A stretch of DNA of 64,000 bases from an uncultured Bacilli bacterium (GTDB lineage: Bacteria > Bacillota_I > Bacilli_A > RF39 > UBA660), in contig CAKOPC010000002.1 in the NCBI GenBank assembly GCA_934098705.1, positions 250,681 through 314,680 on the forward strand. Direction: 5' to 3'. The position numbers and the translations under genes are program-made. Below the pieces are notes generated by a model. The model was not told the DNA's origin. It saw only the letters and a list, made by a program, of their open reading frames with translations, and made no database searches. How positions within the stretch are numbered: the stretch's first letter is position 1; every line of letters starts with the position of its first letter. Below are positions 1-64,000 of this stretch, in pieces.

Positions 1-380
1 TATTTAATGACAGTGTATTTTCTAAAAACTTCACTGAACACGATAAAGACTTAATCAGGATGGCAATAATTCTACATGATGGTCTAAAAAAAGGAAAACT
101 TGAAAGTACGTATACATGTTTTAATCATCCTTTATTAATGGCAAATTTTATAAAAGAACAAAGTGGCAATTTAAAATCAAGTGAAGCTGATATAGAAACA
201 GTTGCAAGACTTATAAGAAGCCATATGGGACCTTGGAATATTGATAGATTTGGCAATAGTTTACCTGTTCCAGAAAAGGAAGATGAAAAATTTGTACATT
301 TATGCGACTATTTAGCATCAAGAAACTTTTTAAATGTCAGCTTTGATAAAAATGAAATAATAGATAGTGCAAGAAGATAA
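1..380 (+). CDS. HD-domain phosphohydrolase, C-terminal part (5' end lies outside the window)
   Basis: The frame of ORF 60..380 stays open back to nt 3. The translation ...EHDKDLIRMAIILHDG... has an H...HD signature. A terminator follows. Confidence 0.55.
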   Translation, partial: FNDSVFSKNFTEHDKDLIRMAIILHDGLKKGKLESTYTCFNHPLLMANFIKEQSGNLKSSEADIETVARLIRSHMGPWNIDRFGNSLPVPEKEDEKFVHLCDYLASRNFLNVSFDKNEIIDSARR

Positions 381-381
381 A

Positions 382-408
382 AAGATATAAAAAAATTATA
401 TCTTTTTT
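382..408 (+). terminator. intrinsic terminator
   Basis: Stem AAGATATAA / TTATATCTT with an AAAAA loop, followed by a T-run. Confidence 0.6.
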
Positions 409-477
409 AAATACTATAGAAAAAAATAGTATTTTAAGGTATAATTTAGGTATACAAATGTTTGATGGAGGAATATT

Positions 478-1564
478 ATGGAAAAAAATGAACTAAAACA
501 AACTTATGAAACTTATTTAAGCAAATTGCAAGATTTATGGAGGATACTTTGACGTAGATGGCAAAGAAAATGAACTTTTAGAAGTTAATAAATCTTTACA
601 ACAAGATAATATTTGGGAGAATAAAACACTAAGTAATAATTTAGTAAAACAAAAATCATATTTAGAAAAAATAATAAACAATGTAAAAAATATAAAAAAT
701 AAAATAACAAATAATTTATCTCTTATAGATGATTTAGAAGATGAAGAAGAGTTATATGAATTACTTGAGGAAGAAAGTGCTAAAATAAATGATGATTTAT
801 CAAAACTAGAAATAGAAACCTTATTTAGTGGAAAATACGATAATAATGATTGTATATTTGAACTTCATGCAGGAGCTGGGGGAACTGAGGCTTGTGATTG
901 GACCTCTATGCTTTATAGAATGTATCAAAGATATTTTGAGCAAAAAAATTATAAAACAACTATCATAGATATTCAGTATGGTGATGAAGTTGGTATAAAA
1001 AATGTAACTATGTTAGTAGAAGGAACATATGCTTATGGCTATTTAAAGTGTGAAAAAGGGGTGCATAGACTTGTTAGATTATCTCCATTTGATGCTAATC
1101 ATAAAAGACATACATCATTTTCTGCTGTTACAGTATCACCTCTTATAGAAGATGCCAATGATATAGAAATAAATCCAAGTGATTTAAAAATTGATGTATA
1201 TCACTCAAGTGGTGCAGGAGGACAAAGCGTAAATACAACAGATAGTGCTGTTAGAATAACCCATTTACCAACTAAAATAGTTGTAACATGTCAAAATGAA
1301 AGAAGTCAGCAACAAAATAAGGCTAAAGCACTTGAAATATTAAAAAGTAAATTAAAAATGATAGAAGAAGAAAAAAAGGAGGCAGAATTAAATAATTTAA
1401 AACAAAATGATAAACATATAGAATTTGGTTCACAAATAAGAAGTTATGTTATGCATCCATATTCTATGGTAAAGGACCATCGTACAAATATTGAAACAAG
1501 TAATGTATCCGGTGTACTTGATGGCAATTTAGATATGTTTGTTTTAGGATATTTAAAGAAGTAG
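478..1564 (+). CDS. prfB: peptide chain release factor 2, with programmed +1 frameshift
   Basis: Frame 0 runs from ATG 478 (MEKNELKQTYETYLSKLQDLWRIL) to in-frame TGA 550-552. The +1 frame from GAC 551 joins ORF 908..1564. SPF and GGQ motifs are present. Confidence 0.9.
539..553 (+). promoter_or_regulatory. prfB +1 frameshift site (SD-like GGAGG, 3-nt spacer, CTT TGA C)
   Basis: The sequence GGAGG ATA CTT TGA C has the same architecture as the classical RF2 autoregulatory site. Confidence 0.85.
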
Positions 1565-1565
1565 T

Positions 1566-2423
1566 ATGGAAAGTATCATAAAGAAGATTTATAAAAAAAA
1601 TAGAATTATAAGATATATAGAATTAATTATAGGTATAACAATTATGGCTATATCATTTAACTTATTTATATCACCAAATAATATTGTATTTGGGGGATTA
1701 ACAGGACTTAGTGTTATAGCAACAAAATTTATAAATATTGATGTATCCTTATTTATCTTTATCTGTTCTGTTATATGTATTATTTTATCGATTATTTTTC
1801 TTGATAAAGAAACCACATTACATGCCATATTTGGTTCCATTTTATTACCTATTTTAATAAAGATAACAGAAAACATATCTGTAATATTAAAAATAGATAC
1901 TAGTGATAAATTACTTCTTGCTATATTTGGTGGTGTTTTATATGGATTTGGCTTAGGACTTGTATTTAAGGCAGGTTATACAGCAGGAGGAACTGATATA
2001 ATAAATAAAATAATGAGTAAATATTTTAAAATAACAATGGGTACATCAATGCTTATGGTGGATGGTCTTATTGTTTTATCAGGAGCCTTTATCTTTGGTT
2101 GGACTAAATTTATGTACGCTATAGTAGTTTTATATATAGTAAGTATAATGGCAGATAGAGTATTAATTGGAGTATCTAATGCTAAGGCTTTTTACATAAT
2201 AACAGAAAATCCAAATAAAGTAGCGGAATACGTAATAAATGAACTTAATCATAGTGTAACAGAAATAAAAGCTAAGGGTTTATATACAGAAGCCAAAACG
2301 ACTGTATTATTTACTGTTATTCCAACTAAAGAATATTATAAATTTAAAGAAGGAATAAAAGAAATAGACAAAAATGCTTTTATTACAGTAATAGATGCCT
2401 ATGAAGTTTTAGGTGGAGAATAA
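1566..2423 (+). CDS. YitT-family membrane protein (multi-TM with C-terminal DUF2179-like domain)
   Basis: 285 aa. Contains NIVFGGLTGLS and GYTAGGTD motifs and a soluble C-terminal ~80 aa. Family assigned from memory. Confidence 0.65.
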   Translation: MESIIKKIYKKNRIIRYIELIIGITIMAISFNLFISPNNIVFGGLTGLSVIATKFINIDVSLFIFICSVICIILSIIFLDKETTLHAIFGSILLPILIKITENISVILKIDTSDKLLLAIFGGVLYGFGLGLVFKAGYTAGGTDIINKIMSKYFKITMGTSMLMVDGLIVLSGAFIFGWTKFMYAIVVLYIVSIMADRVLIGVSNAKAFYIITENPNKVAEYVINELNHSVTEIKAKGLYTEAKTTVLFTVIPTKEYYKFKEGIKEIDKNAFITVIDAYEVLGGE

Positions 2424-3307
2424 TGAATAATAGTATATTAAACAAAATTTTATCAAAAGATATAATAAAGAGATATTCTCTTTTTGCTCTATCACTATTA
2501 ATATCTGCGATAAATTATAATCTTTTTATATTACCATGTAATATAGTACTTGGAGGAACAAGTGGTATAGCAACTATTTTAAATTATGCCTTTTCTCTTG
2601 ACCCTTCATTAGTTTTATTTTTGCTCTATTTCATACTACTTATCGTATCATATATATATCTTGACATTGAAGACACAAAAGCTGCCTTATTTATAACAAT
2701 AGTTTATCCATTAATGGTAAAAGTAACTGAAGGATTAGTAGATATATTTTTATTTGATAAAAGCAATATTTTATTGTTTGCTATAATTGGAGGAATACTA
2801 AATGGTGCAACAAATGGCGTTGTATATAAACTAGGATTAAATACTGGAGGAATTGGTATTTTATCAAAAGTAATTGCTAACAAGCGTAAAAAATCAGTAT
2901 CAAGAATAAGCCTTATAATGAATATAATAATAGTTTTAATAGGATGGTATTTTCTTGGTATAAATATTGTATTGTATTCATGTATTACTCTTTATATTAC
3001 AGACTATATGGGTGAAAAGGTATTAGTAGGAATAAGTAATAATAAAGCATTTTATATAATAAGTAAGCATTATGATAAAATAAATTCCTTTATAACAGAT
3101 GTTTTGCATCATGATGCAACTATTTTTAATGTTAAAGGAAAATATAATGATAACAGTTTAAAAATGGTATTTGTTGTTGTACCAACAAGTGAATATTTTA
3201 TGCTTAAGGAACAAATTAAAATGATAGATAGTAAAGCATTTGTAACTATTACAGATACTTATGAAATAAAAGGACAAGATGTAAAGATTAACACCAAAAA
3301 CTATTAA
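2423..3307 (+). CDS. YitT-family membrane protein, tandem paralogue
   Basis: 294 aa with the same layout as the upstream gene (NIVLGGTSGIA, NTGGIG). Start overlaps the upstream stop. Confidence 0.65.
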   Translation: MNNSILNKILSKDIIKRYSLFALSLLISAINYNLFILPCNIVLGGTSGIATILNYAFSLDPSLVLFLLYFILLIVSYIYLDIEDTKAALFITIVYPLMVKVTEGLVDIFLFDKSNILLFAIIGGILNGATNGVVYKLGLNTGGIGILSKVIANKRKKSVSRISLIMNIIIVLIGWYFLGINIVLYSCITLYITDYMGEKVLVGISNNKAFYIISKHYDKINSFITDVLHHDATIFNVKGKYNDNSLKMVFVVVPTSEYFMLKEQIKMIDSKAFVTITDTYEIKGQDVKINTKNY

Positions 3308-3383
3308 ATATCTTAAAAAGCATTAAAATAAATATTTAAATATGATATAATAATAAATAGTTAAGATTCTATAGGAGGTATTT

Positions 3384-4082
3384 ATGGACTTAATAACAAT
3401 GAAAAATGTTTATAAGACTTATCCAAATGGAGTAGGCGCAATATATGATTTAAGTCTTTCAATAGAAAAAGGAGAATTTGTCTTTATAATTGGAGGCTCA
3501 GGTTCTGGAAAATCAACTCTTATAAAAATGTTATATAGAGAAGAAAAGCCAACTAGAGGAGAAATAGTAATGGGAGGCGTTAGGGTTGCTAAATTAAAAA
3601 ACTCTAAAGTATATCAACTAAGAAGAAAAATAGGAGTAGTTTTCCAAGATTACAAATTATTACCAAAACTTACAGTATATGAAAATGTTGCCTTTGCACT
3701 TGAAGTAACTGGAGCAGACACATCATCAATAAGAGAAAGAGTTTTAGAAGTATTAGATAAAGTAGGATTAAAACATAAAGCTAAAAGTTATCCAGATAAA
3801 TTAAGTGGAGGGGAACAACAAAGAGTAGCTATAGCAAGAGCTATAGCAAACTCTCCTAAAATATTAATTTGTGATGAACCAACAGGTAACCTTGATCCAG
3901 AAATAAGTATGGAAATAATGGCAATATTAAAAAAGATTAACGAAGAATTAGGAACAACAATACTTATGGTTACACATGATATTGATATTGTTAAAAAAAT
4001 GAAAAAAAGAGTTCTTGTCTTAAAAGAAGGAAGATTAGTAAAAGATTATAAGGAAGGAACATTTAAACATGAAGAGTTTTAG
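3384..4082 (+). CDS. ftsE: cell-division ABC ATPase FtsE
   Basis: Walker [10 protein letters not shown], signature LSGGEQQRV, Walker [13 protein letters not shown]. Overlaps the downstream ftsX. Confidence 0.9.
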
Positions 4083-4968
4083 AATGACTATTAGAAGCTT
4101 TAGAGATGCTTTTAAAAGTGTAGTTAGAAATTTTAGTTTATCTCTAGCATCAATTACATGTATAACAATAACCCTAATAATTATAGCAGCATCCTTTTTA
4201 ATAAGTGAAAACGTTAGAAACTTTACAACATTAATAGAAAAAGATGTAACTATTGTAGCATTTTTAGATAATGATACAACTGAATTAGACAGAGAAAATT
4301 TTGAAGACAACTTAAAGAAAATGGATAACATTGATTATTACAACTATACATCAAAACAAGAAGTAAAAGATAATATGGCTAAAGACTATGAAAGTTTAAA
4401 AGATGTATTAGATAACTGGGATAATACTGAAAATCCCCTTAAAGATACATATACAATAAAGGTTATAGATGTAAATAATATAAGAAAGACGGCAGAAGAA
4501 ATAAAAGCTCTTGATAAAGTATCAAGCGTACAATATGGTGAAGGATTAGTAGAAAAAATGCTTAGTGCATTTAGAGCAGTTGAAAAAATTACTTTGATTG
4601 CAGCCCTTGCCCTTGTTGTTGTAACTATATTCTTAATTATTAATACTATAAAACTTACAATATTTTCAAGAAAACAAGAAATATATATTATGCGTCTTGT
4701 TGGAGCATCAAATATGAGAATAAAATTACCATTTGTAATTGAAGGTATTGTACTTGGAATAATAGGATCATTTATACCAATAATAGTTATAATTTATGGT
4801 TATATGGCACTTTATAATAAAATGGGTGGAGTACTTTTCTCATCACTTATAAAACTTGTAAAACCAGTACCATTTGTATTTAATTTATCAGTTGTTGTTT
4901 TATGTATTGGAGTGCTTGTTGGTATGGTAGGAAGTTCAAGAGCAGTAAGGAGGTATGTTAAAATATAA
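4069..4968 (+). CDS. ftsX: cell-division permease-like protein FtsX
   Basis: 299 aa with one TM, an extracellular domain and three C-terminal TMs. 14-nt overlap with ftsE. Confidence 0.85.
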   Translation: MKSFRMTIRSFRDAFKSVVRNFSLSLASITCITITLIIIAASFLISENVRNFTTLIEKDVTIVAFLDNDTTELDRENFEDNLKKMDNIDYYNYTSKQEVKDNMAKDYESLKDVLDNWDNTENPLKDTYTIKVIDVNNIRKTAEEIKALDKVSSVQYGEGLVEKMLSAFRAVEKITLIAALALVVVTIFLIINTIKLTIFSRKQEIYIMRLVGASNMRIKLPFVIEGIVLGIIGSFIPIIVIIYGYMALYNKMGGVLFSSLIKLVKPVPFVFNLSVVVLCIGVLVGMVGSSRAVRRYVKI

Positions 4969-6131
4969 TGAAGTATGTTAAAACACTTCTTTTGCTATTA
5001 ACAATATTTCTAACATTTAGTATATCAAATATAAATGTTAATGCTCTTACTATAAATGATTACCAAAGAGAACTTGATAAATTAAAAGAAGAAAAAAGAA
5101 AACAAGAAGAAGCTGATGAAAAAGTAAAACAAGAAATAGAGCAAAAAAAGCAAGAGATGGCACAAGTAAATGAAAAGATAAAACAAGCAACAAATGATAT
5201 TGCAGACAAAGAAAAAGAGATAAAAGATTATGAGGGTAAAATTGAAGTTAAAGAAGAACAAATAAAAGACTTAGTTTCCTTTTTACAAATATCAAATAGT
5301 GAAAACTTTTATTTAAAATATATTTTTGGAGCAGAAAGTTTTACTGACTTAATATATCGTATTTCAGTTGTAGAACAGTTAACAACAAAGAGTAATGAAC
5401 TAATTGCTGAAATGTCAAATCTTATAAAAGAAAATAAGCAAAATATTGAAGAATTAGAAAATAAAAAAGTAGAATTAAATAAACTTAATAGAGAAATACT
5501 TGATAAGATATCATCACTTGGAAAAGAAAGAGATAGTTTCTTTGATGAAGTAGAAAGTATAGACGAACAAATATCTATAGCAGAAAAACAAATAAAACAA
5601 TATCGTGATTTAGGATGTAAAGATAATGAAGAGTTAAGTACTTGTACTAGTTTAATTCCTTCATCAAGTGGTTTTATAAGACCAGTAAAGTCAGGAATAA
5701 TAACTGATGATTATGGTTGGAGAGTTGATCCATGTGCTGTTTGTAGTGATTTCCATAAAGGTATGGATATTGGTGGAAATAGTGAAGGAACCCCAGTGCT
5801 TGCATCAGCTGCCGGAAAAGTTGTAAATATTGCTAAATATAGTTGTGGTGGTAAAGTATTAACAATAGATCACAATATAAATGGTGTAAGTTATGCAACA
5901 AGATACTGGCACTTATACGAAATAGATGTAAATGTTGGAGACTTTGTCGTTCAAGGTCAACAAGTTGCTAAAGTAGGAGGAGGTAATACACTATATTACG
6001 ATCCATGTTCTACTGGAGCCCACTTACACTTTGAAGTTTTAGAGGGACATTACTTTGCTGCAACATATTTAGATCAAGTAAGAAATCCAAGAGACTATGT
6101 TAATTTCCCAGCATATGATGTGTGGTGGTAA
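4968..6131 (+). CDS. coiled-coil M23 (LytM) peptidoglycan hydrolase, likely FtsEX partner
   Basis: Signal peptide, long K/E coiled coil, and M23 motifs HKGMDIG and AHLHFEV. Start overlaps the ftsX stop. Confidence 0.8.
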   Translation: MKYVKTLLLLLTIFLTFSISNINVNALTINDYQRELDKLKEEKRKQEEADEKVKQEIEQKKQEMAQVNEKIKQATNDIADKEKEIKDYEGKIEVKEEQIKDLVSFLQISNSENFYLKYIFGAESFTDLIYRISVVEQLTTKSNELIAEMSNLIKENKQNIEELENKKVELNKLNREILDKISSLGKERDSFFDEVESIDEQISIAEKQIKQYRDLGCKDNEELSTCTSLIPSSSGFIRPVKSGIITDDYGWRVDPCAVCSDFHKGMDIGGNSEGTPVLASAAGKVVNIAKYSCGGKVLTIDHNINGVSYATRYWHLYEIDVNVGDFVVQGQQVAKVGGGNTLYYDPCSTGAHLHFEVLEGHYFAATYLDQVRNPRDYVNFPAYDVWW

Positions 6132-6133
6132 AA

Positions 6134-6157
6134 AGTTACAATTTAGTAACTTTTTTT
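6134..6157 (+). terminator. intrinsic terminator
   Basis: Stem AGTTAC / GTAACT followed by a T-run. Confidence 0.6.
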
Positions 6158-6234
6158 AATTTTTATAAAAATTATTAGTAATATTTATAAAAGTGTGTTA
6201 AAATAAGTACATAAAAAGGAAGTGTTATACAAAA

Positions 6235-7719
6235 ATGAGAGAAATAACAGAACAAGAACAAGTAAGAAGAGATAAATTAAAAGAAATAAAGAACCCTTAT
6301 CCAGAAAGGTATGAAACAAATTATTCTTTAAAAGAAGCTAGTGTTTTAGAAGATGGTACAAAGGATGTTTCAGTTGCAGGACGTATTGTATTAATGAGAA
6401 AAATGGGAAAATTATCATTTTTAACAATAGGGGATATTGAAGGCAGAATACAAATATGCATGAAACAAGATTTATTAGGAGAAGAAAAATATAAAGAATT
6501 TAAAACTAACTTTGATATAGGTGATTTTATTGGAGTTGTTGGAGAAATATTTACAACTCAAACTGGAGAAAAAACTATAAGAGCTAGTCATTTTGAGTTC
6601 TTAGGAAAAGCTTTAAAACCTCTTCCAGAAAAATTTCATGGTTTAGTAGATCAAGAAACAATATATAGAAATAGATACATAGACCTAATAATGAATGAGG
6701 ATTCACGTAAAAAGTTCTTATTTAGATCAAAATTCATTTGGGAATTAAGAAATTATCTTAATAATATTGGTTATATAGAAATAGAAACACCTATCTTAAA
6801 TAATAAACCAAGTGGTGCAACTGCAAGACCATTTATAACACATCATAATGCTTTAGATATTGACTTATATTTAAGAATTGCTCCAGAAACATATCTTAAA
6901 AGAGCTGTTGTTGGAGGATACACAAAAGTATTTGAAATAGCAAGATGTTTTAGAAATGAAGGTATGGATTCATCACACTTACAAGATTTTACAATGATAG
7001 AAGGATATGGAGCCTATTTAAATTACAAAGATAACATGAAACTATTAAAAGACATGTTACAAACAATTATCTATAACATGTTTGGCACATTAAAAGTTAT
7101 GGTAGGAGATAAAGAGGTAGATTTATCTGGAGAATGGGAAGAAGTATCATTTAGAGATTTAATATTAAGATATGTTGATATAGATATAGATGTTTATAAC
7201 ACTAAAGAAAAATTATTAGATAGAATAAAAGAATTAAAATTAGAAATAGATAGTGAAACACCACTTGAAGATTTAGGATATGGTAATTTAGTAGATCAAC
7301 TATATAAAAAAGTAGCAAGATGTCATGTTGTAAATCCAATTTTCTTAAGTAAACATCCAATAAGCTTATCACCTCTTGCAAGAGCAAATGATGACAATAA
7401 AAATATTACAGACCGTTTCCAACTTGTTATAAATGGAGCAGAGATAATAAATGCTTACTCAGAGCTTGTTGACCCAGTAGAACAAGAAAAAAGATTACTA
7501 GAACAAGCAGCATTAAAAGAACAAGGTGATGAAGAAGCAATGCCAATGGATTATGATTATATTGATGCTATGGAATATGGTATGCCTCCAATATCAGGTT
7601 GGGGTATGGGAATTGATAGAATAGTACAATTACTAACAAATAGTGAAAATATAAAAGATTGCGTTATGTTCCCACTTATGAAACCATTAAACGATCAAAA
7701 AAAATTAGAAGATGAATAA
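6235..7719 (+). CDS. lysS: lysine--tRNA ligase (class II)
   Basis: 494 aa with an OB-fold N-terminus and class II motifs (FRNEGMD, GMGIDRIV). Confidence 0.95.
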   Translation: MREITEQEQVRRDKLKEIKNPYPERYETNYSLKEASVLEDGTKDVSVAGRIVLMRKMGKLSFLTIGDIEGRIQICMKQDLLGEEKYKEFKTNFDIGDFIGVVGEIFTTQTGEKTIRASHFEFLGKALKPLPEKFHGLVDQETIYRNRYIDLIMNEDSRKKFLFRSKFIWELRNYLNNIGYIEIETPILNNKPSGATARPFITHHNALDIDLYLRIAPETYLKRAVVGGYTKVFEIARCFRNEGMDSSHLQDFTMIEGYGAYLNYKDNMKLLKDMLQTIIYNMFGTLKVMVGDKEVDLSGEWEEVSFRDLILRYVDIDIDVYNTKEKLLDRIKELKLEIDSETPLEDLGYGNLVDQLYKKVARCHVVNPIFLSKHPISLSPLARANDDNKNITDRFQLVINGAEIINAYSELVDPVEQEKRLLEQAALKEQGDEEAMPMDYDYIDAMEYGMPPISGWGMGIDRIVQLLTNSENIKDCVMFPLMKPLNDQKKLEDE

Positions 7720-7741
7720 AATATAATATTATAACCAAAAA

Positions 7742-7774
7742 ATGCATAAAATATACAAATTTATGCATTTTTTC
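7742..7774 (+). terminator. intrinsic terminator
   Basis: Stem ATGCATAAA / TTTATGCAT followed by TTTTTT. Confidence 0.7.
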
Positions 7775-7822
7775 TTTATTTTTTGTTTAAAAAGTGTGAT
7801 AATATTTAATAGGAGGTAAAAT

Positions 7823-9232
7823 ATGAAAAAACATAATTTATTTAAAGTAGTAGGAATTGTCATATTAGCTTATGTAATCTTAACTTGGTTTGTTAATGCA
7901 TCATATTTCCAAGGAACATTACAAGGCGGTGGTAAAGCTGAGGTAGGACTTGGATATTTAATTAATATACCAGTTCAAACGCTTGGATATTTTTCATACG
8001 TATTTGTATTTATCTTAGCGGTAGGAGCATTTTATGAATTATTAAATGCAACTGGTGTATATAAAAAAGCCTTAGATACTATTGTTAAACCATTAAAGAA
8101 ACATAAACAAATAACTTTAATTGTAACAACAGTACTTATAGCTTTATTATCATCATTTACAGGATTAGAACTTGGAATGTTATTTATATTCCCATTTGTA
8201 ATATCAGTAATTATTATGCTTGGATATGATAAGATAACAGCACTTCTTGCAACATTAGGAGGAGTAGTTGTTGGTATGATAGGATCAACATATTCATACA
8301 ATTCATATGGAATAATTAATAATATTTTAGGAGTATCTTATAATGACGCTATACTTTTAAAAGTAATACTTTTAGTATTATCACTAGCTTTATTAATAGT
8401 ATTTATGCTATTACGTTTAAAATCTTTAAAGAAAGCTAAAGATTTAAATAAAGAAGCAATGGAACTTTTAACAGCAGAAGATAAACAAAGAAAAAATACA
8501 TGTCAAAAAGTATGGCCTATTATAACAATGATTTGCTTAGCATTTGTTATTTTATTACTTGGTGTAACAAACCTAAAAGATGCTTTTAATATTACTTGGT
8601 TTGATGATGCACTAACAGCAATAACTGGAGTAAAAATAGGCGACTATGCTTTATTTGATAAACTTTTAGGAGGAATAACAGCCTTTGGAACTTGGAGTGG
8701 TCCTTCTAAATTTATCTACTTTACAGGAACACTTATAGTAATAAGTATAATAACTGCTATAATATATAAAGTAAGTTTCAATGATTATATAGACTCAATA
8801 TGTAAAGGTGCTAAAGAAAATCTAAAAGCAGCAGTACTTGCAGTATGTGCTTATATGGTACTTGTAATTGCAAGTTCTTTCCCAATATTCTTAACAATTA
8901 CAAAAGCCATAACAGCAGAAAAATTTAATGTTGCAACAACAGGTATTTCAGCACTTTTAGGAAGCTTACTTTATGTTGACATTTACTACTATCCACAATA
9001 TGTATTACAATATTTTGCATCATTTAAAGATGTAGATGCAAATATATTAAGTGTATTATTTGTAAGTATATATAGTTTAGCATTAATTGCTATGCCAACT
9101 AGTGTATTACTTCTTACAACATTACAAAAGACTAATACTACTTATCCAGAATGGATAAAACAAATTTGGAAGTTGTTTGTAGGACTTTTAATATTAATAC
9201 TTGTTGTACTTGCAATATTCTATGTAATATAA
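7823..9232 (+). CDS. polytopic membrane protein, possible YfcC/DcuC-like transporter
   Basis: 469 aa with about 12 hydrophobic segments. The family guess comes only from size and topology. Confidence 0.4.
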   Translation: MKKHNLFKVVGIVILAYVILTWFVNASYFQGTLQGGGKAEVGLGYLINIPVQTLGYFSYVFVFILAVGAFYELLNATGVYKKALDTIVKPLKKHKQITLIVTTVLIALLSSFTGLELGMLFIFPFVISVIIMLGYDKITALLATLGGVVVGMIGSTYSYNSYGIINNILGVSYNDAILLKVILLVLSLALLIVFMLLRLKSLKKAKDLNKEAMELLTAEDKQRKNTCQKVWPIITMICLAFVILLLGVTNLKDAFNITWFDDALTAITGVKIGDYALFDKLLGGITAFGTWSGPSKFIYFTGTLIVISIITAIIYKVSFNDYIDSICKGAKENLKAAVLAVCAYMVLVIASSFPIFLTITKAITAEKFNVATTGISALLGSLLYVDIYYYPQYVLQYFASFKDVDANILSVLFVSIYSLALIAMPTSVLLLTTLQKTNTTYPEWIKQIWKLFVGLLILILVVLAIFYVI

Positions 9233-9236
9233 CAAA

Positions 9237-9268
9237 AATTAGTGGTTTTAAAATCACTAATTTTTTTT
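9237..9268 (+). terminator. intrinsic terminator
   Basis: Stem AATTAGTG / CACTAATT followed by a T-run. Confidence 0.65.
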
Positions 9269-9325
9269 GCATAATTTTTTTATTTTTTCCTCATTACAAA
9301 CATAGAATATTAATGGAGGAAATCT

Positions 9326-11605
9326 ATGTTTAAAAAATATGATGAAGAAGCAAAAAAAGTATTAATTAATATGAGAAGTGAAATGGTAAATTTAAGACAC
9401 CCTTATATTGGAAGTGAACATTTACTTTTATCAATATTAAAATGTGCCAGTAAAGATTTAACATCAAAATTAGAAAAATATGGTTTAACATATAAATCCT
9501 TTAAAACAGAACTTATAAATATCGTAGGTTTAGGACATGAAAGTAATGATTTTTATCTTTATACACCACTTTTAAGAAATATTTTGGATAATGCAAGTAA
9601 CTTAAAAGAAAAGGATGACGTAACAGTATATGATCTTTTAACATCTCTTCTTGAAGAAGGGGATGGCATTGCTATAAGAATAATGTTAGGAATGAATATA
9701 AATGTTACTAAAATGTATGAAGATATGCAAAATAAAATAATAAAGAAGAATAAAAAAAGTAAAATGTTAATAGATAGTTTTGGAATAAATTTAAATGAAA
9801 AAGTAAAAAATGGTGATATAGTAGTAGGAAGAGATAAAGAAATAAAAAAAGTGATAGAAATATTATCAAGAAGATGTAAAAATAATCCTCTTTTAGTAGG
9901 AGATGCTGGGGTTGGTAAAACTGCTATAGTAGAAGAAATAGCAAGACTTATAGAAAATGAAAAAATACCAAGTTTAAATGGAAAAAAAATAATATCTGTA
10001 TCCATGTCAAATTTAGTTGCAGGAACTAAATATCGTGGTGAATTTGAAGAACGATTAAGTAAAATAATAAAAGAACTTGAAAAAAATGATGATGTAATTA
10101 TTTTTATAGATGAAATACATACTCTTGTAGGGGCTGGTGGTGCCGAAGGAGCAATAGATGCTTCCAATATATTAAAACCATCCCTTGCAAGAGGTAAAAT
10201 AAAGGTGATAGGAGCAACAACAACAGAAGAATATAAAAAATTTATTCAAAAAGATAAAGCCCTAGATAGAAGATTTCAAAAAGTTGTAATTGAAGAACCA
10301 AGTATAGAAGTAGTAAAAGATATTATAATGAAACTATCCCCAGTATATGAAAGTTATCACAAAGTAAAAATAGATGATAATGCTATAAATGCGATAGTAG
10401 ACCTATCCGCTAAATACATATATGATAGAAAAATGCCTGATAAAGCAATAGATGTTTTGGATGAAGTATGTTCTAAAGCTAAAACAACTAAAGAAAGATT
10501 AGAACAAGAAATTGAAGAAACTAAAGATAAAATAAAAAGTTTAAAAAATGATAAAAATAAAAGTATTATAGATAATAACTTTTCTTTAGCATTTACATAT
10601 AAACAAGAAGAAAATAAACAACTAGATAAATTAAATAAACTAGAACTTAAATATAGTAATAAAGAAAGGGTAAAAAAAGTTACTATAAAAGATGTAAAAG
10701 ATGTTATATATGAAATAAGTAAAATACCACTTGATATAGAAAATAATGAACTAAAAGTTTTTAAGCAAAAATTAAATAGCACAGTAATAGGTCAAGAAAA
10801 AGCAGTAGATAAATTATATGAAGCCTCAAAAAGAATAAAGTACAGCATAAATAAAGATAAAAGGCCAATATCCTTTCTATTTGTTGGTACAACAGGTGTT
10901 GGTAAAACATATCTAGCTAAAGAATATTCATCATTAATGTATGGCAAAAACTTAATAAGAATTGATATGAGTGAGTATAAAGAACCACATAGTATAAGTA
11001 AGTTAATAGGTTCTCCCGCAGGATATGTTGGTTACGATGATAAAAAATCAGTATTTGAAGAAATAAAAGATAAACCATACTCAGTTCTTTTACTTGATGA
11101 AGTTGAAAAATCATGCAAAGAAGTACTAAATCTATTTTTACAAATACTAGATGAAGGCTATATAAAAGATAGTAGTAAAAATACTATAAGATTTGATAAT
11201 ACTATAATTATAATGACATCAAACCTTATATCTAAAACACAGCAAATAGGATTTAATAAAACAAATGAGGATAGAGATTTTAAACAGTTACAAAACTTTT
11301 TTGGTATAGAATTTTTAAATAGAATAAATAATATTATATACTTTAACGATTTAAAAGAAGAAGATATAGAAAAAATAATAATAAATAAACTTGATTCTTT
11401 AAAAAAGAGTTATAAAATGCAAGATATAAAACTTACTATAAATAAAAAAATTATAAAAGAATTAATATCATTAACTGAATATGAAAAATTTGGAGCAAGA
11501 AGGGTAGATAAAATAATAAGTGATTATATTGAAAGTAAAGTAATAGACAATATAATAGAGGGTGAAACTCTAATAAAAATAGATAACATAGTGAAGGTAA
11601 ATTAA
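9326..11605 (+). CDS. clpC: ClpC-like AAA+ chaperone (Clp_N domain plus two AAA+ modules)
   Basis: Clp_N repeats, Walker A GDAGVGKT and GTTGVGKT, Walker B IIFIDEIH and LLLDEVEK. Confidence 0.8.
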   Translation: MFKKYDEEAKKVLINMRSEMVNLRHPYIGSEHLLLSILKCASKDLTSKLEKYGLTYKSFKTELINIVGLGHESNDFYLYTPLLRNILDNASNLKEKDDVTVYDLLTSLLEEGDGIAIRIMLGMNINVTKMYEDMQNKIIKKNKKSKMLIDSFGINLNEKVKNGDIVVGRDKEIKKVIEILSRRCKNNPLLVGDAGVGKTAIVEEIARLIENEKIPSLNGKKIISVSMSNLVAGTKYRGEFEERLSKIIKELEKNDDVIIFIDEIHTLVGAGGAEGAIDASNILKPSLARGKIKVIGATTTEEYKKFIQKDKALDRRFQKVVIEEPSIEVVKDIIMKLSPVYESYHKVKIDDNAINAIVDLSAKYIYDRKMPDKAIDVLDEVCSKAKTTKERLEQEIEETKDKIKSLKNDKNKSIIDNNFSLAFTYKQEENKQLDKLNKLELKYSNKERVKKVTIKDVKDVIYEISKIPLDIENNELKVFKQKLNSTVIGQEKAVDKLYEASKRIKYSINKDKRPISFLFVGTTGVGKTYLAKEYSSLMYGKNLIRIDMSEYKEPHSISKLIGSPAGYVGYDDKKSVFEEIKDKPYSVLLLDEVEKSCKEVLNLFLQILDEGYIKDSSKNTIRFDNTIIIMTSNLISKTQQIGFNKTNEDRDFKQLQNFFGIEFLNRINNIIYFNDLKEEDIEKIIINKLDSLKKSYKMQDIKLTINKKIIKELISLTEYEKFGARRVDKIISDYIESKVIDNIIEGETLIKIDNIVKVN

Positions 11606-11686
11606 TTTGATTTGCCTTTTTTTTAAAAACTAATTGTTTAATTTTTAATTTTCTGTTATCATAAATTATAAAGAAGGAGGACACTT

Positions 11687-13090
11687 ATGAAAATATATAA
11701 TACCTTAAGTAAAAAAGTAGAAGAGTTTATCCCAAATAATGAAAAAGAGGTAACATTATATACCTGTGGTTTAACTGTGTATAACTATGCCCATATAGGT
11801 AATTTACGAACTTATATTTTCGAAGATGTTTTAGAAAAAAGTTTAATATATTTAGGATACAATGTTAAAAGAGCAATGAATATAACAGATGTAGGTCATT
11901 TAACAAGTGATGCTGATACTGGTGATGATAAAATGACAAAAGAAGCCAAAAAAGAAGGTAAAACCCCAAAAGAAATTGCTAAATTTTATACAGAAGCATT
12001 TTTAAAAGACTTTAAAGATTTAAATATAAAAGTTCCAATTATTCTAGAAAAAGCAACAGATCATATAAATGACTATATAAAAGTAATAGAAAAACTATTA
12101 GAAAAAGGCTATGCCTATAAAGCTGGTGGCAATATTTATTTTGATATATCAAAAGTTAAAGATTACTATAAATTAAGTGGTAAACAGGAAGAAGATTTAA
12201 TGGTGGGAGTTCGTGATAGTGTCGAAGAAGATAGTAACAAAAGAAATCCATATGATTTTGTTTTATGGTTCACTAAAAGTAAATTTGAAGATCAGGAACA
12301 AAAGTGGGATTCTCCTTTTGGAGTTGGTTATCCAGGATGGCATATTGAGTGTTCTACGATTGCCTCATTATATCTTGGGGAGTATTTAGATATACACTGC
12401 GGAGGTGTTGATAATATATTCCCACATCATACAAACGAAATAGCACAAGCAGAAAGTTATTTTGGACATAAATGGTGTAATTATTTTATGCACGGCGAAC
12501 ATTTAAATGACAAAAATGGTAAGATGAGTAAATCAAAAGGAGAGTTCTTAACTTTGAAGTTATTAAAGCAAAAAGGTTATGACCCATTATGTTATAGATA
12601 TTTTTGCCTAGGTTCTCACTATAGAAATCAGCTTATATTTAGCTATGAATCATTAGATCAAGCTAAGGTAGCGTACTTAAAATTAAGAAATAAAACATCA
12701 AACCTTAAAAAAGATGGAAATCTAAATGAAGAGGCATTAACAAAGTATAAAGATAAATTTAAAGAAGCTATAAATAATGATTTGTCAACATCTGCAATGT
12801 TAACATGTGTTTATGACTGTCTAAAAGATAAAGATTTAAATGATACAACAAAAATAGAAATTATTAAATCTTATGATACTGTTCTATCACTAGATTTATT
12901 AAAAAAAGTAGAAAATGTAAGTATAAAAAATATAGATAAAGCTAAAATTGAAGAAAAGATAAAAGAAAGACTTAAAGCAAAACAAGAAAAAAATTATGCT
13001 TTAGCGGATAAAATAAGGGATGAATTATTAAATAAAGGTGTAAAGTTAATTGATACAAAAGATGAAACTACCTATGAATTTATAAATTAA
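11687..13090 (+). CDS. cysS: cysteine--tRNA ligase
   Basis: HIGN (class I HIGH) and KMSKS motifs, plus the typical CGGVDNIFPHH segment. Confidence 0.95.
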   Translation: MKIYNTLSKKVEEFIPNNEKEVTLYTCGLTVYNYAHIGNLRTYIFEDVLEKSLIYLGYNVKRAMNITDVGHLTSDADTGDDKMTKEAKKEGKTPKEIAKFYTEAFLKDFKDLNIKVPIILEKATDHINDYIKVIEKLLEKGYAYKAGGNIYFDISKVKDYYKLSGKQEEDLMVGVRDSVEEDSNKRNPYDFVLWFTKSKFEDQEQKWDSPFGVGYPGWHIECSTIASLYLGEYLDIHCGGVDNIFPHHTNEIAQAESYFGHKWCNYFMHGEHLNDKNGKMSKSKGEFLTLKLLKQKGYDPLCYRYFCLGSHYRNQLIFSYESLDQAKVAYLKLRNKTSNLKKDGNLNEEALTKYKDKFKEAINNDLSTSAMLTCVYDCLKDKDLNDTTKIEIIKSYDTVLSLDLLKKVENVSIKNIDKAKIEEKIKERLKAKQEKNYALADKIRDELLNKGVKLIDTKDETTYEFIN

Positions 13091-13147
13091 CTTTAAAAAA
13101 ATGTAACAATAATACAAAAATAAGAATCAAAAAAAGAGGTAATAATT

Positions 13148-13852
13148 ATGTTAGTATATGGAAAAAATAGTTGTTCTTTTTACTTAGAGAACAAAAAAAA
13201 TATAAAAAAATTATATTTAGATAGAAATTTTACTGATAAACACATTTTAGAAATTATAAATAAATTAAATATAAAACCATATTTTTTAACAAAAACAGAA
13301 CTTGATTTAATGATAGGTGGCAATCACCAAGGAATTATTATGGATATTGGAGAATATAGATACTACGACATAGATGATATAATAAAAGATGATGGCTTTA
13401 TAGTAATGCTAGATCATCTTGAAGATACTCATAACTTTGGTGCTATTATAAGAACATGTGAAGCTGCAGGAGTTGATGGCATTATAATACCAAAAGATAG
13501 AAGTGTAAGTGTTAATTCAACTGTCATGAAAACAAGTTCTGGAGCAGCAACTAATATGAAAATATGTATGGTTACCAATTTAGTGCAAACAATAAAATAT
13601 TTAAAAGATAAAGGTTACTATATAACAGCAACTGATATGGATGGAGAAAATTATACAGACATATCATATACTGGTAGTACATGTATTGTAATAGGAAATG
13701 AAGGAAAAGGAGTAGCCCATCTTGTTAAAAAGTCAAGTGATTACATAGCAAGTATTCCACTTCTTGGCAAAATAAATAGTCTAAATGCATCTGTTGCAGC
13801 AGGTATATTAATATATGAAGTTGTAAGACAAAGGAATATTAATGGATTATAA
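13148..13852 (+). CDS. rlmB: TrmH/SpoU-family 23S rRNA 2'-O-methyltransferase (RlmB/YacO-like)
   Basis: SpoU motifs (LDHLEDTHNFGAIIRT, VIGNEGKG, SLNASVAAGILIYE). Shares the cysS-yacO-sigH synteny known from Bacillus. Confidence 0.8.
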   Translation: MLVYGKNSCSFYLENKKNIKKLYLDRNFTDKHILEIINKLNIKPYFLTKTELDLMIGGNHQGIIMDIGEYRYYDIDDIIKDDGFIVMLDHLEDTHNFGAIIRTCEAAGVDGIIIPKDRSVSVNSTVMKTSSGAATNMKICMVTNLVQTIKYLKDKGYYITATDMDGENYTDISYTGSTCIVIGNEGKGVAHLVKKSSDYIASIPLLGKINSLNASVAAGILIYEVVRQRNINGL

Positions 13853-14438
13853 AACTATAAATGATTATGAGCTTATATATTTAGTAAATGAAAATAATGA
13901 AGATGCATTTAACATAATATTTAAAAAATATGAGAATTTAATAAATAAATATGCTAATTATTATTACAATAATTATAAACAAAAAGGAATAAATAAAGAT
14001 GAATTAAATCAAGAAGGCAAAATAGGTTTATATATGGCTTTAAAAACATTTGATACTTTAAGAAATATTAAGTTTTATACCCTAGCATTATCATTTATAA
14101 AAAAATATATGTTAAATTATATAAGGATGTCCTTATCCCATAAAAATCAAATAATATCAGGGTCCGTATCCTTAGATAATATTGATATAAAAGAAAAAAA
14201 TAATGTTGCCTTAGAAATTGAAGAAAAAGAATTAACAAAATTGTTAATAACTTTTAAAAATGATTTACCATTTCATGAAGCTAACATATTTGAACTAAAA
14301 TATAATGGTTTTAAATATGATGATATAGCCAAAATAATGGATATGACAAAAAAACAAATAGATAACAAATTACTAAAAATAAGAAAAGCCTTTAAAAATT
14401 ATTTACATGTTAAAGGTTATGAACTTGAAGCACACTAA
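13842..14438 (+). CDS. sigH: sigma-70 family sigma factor, SigH-like
   Basis: 198 aa with region 2-like and region 4-like segments. Position after cysS-rlmB matches Bacillus sigH. Confidence 0.55.
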   Translation: MDYKTINDYELIYLVNENNEDAFNIIFKKYENLINKYANYYYNNYKQKGINKDELNQEGKIGLYMALKTFDTLRNIKFYTLALSFIKKYMLNYIRMSLSHKNQIISGSVSLDNIDIKEKNNVALEIEEKELTKLLITFKNDLPFHEANIFELKYNGFKYDDIAKIMDMTKKQIDNKLLKIRKAFKNYLHVKGYELEAH

Positions 14439-14460
14439 AAAATAAATATTAGTGTGTTTT
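14431..14460 (+). terminator. intrinsic terminator
   Basis: Stem CACACTAA / TTAGTGTG followed by TTTT. Overlaps the stop codon. Confidence 0.6.
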
Positions 14461-14475
14461 ATTATATAAATATGT

Positions 14476-14504
14476 TTTACATCTTAAAATATAAGTGATA
14501 TAAT
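14476..14504 (+). promoter_or_regulatory. sigma-A-type promoter
   Basis: TTTACA, 17-nt spacer, TATAAT, just upstream of the 14532 gene. Confidence 0.5.
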
Positions 14505-14531
14505 GTATCTGTATGATAAGGTGGTGCACTT

Positions 14532-15428
14532 ATGAGTTTGGAAGATAACATTACCCTAAGAAGTTTTTTAAACGATAATGAAATAAATAAAGCAGAGTTA
14601 AAATTAACAACTTTTGGTAAACTTATGAAAGAAGTATCAAAAAAAATAGAGGGTGAGTCAAGAAACATTATACGAATAAATATTGATAGTATTCTAATTA
14701 ATAAGCAAACAGGAAAAATAATATTACCTGAAAATCTATTTAAAAACGAATCACTTGATAAAACAATGGCAGGTTTTGATACTGGAATAAGTTTAATGGC
14801 AGATAGAAAATCTACTAAAGAAAACAAAAGAGTATCATTTGCTCTAATGATTTTAGGATGGTATGCTAATGATACAAAAGATGCTGTTGTAAGTGATATG
14901 GAAGTTTTAGAAAATTTTAGAGATTATATGTCAAAAGTTCCTAGCTACTTACAGCCATATTTTGTTAACATCTTTAAAAAAATGGATTATGAAACATCAT
15001 TTGATGAATATTATACTAAAAATTTTGAAGAAAAAATAAAAAAAGAAGTAGAAAATGCTATGCATGATTACACTTTAAATGAAGAGCAATTAGAAAGAAT
15101 AACTAATCTTTGTATTAATAAAGGAATAAGAACTAAAAGTGATGTTGCTAAAGGATATGAAGAAGAATACATACTTTTAAATAAAAAAGAAATAGTGGAT
15201 AATGTAACAGACAACTTTAAAGACATAAAACAAAATGATACTTATGAAAATCAAAATAGAGTTGAAAGAGTAAGATATGATGAAACTATACCAAGAATAA
15301 AAAATAATACTGATATACTAAATCAAAATAATGGTGCATATGCTGTTGTACTATTTGTAATGGAAATAATATCACTTATCTTTTTAGTAGCCTTAGTAAC
15401 ATTTGTTATATATAAAGGACTTTCATAA
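14532..15428 (+). CDS. hypothetical protein with C-terminal TM anchor
   Basis: 298-aa ORF with SD AAGGTGG. I recognise no family. Confidence 0.55.
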   Translation: MSLEDNITLRSFLNDNEINKAELKLTTFGKLMKEVSKKIEGESRNIIRINIDSILINKQTGKIILPENLFKNESLDKTMAGFDTGISLMADRKSTKENKRVSFALMILGWYANDTKDAVVSDMEVLENFRDYMSKVPSYLQPYFVNIFKKMDYETSFDEYYTKNFEEKIKKEVENAMHDYTLNEEQLERITNLCINKGIRTKSDVAKGYEEEYILLNKKEIVDNVTDNFKDIKQNDTYENQNRVERVRYDETIPRIKNNTDILNQNNGAYAVVLFVMEIISLIFLVALVTFVIYKGLS

Positions 15429-15448
15429 AAAATAAGATAAAAATAAAA

Positions 15449-15811
15449 GAAGTAAGTACAAACCTAGTAATTAGTTTTGCTTGCTTCTTTTTAAAATTTC
15501 AAAATTCTTTCTTAATATTTCATTTTCAATTTTTAAAGCTTTTGCTTGTTTTAACAACTGCTTTTTAACCTTTTCATTATTTATATATTCAAAATCAAAA
15601 CATTTATTATTTTTATTATAAGCAGTTATCCATTTTTCTAATGTTTTAAGAGGCACTCCATATTCTTTAGCAGTTTTACAAGTTGAGTTATGATTTATAC
15701 AAACCATTTTACATAACTTTTTCTTAAATTCATAAGTATATTTCTTCATAAAATATTCCTTTCACAATATATTAATATTGTATAAAAAATTATAAATTGT
15801 CTACTTACGTT
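15449..15811 (-). mobile_element. possible decayed mini-IS (orfA only) with weak terminal inverted repeats
   Basis: GTAAGTACAAAC (15452-15463) matches the reverse complement of 15797-15808, GTAAGTAGACAA, at 9 of 12 positions. Confidence 0.25.
15471..15749 (-). CDS. IS3-family OrfA-like transposase HTH protein (solo, no OrfB)
   Basis: 92 aa. Has an N-terminal HTH (TAKEYGVPLKTLEKW) and a C-terminal leucine-zipper-like ENEILRKNFEILK, typical of IS3 OrfA. Confidence 0.6.
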   Translation of the reverse strand: MKKYTYEFKKKLCKMVCINHNSTCKTAKEYGVPLKTLEKWITAYNKNNKCFDFEYINNEKVKKQLLKQAKALKIENEILRKNFEILKRSKQN

Positions 15812-15965
15812 TCAAAATTATTGTTTTTTTATTCTTTTAAAAAGCAAAATAAGTAAAAAAGTCTAGACAAATTAAATATTTATTGTTATAATACAAAACG
15901 AGTAATTAAGTTACTCCTTGCTTCTTATAAATTAAGAAGACATAAGTCCAAGAGGAGGTGTAAAT

Positions 15966-16253
15966 ATGAATAAATACGAAATCATGTTTATAGTTAATCC
16001 AACTTTAGAAGAAGCAACTATTAACAAAGTTGCAGAAGATATGAAAAACATAATTTTAAACGCTAAAGGTGAAGTAACTGAAGAACAAGCAATGGGTCAA
16101 AGAGATTTAGCTTATGAAATTAATAAACATAAAAAAGGCTATTATTTCTTTTATAAAGTAAATGCTGATGCTGAAACAGTAAAAGAATTTAATCGTCTTG
16201 CTAACGTAAATGAGAATGTTATTCGTCATTTAATTGTAAAAGTAGAAAAGTAA
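15966..16253 (+). CDS. rpsF: 30S ribosomal protein S6
   Basis: MNKYEIMFIV... is a typical S6 sequence. Part of the rpsF-ssb-rpsR operon. Confidence 0.95.
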   Translation: MNKYEIMFIVNPTLEEATINKVAEDMKNIILNAKGEVTEEQAMGQRDLAYEINKHKKGYYFFYKVNADAETVKEFNRLANVNENVIRHLIVKVEK

Positions 16254-16262
16254 GAGGTATTT

Positions 16263-16763
16263 ATGAATAAAGTATTATTAATTGGAAGACTTACTCGAGA
16301 TCCAGAATTAAGATACACTGGAACTAACCTTCCTGTTGCATCTTTTACTGTAGCAGTAAATCGTAATTTTACTGGTGCAAATGGAGAAAGAGAAGCCGAC
16401 TTTATACCAGTAATTGTTTGGAGAAAACAAGCTGAAAACGTAAAAAATTATATAGGTCAAGGTAGCCAAGTAGCAGTTGAAGGACGTTTACAAGTTAGAA
16501 GTTATGACGATGCAAACGGACAAAAAAGATATGTTACTGAAGTTGTTGCAGACAATGTTCAATTTTTAGACACAAAAGCAAGTAGAGATCAAAGACAAAC
16601 ACAAACTCCATATGATATGCCAAATTCAAATAATGATGGCAATAGTTATGCTGATAACGTAACACCATATGATATGGATGTTAAAGGAACAGAAGTTAAA
16701 GATGATCCCTTTAAAGACTTTGGTGATGAAATAAAAATTGAAGATAACGAGCTACCATTTTAA
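16263..16763 (+). CDS. ssb: single-stranded DNA-binding protein
   Basis: OB fold (MNKVLLIGRLTRDPELRYT) and an acidic C-terminal tip DNELPF. Confidence 0.95.
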   Translation: MNKVLLIGRLTRDPELRYTGTNLPVASFTVAVNRNFTGANGEREADFIPVIVWRKQAENVKNYIGQGSQVAVEGRLQVRSYDDANGQKRYVTEVVADNVQFLDTKASRDQRQTQTPYDMPNSNNDGNSYADNVTPYDMDVKGTEVKDDPFKDFGDEIKIEDNELPF

Positions 16764-16781
16764 AAAGAAAGGAAGATTAAC

Positions 16782-16997
16782 ATGGCAGAATTTTTTAGAA
16801 AAAAGAAAAAAGTTTGTTATATGTGTGCTGGAAAAGATATTAACTATAAAAATGTTGAAATCTTAAAAAAGTACATTAATGATAAAGGTAAAATTTTACC
16901 AAGACGTGTAACTGGTGCTTGTGCAAAACATCAAAGATATATAGCAGGAGAAATCAAAAAAGCAAGAGCAATAGCACTATTACCATATACAAAATAG
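16782..16997 (+). CDS. rpsR: 30S ribosomal protein S18
   Basis: 71 aa with the typical [14 protein letters not shown] motif. Confidence 0.95.
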
Positions 16998-17002
16998 TTA
17001 TA

Positions 17003-17051
17003 AACTGTGTTTATCTAATAGATATTTACACAGTTTTTTTAATTTTTAATA
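17003..17051 (+). terminator. intrinsic terminator
   Basis: Stem AACTGTGT / ACACAGTT followed by a T-run. Confidence 0.65.
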
Positions 17052-17107
17052 AAAATATATTGATACAATTAAATACCTATGCTATAATCTTAAGGTGAAA
17101 TCTTGAG

Positions 17108-17461
17108 GTGATATTTATAAATAAATATTTAATAGATTTAAAACTAAATGATTTTAAAATAAACTGTTATGGAAATATAGATAATAATAAAATATTATTT
17201 ATACATAATAATATTAATTATACGTTTGACATAGATAAAACTATTTTAATAAAGGAAGATAATAATTACTTATTTACCTTTTTATTTAAAGATAATATAC
17301 TTATATTGCATGATAAAATACAAAATAGAGATATTAACATTAAATTGTTAATAAATAAACTTGAAATTTTTGAAAAAAAGATTATAATTAATTATCAAAT
17401 AGAAGATGATAGATTTAATTTAACATTAACTTATACGGAAGGTGGAAATTATGGATATTGA
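17108..17461 (+). CDS. small hypothetical protein (possibly YwiB/DUF1934-like, by position upstream of argS)
   Basis: 117 aa with a GTG start. The synteny argument is the only support. Confidence 0.35.
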   Translation: MIFINKYLIDLKLNDFKINCYGNIDNNKILFIHNNINYTFDIDKTILIKEDNNYLFTFLFKDNILILHDKIQNRDINIKLLINKLEIFEKKIIINYQIEDDRFNLTLTYTEGGNYGY

Positions 17462-19061
17462 AAAAGAATTAAAAACTCTTATAAAAAACAGTATAGAGTT
17501 TGATTTAAAAGAAGAAGATATTGTAATAGAACATCCCAAAAATAATGAACATGGAGATTATTCATCAAATGTTGCTTTAAAGTTTTGTAAAGTTTTAGGT
17601 AAGAATCCTATGGATGTTGCAGAAGATATAAAAAACAATATTTCTTCAAATTTAGTAGAAAAAATAGAAATTGTAAGACCTGGATTTATTAACTTTTTTG
17701 TTAAAAAAGATTATTTATTAGACAATATAATAAATATAATAGAACAAGGTTCCTCATACGGAAAATTAGAATCTAAAAATAAACGTGTAAATGTTGAGTT
17801 TGCAAGCATTAATCCAACAGGAATTATACATTTAGGACATGCAAGAGGATCTTGTTTTGGAGATAGCTTAGCTAATGTTTTAGCTTTTGCAGGTTATGAT
17901 GTAACAAGAGAATATTATGTAAATGATGCTGGTAATCAAATGAATAATATGGCTTTGTCAATTATTGAAAGATATAAAGAAATTCAAGGATTAGAAAGTC
18001 ATATGGAAGATGACTATTATCACGGTAAAGAAATAACTGATATAGCCAAAAAGTTATATGATGAATACGGTAATAAATTAGATATAAATGATGTTAAATT
18101 TTTCAAAGATTATGGTCTTAAAACATTTTTAAATAGAATAAAAGAAGATTTAGAGGCCATAAATGTTAATTTTGATGTATGGACAAGTGAACAAACTCTA
18201 AGAGATAGAGGTTTGGTTAGTGATGCTTTAAAAAAACTAAAAGAACAAGGTTATACTTATGAAAAAGACGGAGCATTATATTTAAAAACAACTCTATTTG
18301 GAGATGAAAAAGATCGTGTTTTAGTAAAAACGGACAATTCTTACACATATTTTATGCCTGATATAGCATATCATTTAGATAAATTAAATCGTGGTTTTGA
18401 CAAATTAATAGATGTTTTTGGCTCAGATCATCATGGTTATGTTGCAAGATTAAAGGCTGCTGTTACAATGTTAGGACAAGATAAAGATAAATTGGATGTT
18501 CACCTAATTCAAATGGTAAGAGCAATAAAAGATGGTAAAGAGTATAAATTATCAAAAAGAACAGGTAAGACAATTACTTTAAATGATTTGGTTGAAGAAA
18601 CAAGTGTTGATGCTGTAAGATACTTTTTTGTTGCCAGAAGTATTGATAGTATGATGGATTATGATGTTGACCTTGCTCTTCAAAAAAATAATGAGAATCC
18701 CGTATATTATATAGAATATGCTCATGCTAGAATATGTTCTATATTAAAAGATAAAGAAATAAATATAGATAAAAACTATAAATTTGAAACAATTACAAGT
18801 ATTGATGCATATAATGTTTTAGCAAAATTATTAGAATTTCCAAAAGTTGTTGCAAGAAGTGCTAATAATTATGCACCACATCTTATAGCAACATATGCCT
18901 ATGAACTAGCTAGTATGTTCCATAGTTATTATGCTAAAGAAAAAGTAATAACAGAAGATTCTAAGGCAACAAATGAAAGACTATTGATGTTACAAGCAAT
19001 TAAAATTACTATTTATAATGCTTTAAAATTAATTGGAATAGAAAGTCCAGAAAGGATGTAA
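17451..19061 (+). CDS. argS: arginine--tRNA ligase
   Basis: HLGH class I motif and a DALR-type anticodon-binding C-terminus. I prefer ATG 17451 (SD GGAAGGTGG) over GTG 17442. Confidence 0.95.
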   Translation: MDIEKELKTLIKNSIEFDLKEEDIVIEHPKNNEHGDYSSNVALKFCKVLGKNPMDVAEDIKNNISSNLVEKIEIVRPGFINFFVKKDYLLDNIINIIEQGSSYGKLESKNKRVNVEFASINPTGIIHLGHARGSCFGDSLANVLAFAGYDVTREYYVNDAGNQMNNMALSIIERYKEIQGLESHMEDDYYHGKEITDIAKKLYDEYGNKLDINDVKFFKDYGLKTFLNRIKEDLEAINVNFDVWTSEQTLRDRGLVSDALKKLKEQGYTYEKDGALYLKTTLFGDEKDRVLVKTDNSYTYFMPDIAYHLDKLNRGFDKLIDVFGSDHHGYVARLKAAVTMLGQDKDKLDVHLIQMVRAIKDGKEYKLSKRTGKTITLNDLVEETSVDAVRYFFVARSIDSMMDYDVDLALQKNNENPVYYIEYAHARICSILKDKEINIDKNYKFETITSIDAYNVLAKLLEFPKVVARSANNYAPHLIATYAYELASMFHSYYAKEKVITEDSKATNERLLMLQAIKITIYNALKLIGIESPERM

Positions 19062-19066
19062 AGTTT

Positions 19067-19528
19067 ATGAAAAGTTTAAAAAATTTAAAGTATGAAGATT
19101 TAGAAGTTATGTCATATAGTGATATAGCAGAATTAATATTAAAAGAAAATGGAAAAGAAAAATCAACAGCAGATCTTTTTAGAAAAATATGTGATTTATT
19201 AAAGTTACCAGAAAAAACTTTTGAAAATAAAATAGGGGATTTTTATACAGCATTAACAACAGACAAAAGATTTATTTTACTTGAAACAGGCAACTGGGAT
19301 TTAAAAGAAAATCATTCTGTTGCTAAGTTAAAATTAGATGATGAATTTAGTGACTTAGAAGAAGATGAAGATATTGAAGATACTCCAAATAGTGATGTAG
19401 AAGAAGAATACGAAGATGAAGATAAAGACATTTATGATGATTCAAGAGAAGAAGATGACGATGATATAACAGATGAATATAAAGATTTAGTTATAGTAGA
19501 TGAAGAAGATTTAGAAGAACAATCATAA
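19067..19528 (+). CDS. rpoE: RNA polymerase delta subunit
   Basis: N-terminal HARE-HTH-like domain followed by a long D/E tail. Confidence 0.8.
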   Translation: MKSLKNLKYEDLEVMSYSDIAELILKENGKEKSTADLFRKICDLLKLPEKTFENKIGDFYTALTTDKRFILLETGNWDLKENHSVAKLKLDDEFSDLEEDEDIEDTPNSDVEEEYEDEDKDIYDDSREEDDDDITDEYKDLVIVDEEDLEEQS

Positions 19529-19540
19529 AAGGAGGTTCAT

Positions 19541-20602
19541 ATGATAGATAGATTAGAGGAAACCTTAAAAAAATATAATGAATTACAGGAAAAGTTGCAA
19601 CAAGAAGAAGTGATGCAAAATATAAATTTATTAACAGAACTATCAAAGCAAGCAAGTTCTATGGAAGAAGTTGTAAACGTATATAAAAAATATAAGGAAA
19701 TACTAAAAAATATTGAAGATGATAAAGAATTATTAAAAGATGAAGATTTAAAAGATATAGCAAAAGATGAATTACAACAATTAGAAGATGAGAAAATATT
19801 AATAGAAAAGAAGTTAGAAATATTACTTCTTCCAAAAGATCCAAGAGATGGTAGCAATGTTATTATGGAGATAAGAGGAGCAGCTGGCGGAGATGAAGCA
19901 GATATTTTTGCAGGGGACTTATTTAGAATGTACCAAAAATATTTCGAAAAACAAGGCTTTAAAACAGAAATAATAAACGCCTCAAATAATGAAGGTGGCG
20001 GTTTTTCTCAAATTGAATTTTTGGTAAAAGGAGATAATGTTTTTTCTAAGCTAAAGTATGAAAGTGGTACACATAGAGTTCAAAGAATACCAGAAACAGA
20101 ATCGAACGGTAGAATCCATACATCAACCGCAACAGTTGCTGTGCTTGCCGAAATGAAAGATGTTGAAATAGACATAAATCCAAGTGATTTAAAAATAGAT
20201 GTTTATAGAAGTGGTGGAGCAGGAGGACAAAGTGTAAATACTGCAGATAGTGCCGTTAGAATAACCCATTTACCAACCGGAGTTGTTGTAACATGTCAAA
20301 ATGAAAGAAGTCAACAACAAAATAAAGCTAAAGCCATGGAAATATTAAAATCAAAACTATATGAAGAAGAATTAAGAAAAAGAGAAGAAGAATATGGTAA
20401 TGATAGAAAAATAAAAATAGGAACTGGCGATAGAAGTGAAAAAATAAGAACTTATAATTATCCACAAAATAGATTAACAGACCATAGAATAGGTTTTACT
20501 ATAAATAAATTAGATAGAGTTTTAGAAGGAGACCTTGATGAAGTAATTGAGGCTCTAATAAATGAAGACCAAAAAAGAAAGTTAATGCAAAATGAATATT
20601 AA
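19541..20602 (+). CDS. prfA: peptide chain release factor 1
   Basis: PxT-type motif (PET) and GGQ motif. 353 aa. Confidence 0.95.
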   Translation: MIDRLEETLKKYNELQEKLQQEEVMQNINLLTELSKQASSMEEVVNVYKKYKEILKNIEDDKELLKDEDLKDIAKDELQQLEDEKILIEKKLEILLLPKDPRDGSNVIMEIRGAAGGDEADIFAGDLFRMYQKYFEKQGFKTEIINASNNEGGGFSQIEFLVKGDNVFSKLKYESGTHRVQRIPETESNGRIHTSTATVAVLAEMKDVEIDINPSDLKIDVYRSGGAGGQSVNTADSAVRITHLPTGVVVTCQNERSQQQNKAKAMEILKSKLYEEELRKREEEYGNDRKIKIGTGDRSEKIRTYNYPQNRLTDHRIGFTINKLDRVLEGDLDEVIEALINEDQKRKLMQNEY

Positions 20603-21392
20603 TGATTTATTAAAAATAGACTCAAATTATACAATTAATGAAAAACAAATCATTATGCAAAAACTATTAAATTGTGATAGAAGTAAACTATATGAAATAG
20701 AAGTAATAAATGATAAAAAAATAATAAAAAAATATCAAAAAATGATAAAAAGTCCTCTTCCAGTATCATACCTTCTTAAAGAAGCACCATTTTTATCATG
20801 GATGTTTTATGTAAATAAAGATGTATTAATACCAAGATTTGAAACAGAAGAATTAGTATTAAAAACAGATGAACTTTTAAAAAAACATTTCAAAAAAGAT
20901 GTATCAATATGTGACATAGGGTGTGGAAGTGGTGTTATTGGTATATCTTTAAAACTATTAAATGAAAAAAGTAATATAACTTTAACAGATATATCTAAAA
21001 AAGCTTTAAAAGTTGCTAAAAAAAATTCCAAAATACATAATGCTAATGTAAAATTTATACATAGTGATATGTTATCTAAAATAACATCAAAGTATGATAT
21101 TTTAATAAGTAATCCGCCTTATCTTTATGAAAACAGTGATATTGAAGATGATGTACTAAAATATGAACCACATATAGCGTTATATGGAGGTACTAAATAT
21201 TATGAAGAAATACTAAAGGGTGCTAAGAATATTTTAAATAGTAAAAACATAATAGCTTTTGAAATAGGTCATGATGAAAAAGAAGAAGTAATAAAACTTG
21301 CAAATAAATATTTTAAAGATGCCAATATTATAAGCATGAAAGATTTAAATAATTTTGATAGATACATATTTATTTTAAATAATATTGCATAA
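20592..21392 (+). CDS. prmC: release-factor glutamine N5-methyltransferase
   Basis: SAM motif DIGCGSG and NPPY motif. Overlaps prfA by 11 nt. Confidence 0.85.
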   Translation: MNINDLLKIDSNYTINEKQIIMQKLLNCDRSKLYEIEVINDKKIIKKYQKMIKSPLPVSYLLKEAPFLSWMFYVNKDVLIPRFETEELVLKTDELLKKHFKKDVSICDIGCGSGVIGISLKLLNEKSNITLTDISKKALKVAKKNSKIHNANVKFIHSDMLSKITSKYDILISNPPYLYENSDIEDDVLKYEPHIALYGGTKYYEEILKGAKNILNSKNIIAFEIGHDEKEEVIKLANKYFKDANIISMKDLNNFDRYIFILNNIA

Positions 21393-21431
21393 AAATTAAT
21401 TGATATTACCATTATTAAATCAGGTGATAAA

Positions 21432-21962
21432 ATGAAAAAAATATTAATTTTTATAAGCATATTATTTTTTTTATACATTGCATTTGAAGTAAAAAATAAT
21501 TATTATGTAATACCAGATGAATCAATAAGATTTAGAGTAATAGCAAATAGCAATAGTACTAAAGACCAGTATATTAAAAAAAGAGTAAAAGAAGCTTTAG
21601 AAAAGGCTTTTTATGAAGAACTTAAAGTATCAAATACTATAGATGATTCAAGAAATATAATTCAAAATAATATGAATAACTATAAAAAAACTATTAAGGA
21701 AACATTAGAAAAGTTAAACGTTGATATGGATTATGAAGTTTCTTTTGGACTTAATTATTTTCCAGAAAAAGAGTATAAAGGGGTTGTATATAAAGAAGGG
21801 GAATATGAATCACTTGTTATTACGCTTGGAAATGGTGAAGGAGAAAACTTTTGGTGCGTACTATTTCCCCCAATTTGTACTTTAGAAGTAGAAGAAGATG
21901 ATGATATTTCCTATAGATTTTTAATAAAAGACTTATTTGATAAATATATTTTAAACAAATAA
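21432..21962 (+). CDS. spoIIR: stage II sporulation protein R-like
   Basis: N-terminal TM, IRFRVIANSNS... and ENFWCVLFPPIC motifs as recalled for SpoIIR. Confidence 0.7.
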   Translation: MKKILIFISILFFLYIAFEVKNNYYVIPDESIRFRVIANSNSTKDQYIKKRVKEALEKAFYEELKVSNTIDDSRNIIQNNMNNYKKTIKETLEKLNVDMDYEVSFGLNYFPEKEYKGVVYKEGEYESLVITLGNGEGENFWCVLFPPICTLEVEEDDDISYRFLIKDLFDKYILNK

Positions 21963-22011
21963 GTCTTTTTTTACTTAAATAATTGTTTTATAATAATACT
22001 TGAGGTTTTTT

Positions 22012-22368
22012 ATGAATACAGATAAAATGTTAGAAAGTTTAGCAAAATCAAAATTTAGAAGTAGTTTTAAACTTGGTAAAAAATACATAGATTATATAGA
22101 TAAAGTAGGATTAGTAAAGATAAGAAGTCATGCTAAAGACTTTATAGAAAAAAGACTAGCTGTAAAACCATTAAATGATGGGCATCAAACACCTTATAAA
22201 GGACATCCTGTTTTTATAGCACAACATGCAACTGCAACCTGTTGTAGGAAATGTCTAAACAAATGGTATAAAATAGCTGAAAATAAAACCTTGACTGAGG
22301 ATGAAATAACAAGCATTTTAAATATTATAATGAAATGGATAGAGAAACAGTATAAAAGTAAGGTTTAG
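22012..22368 (+). CDS. DUF4186-like protein
   Basis: ...HPVFIAQHATATCCRKCLNKWYKI... I prefer ATG 22012 with its SD over TTG 22000. Confidence 0.5.
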   Translation: MNTDKMLESLAKSKFRSSFKLGKKYIDYIDKVGLVKIRSHAKDFIEKRLAVKPLNDGHQTPYKGHPVFIAQHATATCCRKCLNKWYKIAENKTLTEDEITSILNIIMKWIEKQYKSKV

Positions 22369-22461
22369 AAGTTTGACAAGTCTAAAAAAAAGTGATATAA
22401 TATAAGCCGTTCTTAAAGATTATGCCGTAAGGCAAATCTATATCTAAAGGGGGAAAATGAT

Positions 22462-24222
22462 ATGAACGATAGAAATATATATAAAAACTATGATAAAAAT
22501 GATAATTTAATATCAATAAACTTTAAAAATCAAAGATATGATTTAACAAAAATGACAAAAGAAGAAGCTATAAAAGACATTGTAAAACAAGATGAAAGTA
22601 TAAAAAAAGACATTATAAGTGGTAAAGTAAAATTTATTAAAACAGTTTTAGATGATGAAATAACTATGACAGATTATGAAAAAGAGTTATTAACAAAGTT
22701 TAAACAAGAAGAAGAACCAAAAAAAATAAAAAGCGTAAGACAAACTTCAACTAATGATGATAAAATAAGAAGAGAAACAGCTTTTTCAAGATGTGCTTTA
22801 GCCATAGCTTTACTTAGTATTGTAACAGCTTATGGAATAGTTCATTATAATAAATTTGTTAAACCACAAAAATTAAGCCTAGAAAATGAAAAAGGCAAAG
22901 TGATAGAAGCAGTTACGACACTTGATTTAGAAAGTGAAGTATTAACAAATGCTAAAGAAAATGTAGAAAGTGCTATAAATAACTTTATAACATTAAAAGA
23001 TAACTATAAAATAGATAATAAAACATTTTATATAACTAGTGAAGAGTGGTTAACAGCTTACCTATACTTAAATGGTTATGATTATACTATTCAAGATTTA
23101 AAAGAAATATTAAAAGATAACCCTGATTTTTATAGCAAGATGTCAAATAATTATAGAAGTTTTTGTGAAACAGCATCATTTTATTCAAGTGTTGCAGATA
23201 TAGCTATTGTAAATAAAGATTTCTTTATAAATGAAGAAGCTTACAATATATATATGAATTACTGGAATACATTTAAAGAAGCAAGAGATAATCCAAGTAA
23301 AGAGAATAAAGCAAAACTTGAAAAAATGACAAAAGAAATGTATGGATTAGAACCAAATAAAGGTGACATAAATTATGATAATTATCCTGGTGTATTATCA
23401 TTTATAGGACATACCATTGTTCCAGCAGGTGCTAATTATTTTCATATAATAACACAAGATACTTATGATAAAGCAATGGGAATATATAAATATGATAAAA
23501 ATGGTAATTTACTTGAAACACATGGAAAAATAGAAATGATAACATGTGATACTATTGAAATTCAAAGATTTGATAAATTAAATGATTATGTAACATCAAG
23601 TGAAGTTAAATTTGATAATTTAATGACTTGGTTTAATGAAATGAATAGTAAATTAGATGAAACAAATAAAGTAACATCAAGTCTATTCTTTGAATACTTT
23701 AATAAGAAAAAAAATCAAAATAATAATAAAAATAATAATAAAAACAGCAATAAAGGTAGCAAAAGTAGTTCATCAAGTAATAGTAAACCTTCACAAGGTA
23801 ATAGTAGTATAATATCAAGAGATGAAGCAGTTAAAGATTTTGGAGAAGATGAAGTAAAAAAAGCCGAAGATGAAGCTAAAAGTGATTTTGAAAAAGATTA
23901 TCAAGATGAAATAGCCAAAGAAAATGCTAGAAAACAAGGAATTTTAGATGCTAATAGTAGAATTGAAAGCTATTTAAATACTCTTATGTATGATACAACA
24001 GCACTTCTTAATGCATCAAGTAGTGATATCACACAAATTGGAAATAGTGTTAAAGCAGGATATACCGGAAGCTATGCTAGTTATTATAACGAAGGTGTTG
24101 ATGCCGCAGTTTCATCTGGAATAGCAGAACTTAAAAGCATGCAAGAACAATATAGAAAAGCTTTAGAAGATATAAATACTAATTCATTTAATGATACAGA
24201 AAGTCTTGTTAGAACAAGATAA
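22462..24222 (+). CDS. hypothetical membrane-anchored protein with an N/K/S low-complexity tract
   Basis: 586 aa with one internal TM. Strong promoter (TTGACA-17-TATAAT) and SD upstream. Confidence 0.55.
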   Translation: MNDRNIYKNYDKNDNLISINFKNQRYDLTKMTKEEAIKDIVKQDESIKKDIISGKVKFIKTVLDDEITMTDYEKELLTKFKQEEEPKKIKSVRQTSTNDDKIRRETAFSRCALAIALLSIVTAYGIVHYNKFVKPQKLSLENEKGKVIEAVTTLDLESEVLTNAKENVESAINNFITLKDNYKIDNKTFYITSEEWLTAYLYLNGYDYTIQDLKEILKDNPDFYSKMSNNYRSFCETASFYSSVADIAIVNKDFFINEEAYNIYMNYWNTFKEARDNPSKENKAKLEKMTKEMYGLEPNKGDINYDNYPGVLSFIGHTIVPAGANYFHIITQDTYDKAMGIYKYDKNGNLLETHGKIEMITCDTIEIQRFDKLNDYVTSSEVKFDNLMTWFNEMNSKLDETNKVTSSLFFEYFNKKKNQNNNKNNNKNSNKGSKSSSSSNSKPSQGNSSIISRDEAVKDFGEDEVKKAEDEAKSDFEKDYQDEIAKENARKQGILDANSRIESYLNTLMYDTTALLNASSSDITQIGNSVKAGYTGSYASYYNEGVDAAVSSGIAELKSMQEQYRKALEDINTNSFNDTESLVRTR

Positions 24223-24241
24223 ATTAAGGGGGAAGTAAGTT

Positions 24242-26257
24242 ATGAATGAATATGATGAAATAACAGTAAAAAATGAAAATCCACTTTTAAAAATATTAAA
24301 ATGGACTTTAACAGTTATCCTAATTATATTACTTGCTATTTTAATAATATTTTTAATAAAAGGATACTCAAATAACAATAATAACAATTTAAATCCTTTA
24401 TTAAATCAAATTTTTGCAGATAATATTGAAAGGATGAAAGATGCTGCTAAAGATTATTACACAGTAGATAGAGTACCTAAAAAAGAAGGGGAAACATTTA
24501 AATTAACCTTACAAGAAATGATAGATAAAAAGTTAATATTACCATTAACAGATAAAAACGGAAAAATGTGTGATACAACAGCATCATACACAGAAATAAC
24601 AAAAGTAGGTAATGAGTGGCAATTAAAAATTAATCTTTCATGTGGAAGTGAAGAAGAATATATAATAGTTTATCTAGGATGTCATGACTATTGTAAAAAT
24701 TATATATGTGAAAGAGAAGATGAAGAAAAACCAAATAACAATAATGGGAATGGAAGCAAAGAATATGATCCATCATGTACTTTAATGGTTGTAAGTGGAA
24801 CTAAAGGAAGTAATGGTAAATATATAAGTGATGTTGTTATTGGATTTAAAAATAAATCTGCAGGAAACGATGCTACAATATCACAATCAGGTGTTGGTGT
24901 AAAAACAAATTATAAAAATAGCACATATACAGTAAAAGACAATGGTACAACAACAGTTTATGGTTACGTTAAAGATACTAATGGTAAAACAGCCGTATGT
25001 AGTATTAAAGTAATAAAAACAAAAGAAATAAAACCAGCAGTTGGCGATCCATCATGTACCTTAAAAGTTATAAGTGGAACAAAAAATGCAAATGGTACAT
25101 ATAGTGGTAATGTTGTTATAGGATTTGATAAGAAAAATGCTGGAGCAAATGCTACATTAACAGATTTTGGTGTAGGTAAAGAATTAAATTATGAAAGCTC
25201 TACATACACAGTAACAACTGAAGGAGCAACAACAATATATGGATATGTTAAAAACTCAAGTGGTAAAACAGCCGTATGTAATATTACAATAACAAAACAA
25301 GAGTTAGAACCATCATGTACCCTAAAAGTTGTAAGTGGAAGCAAAAATAGTGATGGAACATATAAAAGTAATGTTGTTATAGGATTCGATAAGACAAATG
25401 CAGGTTCTGGAACATTAATAGGTAAAGGAATTGGTCTTTCAACTAATTATGAAGATGAAACATATACTGTATCAAGAAATGGTGAACATGTAATATATGG
25501 ATATGTTAAAAATTCAAATGGTAAAACAGCTGTATGTAGTATTAAAGTAATAAAAGATACAAGATATGAATATTTATATGAAAAACATTTTGAAAAAGAA
25601 TATTCAGCTTGGAGTGATTGGTCTAGTAATAAGACTTATACAGAAAAAGATAATATAATTTTTGGTAAACAAGAATTTATCTGGAATGAGAAAAACGGTC
25701 AAAAAGAAATAAAATCTTATGAAACAGACAAAAATAGCCCAATTTGGCAAGTAAGACATGATAGAGTAGTAGGAACATATGAAGATTATGTATGTAGTGG
25801 CTACACATATTATAGAAGTGGTGATGTTACATATAGTCTTGGAGAATGGAAATTTAGCCATAGATTAACAAATGTATCAAGCATTCCGGCAGATACTGCG
25901 ACAACAAGATATGACATTGTTGATATGGATTATGCAGTATGTAAAAATACATGCACTTCAAAACCAGTTTATATAGTGGATGTTTATGTAAGAACACAAA
26001 CAGCTAAGACAGAAACAAAAGAAGAATTAAGTGCAAAATGTAACGTTGTTATAAAAGATGTACCAATATATGGAGATAGAAGAGTACTTACAGGCTTTAA
26101 TAAAAATGAAATAACTAAAGTAGAATACTACTATCACACTAAAACAAGAACACTAATAAAAGATGCTTATACCGTAAGTGTATGGTCTGATAGTGATAAC
26201 GACTTATCATTAATAAATCAAGGCTATAAATATACAGGAATAAAAAGACAAAAATAA
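24242..26257 (+). CDS. hypothetical surface protein with three tandem ~90-aa two-Cys repeats
   Basis: 671 aa with an N-terminal TM. The repeat PSCTLKV(V/I)SG.K...GKTAVC(S/N)I.. occurs three times. Confidence 0.6.
   Translation: MNEYDEITVKNENPLLKILKWTLTVILIILLAILIIFLIKGYSNNNNNNLNPLLNQIFADNIERMKDAAKDYYTVDRVPKKEGETFKLTLQEMIDKKLILPLTDKNGKMCDTTASYTEITKVGNEWQLKINLSCGSEEEYIIVYLGCHDYCKNYICEREDEEKPNNNNGNGSKEYDPSCTLMVVSGTKGSNGKYISDVVIGFKNKSAGNDATISQSGVGVKTNYKNSTYTVKDNGTTTVYGYVKDTNGKTAVCSIKVIKTKEIKPAVGDPSCTLKVISGTKNANGTYSGNVVIGFDKKNAGANATLTDFGVGKELNYESSTYTVTTEGATTIYGYVKNSSGKTAVCNITITKQELEPSCTLKVVSGSKNSDGTYKSNVVIGFDKTNAGSGTLIGKGIGLSTNYEDETYTVSRNGEHVIYGYVKNSNGKTAVCSIKVIKDTRYEYLYEKHFEKEYSAWSDWSSNKTYTEKDNIIFGKQEFIWNEKNGQKEIKSYETDKNSPIWQVRHDRVVGTYEDYVCSGYTYYRSGDVTYSLGEWKFSHRLTNVSSIPADTATTRYDIVDMDYAVCKNTCTSKPVYIVDVYVRTQTAKTETKEELSAKCNVVIKDVPIYGDRRVLTGFNKNEITKVEYYYHTKTRTLIKDAYTVSVWSDSDNDLSLINQGYKYTGIKRQK
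24767..25555 (+). repeat. three tandem coding repeats (periods 279 and 261 nt)
   Basis: Repeat starts at 24767, 25046 and 25310. Each begins (D)PSCTL and ends GKTAVC.I.(V/I).K. Confidence 0.85.
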
Positions 26258-26398
26258 TTAATATTTTATTAGTAAACAATAAAAAAATGTGGATAAACTC
26301 TACATTTTTTTATTATAATTTATCTTTATTTTACATAAAAGATGTAAAACTTTTGAAAATATAGTTAAATTAATGTATACTTTTAGTAGGGTGATGTT

Positions 26399-26893
26399 AT
26401 GAAAAACTTATATATTGATTTTGATGGAGTCATTTTAGACACTATAACCTGTTTATATAAGGATCCATCTTATATAGGTAAAGATAGACCATATGAAGAA
26501 CAAAATGCTTACTTTTCAAATTATCCTTGGGGAAAAATAATAAAAGATGAAAATATTTTATGCGATAGTATTAACGCAATAAAAGAAATAATAGATAGTA
26601 ATAAATTTAATATAGCTATTTTAACTCATGTAACAAGCATAAATGAAGCAGTTTTAAAAATAAATTATTTAAGAAAATACTTTGATGATATAACTATCAT
26701 ACCTTGTCCTAAAAGTATATCAAAAACTAATATGGTACACACTAAAGATTCTATTTTAGTAGATGATTATAGTGGCAACCTAAGAGAGTGGGAAAGTGAA
26801 GGCGGAATAGGAATTAAGTTTTCTCAAGAAGAAGAGAAAGATTGCGATTTTAAAGTAATAAAAAATTTAAGGGAACTTTTAAAAATATTTTAA
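26399..26893 (+). CDS. HAD-superfamily 5'(3')-deoxyribonucleotidase-like protein
   Basis: N-terminal DxD motif (YIDFDGVILDT). 164 aa. Confidence 0.5.
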   Translation: MKNLYIDFDGVILDTITCLYKDPSYIGKDRPYEEQNAYFSNYPWGKIIKDENILCDSINAIKEIIDSNKFNIAILTHVTSINEAVLKINYLRKYFDDITIIPCPKSISKTNMVHTKDSILVDDYSGNLREWESEGGIGIKFSQEEEKDCDFKVIKNLRELLKIF

Positions 26894-26991
26894 TTGACAT
26901 TTATAAATAGGCATAATATGATTAAGATAAGAACACAAATTTAATAATTTCATATATTAAAGTAGAAAAAGTAGGAAGGAAGTAGTACGTT

Positions 26992-28245
26992 ATGAAACGA
27001 ATAAAAATAAAGGGAGGATACCATCTTACTGGAACAATTAGAATAAGTGGAGCAAAAAATGCTGCAGTTGCACTAATACCAGCTGCTATATTAACAGATG
27101 AAGAGGTAACAATATGTAATATTCCAGAAATTTCAGACATAGATTCACTTGAAGTGATTTTAAAATACTTAAATGTTTCTGTAAAAAGAAGTACTGAATC
27201 AATGGTTATTAATACTAAAAATATGGTAAATAAAGAAATACCAGAAGAAATAGCTAAAAAATTACGTGCCTCTTATTACTTTATGGGAGCATTACTTGCT
27301 AAATATAAAAAAGTATCAATGTATTTTCCTGGAGGATGCAATATAGGAAAAAGACCAATAGATTTACATTTAAAAGGATTCGAACAAATGGGATGTAAGA
27401 TAGAATGTGAAGGCGATAAATATACAATAACAGCAGATGAACTTAAAGGATGTGTAATAGATTTACCAGTACCAAGTGTTGGAGCAACAATAAATCTTAT
27501 AATAGCAGCAGTAAAAGCAAAAGGAGTAACAACTATAAATAATGCTGCCAAAGAGCCTGAAATAATAAATGTTTGTAACATGTTAAAAAATATGGGTGCT
27601 AATATAACATTTGAAGGTACCAAAACAATTAAAATAGAAGGAGTAGACAAACTTCATCAAGGTTATATTGAAGTGATACCAGACCGTATTGAAGCAGGAA
27701 CATATGTAATAGTAGGATCCCTTATAGGAGAAAATCTAAAAATAGATAATATTATTCCAGAACATTTAAAAGCTCTAACAGAAAAATTAATAGAAAGTAA
27801 TGCCAATATAACTATAAATCAAGACAATATTGTCTGTAAAAAAGAAGAAAACCTTAAGAAAAATGATATAAAAACGTATTATTACCCAGGTTTTCCAACA
27901 GATTTACAACAACCATTTTCAGTATTTTTAACTAAGTGTGAAGGTTTATCAACAATCGAAGAAACCATATGGGAAAATAGATATATGCACGTTCCATATC
28001 TAAATGAAATGGGAGCAAATATAGAAGTAGAAGGGAAAATATGTAAAATAAAAGGCAAAACATCATTGACAGGAAAACATGTTAAAGCAACTGACTTAAG
28101 AGGCGGAGCATCCCTTGTTGTTGCAGGTCTTATAGCAGATGGCGAAACAATAATAGATGAAGCAGATCACATACTAAGAGGATATGATGAAATAATTGAA
28201 AAATTAAAAAATGTTGGTGCTAAAATAGAAATGGAAGAAATATAA
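26992..28245 (+). CDS. murA: UDP-N-acetylglucosamine 1-carboxyvinyltransferase
   Basis: 417 aa with ISGAKNAAV near the N-terminus and a GGC active-site Cys loop. Confidence 0.95.
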   Translation: MKRIKIKGGYHLTGTIRISGAKNAAVALIPAAILTDEEVTICNIPEISDIDSLEVILKYLNVSVKRSTESMVINTKNMVNKEIPEEIAKKLRASYYFMGALLAKYKKVSMYFPGGCNIGKRPIDLHLKGFEQMGCKIECEGDKYTITADELKGCVIDLPVPSVGATINLIIAAVKAKGVTTINNAAKEPEIINVCNMLKNMGANITFEGTKTIKIEGVDKLHQGYIEVIPDRIEAGTYVIVGSLIGENLKIDNIIPEHLKALTEKLIESNANITINQDNIVCKKEENLKKNDIKTYYYPGFPTDLQQPFSVFLTKCEGLSTIEETIWENRYMHVPYLNEMGANIEVEGKICKIKGKTSLTGKHVKATDLRGGASLVVAGLIADGETIIDEADHILRGYDEIIEKLKNVGAKIEMEEI

Positions 28246-28280
28246 ATAGAGTATAAGCTCTATTTTTTTGAGGTGAAAAT

Positions 28281-28847
28281 ATGAAAAAAATAATTTTTTT
28301 ATTAATTGTAACTATAACTATTTTTATAACCTATAAATCCTTTTATAAAAAAAGCATTAAAATATTATCTTTAGGAGATACTAAAATAGAAAATATAGAT
28401 ATAAAAAATGTTAAAAACTACAAAAATATAACCTATGATACTATAAAAATAACAGAGTTAACAAGTAATATATATAATAATAAACAAAGTATAAAAACAA
28501 ATCTTGCAAAAAGTAGTATCTTATTTTTAAGTGTAGGAAAAGATGATATAAAAAACATATTAAATAATAGTAATAACCATATAAATATATATAATGAAAT
28601 AGATGATATTATAAAAAACTATAAAGAATTAATAACACAGGTAAAAAAATATGCAAGAGGTAAAATAATTGTTTTAGGTGTATACGAAAAAGACATAGAT
28701 AAAAAATACCTAAAATATTTTAACAATGAATTAAAGTACATTTTAGATGACGATATCTATTACATAGACTTTAATAAATACTTAAATTATTCAAAAACTA
28801 AAAAAGAAATTATAAATATATACTTAAATAATGGTCTTATTTATTAA
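28281..28847 (+). CDS. hypothetical N-terminally anchored protein
   Basis: 188-aa ORF with SD GAGGTGA. I recognise no family. Confidence 0.45.
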   Translation: MKKIIFLLIVTITIFITYKSFYKKSIKILSLGDTKIENIDIKNVKNYKNITYDTIKITELTSNIYNNKQSIKTNLAKSSILFLSVGKDDIKNILNNSNNHINIYNEIDDIIKNYKELITQVKKYARGKIIVLGVYEKDIDKKYLKYFNNELKYILDDDIYYIDFNKYLNYSKTKKEIINIYLNNGLIY

Positions 28848-28962
28848 AAACATAAATAAAAAGTCCTAAAACACTTGCAAAATTTATAAAAATTTGATAC
28901 AATACTTAAGAAATTTATTATCTATGACAAAGTTTTGTCATGGCGGAAAGGAAGCAAGAGTA

Positions 28963-29163
28963 ATGAAAAAAGGAATACATAAGGAATATAAAGATACAAA
29001 ATTCATTTGTAACTGTGGAAATACTTTTACTGCCAAAAGTTTAAAAGAAGAAGTACATTTAGATGTTTGTTCTAAATGTCATCCATTTTATACAGGTAAA
29101 CAAAGTACAAAAAATTCTGCAGGTAATGTAGAAAAATTCAATAAGAAGTATGGTTTAAATTAA
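28963..29163 (+). CDS. rpmE: 50S ribosomal protein L31 (Zn-binding type)
   Basis: MKKGIHKEY...CNCG...CSKCHPFYTGKQ. I prefer ATG 28963 with SD GGAAAGGAAG over the track start 28894. Confidence 0.9.
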   Translation: MKKGIHKEYKDTKFICNCGNTFTAKSLKEEVHLDVCSKCHPFYTGKQSTKNSAGNVEKFNKKYGLN

Positions 29164-29232
29164 GAAACTTAAGGTTTCTTTTTTTTATTATTTGATATAT
29201 AATTATATTGTTATAAGGAGGCAAAATATAAT

Positions 29233-29682
29233 ATGAAAGTAGGACTAGTAGCAGATCATCGTGGTTATAAACTAAAAGAAGTATTAAAACTTTATTTACA
29301 AGAAAAAGGTTATGAAATAATAGATTTAGGAACCAATAACTTTGAAAGAGTAGACTACCCATTACTTGCAGAATCACTATGTAAAAAAATAACAGAAAAA
29401 GAAGTAGATTATGGTATAGCACTTTGTGGAACAGGAATTGGTATGAGTATAGCATGTAACAAAGTAAATGGTATAATATGTGGTAAGATAAGTACTATTA
29501 AAGAAGCTAAATTATGTAAAGAACATAATAACTGTAATGTTATAGCAATGAGTGGAAAAATTAATAAAATAAAAGCTAAAATAATGGTAACAAGATTCTT
29601 AAAATCAAAACCAATAGAAGAAGAACCATATATAACAAGAAATAGACAACTTAAAGAGATTGAAGAAAGAAATAGTAAATAA
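29233..29682 (+). CDS. rpiB: ribose-5-phosphate isomerase B (RpiB/LacAB family)
   Basis: MKVGLVADHRGYKLKE... and the GTGIGMSIACNK motif. Confidence 0.85.
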   Translation: MKVGLVADHRGYKLKEVLKLYLQEKGYEIIDLGTNNFERVDYPLLAESLCKKITEKEVDYGIALCGTGIGMSIACNKVNGIICGKISTIKEAKLCKEHNNCNVIAMSGKINKIKAKIMVTRFLKSKPIEEEPYITRNRQLKEIEERNSK

Positions 29683-29879
29683 TGAATCCTAAAGCATATT
29701 TATATTTTATAGTAGCAATATTTGTTATCTTTTCCCTTGACTCTATAAATATAAATAATATTTTTAAAAAAAATAAAAATTTACAAGCCAAACTATTTTA
29801 TTTTTTCTTAGCTTTTTGTATGATTTACTTAATTACTAATTTTATTTATGATTTAACAGAAACATTTAATTTATTTTAG
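29682..29879 (+). CDS. small two-TM protein
   Basis: 65-aa hydrophobic ORF coupled to the rpiB stop. Confidence 0.35.
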   Translation: MNPKAYLYFIVAIFVIFSLDSININNIFKKNKNLQAKLFYFFLAFCMIYLITNFIYDLTETFNLF

Positions 29880-29925
29880 TATAAAAACCTCATTTTAGTT
29901 AATAATTAAAATGAGGTGATTTTTT

Positions 29926-30561
29926 ATGGTTAAAAGAAGATTAAAACCATTTGTAATGCCAAGTTTATATATAATGTGTGTTGTAGCATTTTTACTATTT
30001 ACATTTTTACTTTCTAAATCTTTACTTGTTGCAGAAGAAATAGAAGCTAAAAATTATGTATATGTATCAAGTGAAATACTTATGGATGATGTAGTACCAG
30101 TTATAAAAACAATAAATAAAAATATTGTAAAACCATTTACAGATAATAATGTAAAATTAGTTAAAAGTTTTTATGACTATAAAAAAGATGCAAAAAGTCA
30201 AGAAGATTCTTTAATATATTATAATGATACATACATACAAAGTACTGGAGTATCATATAGTGCCACTAATATGTTTAACTGTATGGCAGTACTTGATGGA
30301 GAAGTTATAAAAGTAAAAGAAGATGATATCGTAGGTAAAACTGTTATAGTAAAACATAATACGGAACTTATAAGTGTTTATCAAAGTCTTGGAGAAGTAT
30401 CAGTAAAAGAAAATGATAAAATAAATCAAGGAGATATTATAGGAACAAGTGGTGTAAATGAAGCAGAAAGTGATTTAGGAAATCATTTACATTTTGAACT
30501 TATATATAAAAATGAAGCAATAAATCCAGAAGATTATTATGGCAAAACTTTAGGAGAGTAA
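29926..30561 (+). CDS. membrane-anchored M23/LytM protein, SpoIIQ-like by context
   Basis: N-terminal TM and the NHLHFEL motif. Its position between murA and mreB/mbl matches clostridial spoIIQ as I recall it. Confidence 0.5.
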   Translation: MVKRRLKPFVMPSLYIMCVVAFLLFTFLLSKSLLVAEEIEAKNYVYVSSEILMDDVVPVIKTINKNIVKPFTDNNVKLVKSFYDYKKDAKSQEDSLIYYNDTYIQSTGVSYSATNMFNCMAVLDGEVIKVKEDDIVGKTVIVKHNTELISVYQSLGEVSVKENDKINQGDIIGTSGVNEAESDLGNHLHFELIYKNEAINPEDYYGKTLGE

Positions 30562-30565
30562 CAAA

Positions 30566-31552
30566 ATGTTTAGAAAAGATATAGGAATTGATTTAGGAAC
30601 AGTTAATATCTTAGTTTATGTAAAAGGCGAAGGCGTTGTTTTAAATGAACCAAGTATGGTTGTAATAGATGAAGAAACAAAAAGACCAATAGCATATGGT
30701 ATTGAAGCAAGTGAAATGTTAGGTAGAACACCAGGTAAAATAAAAGTTGTAAAACCAATGAAAGATGGAGTTATTGCAGACTTTGAAACAACTGGTATGT
30801 TACTTGACTACTTACTTAGGAAATTAAAAATAAAAGGTTCATTTGTAAAACCAAGGATATTAATATGTTGTCCATCAAATATAACAGAAGTTGAAAAAAG
30901 TGCTATAGCAGATGCCGCAATGCGTACTGGAGCAAAAAAAGTATTCATTGAAGAAGAACCAAAAGTTGCCGCTATAGGAGCAGGACTTGATATATCAAAA
31001 CCTATTGCCAATATGGTTGTTGATATAGGAGGAGGTACAACTGATATAGCAGTATTATCCCTTGGAAATATTGTAACAAGTGCTTCAATAAAAACAGCAG
31101 GAAATACCTTTGATACAGACATAATAAATTATATAAAAGATAAATATAAATTATTAATAGGAGAAAAAACAGCAGAGAGAATAAAAATGACAATAGGAAC
31201 AGTAAAAGAAGGTAAAGAAAAAGAAAAAATGGATGTAAGAGGAAGAGATTTGGTAGGAGGTCTTCCAAAAACAATAACTATAGATAGTAATGAAGTAGCA
31301 CTTGCTTTAAAAGAAAGTATAGAAAAAATAACTGCTATGGTAAAACAAGTATTAGAACAAACTCCCCCAGAACTTTCAGCAGATATAATAGAAAAAGGAA
31401 TTGTTTTAACTGGCGGAGGAGCATTACTTAAAGGACTATGTGAGTATTTAGAAGAAAAATTAGAAGTACCAGTTTTTAAAGCAGAAGAACCATTAACTTG
31501 TGTTGCTGAAGGAACGGGAGTATTACTTGATAAACTGCATTATGTTGATTAA
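30566..31552 (+). CDS. mreB: rod-shape protein MreB/Mbl
   Basis: Actin-fold motifs (DLGTVN, DIGGGTTD). 328 aa. Confidence 0.9.
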   Translation: MFRKDIGIDLGTVNILVYVKGEGVVLNEPSMVVIDEETKRPIAYGIEASEMLGRTPGKIKVVKPMKDGVIADFETTGMLLDYLLRKLKIKGSFVKPRILICCPSNITEVEKSAIADAAMRTGAKKVFIEEEPKVAAIGAGLDISKPIANMVVDIGGGTTDIAVLSLGNIVTSASIKTAGNTFDTDIINYIKDKYKLLIGEKTAERIKMTIGTVKEGKEKEKMDVRGRDLVGGLPKTITIDSNEVALALKESIEKITAMVKQVLEQTPPELSADIIEKGIVLTGGGALLKGLCEYLEEKLEVPVFKAEEPLTCVAEGTGVLLDKLHYVD

Positions 31553-31591
31553 TAACTAAGAAAATGTTATAATTAACTAAGGTGGTTAAAA

Positions 31592-32653
31592 ATGATTCAA
31601 AATATAGACTTAAATAATATTACACACATATTACTTATAATTGTAACATGTATGATATTTACACTTATAATAACATTTTATATAAAAAAAATTGCATTTC
31701 ATATAAAAGCTTTAGATATTCCAAATGAAAGAAAGGTACATACAAAACCTATGCCTAGACTTGGCGGACTTGGAATATTTTTAGGCTTTTTATTTGGTTA
31801 TATGTTATTTGGAGTACAAAGTCTACAAATGAATTCAATTCTTATAGGAAGCTTTTTAATAGTTCTTTTAGGAGTAATGGATGATATAAAACCACTGGAT
31901 GCTAAAACAAAGTTTCTAGGACAAATACTAGCAACTTGTGTATTAATATTTTATGGAGATATATTATTAACAAAAATTAGTCTATATGGATTAACTATAA
32001 ATTTTGGTATTTTATCATACCCTATAACAATATTTTTTGTTCTTTCTTGCATAAACATTATAAATTTAATAGATGGACTTGATGGTCTATCAAGTGGCAC
32101 ATGTTCTATATTTTATGCAACTATAGGAATAATTGCCTTTATGAAAGGTAGTACTAACATATTACCAATTACCTTATCATTTATAATGTTAGGGTCAACT
32201 CTTGGATTTTTATATCACAATTTTTACCCCGCAAAAATATTTTCTGGAGATTCAGGCTCGATGTTCCAAGGTTTCATGATAGCAGTAATATCACTTTTAG
32301 GATTTAAAACAACAGCATTTATTTCATTTTTTGTACCAGTTTTAATTCTTGGTATACCAATACTAGATACACTATTTGCTATAATAAGAAGAACTATAAA
32401 ACATCAAAAAATATATTTACCAGACAAATGTCATTTACATCATCAACTGTTAAATATGGGATTATCTCATAGGAATACAGTTCTTGCCATATATGCTATG
32501 GATATGTTATTTGCATTTGCATCAATTATTTACACTACTAAAGATAAAATTTTAGGTAAATATATATACGTTGCACTATTTTTACTTGTCATATGGATAG
32601 TGTCACGAACAAGCATAATTAAGGATAAAAAAGTATCCAAAAATAAAGAATAA
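31592..32653 (+). CDS. MraY/WecA-family polyprenyl-phosphate GlcNAc-1-P transferase (TagO-like)
   Basis: Polytopic. Motifs DDIKPL, NLIDGLDGL and GDSGSM. Confidence 0.8.
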   Translation: MIQNIDLNNITHILLIIVTCMIFTLIITFYIKKIAFHIKALDIPNERKVHTKPMPRLGGLGIFLGFLFGYMLFGVQSLQMNSILIGSFLIVLLGVMDDIKPLDAKTKFLGQILATCVLIFYGDILLTKISLYGLTINFGILSYPITIFFVLSCINIINLIDGLDGLSSGTCSIFYATIGIIAFMKGSTNILPITLSFIMLGSTLGFLYHNFYPAKIFSGDSGSMFQGFMIAVISLLGFKTTAFISFFVPVLILGIPILDTLFAIIRRTIKHQKIYLPDKCHLHHQLLNMGLSHRNTVLAIYAMDMLFAFASIIYTTKDKILGKYIYVALFLLVIWIVSRTSIIKDKKVSKNKE

Positions 32654-32685
32654 AGTGAACCTAAAATTAATAGTTCACTTTTTTT
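32653..32685 (+). terminator. intrinsic terminator
   Basis: Stem AAGTGAAC / GTTCACTT followed by a T-run. Confidence 0.7.
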
Positions 32686-32793
32686 ACCATTTGTATTACA
32701 ATAAAATTGACAATTTTTTCCAATTTGCGTATTAATTTCGCAAAAGATATTAAATTTTGTCTTATAATGTATTAAGGAAGTAGGAAATAAGTT

Positions 32794-33405
32794 ATGAAAG
32801 AGTTTTGTAAATGGCTAGGAGTAGATGAAAAGATAGCCAGAGTAGTTGTTTGGATAGCAATATTTATGATGATGTTAGTTTTAACCAACGTAATGCTAGA
32901 AAGTGTAGGTTTACCATTTTACAAGTTAACTGCTGAAAATTTATCAAAAGTTAATTGTGGTAAAGTAGTAAACTTTTGCTTAGCCTGTACTATTACCATA
33001 TTAAATTTTTATACTTTTGTATTTTTAGTTTTTAGAATAAAGGAATTTAAAAAGATATTTCCATATTCAATATTATATATAGTTCTAAACGCGATTATTA
33101 ATTATACCTATGGGAAAGGTATTTTGGAAATATTTATTATTTTATTTATAATTATATTTTGTTACTTTTATTCCAATAAAAATAAAAAGTATATTTTGTA
33201 TGGCATTGGCAGTATTGTAATTAATACTATAGTACAATTTATATGTTATTTATATAAATTAAGATTTATTGATTATGATAGTCTAAATTATTACAGCAGA
33301 ATTTTAATTTCTTGTGATTATTTTTTAATTATGTTTATACTAATTTTAGTAAAAGAAATATATATAAAGAATAAGAAAGAAAAGGAGGTATTAAAAAATG
33401 CCTGA
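32794..33405 (+). CDS. polytopic membrane protein (~6 TM), unknown family
   Basis: 203-aa ORF. Its last codons overlap the small ORF at 33398. Confidence 0.5.
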   Translation: MKEFCKWLGVDEKIARVVVWIAIFMMMLVLTNVMLESVGLPFYKLTAENLSKVNCGKVVNFCLACTITILNFYTFVFLVFRIKEFKKIFPYSILYIVLNAIINYTYGKGILEIFIILFIIIFCYFYSNKNKKYILYGIGSIVINTIVQFICYLYKLRFIDYDSLNYYSRILISCDYFLIMFILILVKEIYIKNKKEKEVLKNA

Positions 33406-33487
33406 TTGTTACTTCTGGTTTCCTTCATTCAAGAAAGAGGCTGCATTTGCTAAAGCATTATCAACAAAACTTGCTAATTTGAAATAG
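33398..33487 (+). CDS. unannotated 29-aa peptide MPDCYFWFPSFKKEAAFAKALSTKLANLK (candidate AgrD-like precursor)
   Basis: Strong SD AAGGAGG lies 7-8 nt upstream of the ATG. The ATG overlaps the upstream stop (ATGCCTGA). Too short for the ORF track. Confidence 0.4.
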   Translation: MPDCYFWFPSFKKEAAFAKALSTKLANLK

Positions 33488-33536
33488 TATTAAGTTATAA
33501 GGACCCAATAACTTTTTACTAATATGGGAGGTGTTT

Positions 33537-33983
33537 ATGGAAGAAAAAGAAAAAAATAAAAAGAGAAAAAGGAAGAATGGGATATGGTTTAATGATACTA
33601 CTGCAATAGAGAATTACTCACAAGAAAAAGCTGAAAAACTTCAAGCAACCCTTGAAAACATTATATTCTATGGTATTACAATACCAATACAGCTTATTCA
33701 AACAGCGGGAGTTATTGCTATTGCTATATTTAATAATGCTTTTGCTGAACTTTCGTTTTTCTTAGTAGGTTTCTTCTTCACAAGAACTTTTCTAGGATCA
33801 ACATACCATTTGAATTCTACAATTATGTGTACTACATTTACTTGGACTGCCTTTTTTATAATAACAGCTTTAATACCAAGTATATATGTTAGTGTATTCT
33901 TATGCATAATTTTAGGATGTTTAATGTCAGCTTACATGCATTATATAGTAGTAAAGGAAGAAGAAAAATGCCAAAAAGATTAG
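33537..33983 (+). CDS. AgrB-like membrane peptidase
   Basis: R-T-F-L-G-S-T-Y-H-x6-C resembles the AgrB R..GG.H-x6-C catalytic region (His-to-Cys spacing of 7). About 4 TM. ATG 33537 follows SD GGGAGG. Confidence 0.5.
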   Translation: MEEKEKNKKRKRKNGIWFNDTTAIENYSQEKAEKLQATLENIIFYGITIPIQLIQTAGVIAIAIFNNAFAELSFFLVGFFFTRTFLGSTYHLNSTIMCTTFTWTAFFIITALIPSIYVSVFLCIILGCLMSAYMHYIVVKEEEKCQKD

Positions 33984-34213
33984 GAACATTATTTTTATCA
34001 GCAGATAAAGGCAAATTAGAACAAATGTGTAAAGAAAAAGATTTAAATGACTATGAAACAGAAATAATATTAAGAATATATTGGAAAAAGCAAAGCATTA
34101 ATTACATTTCGGATACAATGGACTTTACTAAGTTTGGTAAAGATCAAAAATTTTATTCATCAAGAAGTATTAATACTTTTCACAAACAAGCATTTTTAAA
34201 ATTAATGAAATAG
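33968..34213 (+). CDS. small sigma-region-4-like HTH protein
   Basis: 81 aa starting at MPKRLG. LNDYETEIILRIYWKKQSINYISDTM resembles a region-4 HTH. Overlaps the end of the AgrB-like gene. Confidence 0.4.
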   Translation: MPKRLGTLFLSADKGKLEQMCKEKDLNDYETEIILRIYWKKQSINYISDTMDFTKFGKDQKFYSSRSINTFHKQAFLKLMK

Positions 34214-34294
34214 TTTTCAACTTAACTATTTTTTTTAGCAGATATATAAATGTTAAAATAAATAATAAATATATAAAGAAGAAAGGAAATTGAT

Positions 34295-35011
34295 ATGCTA
34301 AATTTTATTATTTTAAGTAACGGCAGTAAAAATGAAGAAAAATACGTAAATAGTATAGAAAGGGTAATGATAAACTTAGATATAGGTTATGAAATACATA
34401 AATTTAATGACTGTAATAATAGTTTTATTAATTTTTGTAAAGATAGTTATGGTACTAATATATTTATACTAGAAAATGAAGATACTGATTATATAAATAA
34501 CACTATCTCTTTAATAAAAAATGAATATGAGTTAACAAAAGCTTTTATTATTGTCATTGATAAAGAGGGACAGGAAAGCAATATTTCATCATCATTTCTA
34601 ATAGATGTTATAAGTGAAACAAATTTTGAAGAACACTTACAAAAGGACATCAAAACAGTTTTAGAGATAACTGAAATTGATAAGAACTTTTTAAGTATAA
34701 TACAAGATAAATTATTACTTAGAATACCATATAATGATATTTATTATATAGAAAAAGAGTTAAATGGTAAAAAATGTACTATTGTATGTAAAAATAAAAA
34801 ATATTACGTTGTGAAGAGCTTAAACGAATTTCAAAGAATTTTAGATTCTAGGTTCTTTAGAAGTCATCAAAGTGCTTTAATTAATATAGAAAAAGTATCT
34901 GTAATGGACTTTGAAAATGGCATTGTGCAATTTGAAGATAATGTAAAATGTAATCTTATGTCAAGAAGTTTTAAAAAGAAAATGAGAAAAGATTATGCCA
35001 AATGTGACTAA
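34295..35011 (+). CDS. LytTR-domain transcription regulator with degenerate receiver domain
   Basis: C-terminal LytTR (IPYNDIYYIE...FFRSHQSALINI). The N-terminus lacks the acidic pair (IILSNG) and has Glu60 where the phospho-Asp is expected. Confidence 0.75.
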   Translation: MLNFIILSNGSKNEEKYVNSIERVMINLDIGYEIHKFNDCNNSFINFCKDSYGTNIFILENEDTDYINNTISLIKNEYELTKAFIIVIDKEGQESNISSSFLIDVISETNFEEHLQKDIKTVLEITEIDKNFLSIIQDKLLLRIPYNDIYYIEKELNGKKCTIVCKNKKYYVVKSLNEFQRILDSRFFRSHQSALINIEKVSVMDFENGIVQFEDNVKCNLMSRSFKKKMRKDYAKCD

Positions 35012-35127
35012 AATATAACATATTACGGCCATAAACGTAAAAAGCCTGATAATTCTGTTAATATATACTTGCGCGCTAATAAAAATAGAAAAATAAAAAA
35101 GTATAGTTTGGAAAAAGAGGTGGAATT

Positions 35128-35346
35128 ATGAAAGGCTTTGTAAAGTGGTTTAATAATGAGAAAGGATTTGGATTTATTGAATATAAACCAGGTGAAGATG
35201 TATTCGTTCACTATTCAGCAATAAAACAAGATGGTTATAAAACATTAAATGAAGGCGATTATGTTTCTTTTGAATTAATTGAAACTGCAAAAGGATTACA
35301 AGCACAAGACGTTTACGTCGTTAAACAAATGATAGCCACTAAATAG
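35128..35346 (+). CDS. cold-shock protein (CspA family)
   Basis: [18 protein letters not shown] contains the RNP1 and RNP2 motifs. Confidence 0.95.
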
Positions 35347-35395
35347 TGGCTTTTTCTATTAAATCATGTTATAATTTAATCATAGGAGGGATTAT

Positions 35396-35938
35396 ATGAA
35401 ATTAAATATTCGTGGTAAAGATATGAAAATTACAGAAGCAATGAAAAATTATGCTGACGAAAAATTCACAAAGTTAGAAAAATATTTAAAAGATGGAGAA
35501 GGTATAAAAGCCAATTTATTATTTAAAATAGATGGCATAAATCAAAAGTTAGAGGTTACAATTCCGCTTAAAAATATAACACTAAGAGTAGAAGAAAAAG
35601 GTAAAGACTTTTATGCATGCATAGATACTGCTCTTGATAAATTAGAAAGAAGTATTATAAAAAATAAAAAAAGATTAGAAAGTAAAAAGATGAAAGCTAA
35701 ATATGGCTTTGAATTTGAAAAACTTGACTTATTAACAAAAGATATAGAGGAAGATAATACAAATAAAATTGTTAAGAAAAAAAGTGTTGAGTTAAAGCCT
35801 ATGGACTTTGATGAAGCAATATTACAAATGGAATTATTAGGTCATGACTTTTATGTATTTAAAGATGAAAAAACTAATAAGACTTGTGTTTTATATAAAA
35901 GAAAAGAACAAGGTTATGGCATAATAGAAGAAGAATAG
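35396..35938 (+). CDS. hpf: ribosome hibernation promoting factor (long form)
   Basis: 180 aa with an N-terminal S30AE/YfiA domain and a C-terminal dimerisation domain (HDFYVFKD). Confidence 0.85.
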   Translation: MKLNIRGKDMKITEAMKNYADEKFTKLEKYLKDGEGIKANLLFKIDGINQKLEVTIPLKNITLRVEEKGKDFYACIDTALDKLERSIIKNKKRLESKKMKAKYGFEFEKLDLLTKDIEEDNTNKIVKKKSVELKPMDFDEAILQMELLGHDFYVFKDEKTNKTCVLYKRKEQGYGIIEEE

Positions 35939-36023
35939 GTATAAAAGCTCCTTTATGGAGTTTTTTTGTTAATGTTTTTTTATAAATATGTTATAATTAA
36001 TATATAAATTAGGGAGGATTAAA

Positions 36024-37187
36024 ATGAAAGGCAAAAATTATGTTTTAGGAATTATTGGGGGACTTATAGGAGGTTTTATAGCATCTATTCCTTGGGTACT
36101 TATGTATGTTTATGGAAATATGATATTATCATTACTTGCAATTTTAATTGCTTTAGGAGCATTAAAAGGTTACCAAATATTTAAAGGTAAAGAAGATAAA
36201 AACTTACCAATTTTTATAATAATAATATCAGTTATTGTTGTAACTATTGCAACTCTTATTATTATACCAAAACTTTTAATAATAAAAGATGGAAGTAGTA
36301 TAACACTTACTGACCTTTATAATAATAGTGAGTTTAAAACTGCTATTATAAAAGATTATATTATTTCACTTATCTTTACAGGACTTGGTATAAGTGGTGT
36401 AATATCATCTATTAAAAATAAAGTAAATAACGAAAACAAGGCAAATGAAGGTAGTAAAGTTTATAGAAGTGTTAATAAATTAACTTATAAATTGTATGAA
36501 AATGAATTTAAAAAATATAATGCAACATCAAAAAATAATTTAATAGATAAAGAAACTATTTTAAATAATATTAACTTAATAGATAAAGATGATATTTTTA
36601 AATCATTAATTTATCAAGATGCTATAAAAGAAGTTGATGGAAAGTACTATTTTGCCAAAAGAATTCATCAAAATTACACTATGTTAATAATTATAATTGT
36701 GTTAATAGTTGCCATTATGATAGGGGCAATACTATTTTTTGATAGCAGTAAAGAGTATAATAAAATTACAAAAAATCATATTTCCTATGAAATTCCAAGT
36801 AACTGGAAAGAGTATGATGATGAAACATTAAAAAATAAATTTTATTATGTACCAGATTTTGATGAAAGTGGTTATTCCGGAGTAATATCTGTAACATATT
36901 ATAAAACAACTTATACTATAAATGATTATGAGAAAATGAAAAATCAAATTTATGACATGTTAAAGCAAGATGAATATGAAGCAACAGAAACTAAAGAATT
37001 TACATTAGAAAACGGTTATAAAGTATTTGAAATAGATTATTTAGAAGATAAAGTTGAAGATAAACTATATTATGTTATTACAGATAATAATTATGCTCTT
37101 GTGTATTCTACTAATTATTTTAGTGAAAAAGTTGGTAATATAGATACTATAACAAAAAATATAATAAATAGTATATCATTTAAGTAG
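36024..37187 (+). CDS. hypothetical membrane protein
   Basis: 387 aa with multiple TMs and a soluble C-terminal domain. Confidence 0.5.
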   Translation: MKGKNYVLGIIGGLIGGFIASIPWVLMYVYGNMILSLLAILIALGALKGYQIFKGKEDKNLPIFIIIISVIVVTIATLIIIPKLLIIKDGSSITLTDLYNNSEFKTAIIKDYIISLIFTGLGISGVISSIKNKVNNENKANEGSKVYRSVNKLTYKLYENEFKKYNATSKNNLIDKETILNNINLIDKDDIFKSLIYQDAIKEVDGKYYFAKRIHQNYTMLIIIIVLIVAIMIGAILFFDSSKEYNKITKNHISYEIPSNWKEYDDETLKNKFYYVPDFDESGYSGVISVTYYKTTYTINDYEKMKNQIYDMLKQDEYEATETKEFTLENGYKVFEIDYLEDKVEDKLYYVITDNNYALVYSTNYFSEKVGNIDTITKNIINSISFK

Positions 37188-37196
37188 GAGTATTTT

Positions 37197-38174
37197 ATGA
37201 ATTTAGAAAAAATATTTAAACCAAATAAAAATATATTAATATTAATGATAGTAAGTTTAATACTAACTATTATATCATTTATAATGATGGTAAATTATGC
37301 TAATAAACAAGATGAAAGTGTTTCATATAATGGTTTAATAACAAGAAACATAGATAAAGCAAATAAATATGTAAATGTAACTATCAAAACATTACCATAT
37401 TTTTATGCCACTAGAACAACTGATAATATTACATATAAATATTATATAGGTTTTGATGAACATAACTATATGTACTTATTAAGACTTACTGATATAACAT
37501 ATAATGATATGGAAACAAAATATAATCTTGATAAAGTTAATTTTTCTTATTATTTAGAAGGTTATACTTCAAATACTGAGGATGATTTAAAGAAGATAAC
37601 AATAACAACATATAATGAAATGGTAGATAAGAAAATTATAACTGAAGATAACTTTAGCAGTTATTTTGGAAATACTTATTTTGATGAAACTAAAGATCCT
37701 AATGAAGATATGTTTATTGTATCTGTTTCAATATTTATTACTTGTATTACATTATTTATTGTATCTTTAATATTATATATTGTAAAAAAAGTAAAAATAA
37801 AGAAAGTTATAAAAGAATATGGCAAAGAAACTTTAGAAAATGAAATACTAAATAGTAAAACTAAGCATTATGAAAAACTAAAAGTATTTGTAACTTGTGA
37901 TAAAGTAATAAGTTATAATGATTATTTAATAGTCAAAAAAATAAGTGATATAATATGGCTTTATAACTTAAAAAGATATTATAATGGTGTACTTGTTAAA
38001 ATAAGTCTTTTATGTTTTGATAAAAATAAACATAAACAAGAATTGACATCATCAAAGAAAGAACAAGAATTATTAGAATTAATAGAGGAAATAGTATCAA
38101 AAAATAAAAATATTATGGAAGGATATACAAAAGAAAATAAAAAAAGTTATAAAGATTACATAAAAGAGCATTAA
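37197..38174 (+). CDS. hypothetical membrane protein
   Basis: 325 aa with two TMs. Closely follows the previous gene. Confidence 0.5.
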   Translation: MNLEKIFKPNKNILILMIVSLILTIISFIMMVNYANKQDESVSYNGLITRNIDKANKYVNVTIKTLPYFYATRTTDNITYKYYIGFDEHNYMYLLRLTDITYNDMETKYNLDKVNFSYYLEGYTSNTEDDLKKITITTYNEMVDKKIITEDNFSSYFGNTYFDETKDPNEDMFIVSVSIFITCITLFIVSLILYIVKKVKIKKVIKEYGKETLENEILNSKTKHYEKLKVFVTCDKVISYNDYLIVKKISDIIWLYNLKRYYNGVLVKISLLCFDKNKHKQELTSSKKEQELLELIEEIVSKNKNIMEGYTKENKKSYKDYIKEH

Positions 38175-38238
38175 AAAGCATTTTTTAATTCTTAAAATTG
38201 TATTATTTAAACATAAATAAGAATAAATGGAGTAGTAT

Positions 38239-38970
38239 ATGAAAAAAGGACTTAAAAAAAGTAAAATATTACCATTATTATTAATTATATTAATGGTTGT
38301 ATTTACTAATAACAAAGAAGAAATAAAAAATATATTTAATAAAAGTTTAGCAATCCCTACAATATCATATAACGTAAATGAAATTCCAGAATATAATGGT
38401 AGTCCAGTTATTGTAATTAACAATAATGTTCCATTATTTACAGATGAAGATTATAATAGTAAAACATTCGAAAGTTATAGTGAGCTTGACATATTAGGAA
38501 GGTGTGGTATTGCTTTTGCAAACATTGATAAAAGTTTAATGCCAACAACAAAAAGAGGAAGTATTGGTATGATAAAACCAAGTGGTTGGCATACTATTAA
38601 ATATGATAATGTAGATGGAAAATATTTATATAATAGATGTCATTTAATAGGATACCAGTTAACTGGAGAAAATGATAATAAAAAAAATCTTATAACATGC
38701 ACAAGATTTATGAATACTAAAAGTATGTTAGAATATGAAAATAAAGTTGCAAATTATATAAAGAAAACAGGTAACAATGTTTTATATAGAGTAACTCCAG
38801 TATTTTATGATGATAATTTGCTTGTAAGTGGTGTTTTAATAGAAGCAGCATCTGTTTATGATAAGGGAAAAGATTTATCTTTCTTTGTCTTTATCTATAA
38901 TATTCAAGATGGTATTTTAATTGATTATAAAACAGGAGATAGTAAATTAGTTAATAGTAAGGCAAATTGA
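38239..38970 (+). CDS. secreted DNA/RNA non-specific endonuclease (EndA/NucA-like)
   Basis: N-terminal signal/TM and the NRCHLIGYQLTGENDN.KNL active-site region. Confidence 0.75.
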   Translation: MKKGLKKSKILPLLLIILMVVFTNNKEEIKNIFNKSLAIPTISYNVNEIPEYNGSPVIVINNNVPLFTDEDYNSKTFESYSELDILGRCGIAFANIDKSLMPTTKRGSIGMIKPSGWHTIKYDNVDGKYLYNRCHLIGYQLTGENDNKKNLITCTRFMNTKSMLEYENKVANYIKKTGNNVLYRVTPVFYDDNLLVSGVLIEAASVYDKGKDLSFFVFIYNIQDGILIDYKTGDSKLVNSKAN

Positions 38971-39498
38971 TAAACAGTAATTATTATATCGTATAGTTTT
39001 GGTATAACAATTATTATAAGGACAATTTTTAAAATGGCCAATATGCCATCCCATCATTTTTATATAAGCTTCCTTTAAAGTATAAAATTTAAAGAATGTA
39101 TAATTTTTATTAGAACTTTTTAAAAGTTCTAATTTTTCATCATCATTAAAATAGTAGTTTACAATATTGGGATTATAATCTCTAATTTTTTCAATATCAC
39201 ACCCTATAGCATATTTAGATGTAACTAAAATAGTTATATCATCTTTATTGGATATATTAAAATTAAATTTATCATCAAAATATGGTTTTCCATTTATGTT
39301 ATATTTCATATTTTTAATATCTATATTTAATTTATTGTTTCTAATATATTTTTCTAATAGATAATAAGACATTATTTTTCTCTTATTTTTTAAAACTTTA
39401 TACTTTTGCACATCATTTAATATGTTAAAAACTTTATCAAATGTAATAGCATCAATATCATTAAAATTACAAATATCAATATAAAACAATGAAATCAC
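38947..39498 (-). CDS. Sfp-type 4'-phosphopantetheinyl transferase
   Basis: GKPYF, FNISN, GCDIE and TLKEAYIKMMG motifs. Confidence 0.7.
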   Translation of the reverse strand: MISLFYIDICNFNDIDAITFDKVFNILNDVQKYKVLKNKRKIMSYYLLEKYIRNNKLNIDIKNMKYNINGKPYFDDKFNFNISNKDDITILVTSKYAIGCDIEKIRDYNPNIVNYYFNDDEKLELLKSSNKNYTFFKFYTLKEAYIKMMGWHIGHFKNCPYNNCYTKTIRYNNYCLSICLTIN

Positions 39499-39572
39499 CT
39501 CATACTTATTATAACATTTATATTTACATAATTGTTAATAAATAGTATTATTTTATTATAGGAGTGTAGTAT

Positions 39573-40079
39573 ATGAAAAAGAAAATAACAAAAAAAGAAA
39601 TAGTAAAGTTACTTTTAAATCAAAACTTAGAAGAAGGAAATGAAGAAGAATTGATGGATTCACTTGTAAAAGAGCCAGTAGCCATAGATATTATAAAAGA
39701 GGATGAAGAAAGTAAAAGTTTTGGAGAAAGACTTTCTGATAAATTAACAAAAGTTGCAGGTAGTTGGAGCTTTTTACTTTGCTTTATATTATTTTTAATA
39801 GTATGGATAATTTTAAATTTATATGCTTTTGAAAGTATTGACCCTTATCCTTTTATTTTACTTAATCTTCTTTTATCATGTATTTCAGCAGTACAAGCCC
39901 CAATTATTATGATGAGTCAAAATAGAGCTGCTAAAAAAGATAGTATAAGAAGTAAAAATGATTATAAAACAGATTTAAAAAGTGAACTTATTTTAGAAGA
40001 TTTGTATGAAAAAATGGAAAAAATTATTGCAAATCAAAATAAAATATTAAAGAAATTAGAAGAAACTGATAATAAATAA
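39573..40079 (+). CDS. DUF1003-like membrane protein
   Basis: Two TMs and the QAPIIMMSQNR motif, as recalled for DUF1003. Confidence 0.6.
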   Translation: MKKKITKKEIVKLLLNQNLEEGNEEELMDSLVKEPVAIDIIKEDEESKSFGERLSDKLTKVAGSWSFLLCFILFLIVWIILNLYAFESIDPYPFILLNLLLSCISAVQAPIIMMSQNRAAKKDSIRSKNDYKTDLKSELILEDLYEKMEKIIANQNKILKKLEETDNK

Positions 40080-40188
40080 GTAAAAAAAGTATTTGACTGT
40101 TGTATAATTCTAGCAAATTATATTGATATAAAAAACAAGATGAAATATTAACAATTTTGTTAATTAATGTCTTTTATTAAAAAAAATT

Positions 40189-40213
40189 AGTCTTTTATAT
40201 AAGACTTTTTTTT
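40189..40213 (+). terminator. intrinsic terminator (A-run/T-run flanked)
   Basis: Stem AGTCTT / AAGACT followed by a T-run that runs into promoter-repeat copy 1. Confidence 0.65.
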
Positions 40214-40292
40214 GACAAAAAAATACAAACAAATGTATTGACTTTGAAAAATTAGTTTGTTATAGTAAGGATGTTTTTAAGGAGGAATTTAT
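40208..40292 (+). repeat. uvrB-promoter repeat, copy 1 (drives the RhuM-like gene)
   Basis: First ~61 nt are identical to 41472-41532. The remainder, up to the SD TTAAGGAGG, is similar. Offset between copies is 1,264 nt. Confidence 0.9.
40238..40266 (+). promoter_or_regulatory. sigma-A-type promoter
   Basis: TTGACT, 17-nt spacer, TATAGT. Preceded by ATACAAACAAATGTAT. Confidence 0.6.
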
Positions 40293-41318
40293 ATGAATAA
40301 CACAATAATTGGTAATGAAAAAAACATTTTATTTTATAGTGATGAAGAAGGTAATACAAAAGTAGAAGTATTATTAGAAAACGAAGATGTCTGGTTAAAT
40401 ACTGAAGCAATATCATCACTTTTTAATGTTGATAGAAGCGGAATTGTAAGACATATTAACAATATTTATAAAGATGATGAATTAAATGAAAATATCACAT
40501 GTGCAAAAATTGCACATATGGGTAATGATGGTAAACAAGTTTATAATACAAAATATTATAATCTTGACATGATTATCTCCATAGGATTTAGGGTTAACTC
40601 TAAAAAAGCAATTAAATTTAGAACCTGGGCAAATAAAATAATTAAAGACTATATGGTTCAAGGTTTTGCACTTAATGATGATAGATTTATGAAAGCAAGA
40701 AAAACAGATCAGGAATATTTTAAAAGATTACTTGAGAAAATTAAATTAATTCGTACAAGTGAGAGAATGTTTTATCAAAAAATTACTGATATATTTGCTG
40801 AATGTTCTATTGATTATGATAAAAATAGTGATACTGCATTAACTTTTTATAAAACTATTCAAAATAAATTTCATTATGCAATTACAGGCAAAACTGCTGC
40901 TGAAATAATTTATAATAGAGCAGATTCTAAAAAAGAAAATATGGGACTTGCTACTTGGGAAAATTCTCCTAATGGCAAAATATTAAAAACTGATGTTATT
41001 ATTGCAAAAAATTATTTAGATGAAAAAGAAATTAAAAATTTAAATAATTTAGTTAATTTATTTTTAGATATTGCGGAAAATAATGCTGAAAGAAATATTG
41101 TAATGTGTATGAATGATTGGAAAAATGAAGTAGAAAATGCAATTAAAGTTTTTCATTATGGAGTTTTAAATGATAAAGGTAAAATATCTCACCAAATGGC
41201 ACAAGATAAAGCATTTTTGGAATATGAAAAATATAAAGTAATACAAGATAAAAGTTTTGTTTCAGATTTTGATAAATTATTAATTGAAGCAAAAAATATA
41301 GAAAATAAAGATAATTAA
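40293..41318 (+). CDS. RhuM-family protein
   Basis: 341 aa. The N-terminus ...VWLNTEAISSLFNVDRSGIVRHINNIY and FRVNSKKAIKFRTWANKII are typical of RhuM as I recall it. Confidence 0.75.
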   Translation: MNNTIIGNEKNILFYSDEEGNTKVEVLLENEDVWLNTEAISSLFNVDRSGIVRHINNIYKDDELNENITCAKIAHMGNDGKQVYNTKYYNLDMIISIGFRVNSKKAIKFRTWANKIIKDYMVQGFALNDDRFMKARKTDQEYFKRLLEKIKLIRTSERMFYQKITDIFAECSIDYDKNSDTALTFYKTIQNKFHYAITGKTAAEIIYNRADSKKENMGLATWENSPNGKILKTDVIIAKNYLDEKEIKNLNNLVNLFLDIAENNAERNIVMCMNDWKNEVENAIKVFHYGVLNDKGKISHQMAQDKAFLEYEKYKVIQDKSFVSDFDKLLIEAKNIENKDN

Positions 41319-41471
41319 TTACAATATAAGTATAAAAAAATTATAAATTTTATTACCAAAATATTTTTTGTTTTAATATACAAAATCATTATAAAAACAA
41401 TTAAAGATGCATGTTAATTATTAATATTCTATTTAAATTATTAATAAAAAAATGTATTTTATAAAGGGAAA

Positions 41472-41557
41472 TTTTTTGACAAAAAAATACAAACAAATGT
41501 ATTGACTTTGAAAAATTAGTTTGTTATAGTAAAGGTACTTTTAAGGAGGGATACTTT
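41472..41557 (+). repeat. uvrB-promoter repeat, copy 2 (drives the truncated uvrB copy)
   Basis: See copy 1. Confidence 0.9.
41502..41530 (+). promoter_or_regulatory. sigma-A-type promoter
   Basis: TTGACT, 17-nt spacer, TATAGT, identical to 40238-40266. Confidence 0.6.
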
Positions 41558-41830
41558 ATGTTTAAATTGGAATCAAAATATCAGCCAAGTGGAGATCAAC
41601 CAGAAGCAATAGAAAAATTAGTAGATGGTATAAATAGTGGTTTAAAATATCAAGTATTAAATGGAGCAACAGGAACAGGTAAAACATTTACTATGGCAAA
41701 TGTTATAAAAAATGTTAATAAACCAACTTTAGTATTAGCTCATAATAAGACACTTGCAGGACAACTTTATAGTGAACTTAAAGAGTTATTTCCTGAAAAT
41801 AGAGTTGAGTATTTTGTGTCATATTATGAC
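41558..41830 (+). pseudogene. uvrB: truncated uvrB 5' fragment (codons 1-91)
   Basis: Colinear with 44411-44683. Nt 41664-41817 are identical to 44517-44670. Homology ends after TATTATGA, and the frame then runs into unrelated sequence until a stop at 41866. Confidence 0.9.
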
Positions 41831-41843
41831 AGTACCAAAAAAA

Positions 41844-41965
41844 TAGTGTTATTTGGTGCTATTTAATGTTATTTAATCCTGAAAAACGGACTAAATAACA
41901 CTCGATGGTACCAAATGAACAAATAAAATTTGTGGCCGAGAGTCGTGGCCATTCGTGGCGAATGA
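41844..41965 (+). repeat. boundary repeat D-L (phased TTATTTRRT units plus AAATTTGTGGCCGAGA block)
   Basis: TAGTGTTATTTGGTGCTATTTAATGTTATTTAAT and AAATTTGTGGCCGAGAG..ATTCGTG recur at 44255-44337. Internal inverted repeat: 41845-41854 pairs with 41893-41902. Confidence 0.7.
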
Positions 41966-42014
41966 TGTTTTAACCTTTAAATGGTAAATTTTTACAAAAA
42001 ATGATAAAATTCAC

Positions 42015-42043
42015 TTGATTTTACTAATATTATTTGTTATTAT
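42015..42043 (+). promoter_or_regulatory. possible promoter of the radical-SAM cassette
   Basis: TTGATT, 17-nt spacer, TATTAT. AATGGTAAATTT occurs on both sides (about 41980 and 42045). Confidence 0.35.
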
Positions 42044-42110
42044 AATGGTAAATTTATAAGAAACGATACTATCGCTACTTAATCTACAATCCGTTTAATA
42101 TTTAATACAT

Positions 42111-42141
42111 AAGGTGGCGATTACTTTTTTCGTCACCTTTT
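42111..42141 (+). promoter_or_regulatory. leader hairpin with short T-run in the 5' UTR of the peptide gene (possible attenuator)
   Basis: AAGGTGGCG pairs with CGTCACCTT (9 bp, one G-U pair) across an 11-nt loop, followed by TT. Confidence 0.4.
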
Positions 42142-42176
42142 AAATTACATAATAAAATGAAATGGAGGATTAAACT

Positions 42177-42404
42177 ATGAAAAATTCAAGAAAGATAGAA
42201 ACTTTAAAAAATATGAAGACTGCTGCTATTAGATTATATGAAATATATATGGCACAATCAAATCAAAATAAAATAGAAATGAATTGTTATCATGAAAATG
42301 AACATGATAATAGTGGTGCTCATCCAGATTATCATAATAATTCTCATGATAATACCCCAGGTAGAATGATGACTCGTACTTTAGTTAAAAATGCAACAAA
42401 TTAA
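42177..42404 (+). CDS. 75-aa candidate RiPP precursor with five H-x-(N/D) triplets
   Basis: Strong SD GGAGGA. The core region is CY-HEN-E-HDN-SGA-HPD-Y-HNN-S-HDN (nt 42291-42353). Overlaps the radical-SAM gene by 14 nt. Confidence 0.5.
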   Translation: MKNSRKIETLKNMKTAAIRLYEIYMAQSNQNKIEMNCYHENEHDNSGAHPDYHNNSHDNTPGRMMTRTLVKNATN

Positions 42405-43494
42405 TACTTTAATTAAACCTACACATGAATGTAACATGAGATGTAGGTACTGTTTTGCTGAAAAATATGGATATGAAAATTCTTTGTTAGATATTAATAA
42501 ATTAAAAAAGTATATTGAACTTTTAGCAGAGAAATATAAATATATAAATTTGGTGTGGCATGGTGGAGAACCATTGATGGCACCGTTAGATTATTATCAA
42601 GAAATATATGACTATTGTAAAAAGTTTGATTCGAAATTTATATATTCATTACAAACAAATGGTACATTATTGAATGAAGAAAATATAGATTTTTTTAAAA
42701 CAAATAATACTAGTATTGGGTTATCATTTGATGGTTTGACAAATGATAAAACTAGATCGCATACACAAAGAATTTTAGAGAATATTAAATTACTTCAATT
42801 AAATGAAATGTATCCTGGGGCGGTTTTGGTTGTTAATCAAAATAATGTAAATAATTTGATTGGAGAATATGAATACTTTAAATCATTAAATTTAGGTATG
42901 AAAATGAATCCTATGTTTAATGATGGTGCGGCAAAAGAAAATAATTTTTTCAATTTAAATCCAGATGAATATATCAAAAATTTTATAGAATTTTTTAAAT
43001 ATTGGTCGCTAGATACAAATTGTAATATAAATGTGTCTACTTGTATAGAATTAGTAAATTTAATATTAAATGAAAGAAGTGGCGTTTGTACTTTTAATTC
43101 TTGCTTAGGAAAATGGTTATGTTTTGATAGTAATGGACATTTATATCCATGCGATAGATTATGCTTAGATGAATACGACTTAGGAGATATTACAAAAATT
43201 ACATCTATAGATGAAGCATTTGAAAATGAAAATTTTATAAAACTATTACAAAAGAACATTTCAAGAAGACAAAAATGTATTGATGAATGTGAGTATTTTA
43301 AAAATTGTTATGGTGGATGCAATGCTAATGCTATTTTAAATGAAGTTAATAAAAATAATGTTTCATGTTATATTCAAAAAGGAATATTAGAAGGAATTAA
43401 AAAATTTATAATTGAACTTAGTAATCAAAAAGAATATGATAAATTAAATTATAGTTTATCAAAAATTTTAATAAGAAGGGATAGTAAAATATGA
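42391..43494 (+). CDS. radical SAM enzyme with C-terminal SPASM-type Cys clusters
   Basis: CNMRCRYC (CX3CX2C) at nt 42430-42453. C-terminal CTFNSC...LYPCD and CIDECEYFKNCYGGC. Confidence 0.85.
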   Translation: MQQINTLIKPTHECNMRCRYCFAEKYGYENSLLDINKLKKYIELLAEKYKYINLVWHGGEPLMAPLDYYQEIYDYCKKFDSKFIYSLQTNGTLLNEENIDFFKTNNTSIGLSFDGLTNDKTRSHTQRILENIKLLQLNEMYPGAVLVVNQNNVNNLIGEYEYFKSLNLGMKMNPMFNDGAAKENNFFNLNPDEYIKNFIEFFKYWSLDTNCNINVSTCIELVNLILNERSGVCTFNSCLGKWLCFDSNGHLYPCDRLCLDEYDLGDITKITSIDEAFENENFIKLLQKNISRRQKCIDECEYFKNCYGGCNANAILNEVNKNNVSCYIQKGILEGIKKFIIELSNQKEYDKLNYSLSKILIRRDSKI

Positions 43495-44045
43495 AATATG
43501 TTTATCACGGGAGTTCAATACCAAATTTAAAGATTATTAAAACAAACGAAAGTACTCATATGAAAAAATGGGTATATGCATGTGTATCAAAAGCTATATC
43601 AACAATTTTTTTGTCACCATTAGGTAATGACCTGTATTATTCATTATCTGGTGATGGAATTGACTATCCAGTAGAACTAGTTGAAAGAAAATCCGATATG
43701 TTTAAAAAAATATTTAACTGTTCTGGTTACATCTATAAACTCGATGCTTCCAATTTTAAAAGTGGACAAACTGGTTGGTCAGCGGAAGTTGTTAGTGAAA
43801 AAGATGAGGAAGTACTAGAAGTAGAATATATTGAAAATGTATATGACGAGTTAATTAAATTAAATAAAGAAGGATTAATAAGGCTATATTTATATCCTGA
43901 AAAACCAAATAGAATACCACAAGATAATAGTGATTTAATTCCAAAGGTCATTAAATGGAAAAAAAATGGTTTTGATGTAAATAAATTTTATGAATTATAT
44001 CCAGAATTAAAGGATAAATTTTTGAAAATGTTGAATGAACAATAA
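43491..44045 (+). CDS. hypothetical 184-aa protein, translationally coupled to the radical SAM gene
   Basis: ATGA start/stop overlap. No TM, and I recognise no family. Confidence 0.5.
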   Translation: MKYVYHGSSIPNLKIIKTNESTHMKKWVYACVSKAISTIFLSPLGNDLYYSLSGDGIDYPVELVERKSDMFKKIFNCSGYIYKLDASNFKSGQTGWSAEVVSEKDEEVLEVEYIENVYDELIKLNKEGLIRLYLYPEKPNRIPQDNSDLIPKVIKWKKNGFDVNKFYELYPELKDKFLKMLNEQ

Positions 44046-44091
44046 CTAAAAAATAATTTTTATAGAATATTATAGATTAAATTAATCAAAT

Positions 44092-44125
44092 AGGATTACT
44101 GTAAAAATAGAAAAGTAATCTTTTT
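44092..44125 (+). terminator. intrinsic terminator of the cassette
   Basis: Stem GATTACT / AGTAATC followed by TTTTT. Confidence 0.6.
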
Positions 44126-44254
44126 AAATATTTACCTATTTTTAATGAAAAAATATCATTTACTGAATTTAAATAAAATCTTAAAAGTAGCACTATGTAA
44201 TCTGTAATTTAATATCTTAAAATGCCATAAAATAAATGATAGAATAATATCAGT

Positions 44255-44337
44255 TAGTGATATTTAGTGCCATTTAATGTTATTTGGTATCGTTTAATAA
44301 ATTTGTGGCCGAGATGTGTATTTTATTCGTGTCGGCC
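44255..44337 (+). repeat. boundary repeat D-R
   Basis: TAGTGATATTTAGTGCCATTTAATGTTATTTGGT...AAATTTGTGGCCGAGAT..ATTCGTG. A diverged copy of D-L that lacks ~45 nt of it. Confidence 0.7.
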
Positions 44338-44410
44338 TAATTTTGGTTCATTTTAATGAAATTATATGATAAAATTTTAAATGAAATTAAGCTATAATAA
44401 GGAGGACAAA

Positions 44411-46360
44411 ATGTTTAATTTAGTATCAAAATATACTCCATCCGGAGATCAACCACAGGCAATAGAAAAATTAGTGAACGGTATAAATAGTGGTTTAAAA
44501 TATCAAGTATTAAAGGGAGCAACAGGAACAGGTAAAACATTTACTATGGCAAATGTTATAAAAAATGTTAATAAACCAACTTTAGTATTAGCTCATAATA
44601 AGACACTTGCAGGACAACTTTATAGTGAACTTAAAGAGTTATTTCCTGAAAATAGAGTTGAGTATTTTGTATCCTATTATGATTATTATCAACCAGAAGC
44701 ATATGTTCCTCAAACAGATACATATATAGATAAGACAAGTATGATAAATGATGAAATAGATGAATTAAGACACTCTGCAACAAGTGCATTAATAGAAAAT
44801 AGAGATGTTATAGTAGTAGCAAGTGTTTCATGTATTTATGGTATTGGAGAAAAAGATGAATATAAAAATAACATGTTAACATTAAATGTTGGAGTAAGTT
44901 ATAAAAGAAATAAATTACTTCAAAAACTTGTTGATATGTTATACGAAAGAAATGATATAGATATAAAACGTGGTACCTTTAGAGTACATGGAGATGTTAT
45001 AGAAGTAATACCAACTGGAGAACATCAAAAAGGATATAGAATAGAACTATTTGGTGATGAAATTGATAGAATAAGTGTCTTCGATGTTGTAACGGGTCAT
45101 ATTATAATGGATAAAAAAACTATATCAATTTTTCCAGCAAGCCACTTTGTAACAAGTAGTGAAAACTTAAAGAAAGCTTGTGTTAGTATAAAAGAAGAAC
45201 TTGATGAAAGGTTAGCAGAACTTAGAGGTGAAAATAAACTTTTAGAGGCTCAAAGATTAGAACAAAGAACAAATTATGACCTAGAAATGATAGAAGAAAC
45301 AGGTTTTTGTAGTGGTATTGAAAATTATTCAAGACATTTAGGGGGTAGAAAAAAAGGCGAAACTCCAACATGCTTAATAGACTTTTTTCCTAAGGATTAT
45401 CTTTTAATTATAGATGAATCTCATGTAACATTACCTCAAGTTAAAGCTATGTATAACGGTGATAGAGCAAGAAAACAAGTTTTAGTTGATTACGGTTTTA
45501 GATTACCAAGTGCTCTTGATAATAGACCTTTAACTTTTGAAGAGTTTGAAAAAAAATTAAATCAAGTAATATTTGTAAGTGCAACTCCAGGAGATTATGA
45601 AATAGCAAAAGAAGAACAAGAAGTAGATCAAATAATAAGACCAACAGGACTTTTAGACCCAGTAGTTGAAGTTAGAAAAACAAAAGGACAAATAGATGAT
45701 TTAGTAGGAGAGATAAATGACAGAATAGAAAAAAATGAAAGAGTTTTGATAACAACCTTAACTATACGTATGGCAGAAGAATTAACATCATACTTAAAAT
45801 CATTAAATATAAAAGTAGCTTATTTACATAGTGAAGTAAAAACATTAGAAAGATTAAAAACAATAAGAGAATTAAGACTTGGAACATATGACTGTATAGT
45901 GGGAATCAACCTTTTAAGAGAAGGACTTGATATACCTGAAGTATCATTAGTAGCTATTTTAGATGCTGATAAAGAAGGATTTTTAAGAAGTCATAGAAGT
46001 CTTATTCAAACAATAGGAAGATGTGCTAGAAATGAAAATGGACGTGTTATTATGTATGCAGATACTATAACTGATAGTATGCGTCTTGCTATAGATGAAA
46101 CCAAAAGAAGAAGAGATATACAAGAAAAATATAATAAAGAACATAATATTGTACCAAAAACAATTATTAAAGAAATAAGAGAAGTAATATCAAATAAAGA
46201 TGAAAAAACTATAATAAAAGAAAATAAAGAACATAAAAAATATGACAAAGCCTTATTACAAAACATAGAAAAAGAAATGAAAGAAGCTGCTAAAAACTTA
46301 GATTTTGAACGTGCTATGGAACTTAGAGATATCCTATTTGAGATGAAGGCTCAAAAGTAA
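44411..46360 (+). CDS. uvrB: excinuclease ABC subunit B (intact)
   Basis: Helicase motifs ([13 protein letters not shown]), the beta-hairpin region [10 protein letters not shown] and a C-terminal UVR domain. I prefer ATG 44411 with SD AAGGAGGA over 44381. Confidence 0.95.
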
Positions 46361-46427
46361 ACTAATCCAACAATTATTTACTTTTATGATAACATTGTGA
46401 TATTCTATATATAGTAGGAGGAATAAA

Positions 46428-47189
46428 GTGAGAAGAAGAAAAAAATTAAAAAAAGGATATAAAAAAGTTTTAAGATTTTTACTTATTTCTATAACATTAT
46501 GTCTTCTAGTTGAAGTAGGATACTACTATATGACTTTAAATAAAGAATTAACTCCAGTATATAATCATGAAGAGTATTTTTATGCTAGTGATTTTGGTAT
46601 TAATGTTATAAAAAGTGAAACTGATTACGATAATGATGGTATTGATGATTATAGTGATATTTTATTGGGAGCTCAAAAAGAAAGAGATAGAAATCCAATT
46701 TATGTAAGTAAATATTATGATGGTGGATACCCTCCAGATGATGAAGGAGTGTGTACTGATGTTATTTGGCGTGCTTTAAAAGAAGCAGGATATTACCTAA
46801 AAGATATGATGGTTTATGACATAACAAAGGATCAAAAAGATGGGACAGGTAGATATGACATAGATATAAGAGATGATAATATTGACTTTAGAAGAGTAGA
46901 TAATCAAGAAGCATTTTTAAAAGAATATACAGAAAGCTTAACAACTGATATTTATGATATAGAAAGCTTTATGCCTGGTGATATAGTAGTATTTGATTAT
47001 GGAGCTCATATTGCTATTATCTCTAATAAAAGAAATGAAAATGGTATTCCCTATTTAATTCAAAATAGAAGTGAAGATCAAGAAGAAAAGGAAGAAGACC
47101 GTATTGAAAAAACAGATATGTCTATTACAGGACATTATAGATTTACATATAATAGAGAACTAAAAAGATTAATAGAAAAAATATCATAG
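46428..47189 (+). CDS. DUF1287-like protein
   Basis: N-terminal TM. GGYPPDDEGVCTDVIWRALKEAGY motif recalled from DUF1287. Confidence 0.5.
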   Translation: MRRRKKLKKGYKKVLRFLLISITLCLLVEVGYYYMTLNKELTPVYNHEEYFYASDFGINVIKSETDYDNDGIDDYSDILLGAQKERDRNPIYVSKYYDGGYPPDDEGVCTDVIWRALKEAGYYLKDMMVYDITKDQKDGTGRYDIDIRDDNIDFRRVDNQEAFLKEYTESLTTDIYDIESFMPGDIVVFDYGAHIAIISNKRNENGIPYLIQNRSEDQEEKEEDRIEKTDMSITGHYRFTYNRELKRLIEKIS

Positions 47190-47197
47190 GAGGATTT

Positions 47198-47743
47198 ATG
47201 GATAAAATTTTTATAATTGGAACTATCTTTATATGTTTAGTTGGAACATTACTTCACTTTCTTTATGAAATGACATCACATAATAAAATAATTTCTCTGT
47301 TTGCAGCAGTTAACGAATCAACTTGGGAACATATAAAAATAGCCCTAACTCCCTACTTTTTATGGATGATGGTAGATGGTTTATACTACGGTACAAATGG
47401 AAATTATCCTTTAGCAAAAATGTTAGGAGCTTTAGTAATAATAATACTTATACCAACTCTTTTTTATGGGTATCAAATATTTACTAAGAAAGCTGTACTA
47501 TTTATAGACATTATAATATTTTATGTAGCTATCTTCTTAAGTGAATATGTAGGATTTAAAGTATTAAATCTAGCACCAGTTTCCTTTTATTATAATTATA
47601 TTAGCTTTATCATTTTGTTTTTAATATTTGGTTTTTACATGGTTGTAACGTTAAATCCTATAAAAAACTTTTTATTTAAAGATCCTATAACTAATAAGTA
47701 TGGAGTAAAAGGACATAGTCATCATAATCATAAAGAAAAATAA
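47198..47743 (+). CDS. hypothetical polytopic membrane protein
   Basis: 181 aa with ~5 TMs and a His-rich C-terminus. Confidence 0.5.
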   Translation: MDKIFIIGTIFICLVGTLLHFLYEMTSHNKIISLFAAVNESTWEHIKIALTPYFLWMMVDGLYYGTNGNYPLAKMLGALVIIILIPTLFYGYQIFTKKAVLFIDIIIFYVAIFLSEYVGFKVLNLAPVSFYYNYISFIILFLIFGFYMVVTLNPIKNFLFKDPITNKYGVKGHSHHNHKEK

Positions 47744-47807
47744 TAAAAGTTTTCCTTTTAAATTTTTAAATAATCATATATAATTAAACATAAAGGATGT
47801 GAATAAA

Positions 47808-49034
47808 ATGGATAAAGAATTAGAAATAGCTTTAGAAAAAGAACATGAAAGACAACAAAATAATATTGAACTTATAGCAAGTGAAAACTATGCTTCAAAG
47901 TATGTAAGAGAATTGCAAGGTAGTATTTTAACCAACAAATATGCAGAAGGTTATCCAGGACATAGATATTATGGTGGATGTCAGTATATTGATATATTTG
48001 AAGAATTAGCACGTAAATATGCTTGTGAATTATTTAATGCATCATATGCAAACGTACAACCTCACTCAGGAAGTAGTGCTAACATGGCTGTTTATAGAGC
48101 ATTACTTAATAAAGGTGATGTTGTAATGGGTATGAATCTTTCTCATGGAGGACATTTAACACATGGACATGCTTTAAGCTTTTCAGGTCAAGATTATACA
48201 ATCGTACCATATAATGTTGATGAAGAAACTGAGTGTTTAGATTATGATGAAATAAGAAGGATTGCTAAAGAAGTTCACCCTAAAATGATTATAGCAGGAT
48301 ATAGTGCTTATCCAAGAGTTATTGACTTTAAAAAATTTAGAGAAATTTGTGATGAAGTAGGAGCTTATTTAATGGTTGACATGGCTCATATTGCAGGTCT
48401 TATAGCAGCAGGACTTCATCCATCCCCAGTACCATATGCCGATGTTGTTACAACAACAACTCATAAAACATTACGTGGCCCAAGAGGGGGTATGATTCTA
48501 ACAAATAACGAAGAAATAATAAAAAAAATAGATAAAACAATATTCCCTGGTATTCAAGGTGGTCCATTAATGCATGTTATAGGAGCAAAAGCACAGTGTT
48601 TTTATGAAGCATTACAACCAACATTTAAAGAATATCAAGAGCAAGTTATAAAAAATTGCAAAGCAATGTGTGATGAATTTATAAAATTAGGATGCAAAGT
48701 TGTATCAAATGGCACTGATAATCATTTAATGCTTTTAAATGTAAAAGAAAGCTTTAATATAACAGGAAAAGAAGCAGAAAAAGTACTTGATAAAATTCAT
48801 ATAACAGTAAACAAAAATACAATTCCTTACGATAATGAAAAACCATTTACAACAAGTGGTATAAGACTTGGAAGTGCCGCTATGACAACAAGAGGGTTTA
48901 AAGAAGATGAATTTATAAAACTAACAAATATAATTTATAAAGCTTTAAAAAATAAAAATAATGAAACAGTTTTAGAAGAACTTTCTAAAGAAGTATTAAA
49001 GTTGACGAATAAATTTCCAATAGATAATATATAA
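47808..49034 (+). CDS. glyA: serine hydroxymethyltransferase
   Basis: Typical SHMT sequence ([25 protein letters not shown]-Lys region). I prefer ATG 47808 over GTG 47799. Confidence 0.95.
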
Positions 49035-49047
49035 AAAAGAAACTTAG

Positions 49048-49707
49048 TTAATCATTTTCTAAGTTTCTTTTTCTTATAAGCTCGTTATTAACATTATTGT
49101 TAATAACTCTTTTTGCCATTTTACCACAACTATATCTAAATTTATAGCCATTATCATTAATATTAACTTTAGTAATATTATCATAGGAAATATAAATGTC
49201 TTTGCCTGGAAATTTATAACAATTATCAAAAGTATCAAAAGGAGATTTTGATATATCAAGCAAATATAAATAGTCTAAATCTTTATAAACAATGTAAAAC
49301 AGTTTATGATTTTTTTCAACAATATCATTTATATCTAATCTATAATTAGGATTATAATTATGATAAAATGAGGTAGAGTTAAAGAATTTTTTAAAAATAT
49401 TACCAATATAATGCATCTTTTTACTAATATCTATGCCATCATCAAAATCAATTTCTTTAACAAAACAAAAAATATCATTTTTATCAATTAAATAAGGATC
49501 CATTTTTATAAATCTTTTTTTATTATCATCAATTTTATTATAAGGGAACATATAATCATCATAGGAAACTAATCTTTTAAAAAATGGTAATACAACATAT
49601 TTATTATGTTTATCATTTTTAGAAATAACAAGTCCAAATCTTAGTTCATTATCAATTTTACAAATTACAATATCACCTGGTATAAAACATTTATTTTCTG
49701 TATTCAT
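49048..49707 (-). CDS. hypothetical protein (orphan, opposite strand)
   Basis: 219-aa ORF with SD GGAGG on the minus strand. I recognise no family. Confidence 0.45.
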   Translation of the reverse strand: MNTENKCFIPGDIVICKIDNELRFGLVISKNDKHNKYVVLPFFKRLVSYDDYMFPYNKIDDNKKRFIKMDPYLIDKNDIFCFVKEIDFDDGIDISKKMHYIGNIFKKFFNSTSFYHNYNPNYRLDINDIVEKNHKLFYIVYKDLDYLYLLDISKSPFDTFDNCYKFPGKDIYISYDNITKVNINDNGYKFRYSCGKMAKRVINNNVNNELIRKRNLEND

Positions 49708-49923
49708 TAGAACCTCCAGCTAATATAATATTATAAAGTAAATACTTATTAAAAGCAATAAAGATTACTAATCTTTAAACAAAACAAACCTTTCCAATAA
49801 CAATTTATTAAAAAATAAAATGAATATTCATAACAAAAATCATCAAAAGTATATAAAAAAATAAATAAATACATAAAAAATCAATAAAATAAAGAAAAAA
49901 TCCTACTTTTTATTAAAAAATGT

Positions 49924-49951
49924 TTGACAAAATCATATATTATGGTATAAT
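49924..49951 (+). promoter_or_regulatory. promoter of the infC-rpmI-rplT operon
   Basis: TTGACA, 16-nt spacer, and an extended -10 TGgTATAAT. Confidence 0.65.
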
Positions 49952-50090
49952 CATACTTGTAAAAAAAGGAAAGAGATGTATATATCCACCTGATTGGCGT
50001 TATATTATTTAGCTGATGGGTAAAAGGCCAAAGTAGAAGATAAGATATTTTTTTGGTGGATAAGAGTACATTTCGTACTCTTTTTATAAT
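49952..50090 (+). ncRNA. probable L20-type ribosomal leader/attenuator
   Basis: ~140-nt 5' UTR, relatively GC-richer than its surroundings. It ends in the terminator hairpin AAGAGTAC / GTACTCTT plus T-run (50062-50085), directly before infC. Confidence 0.5.
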
Positions 50091-50107
50091 ATTTGGAGGT
50101 GTTTAAT

Positions 50108-50632
50108 ATAGCAAATAAAAATAATGATTTGTTATGCAACGAACAGATCAAAAATAGTCAAGTTTTAGTAATTGGACCAAATGGAGAACAATTAGGAGTA
50201 AAGGCAATAAAAGATGCTTTAACTATTGCAAGTTATGCTGGCTTAGATTTAGTATTAATAAATTCAAATAGTAATCCAGGTGTTTGTAAAATTATGGATT
50301 ACAATAAATATAAATACGAAAAAGCAAAAAAGCAAAAGGAAGCAACAAAGAAACAAAAAGCCTCTAATATGGAACTTAAAGAATATCGTTTAAGTCCAGT
50401 AATTGATATTGGAGATTTTAATACAAAAGTTAACAATGCATCAAAATATTTAGAAAAAGGACATAAAGTAAAACTTTGTGTACGTTTTAAAGGAAGACAA
50501 CTTGCTCATCCAGAACTAGGTAATGATGTATTAAATAAATTTACTGAAAGAGTAAAGGATATTGCCGTTATAGAACAACCAGCAAAACTTGAAGGAAAAA
50601 ATATGACTATGCTTTTAGCACCAAATAAATAA
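50108..50632 (+). CDS. infC: translation initiation factor IF-3, probable non-AUG (AUA) start
   Basis: Typical IF3 sequence. There is no ATG/GTG/TTG at a usable distance after SD GGAGG (50095-50099). ATA 50108 lies 8 nt downstream. Confidence 0.85.
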   Translation: MANKNNDLLCNEQIKNSQVLVIGPNGEQLGVKAIKDALTIASYAGLDLVLINSNSNPGVCKIMDYNKYKYEKAKKQKEATKKQKASNMELKEYRLSPVIDIGDFNTKVNNASKYLEKGHKVKLCVRFKGRQLAHPELGNDVLNKFTERVKDIAVIEQPAKLEGKNMTMLLAPNK

Positions 50633-50647
50633 ACATAAGGAGGATTT

Positions 50648-50848
50648 ATGAAAGTTAAAAAATTAAAAAAGAAAACTCATAAAGGTACAAAAAAAGTATT
50701 AAACATTAGACAAGGTGGTACAATATCTAAACAAAATGTTGGAAATAACCACAAAACAGGAAAGAAAACAGCAGCAAGAAAAATTAAGTCAAGAAGTAAA
50801 TCAGAACTTAATGCAAGTGATTTAAAAAGAATTAAAAATGTAATATAA
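50648..50848 (+). CDS. rpmI: 50S ribosomal protein L35
   Basis: 66 aa, highly basic. Lies between infC and rplT. Confidence 0.9.
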   Translation: MKVKKLKKKTHKGTKKVLNIRQGGTISKQNVGNNHKTGKKTAARKIKSRSKSELNASDLKRIKNVI

Positions 50849-50869
50849 GCATAAGGAGGAAATTTTAGT

Positions 50870-51358
50870 ATGACAAGAGTAAAAACAAGTGTAACAACAC
50901 GTGCAAAAAGAAAAAAATATCTTGATAAAGCCGAAGGATATTTTGGAAGTAAACATAGATTATTTAAAACTGCCAAAGAACAAGTTATGCGTTCTGAAAG
51001 ATATGCATATCGTGATCGTAAACAAAAGAAAAGAGAATTTAGAAAATTATGGATTATTAGAATTAATGCTGAATGTAGAAATAATGGAATCAGTTATTCT
51101 AAATTCATTAGTGGTTTAAATAAAGCTGGAGTAGAAGTAAATAGAAAAATGTTAGCAGAACTTGCTATTTACGATAAAGAAGCATTTAAAAATTTAGTTG
51201 AAATTTCTAAAAATGGTAAAGTACAAGAAGTAAAACCAAAAAAAGAAGTAAAAGCTAAAGAAGAAAAGAAAGAAACAGTTAAAAAAGAAGCAGTTAAAAA
51301 AGAAACAAAACCAAGAACTACTAAGACTGCTACTAAACCAAAAAAAGAAGAAAAATAA
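50870..51358 (+). CDS. rplT: 50S ribosomal protein L20 with Lys-rich C-terminal extension
   Basis: L20 core ([16 protein letters not shown]...) followed by ~45 aa of K/E/T-rich tail. Confidence 0.9.
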
Positions 51359-51447
51359 ACATACTAAAGAATTGTAATATCGGGTGCCTTTAAGGTGATG
51401 TTATTTAGAATTTAGTAGAAGATAAAAACAAAGGAGAGAAAAAAAAT

Positions 51448-52482
51448 ATGACAGTAGTATCAATGAATTATTTATTAGAAGCAGGAGTACATTTTGGACA
51501 TCAAAAAAGAAGATGGAATCCAAAGATGAAAGAATATATATATACATCACGTGATGATATATATATAATTGACTTACAAAAAACAGCAAATCTTATTGAA
51601 GAAGCATATGTTGCATTAAAACAAATAGCAGAAAAAGAAGGAACTGTATTATTTGTAGGTACAAAAAAACAAGCACAAGAAGCAATGCAAGAAAGTGCTC
51701 AAAGAACAGGTATGTATTATGTTACTGAAAGATGGTTAGGGGGAACTTTAACTAACTTTAGAACAATAAGAAGTAGAATTAAAAGACTTGAAGAAATAGA
51801 AAATATGGAAAAAGAAGGTAAATTTGAACTTTTACCTAAAAAAGAAGTAATTAAACTAAAAAAGGAATATGAAAAATTAAACCGTAATTTATGTGGAATA
51901 AGAGATATGAAACATCTTCCAAATGCATTAATTATTGTTGACCCAAGACAAGAAGAAACAGCAATAAAAGAAGCAAGAAAATTACATATTCCAGTATTTG
52001 GTATTGTAGATACAAATTGTGATCCAGATATGGTTGATTACGTAATTCCTGCAAATGATGATGCAGTAAGAAGTGTAAAACTTGTAATTGGTGTATTAGC
52101 AAATGCAGTTGCAGAAGCTTATGGTAAAGAAATGATTAATTACGTATCAAATGAAGATAAAGATAAAAATTCTAAAGAAAACATTATGGAAAAAGCAGTT
52201 AAAGAAGTAAAAGACATCAAAGAAGAAATGAAAACTTTAGATATAGAAAAAGATGTTAAAGAAAAAATCAAAGAAGTAAAAGAAAAAGCTCATAAAAGAG
52301 CAGAAAATATTAAAGTAAAAGCAGAAAATATTAAAAAAGAAGTAAAAGAAAAAGTACAAGAAATTAAAGAAGATGTACTAGAAGAAAAAACTTTAACAGA
52401 ATTAAAAGCTATGGCAAAAGCAAAAGATATTAAAGGCTATAGCACAATGAAAAAGCAAGAATTAATCGATGCTTTAAAATAA
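51448..52482 (+). CDS. rpsB: 30S ribosomal protein S2 with ~110-aa C-terminal extension
   Basis: S2 core ([11 protein letters not shown]). A K/E-rich repeat tail ends in [29 protein letters not shown]. Confidence 0.95.
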
Positions 52483-52496
52483 GGAGGCAAATTTTT

Positions 52497-53381
52497 ATGT
52501 TTACTGCAAACGATGTAAAAGAATTAAGAGAAAAAACTGGAGCTGGCATGATGGATTGCAAAAAAGCATTAGATGCTAGCAAAGGAAATATGGAAGAAGC
52601 AATAACATGGCTTCGTGAAAAAGGAATATCAAAGGCAGAAAAGAAAGCATCAAGAATTGCAGCAGAAGGATTAACATATGCAGAAAGTAAAGATAATACA
52701 GCTGTAATCGCAGAATTAAACTGTGAAACAGACTTTGTTGCAAGAAATGAACAATTTAAAGATTTAATAACTGATATTGTAAAATCATTATTAAATAGTG
52801 ATGCTAAAACATTAGAAGAAGCAAATGAAGTAGTTTTAGAAAATAGAAAAGAAACTATAAAAGATGCAGTAGTTGCCTTTACTGCAAAAATTGGAGAAAA
52901 AATAAGTTTTAGAAGATTTGAAAAAGTAACTAAAACAGATGATGAAGTATTTGGAATCTATAGCCACATGGGCGGAAGAATAACATCACTTGTTGTTTTA
53001 AATGGTAACTCAAATGAAACAGCAAAAGATGTTGCAATGCATGTTGCAGCAATGAAACCATTATACCTTACAAGTAATGACGTTCCAGAAGATGTCTTAA
53101 ATGCTGAAAGAGAAGTATATAAAGAACAATCAATAAACGAAGGAAAATCTCCAGAAATAGCAGAAAAAATGGTTGAAGGTAGAATTAAAAAATACTATAA
53201 AGAAGTATGCTTAAACGACCAAATATTTATAAAAGACTCAAGTTTATCAGTAAAAGATTATGCAAGTAAAAATAATTGTACTATTAAGTCTATGACAAGA
53301 TATGAAGTAGGCGAAGGTATGGAAAAAAGAAATGATAATTTTGCCGAAGAAGTAATGAGTCAAGTAAATGCTGCAAATTAA
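52497..53381 (+). CDS. tsf: elongation factor Ts
   Basis: UBA-like N-terminus (VKELREKTGAGMMDCKKAL). 294 aa. Confidence 0.95.
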   Translation: MFTANDVKELREKTGAGMMDCKKALDASKGNMEEAITWLREKGISKAEKKASRIAAEGLTYAESKDNTAVIAELNCETDFVARNEQFKDLITDIVKSLLNSDAKTLEEANEVVLENRKETIKDAVVAFTAKIGEKISFRRFEKVTKTDDEVFGIYSHMGGRITSLVVLNGNSNETAKDVAMHVAAMKPLYLTSNDVPEDVLNAEREVYKEQSINEGKSPEIAEKMVEGRIKKYYKEVCLNDQIFIKDSSLSVKDYASKNNCTIKSMTRYEVGEGMEKRNDNFAEEVMSQVNAAN

Positions 53382-53386
53382 TAATT

Positions 53387-53418
53387 AAGATTCAAAGATT
53401 AAACTTTGAATCTTTTTT
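53387..53418 (+). terminator. intrinsic terminator
   Basis: Stem AAGATTCAAAG / CTTTGAATCTT followed by a T-run. Confidence 0.8.
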
Positions 53419-53483
53419 GTTGATAAAAAATACTATAGAATAATCCTTTATAATATGTTATAATTTTTATATACAATAAAGGA

Positions 53484-54434
53484 ATGAATTATATGAGATA
53501 TAAACGTTTAAAAAAAATTAATATTAAGTTTTTAAAAAGAAAAAAATTTATAATTTTAATTTGTATCTTATTACTTGTTATAACATCTTCTCTTACATTT
53601 GGTAAATATTTTCATGATGGTTTGCAAAATTTTTATTTTCAAACTAAAAAGTTTTATTTTAATAGTGATAAATTAAAAGATAAAACTGCAACTTATAGTT
53701 TAGATAACTGGTCTGGAGCGGGAGAATATACAATAAATATTAATATGAATAGTATAAAAAATAATTTATTAAAGGCAGAAACAGATATAAGTTATAATAT
53801 TACTTATCAGTGTCCGTCAACAGTTACTTGCCAAATAACAAAAACAAGTGGTGTAATATATGGAAGTGTTAATAATGATTCATTTAATATAGTAGTAACA
53901 CCAAATACAACATTTCATGATGGTGATACAATACTTATATATGTATCTGCAACGTCAACATCACCTTATGAAAAAACAATATCCGCAAGATTCATTTTAA
54001 AGGTAGGTAAAATAGGATTATCATATGAAATAACAGATGAAGAAAAAAGTCCCTACTTAGAGTTTAGAATAACTAATACTATAGATTATTATTTAGTTGA
54101 AGAAGCTTTTGATAATTATAATATTGGTGATAGAATTGATATTGGGCCATATCTTAACCTTCCATCTTCTAAAAAAGATAAATGTTATTCAGCCTATATA
54201 ACATTAACATTTGATCCAAATGTTGTAAGACTTGATTTAACAAATCCTTCATATTTAATAAAAACAAATGAAACAACTAGCCTTATAGAGGGTAATAGTT
54301 ATATTAATGGATACACTTTTAAAATGGAGGCCATATCATCACAAATGGTTAGATTTTATAAAGTAAATCCATTAAATAACTACACATATCCCTTAGTCAA
54401 TGAAACATCAGTAATTAACTTTGAAAGTAGGTAA
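53484..54434 (+). CDS. secreted/anchored beta-rich protein with LTFGKYF post-TM motif
   Basis: 316 aa. A basic N-terminus and TM are followed by T-F-G-K-Y-F, resembling the motif shared by five neighbouring genes. Confidence 0.5.
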   Translation: MNYMRYKRLKKINIKFLKRKKFIILICILLLVITSSLTFGKYFHDGLQNFYFQTKKFYFNSDKLKDKTATYSLDNWSGAGEYTININMNSIKNNLLKAETDISYNITYQCPSTVTCQITKTSGVIYGSVNNDSFNIVVTPNTTFHDGDTILIYVSATSTSPYEKTISARFILKVGKIGLSYEITDEEKSPYLEFRITNTIDYYLVEEAFDNYNIGDRIDIGPYLNLPSSKKDKCYSAYITLTFDPNVVRLDLTNPSYLIKTNETTSLIEGNSYINGYTFKMEAISSQMVRFYKVNPLNNYTYPLVNETSVINFESR

Positions 54435-54440
54435 AGTATT

Positions 54441-55412
54441 ATGAAAGAAAATATTATAGATACATATACATCATATTTTAGAAAAATGGTACATAATAAT
54501 GCTTGTATGATTTTAGAAAAATACTATATAAAAGACATAATTGAAAGTTTTATAGATAATTACATATCATATGCTTTTTATGACTTTTATGCTCCAGATT
54601 CTAAAATAAAAAATGTAAATATTTATAAAAATTTTGAAGACTTAAAAAACCATATGAATAAAGAAACACTATATTATAAAGATGAAATAGAAGTAAATTA
54701 TAAAATGTTTTTATACGCTAAAAATTTAATAGAAATGAAGGAATATGATAGTAACTTAGTAAATGAAATTATTATGTATAAAAACAGTTTGATAAATGAA
54801 GATAAGGATAAAAATAAAAAAATACAAGAAGATATAAAATCTGCATTTGAAATAAAAGAAAAATTTTTTCTATCATTTAAAACAGATGATTTTTACTTAG
54901 AATATGAAAAAACAAATGTTAAAAAATTATATAATGTAACATTAGAATATAATATTAAGTTTCCAGAAATTTATAGTACTTTTGCCATAAATAAAGCATA
55001 TCAAAGAGACCTTGTTAACGAGCAAAAAATATTTGTTTATTACTATATGTTAACATTTAATATTTTAAATGATACGATATATTGTAATACTAATAAATAC
55101 TATTTAGTAGATTTTGATTATACTATATTTGAAAAAGAACAAAAAATAAAAAGATTATTTAAAATAATAGATAATGATTTAATAAAAGATAGGCTAATAT
55201 TTAAAATTACTTATAAAGATTATAAAAATAATGAAAAGAATATAAAAAATATGATTAAAAATGGCTATAAAATAGCTGTTATAATAGATAATGAATTTAC
55301 CATAAATGATAAAATATTATTACAATTAGATATGTTTTATTATATAATAATAAATGATGATAAGTTAAACTTTAAAGAACTAAAGAATAAGACAAACATA
55401 GTAACGTATTAG
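54441..55412 (+). CDS. cytoplasmic hypothetical protein (possibly a degenerate EAL-like fold)
   Basis: 323 aa with no TM. The C-terminal ...LIFKITYKDY...GYKIAVIIDNEF...LQLDMFYYIII loosely recalls the EAL strand pattern. Confidence 0.4.
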   Translation: MKENIIDTYTSYFRKMVHNNACMILEKYYIKDIIESFIDNYISYAFYDFYAPDSKIKNVNIYKNFEDLKNHMNKETLYYKDEIEVNYKMFLYAKNLIEMKEYDSNLVNEIIMYKNSLINEDKDKNKKIQEDIKSAFEIKEKFFLSFKTDDFYLEYEKTNVKKLYNVTLEYNIKFPEIYSTFAINKAYQRDLVNEQKIFVYYYMLTFNILNDTIYCNTNKYYLVDFDYTIFEKEQKIKRLFKIIDNDLIKDRLIFKITYKDYKNNEKNIKNMIKNGYKIAVIIDNEFTINDKILLQLDMFYYIIINDDKLNFKELKNKTNIVTY

Positions 55413-55422
55413 GAGGATTAAA

Positions 55423-56943
55423 ATGAATACATTTATAAGATTTTTATATGAATTTTTAAGGCAATTTTTCTCAGGTTTTAAAAGCTTTTTTAGTGGTCTT
55501 TTAACTGGAATAAAAGATACCTTTAGTATAGGATCATATATAAAAATACTTAACGAGTATAAAAATGATTTTAATGGTGCTGAATGGGTTTTTGTGTCTT
55601 TAACAATTATTTTACTTTTAATATTAATATCTGCACTTGGATTTATAATTTACTTTATAATAAAGAAATATTTAAGATTTAGAAAAACTTTAGTAGAGCA
55701 GGAAGAAATGTTAGAAGAAATAGCTAAACTTAATAAAGAAGTTGCTATAATGACGAAAGAAAAACAAGATATATTATCTATGAAAGTATCACAACTTGGT
55801 CTATCTCCTGATGAAGATGATGAAACAGAAGAAAATGCAAAACCAGAAGAAGAAGAAAACTTAGGAATAAGATTTGCTAAATTAAACGAAATAGACGAAG
55901 AGTTTAAAGATTATAAAATTCAAAATTATGGGAATACATTTACTCTTGAAGAATTAGTTAATTTGTTTAGAAATTTTGCTGCATCTAAACTTAAATTATA
56001 TTATTCTGTTGAAATGATAAGACTTTTTATATCTGCCATTGCTTCAACTAAACTTATTATTTTACAAGGTATATCTGGTACTGGTAAAACATCTCTTGCT
56101 TATGCATGGGGAAAGTTTTTAAAACACGATTCCTGTGTTGCTTCAGTACAACCATCATGGAGAGACCGTACAGAGCTATTTGGTTATTTTAACGAATTTA
56201 CCAAAAAGTTTAATGAAACAGAAGTATTAAAGGAAATATATATGGCAGGTTATACTGATGATATTTATACAGTAATACTGGATGAAATGAATATATCACG
56301 TGTTGAGTACTACTTTGCAGAAATGTTATCAATACTTGAAATGCCAAATAAAGATGAGTGGATAGTAGAACTTGTACCAAGTAAATGGAAAAATGACCCT
56401 AAAAAGTTAATTGGAGGAAAATTAAAAATTGCTCCAAATGTTTGGTATATAGGAACAATAAATAATGATGATTCTACATTTATGGTAACAGATAAAGTAT
56501 ACGACCGTGCTATGCCAATAGATATAAACGATAAAGGAAAAGCATTTGAACCAGTTCAAACAGATGCTCAAGATATAAATTATTCCTATCTTGATTCGTT
56601 ATTTCAAACTGCAATAAAAGAAAATGAAATAACAGAAGAATCATTAAAGAAAATTGAAGAAATGGATGACTACGTTATTAAACATTTCCGTATTGCTTTT
56701 GGTAACCGTATTGTAGCTCATATGAAAAAATTTGTACCAGTATATAAAGCAGCTGGAGGTACTGAACTTAATGGAATAGACTACTTTATGGCACGTAAAG
56801 TACTTAGAAAATTCGAGCAATTAAACATTTCTTATATAAGAGATGAAATAGATGGCTATATAAAATTTTTGGATGACAAATTTGGAGAAAATGAATTTAA
56901 AGAATGTAAAGAATATTTATTAAGATTAAAGAAATTAGCTTAA
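55423..56943 (+). CDS. membrane-anchored, coiled-coil McrB-family (AAA_5) GTPase
   Basis: TM at ~aa 55-80, then a coiled coil and acidic linker. Walker A GISGTGKTS, Walker B VILDEMN, and McrB-type GTINNDDS (NxxD). Confidence 0.75.
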   Translation: MNTFIRFLYEFLRQFFSGFKSFFSGLLTGIKDTFSIGSYIKILNEYKNDFNGAEWVFVSLTIILLLILISALGFIIYFIIKKYLRFRKTLVEQEEMLEEIAKLNKEVAIMTKEKQDILSMKVSQLGLSPDEDDETEENAKPEEEENLGIRFAKLNEIDEEFKDYKIQNYGNTFTLEELVNLFRNFAASKLKLYYSVEMIRLFISAIASTKLIILQGISGTGKTSLAYAWGKFLKHDSCVASVQPSWRDRTELFGYFNEFTKKFNETEVLKEIYMAGYTDDIYTVILDEMNISRVEYYFAEMLSILEMPNKDEWIVELVPSKWKNDPKKLIGGKLKIAPNVWYIGTINNDDSTFMVTDKVYDRAMPIDINDKGKAFEPVQTDAQDINYSYLDSLFQTAIKENEITEESLKKIEEMDDYVIKHFRIAFGNRIVAHMKKFVPVYKAAGGTELNGIDYFMARKVLRKFEQLNISYIRDEIDGYIKFLDDKFGENEFKECKEYLLRLKKLA

Positions 56944-56964
56944 TAAAAGTATTAGGAGGATAAA

Positions 56965-58074
56965 ATGGATGATTTAAAAGTATTAAATTTTTATAACGCT
57001 AATAATAAAAACCTAGTTAAATCATTTAATAATAATATTGATTCTTCATTAAATGTAAAATTAGATTATAATAAAGTTGAAACAGATACAAATTGGATAG
57101 ATAAAATGACAGAAACGATACCATACCTTGACAACATATTAAGAAATCCTAATAGATTTATTGTAAATGAAGAAGACGTTGTAAAAATAGAGCTTGCAAG
57201 AAGAATTACTGTTGAAAGCATAAAGCATTTATCACGTAATACTAATTTTATTCAAGATTATAATAAGAAAACAGGAGATGTAAGGCCTTCCAAGATTTTA
57301 AACATAAATAAAGAAGAAAGTTTTAATACTTATGAAAACAGATTTATATATAGTTTAATAAAAAATATGCAGTTTTATATTGCTAGAAAAAAATCTCTTG
57401 GAATAAAAGATCCATTTTGTAAAGATAATAAACTATTAACCTATAATGGTGTAACTAAAGTTGGCAAAGAACATGTTAATATATCATTAAATCTAAAATC
57501 TGAAAAACAAGAAACCTCAAAAGTTAAGTCATTAGAAGAACAAATAGCAGAACTTGAAATAAAAATAGCAGATTTAACAAGAGCAGATGTCTTTAAAAGC
57601 ATTGATAAGTTACATATTGCCCTTGTAACATCTCCCATAAAAAAGACAAATATGATATTAAAAAATGTTAATTTTCAATATGCACTAAGCTTGTGGAATT
57701 ATCTTCAAGAAAATATAGAAGATGATAGTGCAAACATAAAAGAAAAAAAAGATTATAACGATAATGGCGATTTAAAAAAATATATAGATGAAACTATGAT
57801 GTTAAACTATTTAGTGATGACATCTTTAAATAAAGAACAAAAAAAAGAAGAAATAAATAAAGAAGAAATAGCAGAAAAATTAATTGCAAATATGGTAGAA
57901 AAAGTACTTGATGTAAATGAAACTTTAAATGAAGAAATGTTAAAAAATATTGTAAGTAAACAATATGCTGTAATAAAATATAAAAATGTAGAAAATGATA
58001 TAGAATTACAAAGAAGATTTAAAAAATATCTTAATGAATATATAAAAAAAGTAAGTGAGGCAAAGTTAATATGA
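56965..58074 (+). CDS. partner protein, possibly McrC-N/DUF2357-like, with no nuclease motif seen
   Basis: 369 aa. The NTYENRFIYSLI motif recalls McrC-type partners. The central and C-terminal parts are coiled-coil-like. I found no PD-(D/E)xK motif. Confidence 0.4.
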   Translation: MDDLKVLNFYNANNKNLVKSFNNNIDSSLNVKLDYNKVETDTNWIDKMTETIPYLDNILRNPNRFIVNEEDVVKIELARRITVESIKHLSRNTNFIQDYNKKTGDVRPSKILNINKEESFNTYENRFIYSLIKNMQFYIARKKSLGIKDPFCKDNKLLTYNGVTKVGKEHVNISLNLKSEKQETSKVKSLEEQIAELEIKIADLTRADVFKSIDKLHIALVTSPIKKTNMILKNVNFQYALSLWNYLQENIEDDSANIKEKKDYNDNGDLKKYIDETMMLNYLVMTSLNKEQKKEEINKEEIAEKLIANMVEKVLDVNETLNEEMLKNIVSKQYAVIKYKNVENDIELQRRFKKYLNEYIKKVSEAKLI

Positions 58075-58709
58075 TAGAGAAGTTAAAAAAAACATATAAT
58101 GATATAATGGAAAAAGATATAGTAAAATTTACACTAGGTTTTATAAAGGTTGTTATAGCTATATTTATTATATTAATAATGTCCGTTATAATAATACAAA
58201 AAGTATCAAATAACAATTTATCTTTAGGTGGTTATAGATTATTTACTATAGTTACAGGTAGTATGGAACCAAAATATAAAGTTGGAGATATGGTACTTGC
58301 AAAAGAAGTAAAAGCTAAAGATATAGAAGTATTAGATGATGTTGTATATAATGGTAAAGAAGATGATTTTAATGGTAAAATTGTAGCTCATCAAGTTATA
58401 AAAAAAGAAGTTAAAAATGGAAAATACAGTTTTATAACAAAAGGAATTGCTAATCAAAGCGAAGATCCTAAAATAAGTGAAGAACAAATAATAGGTAAAA
58501 TAATATACAAAACAGTTATACTAAGTTTTATAACAAAAATTGTTAATAACTTATATGGATTCTACTTTCTTTTATTTGTACCGATAGTTGTATTAACATT
58601 TATAGAAATTATTAAAGCAATAGAGGAAAAAAAGGAAGAAAAAGAGGAGAAAAGAAAATTAAAAGAAAAAGAAGAATCTAAAAAACAAGATGATGAGGAA
58701 GAATTATAA
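58071..58709 (+). CDS. SipW-like (ER/archaeal-type) signal peptidase I
   Basis: TGSMEP (Ser), AHQV (His), TKGIANQSEDP, and both N- and C-terminal TMs. 4-nt overlap with the upstream gene. Confidence 0.8.
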   Translation: MIEKLKKTYNDIMEKDIVKFTLGFIKVVIAIFIILIMSVIIIQKVSNNNLSLGGYRLFTIVTGSMEPKYKVGDMVLAKEVKAKDIEVLDDVVYNGKEDDFNGKIVAHQVIKKEVKNGKYSFITKGIANQSEDPKISEEQIIGKIIYKTVILSFITKIVNNLYGFYFLLFVPIVVLTFIEIIKAIEEKKEEKEEKRKLKEKEESKKQDDEEEL

Positions 58710-59314
58710 TGAAAGATATTTTTGATGTAATAAAAAAAGTATTTAAAAAAGTTAAACTATCAACTATACTTCTTTTATTTTTTCTTTTATCTACTAATGT
58801 TTTTGCATGGTTTATTTATACAACTAAAGTGGATTCAAATATTACAGCTCATGTAAAGGCTTGGGATGTTTCATTTACTGTTGGAAGTACTGAACTTTCC
58901 CAAGAGATAAATTTTGATATAGCAGAAGTTTATCCTGGTATGACATCATATCTTCAAAAAATAACAGCAACAAATAATAGTGAAACAAAAGCTAAATTTA
59001 CATATGAAATAATAAGTGCTTCTATTTTAGGAGAAACATATAAAACAGGGCCAAATCTTACAAGCGAAGAACTATCACAAAAATTAGCAAATGATTACCC
59101 ATTTAAAGTTATATTTAATACAGATAATCATTTAATGGCATCACATGGTGGTAAGGGAGAATTTTCCTTGTCAGTTACATGGCCTTATGAAAGCGGAGAT
59201 GACGCTAAAGATACATATTGGGGTAATAAAGCTTATTTATTTAAGAAAAGTAATCCAAGTGTTCCAAGCATAAGTTTAGTTGTTAAAATAAATGCTATAC
59301 AAGTTGAAGAATAA
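58709..59314 (+). CDS. TasA/camelysin-like secreted protein
   Basis: A TM is followed by NVFAWF. The C-terminal part contains VTWPYESGDD. 1-nt overlap with the peptidase gene. Confidence 0.55.
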   Translation: MKDIFDVIKKVFKKVKLSTILLLFFLLSTNVFAWFIYTTKVDSNITAHVKAWDVSFTVGSTELSQEINFDIAEVYPGMTSYLQKITATNNSETKAKFTYEIISASILGETYKTGPNLTSEELSQKLANDYPFKVIFNTDNHLMASHGGKGEFSLSVTWPYESGDDAKDTYWGNKAYLFKKSNPSVPSISLVVKINAIQVEE

Positions 59315-59335
59315 TTAATAAAAAAATAATGTTGA

Positions 59336-59363
59336 AATAATGTTGTTTAAGCATTATTTTTTT
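59336..59363 (+). terminator. intrinsic terminator
   Basis: Stem AATAATG / CATTATT followed by a T-run. Confidence 0.6.
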
Positions 59364-59511
59364 ATTTATAAACTTTTGTAATTTATCAACAGAATATTAA
59401 AAACCTTTAAATCTATAAAAATAATTGTTAAAAATATTTTTATAAAAATAACTTTAAAAAAGGTTATTAAAAAGCTATACAAAAAAACAAACAAATGTAC
59501 GTAAAAAAGTA

Positions 59512-59540
59512 TTGACATACAATTTTGTGTATGCTACTAT
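59512..59540 (+). promoter_or_regulatory. promoter-like element pointing antisense into the 59585..60178 gene
   Basis: TTGACA, 17-nt spacer, TACTAT. Preceded by ACAAACAAATGTAC (59487-59500), which is shared with the uvrB promoter repeats. Confidence 0.35.
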
Positions 59541-59563
59541 ATATGCGTAAGGCGATATTATTG

Positions 59564-59587
59564 TTAAAAAAAGAGAATAATCTCTTA
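59564..59587 (-). terminator. intrinsic terminator of the minus-strand gene
   Basis: On the minus strand: AAGAGA TTAT TCTCTT followed by TTTTTTT. Confidence 0.65.
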
Positions 59588-60178
59588 TTCGCCTTTATTT
59601 TGAATAAATGATAAAGATACATTTAGTAATGCTTTGCTATTTTCATCTGTAGCAGCTAAAGTATCGGCATCATTATCCATATTACTAGAGTCCCCATCAT
59701 TCCACATTACATATACTCTAATTGTTAAAACATCAGTTGTATTATGATTTACAAGACCTGTTATATTTTCATTATAACTTTCAAAGTTAACAACTTCACC
59801 ACCATTTATAGAGTATCCTGTTGTAACAAGGTCAGTAACACTACTTTCAAGAGAAGCATTAGCAGTTATTGTATAATTAAATGAAACATCAGTATCTTTT
59901 GCATCAATTATTATATCAAAATAACCAGTTGATGTAGGAGCAATAACATCACTTTTTATATATTCATTACCACTAAAAACTGGTGTTATAACTTCTTGTG
60001 CTAAAGAACCACTTGTTATATCTTCATCATTAACAAGTATTTTCCATCTAGCAACTGTCATATTAGCTTCACCACTTACATTGTTAATATATTTAGCATA
60101 AGTATCTTGTATAAAAGTTAAACACATTAAAAGAGAAATAAAAGCAATTAATAATCTAAATTTTTTGATTTTAATCAT
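59585..60178 (-). CDS. TasA/camelysin-like secreted protein (inverted paralogue)
   Basis: A TM is followed by DTYAKYI. Contains VYVMWNDGDSS. SD GGAGGG. Confidence 0.55.
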   Translation of the reverse strand: MIKIKKFRLLIAFISLLMCLTFIQDTYAKYINNVSGEANMTVARWKILVNDEDITSGSLAQEVITPVFSGNEYIKSDVIAPTSTGYFDIIIDAKDTDVSFNYTITANASLESSVTDLVTTGYSINGGEVVNFESYNENITGLVNHNTTDVLTIRVYVMWNDGDSSNMDNDADTLAATDENSKALLNVSLSFIQNKGE

Positions 60179-60370
60179 AATTTATCCCTCCTTATATATC
60201 TTTACATTATTATTGTATAACAAATGTAAATAAAAAGACAATTATTGTGTAAAAATAAGACATTAATTTTACAAAAAATATGTAAAATTTAAAAGCATTA
60301 TAAATGTTGTTTTTTGTCATGTTTTATGATATTATTATATTGATAATGTAATGATAGGAGAGTATTACGT

Positions 60371-61069
60371 ATGGCAAAAGAAGTACTGGTAACAGCTAAA
60401 AAGTTAAAAAACAGGAAAAAGTTTTATAAACAAGCCAAATGGATTTTACTATTTATACTTATCTTTTTAATTATTGTCTACATTATCCTTGAAGTAACAT
60501 ATAATGGCGGTCATTTTACAATAAGTTTAGACAAAAATACTACTTTAAAACAAAATTTAGTACTTTATGAAGATATTAAATATAAGGAACCCCAAGTAAA
60601 GTTAAGCGCAGGAAAAATTGATTTTTTGGATAATATATCTATTGACTGGATACCAAAAGACATTGATAGTGAAAAAGACGGCTCTCATAATGGAGATAAT
60701 TATATAGCGTATACTTATTATATTGAAAATATAGGGGAAGATGTAGTAAATTACTGGACTGAACTTTATATAGATGATGTAATAAAAAATGTTGATGAAG
60801 CATTAAGAGTTATGGTTTTTGAAAATGGTGAAAAAACTGTTTATGCCAAAATAAACAGTATAACAAATCTTCCTGAAAATGGCACAACACCTTTTTATAG
60901 TAAAGACAAAGTTTTTGTAAGAGAACGTGATTTAATAAAACCAAATGAAATAGATAAATATACTATTGTTATATGGCTTGAAGGGGACGACCCAGACTGT
61001 CTTGATGATATTTTAGGTGGAGAAATCAAGATGCATGTAAAAATAAGAGATGAACATTTTGTTGATTAA
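60371..61069 (+). CDS. membrane-anchored protein of the same family
   Basis: A TM is followed by VTYNGGHF. The C-terminal IVIWLEGDDPDC..GGEIKMHVKI parallels the next gene. Confidence 0.5.
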   Translation: MAKEVLVTAKKLKNRKKFYKQAKWILLFILIFLIIVYIILEVTYNGGHFTISLDKNTTLKQNLVLYEDIKYKEPQVKLSAGKIDFLDNISIDWIPKDIDSEKDGSHNGDNYIAYTYYIENIGEDVVNYWTELYIDDVIKNVDEALRVMVFENGEKTVYAKINSITNLPENGTTPFYSKDKVFVRERDLIKPNEIDKYTIVIWLEGDDPDCLDDILGGEIKMHVKIRDEHFVD

Positions 61070-61078
61070 GAGGTATTT

Positions 61079-62089
61079 ATGAAGAAAACAAAAGAAGAGA
61101 AAAAGGAAGTAAACAGATTATTTTTATTGTTATTATTAACATTTGGAACACTTATACTTTTTTCAGTATCGTCATATGCTTGGTTTTCAGCAAATAGGAT
61201 GGTTACTATTGATTCACTTGATATAAAAGTAGCAACAGTTGGGGGAATTGATATATCAGCAGATGCCTTAAACTGGAAAGTTGCTCTTACAACAAGTGAA
61301 CTTATTGATGTTAAAGATACAACCTATCAAACAAGTATAAATCAAATTCCCCTTTATTTAGAACCAGTATCAACTGGGGGATTAATTGATGATAATGGTC
61401 TTTTAAAACTATATCATGGTATTGCAACAAATGATGATATAAATGGAAACTTTTTATTAACAACAACAAGAAGTATTGAGGAATTTGGATATGGTGTTTT
61501 AAGTAGTGGTAAGTTTATTGCTTTTGATATATTTTTAAGGACAACAGCTCCTAAAAACCTATATTTAACAACAGATTCAAAAGTAACATATAATGGTGAA
61601 AAAACTGTAGGAATTGAAAATGCTTTTAGAATCGCTTTTTTAAATGAAGGTAATGTAACCAAAGATACTAATTATTTAATAGCTCAAGCTTTAAAAGGAG
61701 CAACAAAGCCTTATATTTGGGAACCAAATTATGATACTCATACAGAAGGTGGTGTCTTTAATGCACTTAATACATATGGAATAACAACAACCATGGAAAA
61801 TAGTGAAAAAATAGATTATGATGGTGTAATAGATGAAATAACAAGGGAAGATAATATCTCATTAAGCGGTGCAAGTGAGGCTTTAAATAGTACAAAATTT
61901 AAAAGAGTAGATGTTGATTATGCTACTAAAACAAATAGAGATAGTTATGAAAGAATATTTGATATTCCAAGTGGAATAAGTAAAATAAGAATATACATAT
62001 GGATAGAAGGACAAGATGTTGACTGTGAAAATGAAGCATCAGTTGGAGATGCTAAGTTAACATTAAAACTATCAACTAATCCATCATAG
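61079..62089 (+). CDS. TasA/camelysin-like secreted protein
   Basis: A TM is followed by SSYAWFSANR. C-terminal IYIWIEGQDVDC..GDAKLTLKLS. Confidence 0.6.
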   Translation: MKKTKEEKKEVNRLFLLLLLTFGTLILFSVSSYAWFSANRMVTIDSLDIKVATVGGIDISADALNWKVALTTSELIDVKDTTYQTSINQIPLYLEPVSTGGLIDDNGLLKLYHGIATNDDINGNFLLTTTRSIEEFGYGVLSSGKFIAFDIFLRTTAPKNLYLTTDSKVTYNGEKTVGIENAFRIAFLNEGNVTKDTNYLIAQALKGATKPYIWEPNYDTHTEGGVFNALNTYGITTTMENSEKIDYDGVIDEITREDNISLSGASEALNSTKFKRVDVDYATKTNRDSYERIFDIPSGISKIRIYIWIEGQDVDCENEASVGDAKLTLKLSTNPS

Positions 62090-62129
62090 TAAAATAAACA
62101 CAAAATAAAAATAAAGAAAGGGGAAACTT

Positions 62130-64000
62130 ATGAAAAAGTTAATAAAGAAATTAAAATTTAAAAAACTTAGTTCAAATACAAAAGTTAAAATTATTTTTAT
62201 GCTTCCTGTATTTTCTTTATTAATAATTTTAATTACTACTTTCTTTAAAACATATGGGGATTATGTAACAAATCCAAATAGCAAGCAAAGTGGTGTAACC
62301 GAAGATACTGTGTATATAAATGACGATATGAGAGATTGGTATTACTACATGGGATTAAATTACACAGAAAATGATGGTACTTTGCCAACTGCTGTTGATA
62401 AAAAAATATATAGTAACAAAAATTTAGTAAGACTTAATATAACATATGATAGTTTAGATTTAATACATAATGCAACAAGCTATGTTGGAATAAGTGAAAC
62501 ACAGTCAAAGTACGTATATTACAAAGTATTAAATGTTAATGATAATGGCACAGAATCAAAACTTGATGATTATGTAATGTTAGAATTAATAGATAATCCT
62601 TTTGCTAATATTCCAGATGATTTAGCATTTAATGGCTGGATAACAAATTATGAAAATGTAAAATTAAGTTTTGACAATACATATTATGTAAGATATGCCA
62701 AAATACCAGTAACTTATAATAGCAATGACACTCCAAGTGATATAACAATTACCTTTAATGCAAGTTATGTACCAGCAAATAAAGTAATACTAGGACAAAC
62801 TTCATGGAATAATGCTCTAAATAATCTAGATAATGCTGTTATGAAAAATATTAAAGTTTTTGAACTTGAATATAAATATGATATAACAGATGATTATTAT
62901 ACTAGTGTATCAATAGCAAATGGTGAAAGTTGTGCCAATATGTATAACGAACAAGGAGTAAGGCAAAATAATAACTGTACTTGTAGAACTTGGTGGGGAA
63001 ACTGTACTTATTATGAAAAAGTAGAAAGTCAAATATATGATAGTACTAAAAATTATTACAAATTAGAATATAACTATATGCAAAGTGTTGATATAGAACA
63101 AACTTTAGAACCAATAAGTGTTGAATATATCTATTATAATTTGTTTAATGAAAATTCTAATATGGCTGGTTTCTACAGATTAAAAGAAATTGCATATAGA
63201 GAAAATATGGCAGGTTATTATGATGAAAGTGGAAATATTTTAACTGGAAACTGTAATTATAATACTTGTAATGTTTATGAACTAATAAACTATTATGATG
63301 AAAATGGTGTTGAAAATAAAGTAAGTAAAGATGATGATTACTATTACCTTGTAACTAGAGATACTAACATTTTAATTATGAATCAAAATAGGAGTGATAG
63401 TTGGGGAAATAATAGTAAACCGTTTACCTTAAAAGGAATAGATAATAACATTGATTATAACCCAACATGGAATATATCAAGAACATATGTTAAATGTTAT
63501 AATGCAACAAGAATTGAATATATAACAATATCATCAGGTCAAAACTATACATTAAATATTGAACCATCATCAAGTCCTAATTCAAGGGGTTATTTTTATG
63601 GAAATTATAAAAATGTAAAACTAGGTAGAAATATTAAAAGACAAGGAAACTATGCAACATTTAGATCAATACTTGGGGGAGATAACACAAGATATAATAT
63701 TGGAAGTAGTCAAAATCTTACAAAATATAGATTAATTATTGAAAGTGGTTATTATCAAACAATGTCTATAACAAATACTAATAATCAAAATTCTAACCAC
63801 CAAAATATATATATAAAAGCAGAAGCAATTTATGGTAATGATTATGACAGAGTAAGCGATAATAATAACAATTTAATATTATACTACTGTGCTTGTGGTT
63901 CATGGAACGACAACTATTATTCAAATAGTAATGCAGGTATTCTTTTTACTTTAACTGTTAAAAGTGGAATATATGGACAAGGTAAAAAGGATTATACATC
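62130..64000 (+). CDS. large N-terminally anchored surface protein (3' end outside the window)
   Basis: ATG 62130 follows SD AAAGGGGA. The frame stays open to the window edge (over 620 codons, so it is absent from the ORF track). A TM is followed by KTYGDYV. N/Y/Cys-rich. Confidence 0.6.
   Translation, partial: MKKLIKKLKFKKLSSNTKVKIIFMLPVFSLLIILITTFFKTYGDYVTNPNSKQSGVTEDTVYINDDMRDWYYYMGLNYTENDGTLPTAVDKKIYSNKNLVRLNITYDSLDLIHNATSYVGISETQSKYVYYKVLNVNDNGTESKLDDYVMLELIDNPFANIPDDLAFNGWITNYENVKLSFDNTYYVRYAKIPVTYNSNDTPSDITITFNASYVPANKVILGQTSWNNALNNLDNAVMKNIKVFELEYKYDITDDYYTSVSIANGESCANMYNEQGVRQNNNCTCRTWWGNCTYYEKVESQIYDSTKNYYKLEYNYMQSVDIEQTLEPISVEYIYYNLFNENSNMAGFYRLKEIAYRENMAGYYDESGNILTGNCNYNTCNVYELINYYDENGVENKVSKDDDYYYLVTRDTNILIMNQNRSDSWGNNSKPFTLKGIDNNIDYNPTWNISRTYVKCYNATRIEYITISSGQNYTLNIEPSSSPNSRGYFYGNYKNVKLGRNIKRQGNYATFRSILGGDNTRYNIGSSQNLTKYRLIIESGYYQTMSITNTNNQNSNHQNIYIKAEAIYGNDYDRVSDNNNNLILYYCACGSWNDNYYSNSNAGILFTLTVKSGIYGQGKKDYT

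Follow-up and report, generated by a model that had tools for sequence, protein, structure and literature searches.

In McrBC, McrC inserts into the McrB ring and stimulates GTP hydrolysis. What would such a motor be doing when it is tethered to the membrane, when its partner carries no visible nuclease and when the gene of that partner overlaps the gene of a signal peptidase? This is the question raised by a gene pair in the window (i.e., the whole stretch of 64,000 nucleotides analysed here, from an uncultured Bacilli bacterium), for which the first-pass annotation had left two readings side by side: a new defence variant, or a GTPase motor recruited to build the envelope or fibres. The sequence features that it had quoted for the two proteins are all present in the translations, where it had placed them, and of its two readings the second is the one that the genomic context supports. 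The pair is best read as a GTP-driven membrane module that would control the processing or assembly of SipW-dependent surface proteins, and not as a defence system. The first gene of the pair encodes the motor, with the following features.

55423-56943, plus strand: gene 3, a membrane-anchored McrB-family AAA+ NTPase of the NxD branch, 506 aa (motifs, profiles, PDB match, hydrophobicity)
55582-55662, plus strand: its single TM helix, residues 54-80, followed by KKYLRFRK (hydrophobicity)
55663-55863, plus strand: juxtamembrane helical stalk (residues 81-125, with heptad-like spacing) and acidic linker (residues 126-147), as read from the sequence
56068-56091, plus strand: Walker A, GISGTGKT, residues 216-223 (translation and alignments)
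56272-56292, plus strand: Walker B, VILDEMN, residues 284-290, followed by R293 and E295 (135-sequence alignment)
56461-56472, plus strand: sensor-1 signature N347-N-D349-D350, an NxD variant followed by an acidic residue (alignment)

Regarding the motor core, G216 of Walker A is invariant in the 135-sequence alignment, and G216, G219, G221 and K222 are invariant in a 45-sequence family alignment, while in the Walker B region D287 and E295 are invariant and E288, N290 and R293 are each kept in 134 of the 135 sequences. Further downstream, the protein carries GTINNDDS (residues 344-351) and DKVYDRAMPIDI (residues 357-368), in which an NxxD GTPase signature had been seen. This has to be corrected: N347 and D349 are found in all 134 family representatives, and position 350 is occupied by D (97), E (33), Q (three) or G (one), so that the motif is an NxD(+D/E) variant and not NxxD. 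At E<=0.01, PDB searches matched E. coli McrB alone (E=0.006 with the single sequence, E=1.8e-4 with the family profile) and none of the MoxR, RavA or dynein entries, which agrees with the earlier placement in the McrB family rather than with MoxR/dynein-type AAA_5. There is also a match to a model of a PADLOC candidate system (PDC-M26A, E=8e-32). Membership of PDC-M26 was considered and rejected, since that model matches the ATPase core only and the partner has no PADLOC match, which reflects homology at the level of the family and not of the system.

The N-terminal part of the protein is of a different nature. Its one strong hydrophobic segment (residues 54-80, Kyte-Doolittle 3.15) bears out the proposed membrane tether and, because a positive cluster follows the TM helix (positive-inside rule), the AAA+ domain would be cytoplasmic and residues 1-53 would lie outside. 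No DNA-binding family was detected by family searches in residues 1-147, which consist of the N-terminal segment, the TM helix, the stalk and the acidic linker, so the lack of a DNA reader noted earlier holds as well. The stalk is conserved at 68% and the acidic linker at 31%. As for possible homologues, the ATPase family profile weakly matches ATP synthase subunit b, a TM helix plus a long helix (E=0.055), and homology of the N-terminus to FtsB/DivIC found no support in Pfam, with no match for residues 1-159 at E<=1.

The partner is encoded immediately downstream, with an AGGAGG ribosome-binding site upstream of its ATG.

56965-58074, plus strand: gene 4, a McrC-like partner with a DUF2357 N-terminal domain and without nuclease, 369 aa (Pfam, alignment, model)
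57094-57387, plus strand: its most conserved block, residues 44-141, the DUF2357 core (alignment)
57574-57714, plus strand: its second conserved block, residues 204-250, with H217, PIKKTN, LKNxNFQYA and LW (alignment)

DUF2357 of Pfam matches residues 55-141 (E=3e-9, 36.9 bits against a cut-off of 23.3 bits), NTYENRFIYSLI is found at residues 121-132, and residues 44-135 show 81% identity across 78 orthologues. In the monomer model, residues 63-118 have low confidence, with a pLDDT below 50 over most of 67-118 (67-78, 83-99 and 107-118), which would fit a segment that folds only within the ATPase ring, by analogy with the McrC finger in McrBC. Does this protein hide a nuclease? The search for a PD-(D/E)xK motif was negative, no Asp or Glu past E124 is invariant among 38 diverse orthologues, and the second conserved block contains no invariant acidic residue. 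Likewise, family profile searches gave no nuclease match, and an AlphaFold model of moderate quality retrieved no nuclease or McrC fold from the PDB. A cryptic nuclease was rejected on these grounds (no conserved acidic residues, family match or fold match) and because longer relatives show no nuclease domain either, although a degenerate remnant may persist, given that the model is moderately confident (pLDDT 66). The view of the partner as a nuclease-less protein of the McrC/DUF2357 type is therefore retained, with DUF2357 above the Pfam cut-off and no nuclease detected. The coiled coils also ascribed to it stand only in part: helices are present in the model (residues 190-215 and 269-364, with low to moderate confidence), but the stretch quoted as coiled coil is a 16-residue helix, the C-terminal helices have low confidence and the overall coiled-coil content is modest. 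Longer relatives do give coiled-coil-type matches.

The next gene links the pair to protein export.

58071-58709, plus strand: gene 5, a SipW/archaeal-type signal peptidase I, 212 aa, with two TM segments and a 27-aa charged tail (profiles)

Its assignment rests on TIGR02228 (E=1.2e-20, 74 bits against a cut-off of 51.85) and on the SipW model (E=2.5e-20), and the SMxP motif and a His are conserved. The ATGA overlap between the partner and peptidase genes is present at 58071-58074, and a TAATG overlap at 58707-58711 joins the peptidase gene to gene 6. As judged from these junctions, the ATPase-partner pair is translationally coupled to the peptidase gene, as had been proposed, and the profile match specifies that peptidase as of the SipW type. 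The possibility that a coiled-coil cytoplasmic tail of SipW served as a docking site was dismissed: the tails are short (median 13 aa), charged and unconserved, and lend no support to the idea.

These three genes belong to a ten-gene block, running from 53484 to beyond 64000, whose remaining elements are the following.

53387-53414, plus strand: terminator-like hairpin after tsf, where the cluster is bounded upstream (stem of 11 bp, then a T-run)
53484-54434, plus strand: gene 1, exported or anchored protein, 316 aa, with an N-terminal hydrophobic segment and a '...TFGKY' motif (hydrophobicity, synteny)
54441-55412, plus strand: gene 2, cytoplasmic protein, 323 aa, always directly upstream of the ATPase (no hydrophobic segment)
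58709-59314, plus strand: gene 6, exported protein, 201 aa, with an invariant A-W-F directly after the hydrophobic segment (alignment, hydrophobicity)
59585-60178, minus strand: gene 7, exported paralogue of gene 6, 197 aa, '...DTYAKY' (hydrophobicity, synteny, hhalign)
60371-61069, plus strand: gene 8, signal-anchored protein, 232 aa, with a basic N-terminus, a strong TM segment and a C-terminal W-L-E-G-D-D-P-D-C (hydrophobicity, alignment)
61079-62089, plus strand: gene 9, exported beta-rich protein, 336 aa, with a SipW-dependent-type signal peptide 'SSYAWFSAN' and a C-terminal W-I-E-G-Q-D-V-D-C-E (profile, model)
62130-64000, plus strand: gene 10, giant N/Y-rich surface protein with an N-terminal hydrophobic segment, partial (synteny; continues past the window)

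The pair lies among five genes for N-terminally hydrophobic proteins and a giant surface protein. Genes 6-9 are related to one another by hhalign: gene 6 is paralogous to gene 7 (probability 94% over 155 columns), and the C-terminal motif is common to genes 8 and 9 (hhalign 83%, tblastn E=2e-4). Genes 6 and 9 share an invariant A-W-F behind the hydrophobic segment; by eye, A-W-F and Y-A-K-Y look alike. Only the gene-9 family is matched by the model of SipW-type signal peptides (TIGR04088, cognate_SipW), with 18 of 47 orthologues (best E=5e-5) and not the window copy itself, compared with none of 35 gene-6 and none of 37 gene-1 orthologues. The AlphaFold model of gene 9 (pLDDT 84.7, pTM 0.82) is globular and beta-sandwich-like, and its fold has no significant match in the PDB or in a viral library, neither TasA nor pilin. 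A TasA/camelysin identity of the secreted neighbours was rejected after PDB profile searches, hhalign against TasA and Foldseek of the gene-9 model, all of them negative; in particular, all five secreted families gave a probability below 1% against a TasA sequence validated against PDB 8AUR. The secreted proteins of the block are not TasA homologues, and the feature they have in common with TasA is the signal-peptide type.

Gene 1, with no Pfam or NCBIfam family, is syntenic in 73 loci (38-81% identity), and one of its orthologues is labelled 'archaellin' in one public source. Gene 10, with no Pfam family either, exceeds 623 aa in the window and 1000 aa in relatives, and is syntenic in 37 loci. 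Gene 2 is syntenic, its identity being 25-42% in most loci and reaching 75-76% in the two closest relatives, and a homologue also precedes a 40%-identical ATPase in a more distant locus (L086). Its protein has a conserved E-x-K, no Pfam match in 52 orthologues and no PADLOC match, and a PDB profile search retrieved solely a designed TIM-barrel beta-alpha unit. Since a true EAL gene occupies the equivalent place in another cluster (L087), gene 2 was considered as a degenerate EAL (c-di-GMP) domain, an idea abandoned with zero Pfam matches in the 52 orthologues and an hhalign probability of 0.07%.

How stable is this arrangement? Of 80 species-level genomes of uncultured low-GC gut and rumen Bacilli, essentially all keep the block in synteny, the peptidase gene is syntenic in the loci long enough to show gene 5, and an orthologue is carried by 250 species representatives. 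Across the 80 species, the AAA+ core is about 90% identical, against 30-54% for the neighbouring genes; in the closest relative (L002), the only one in which the upstream ribosomal-protein/tsf flank is also syntenic, the ATPase (90%) is comparable to infC, rpmI and rplT (90-92%) and above tsf (73%). To judge by these identities, the ATPase looks like a gene under housekeeping-like selection. Among ten divergent relatives of the same architecture (32-51% ATPase identity), SipW adjoins in seven loci, with none within the DNA available in the other three, and genes like 8 or 9 are found in six, a gene 8 homologue being present in L085, L091, L093 and L095. By contrast, the CoCoNuT-like, plasmid-borne relatives L081 and L089 carry helicase-type genes and neither SipW nor secreted genes of this kind. 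Genuine EAL and GGDEF genes lie within or flanking two related clusters (L087 and L095). In the plasmid and phage collections searched, no full-length relatives were found, and a mobile-element origin was rejected: the plasmid matches cover the AAA+ core only, at less than 40% identity, and the phage matches are two weak ones. Within the window, the listed genes of at least 150 aa are all on the plus strand, except for two minus-strand ORFs overlapping plus-strand genes, and the GC skew is uniform. A promoter scan in this AT-rich DNA gave 92 sites against 76 expected and is uninformative.

The arrangement had been regarded as foreign to the published picture. In fact, the same paper that defined the CoCoNuTs (Bell et al., eLife 2024, PMC11090510, section 7) already describes a clade, named "CoCoPALM", of NxD McrB-like GTPases with an FtsB-like TM/coiled-coil module, an association with the signal-peptidase family and an adjacent DUF2357 McrC homologue usually with a coiled coil; the McrC homologues of the NxD branch, it reports, often have no nuclease. 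The locus presented here, with its NxD-branch GTPase, N-terminal TM and helical/coiled-coil segment, adjoining DUF2357 partner and signal-peptidase-family gene in a member of the Bacillota, would match that description point for point, FtsB similarity aside. The FtsB-like N-terminus is not reproduced with Pfam, the ATPase would need to have its coiled coil on the cytoplasmic side, opposite to FtsB, and the coiled coil of the partner is weak. The published description is one paragraph without anatomy, in which the ten-gene block, the very strong conservation and the non-TasA secreted families are absent; the text supplementary files contain nothing on CoCoPALM, and no follow-up paper turned up in the literature searched.

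Comparison with better-known systems delimits the case further. CoCoNuTs (CnuB/CnuC) have the same NxD GTPase branch (about 40% identity over residues 145-504) and a DUF2357 partner often without an active PD-(D/E)xK nuclease, but their GTPases carry long soluble coiled coils (proteins of 650-870 aa) with no membrane anchor, and they always occur with nucleases (HEPN, PLD, Vsr-like) or helicases, on plasmids and in islands. No nuclease or helicase was found here, where a membrane anchor and a neighbourhood of peptidase and secreted proteins take their place. Classical McrBC (E. coli McrB/McrC; PDB 6HZ4, 6UT6) has in common the AAA+ fold, Walker A and B, the Asn/Asp sensor-1 signature and the two-gene layout with a McrC-type partner whose N-terminal domain inserts into the ring; unlike it, the present pair has no N-terminal DNA-binding domain, has NxD instead of NxxD and has no PD-(D/E)xK nuclease in the partner, and it resembles McrBC only weakly in sequence (profile E of about 1e-4). 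The operons tapA-sipW-tasA of Bacillus and bsaA-sipW of Clostridium perfringens resemble the block in the dedicated SipW-type peptidase gene adjoining its substrates, in the signal-peptide site of the aromatic-Ala | x-Phe/Tyr type and in the several paralogous secreted proteins, but they have no NTPase, and the secreted proteins here have no sequence or fold similarity to TasA. Type IV pili and the archaellum are alike in logic only (a hexameric cytoplasmic NTPase, a dedicated prepilin peptidase and paralogous, N-terminally hydrophobic subunits): the secretion ATPases PilB/FlaI are unrelated to the McrB AAA+, their prepilin peptidase is aspartic and SipW is a serine peptidase, and the cleavage motif lies before the hydrophobic segment in those systems and after it here.

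Which explanation accounts best for these observations? We consider it probable that the locus is a CoCoPALM-type module, in which a descendant of the McrBC motor was recruited to the envelope and forms one unit with a SipW-type peptidase and SipW-dependent surface proteins. That the pair adjoins the peptidase and secreted-protein genes with no link in function seems most improbable: start and stop codons overlap, the gene order is kept in 80 species, the association recurs in lineages at 32-51% ATPase identity and it was noted independently by Bell et al. (PMC11090510). An anti-phage or abortive-infection system of the CoCoNuT lineage, with the membrane GTPase and its partner sensing infection and with SipW-processed or membrane proteins or the gene-2 protein as effectors, is a more serious contender and still an unlikely one. 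Among relatives that have been characterised or classified, the nearest are McrBC/CoCoNuT systems of the defence type, the ATPase has its PDC-M26A match, helicases accompany the relatives of about 40% identity found on plasmids and in islands, one relative adjoins phage-like genes (L086), and the gene-2 protein, uncharacterised and cytoplasmic with its conserved E-x-K, could be an unrecognised effector. Nevertheless, none of the ten cluster proteins matches a nuclease, helicase, HEPN or other effector family, PADLOC does not recognise the partner, plasmid and phage collections hold no full-length relatives, the context is chromosomal beside translation genes, and near-universal synteny together with 90% identity of the motor core is atypical for defence genes, which disfavours the new defence variant first envisaged.

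A further alternative places the machine in the envelope or in division without any fibre: in these reduced-genome Bacilli, components of the membrane or of cell shape would be organised by the GTPase with its TM and coiled-coil parts, while a coat- or S-layer-like surface would be formed by the secreted proteins. The N-terminal module is called FtsB-like in PMC11090510, the ATPase gene is core-like and very strongly conserved, the gene-9 protein is globular and beta-sandwich-like with no pilin match, and the block includes a giant surface protein; however, similarity to DivIC/FtsB is not detectable with Pfam, the block holds no division genes, and the recurrent link is with a dedicated SipW-type peptidase and paralogous small secreted proteins, closer to fibre operons such as tapA-sipW-tasA, so that this explanation too appears rather doubtful.

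Under the preferred reading, the CoCoPALM-type module, the ATPase is predicted to have GTPase activity, to form a ring and to contact SipW. A hexameric ring would be held beneath the membrane by the TM helices and stalks, with the conserved 53-residue N-terminus on the outer face, and the DUF2357 segment of the partner (residues 44-141) would enter it and stimulate GTP hydrolysis, as McrC does for McrB. Nucleotide-driven movements, transmitted via the stalk and the membrane helix, could then gate the cutting of the pre-proteins by SipW, or power it, at a site that follows the Ala in 'Y-A|W-F', and the cleaved proteins would be released or assembled stepwise into a surface filament or coat, for which the signal-anchored gene-8 and giant gene-10 proteins might be base, tip or adhesin components. 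The filament is a proposal, as the confident gene-9 model resembles neither TasA nor a pilin. A bolder version, which we put forward tentatively, is a new assembly machine for a surface filament or coat, where the McrBC-derived GTP-driven membrane ring and the SipW-type peptidase would polymerise a new family of beta-rich subunits, the products of genes 6-9 with no fold relative in the PDB, and display a giant adhesin. If true, it would parallel type IV pili in logic with entirely unrelated parts, and would count among the core traits of an abundant uncultured gut lineage.

The locus offers a clean and compact example of CoCoPALM with a full parts list, among them a candidate motif for SipW cleavage and secreted proteins whose fold family appears to be new. 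The recurring c-di-GMP genes (EAL, GGDEF) in related clusters point to a possible regulatory link with a surface or biofilm flavour. Its carriers are abundant, uncultured, reduced-genome Bacilli of the gut and rumen, for which a surface structure probably matters in attachment to the host or to particles. There, a descendant of the McrBC motor has the look of a core housekeeping gene, with ties to protein export and to display at the surface. If the reading holds, a defence NTPase would here have been exapted to build the cell envelope, or an envelope NTPase for defence.

The genes under study lie on chromosomal DNA of about 25% GC, with uniform GC skew and nearly all genes on the plus strand, where glyA, infC-rpmI-rplT, rpsB and tsf are followed by a terminator-like hairpin (53387-53414) and then by a tightly packed block. 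The standard bacterial code applies, because TGA serves as a stop codon.

Genes of the block (window coordinates, strand, product)
53484-54434, plus strand: gene 1, 316 aa
54441-55412, plus strand: gene 2, 323 aa
55423-56943, plus strand: gene 3, ATPase, 506 aa
56965-58074, plus strand: gene 4, partner, 369 aa
58071-58709, plus strand: gene 5, peptidase, 212 aa
58709-59314, plus strand: gene 6, 201 aa
59585-60178, minus strand: gene 7, 197 aa
60371-61069, plus strand: gene 8, 232 aa
61079-62089, plus strand: gene 9, 336 aa
62130-64000, continuing past the window end, plus strand: gene 10, open frame of >623 aa

The partner ATG has an AGGAGG 4 nt ahead of it, the partner and peptidase genes overlap in an ATGA (58071-58074), and the peptidase gene and gene 6 overlap in a TAATG (58707-58711). 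The open frame starting at 62130 probably belongs to the cluster as its tenth gene; its product is giant and N/Y-rich, with an N-terminal hydrophobic segment, exceeds 1000 aa in the related loci L001, L004, L010, L049 and L075, matches no Pfam family and is possibly an adhesin or a distal component. Besides gene 7, the few minus-strand genes of the window include a 219-aa ORF of unassigned function (49048-49707), and the bin covering 48-50 kb shows a drop in GC skew to roughly 0. Ribosomal proteins L20 (50870-51358, 162 aa) and S2 (51448-52482, 344 aa) both carry long Lys/Glu-rich C-terminal extensions, the end of the S2 tail resembling, by eye, a Rho-N/SAP-like helix-extended-helix motif.

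When a single genome was scanned for each species, the ATPase orthologue was present in 250 genomes, all of them uncultured Bacilli of gut, rumen or faeces (with records labelled Mollicutes, Tenericutes, Erysipelotrichaceae or "Clostridium sp. CAG:567/609/628/914"). ATPase identity is 69-91% in the best 80 loci of these 250 genomes, and in those 80 loci every contig of sufficient length preserves the order gene 1-gene 2-ATPase-partner-peptidase-gene 6-gene 7-gene 8-gene 9, with gene 10 next in 37 of the loci. The ribosomal-protein flank is common to the closest relative only, and therefore it is the block, not its neighbourhood, that constitutes the conserved unit. Identity to this relative is 90% for the ATPase, which matches infC, rpmI and rplT (90-92%) and exceeds tsf (73%). 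Mean identity across orthologues varies greatly between the block proteins, from 90% in the ATPase AAA+ core (residues 201-375) and 81% in the partner DUF2357 core (residues 44-135) to 42-54% in the secreted proteins (genes 1 and 6-9), 40% in the peptidase and 30% in the gene 2 protein. Many orthologous loci (L008, L011, L013-L015, L017, L022, L030, L039, L041, L044, L045 and others) hold a second module upstream of gene 1, at locus coordinates of about 2500-5500, made up of a SipW-like gene (25-36% identity) and a gene-7-like gene, often with a gene-9-like gene; no second copy of this kind is found within the window.

The motifs named in the first-pass annotation are all found where it placed them in the ATPase and its partner (in the former, Walker A spans residues 216-223 and Walker B 284-290, with N347-N-D349-D350 further on), and the McrB-family assignment is borne out by comparison with solved structures, in which the only matches were to E. 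coli McrB (E=0.006 with the single sequence, E=1.8e-4 with a 45-member family profile) and no MoxR, RavA or dynein entry reached E=1. The proposed NxxD signature, in turn, is a chance effect of having Asp at both positions. A search of 1.8 billion cluster representatives returned 8018 matches at E<=1e-3 and 754 at E<=1e-30, and in an alignment of the query with 134 of these representatives N347 and D349 are invariant, while position 350 holds Asp in 97 sequences, Glu in 33, Gln in 3 and Gly in 1. The family-wide pattern, NxD followed by D or E, is, judged from this alignment, exactly that by which Bell et al. (eLife 2024, PMC11090510) define the NxD branch of McrB GTPases, whose motif is "usually followed by a glutamate or a second aspartate". 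Hydropathy reveals a single strong hydrophobic segment (residues 54-80), directly followed by KKYLRFRK; next come a helical region whose spacing is heptad-like and an acidic linker. By the positive-inside rule this helical stalk would lie inside the cell, the reverse of the FtsB topology, and it must be intracellular because the GTPase must be cytoplasmic. FtsB homology of the N-terminus was not reproduced with Pfam.

The likeness of the partner to McrC/DUF2357 proteins was likewise confirmed, with residues 55-141 scoring above the curated threshold of the Pfam model for the McrC N-terminal domain, DUF2357. Neither did a cryptic nuclease emerge where no PD-(D/E)xK motif had been visible: among 38 diverse orthologues, the invariant positions after E124 (Y160, L204, H217, P224, K226, K227, T228, N229, K233, N234, N236, F237, Q238, Y239, A240, L243 and W244) include no acidic residue, and an AlphaFold model of moderate quality (39 homologues; pLDDT 65.9, pTM 0.46) found nothing significant in the PDB, neither McrC nor a PD-(D/E)xK enzyme. 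Longer relatives of the partner (274-828 aa) gave Pfam matches of the DUF2357 or coiled-coil type only, and a nuclease is often absent from the McrC homologues of the NxD branch (PMC11090510). Residues 44-135 are the best-conserved stretch, at 81% identity, yet they are largely of low confidence in the monomer model, which would fit a segment that folds only within the ATPase ring, much like the McrC finger.

Gene 5 encodes a signal peptidase I of the SipW/archaeal type (TIGR02228, E=1.2e-20, above the cut-off) with the Ser motif and a His conserved. A single hydrophobic segment lies at the N-terminus of each of the products of genes 1, 6, 7, 8 and 9, and by hydropathy none is present in the gene 2 protein or the partner. 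Directly after this segment, Ala-Trp-Phe is invariant in the gene 6 and gene 9 families, and 18 of 47 gene 9 orthologues match NCBIfam TIGR04088 ("SipW-dependent-type signal peptide"). Profile-profile comparison identifies genes 6 and 7 as paralogues (94%, 155 columns), gives genes 6 and 9 their N-terminal 35 columns in common (95%) and relates genes 8 and 9 through a C-terminal W-x-E-G-x-D-x-D-C motif (83%; tblastn E=2e-4). When compared with the PDB and a library of viral structures, the confident gene 9 model (pLDDT 84.7, pTM 0.82) gave no significant match. TasA was considered as an identity for the secreted proteins and rejected, there being no profile similarity past the signal peptide to a TasA sequence validated against PDB 8AUR. 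Public annotation calls the neighbours "hypothetical protein", save the signal peptidase, and one source names a gene 1 orthologue "archaellin".

Ten distinct distant loci, with ATPases of the same full-length architecture at 32-51% identity, were annotated with HMMs of the block families and NCBIfam. A DUF2357 partner is found in nine of them, the tenth contig stopping just past the ATPase gene; a SipW-type peptidase adjoins the ATPase in seven, two of which have two copies; and gene-8- or gene-9-like secreted genes occur in six, one with six tandem copies. This shared gene content indicates that the association of ATPase, SipW and secreted genes predates the present lineage. Individual layouts differ. 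In L083 (1597-7217) six tandem gene-9-type paralogues stand ahead of the SipW-ATPase-partner genes, the partner having 828 aa. L092 (5988-10500) has tandem ATPase genes (449 aa and 500 aa), a 555-aa DUF2357 partner after the first, a gene cut by the contig end after the second, and no recognisable SipW in 11 kb. Phage-like genes (DUF859, Phage_holin_1) lie directly upstream of the cluster in L086 (721-3571). In L090 a 2750-aa LRR_5 surface protein (1-8219) and a second LRR_5 protein (12934-13806) flank the ATPase-partner pair, with no gene-8- or gene-9-type genes.

McrB forms a hexameric ring, and the N-terminal finger of McrC enters its pore, contacts the signature Asp and stimulates GTP hydrolysis. 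By analogy with these structures, the 506-aa ATPase would form a ring beneath the membrane, tethered through six transmembrane helices and stalks, and the partner would plug it and switch hydrolysis on. Ring movements might then pass through stalk and transmembrane helix to the conserved 53-residue outer segment, where they would control SipW cleavage of membrane-held pre-proteins between Ala and Trp-Phe and, further, how these proteins are released or assembled in order to give a surface filament or coat, with the signal-anchored gene 8 protein and the giant gene 10 protein as likely base and distal components. The steps are thus modelled on McrBC; the parts, their membrane or cytoplasmic location by hydropathy, their translational coupling and their deeply conserved association are observed.

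Of the two readings originally offered, an envelope or fibre-assembly function is the one that the context supports, and we consider it moderately likely. In L087 an EAL gene (3396-4373, Pfam E=2.9e-53) lies between the ATPase and DUF2357 partner genes, and L095 has GGDEF and EAL genes upstream (485-3098) and a 949-aa EAL protein downstream (11446-14295); genuine c-di-GMP genes in or beside two related clusters are easier to reconcile with a surface or biofilm structure than with immunity. The other reading, a defence variant, fared worse but keeps some probability, as restriction systems are ancestral to the family as a whole and the gene 2 protein is an unexplained cytoplasmic component. Always encoded directly upstream of the ATPase, even in the 40%-identical relative L086, this protein has no detectable family and a conserved E194-x-K196, and its C-terminal 'KIxYxDY...GYxFAxxLD' unit matches nothing apart from a designed TIM-barrel beta-alpha repeat (E=1.4e-4). 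It may act as a regulator or as an effector not yet recognised. The fixed synteny, the ribosomal-protein-like conservation and the lack of an effector domain speak against defence, as does the absence of the module from mobile elements, plasmid and phage collections giving partial matches only (AAA+ core at <40% identity). Peptidase and secreted genes are missing from the relatives that do fit CoCoNuT systems, which have long soluble N-termini (L081, 745 aa; a Deinococcus plasmid, 800 aa) and are accompanied by genes of helicase type and a long DUF2357 protein. Within the envelope reading, a coat or envelope-organising role instead of a filament is a real alternative.

The arrangement is real and was well recognised at first reading; it had been thought to fall outside the published picture, but it is not a new category. 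In their McrBC survey, Bell et al. coin the name CoCoPALM for a clade whose GTPase is fused to an FtsB-homologous domain with transmembrane and coiled-coil helices, and postpone it to "a separate, forthcoming publication" (PMC11090510); our literature search returned no later CoCoPALM paper and no other tying DUF2357 or McrB to SipW. Like the members of this clade, the locus has a GTPase with an NxD motif and a membrane anchor, next to a DUF2357 partner and a signal peptidase. We found no earlier description of its ten-gene extent, of its conservation, similar to that of core genes, in a gut lineage that is abundant and uncultured, of its assignment to the NxD branch, of the signal peptides of SipW type, of the non-TasA-like secreted proteins, for which neither the PDB nor the viral library offers a structural relative, or of the recurring c-di-GMP neighbours. 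The locus is a clean, fully syntenic example of CoCoPALM, a clade named and uncharacterised.
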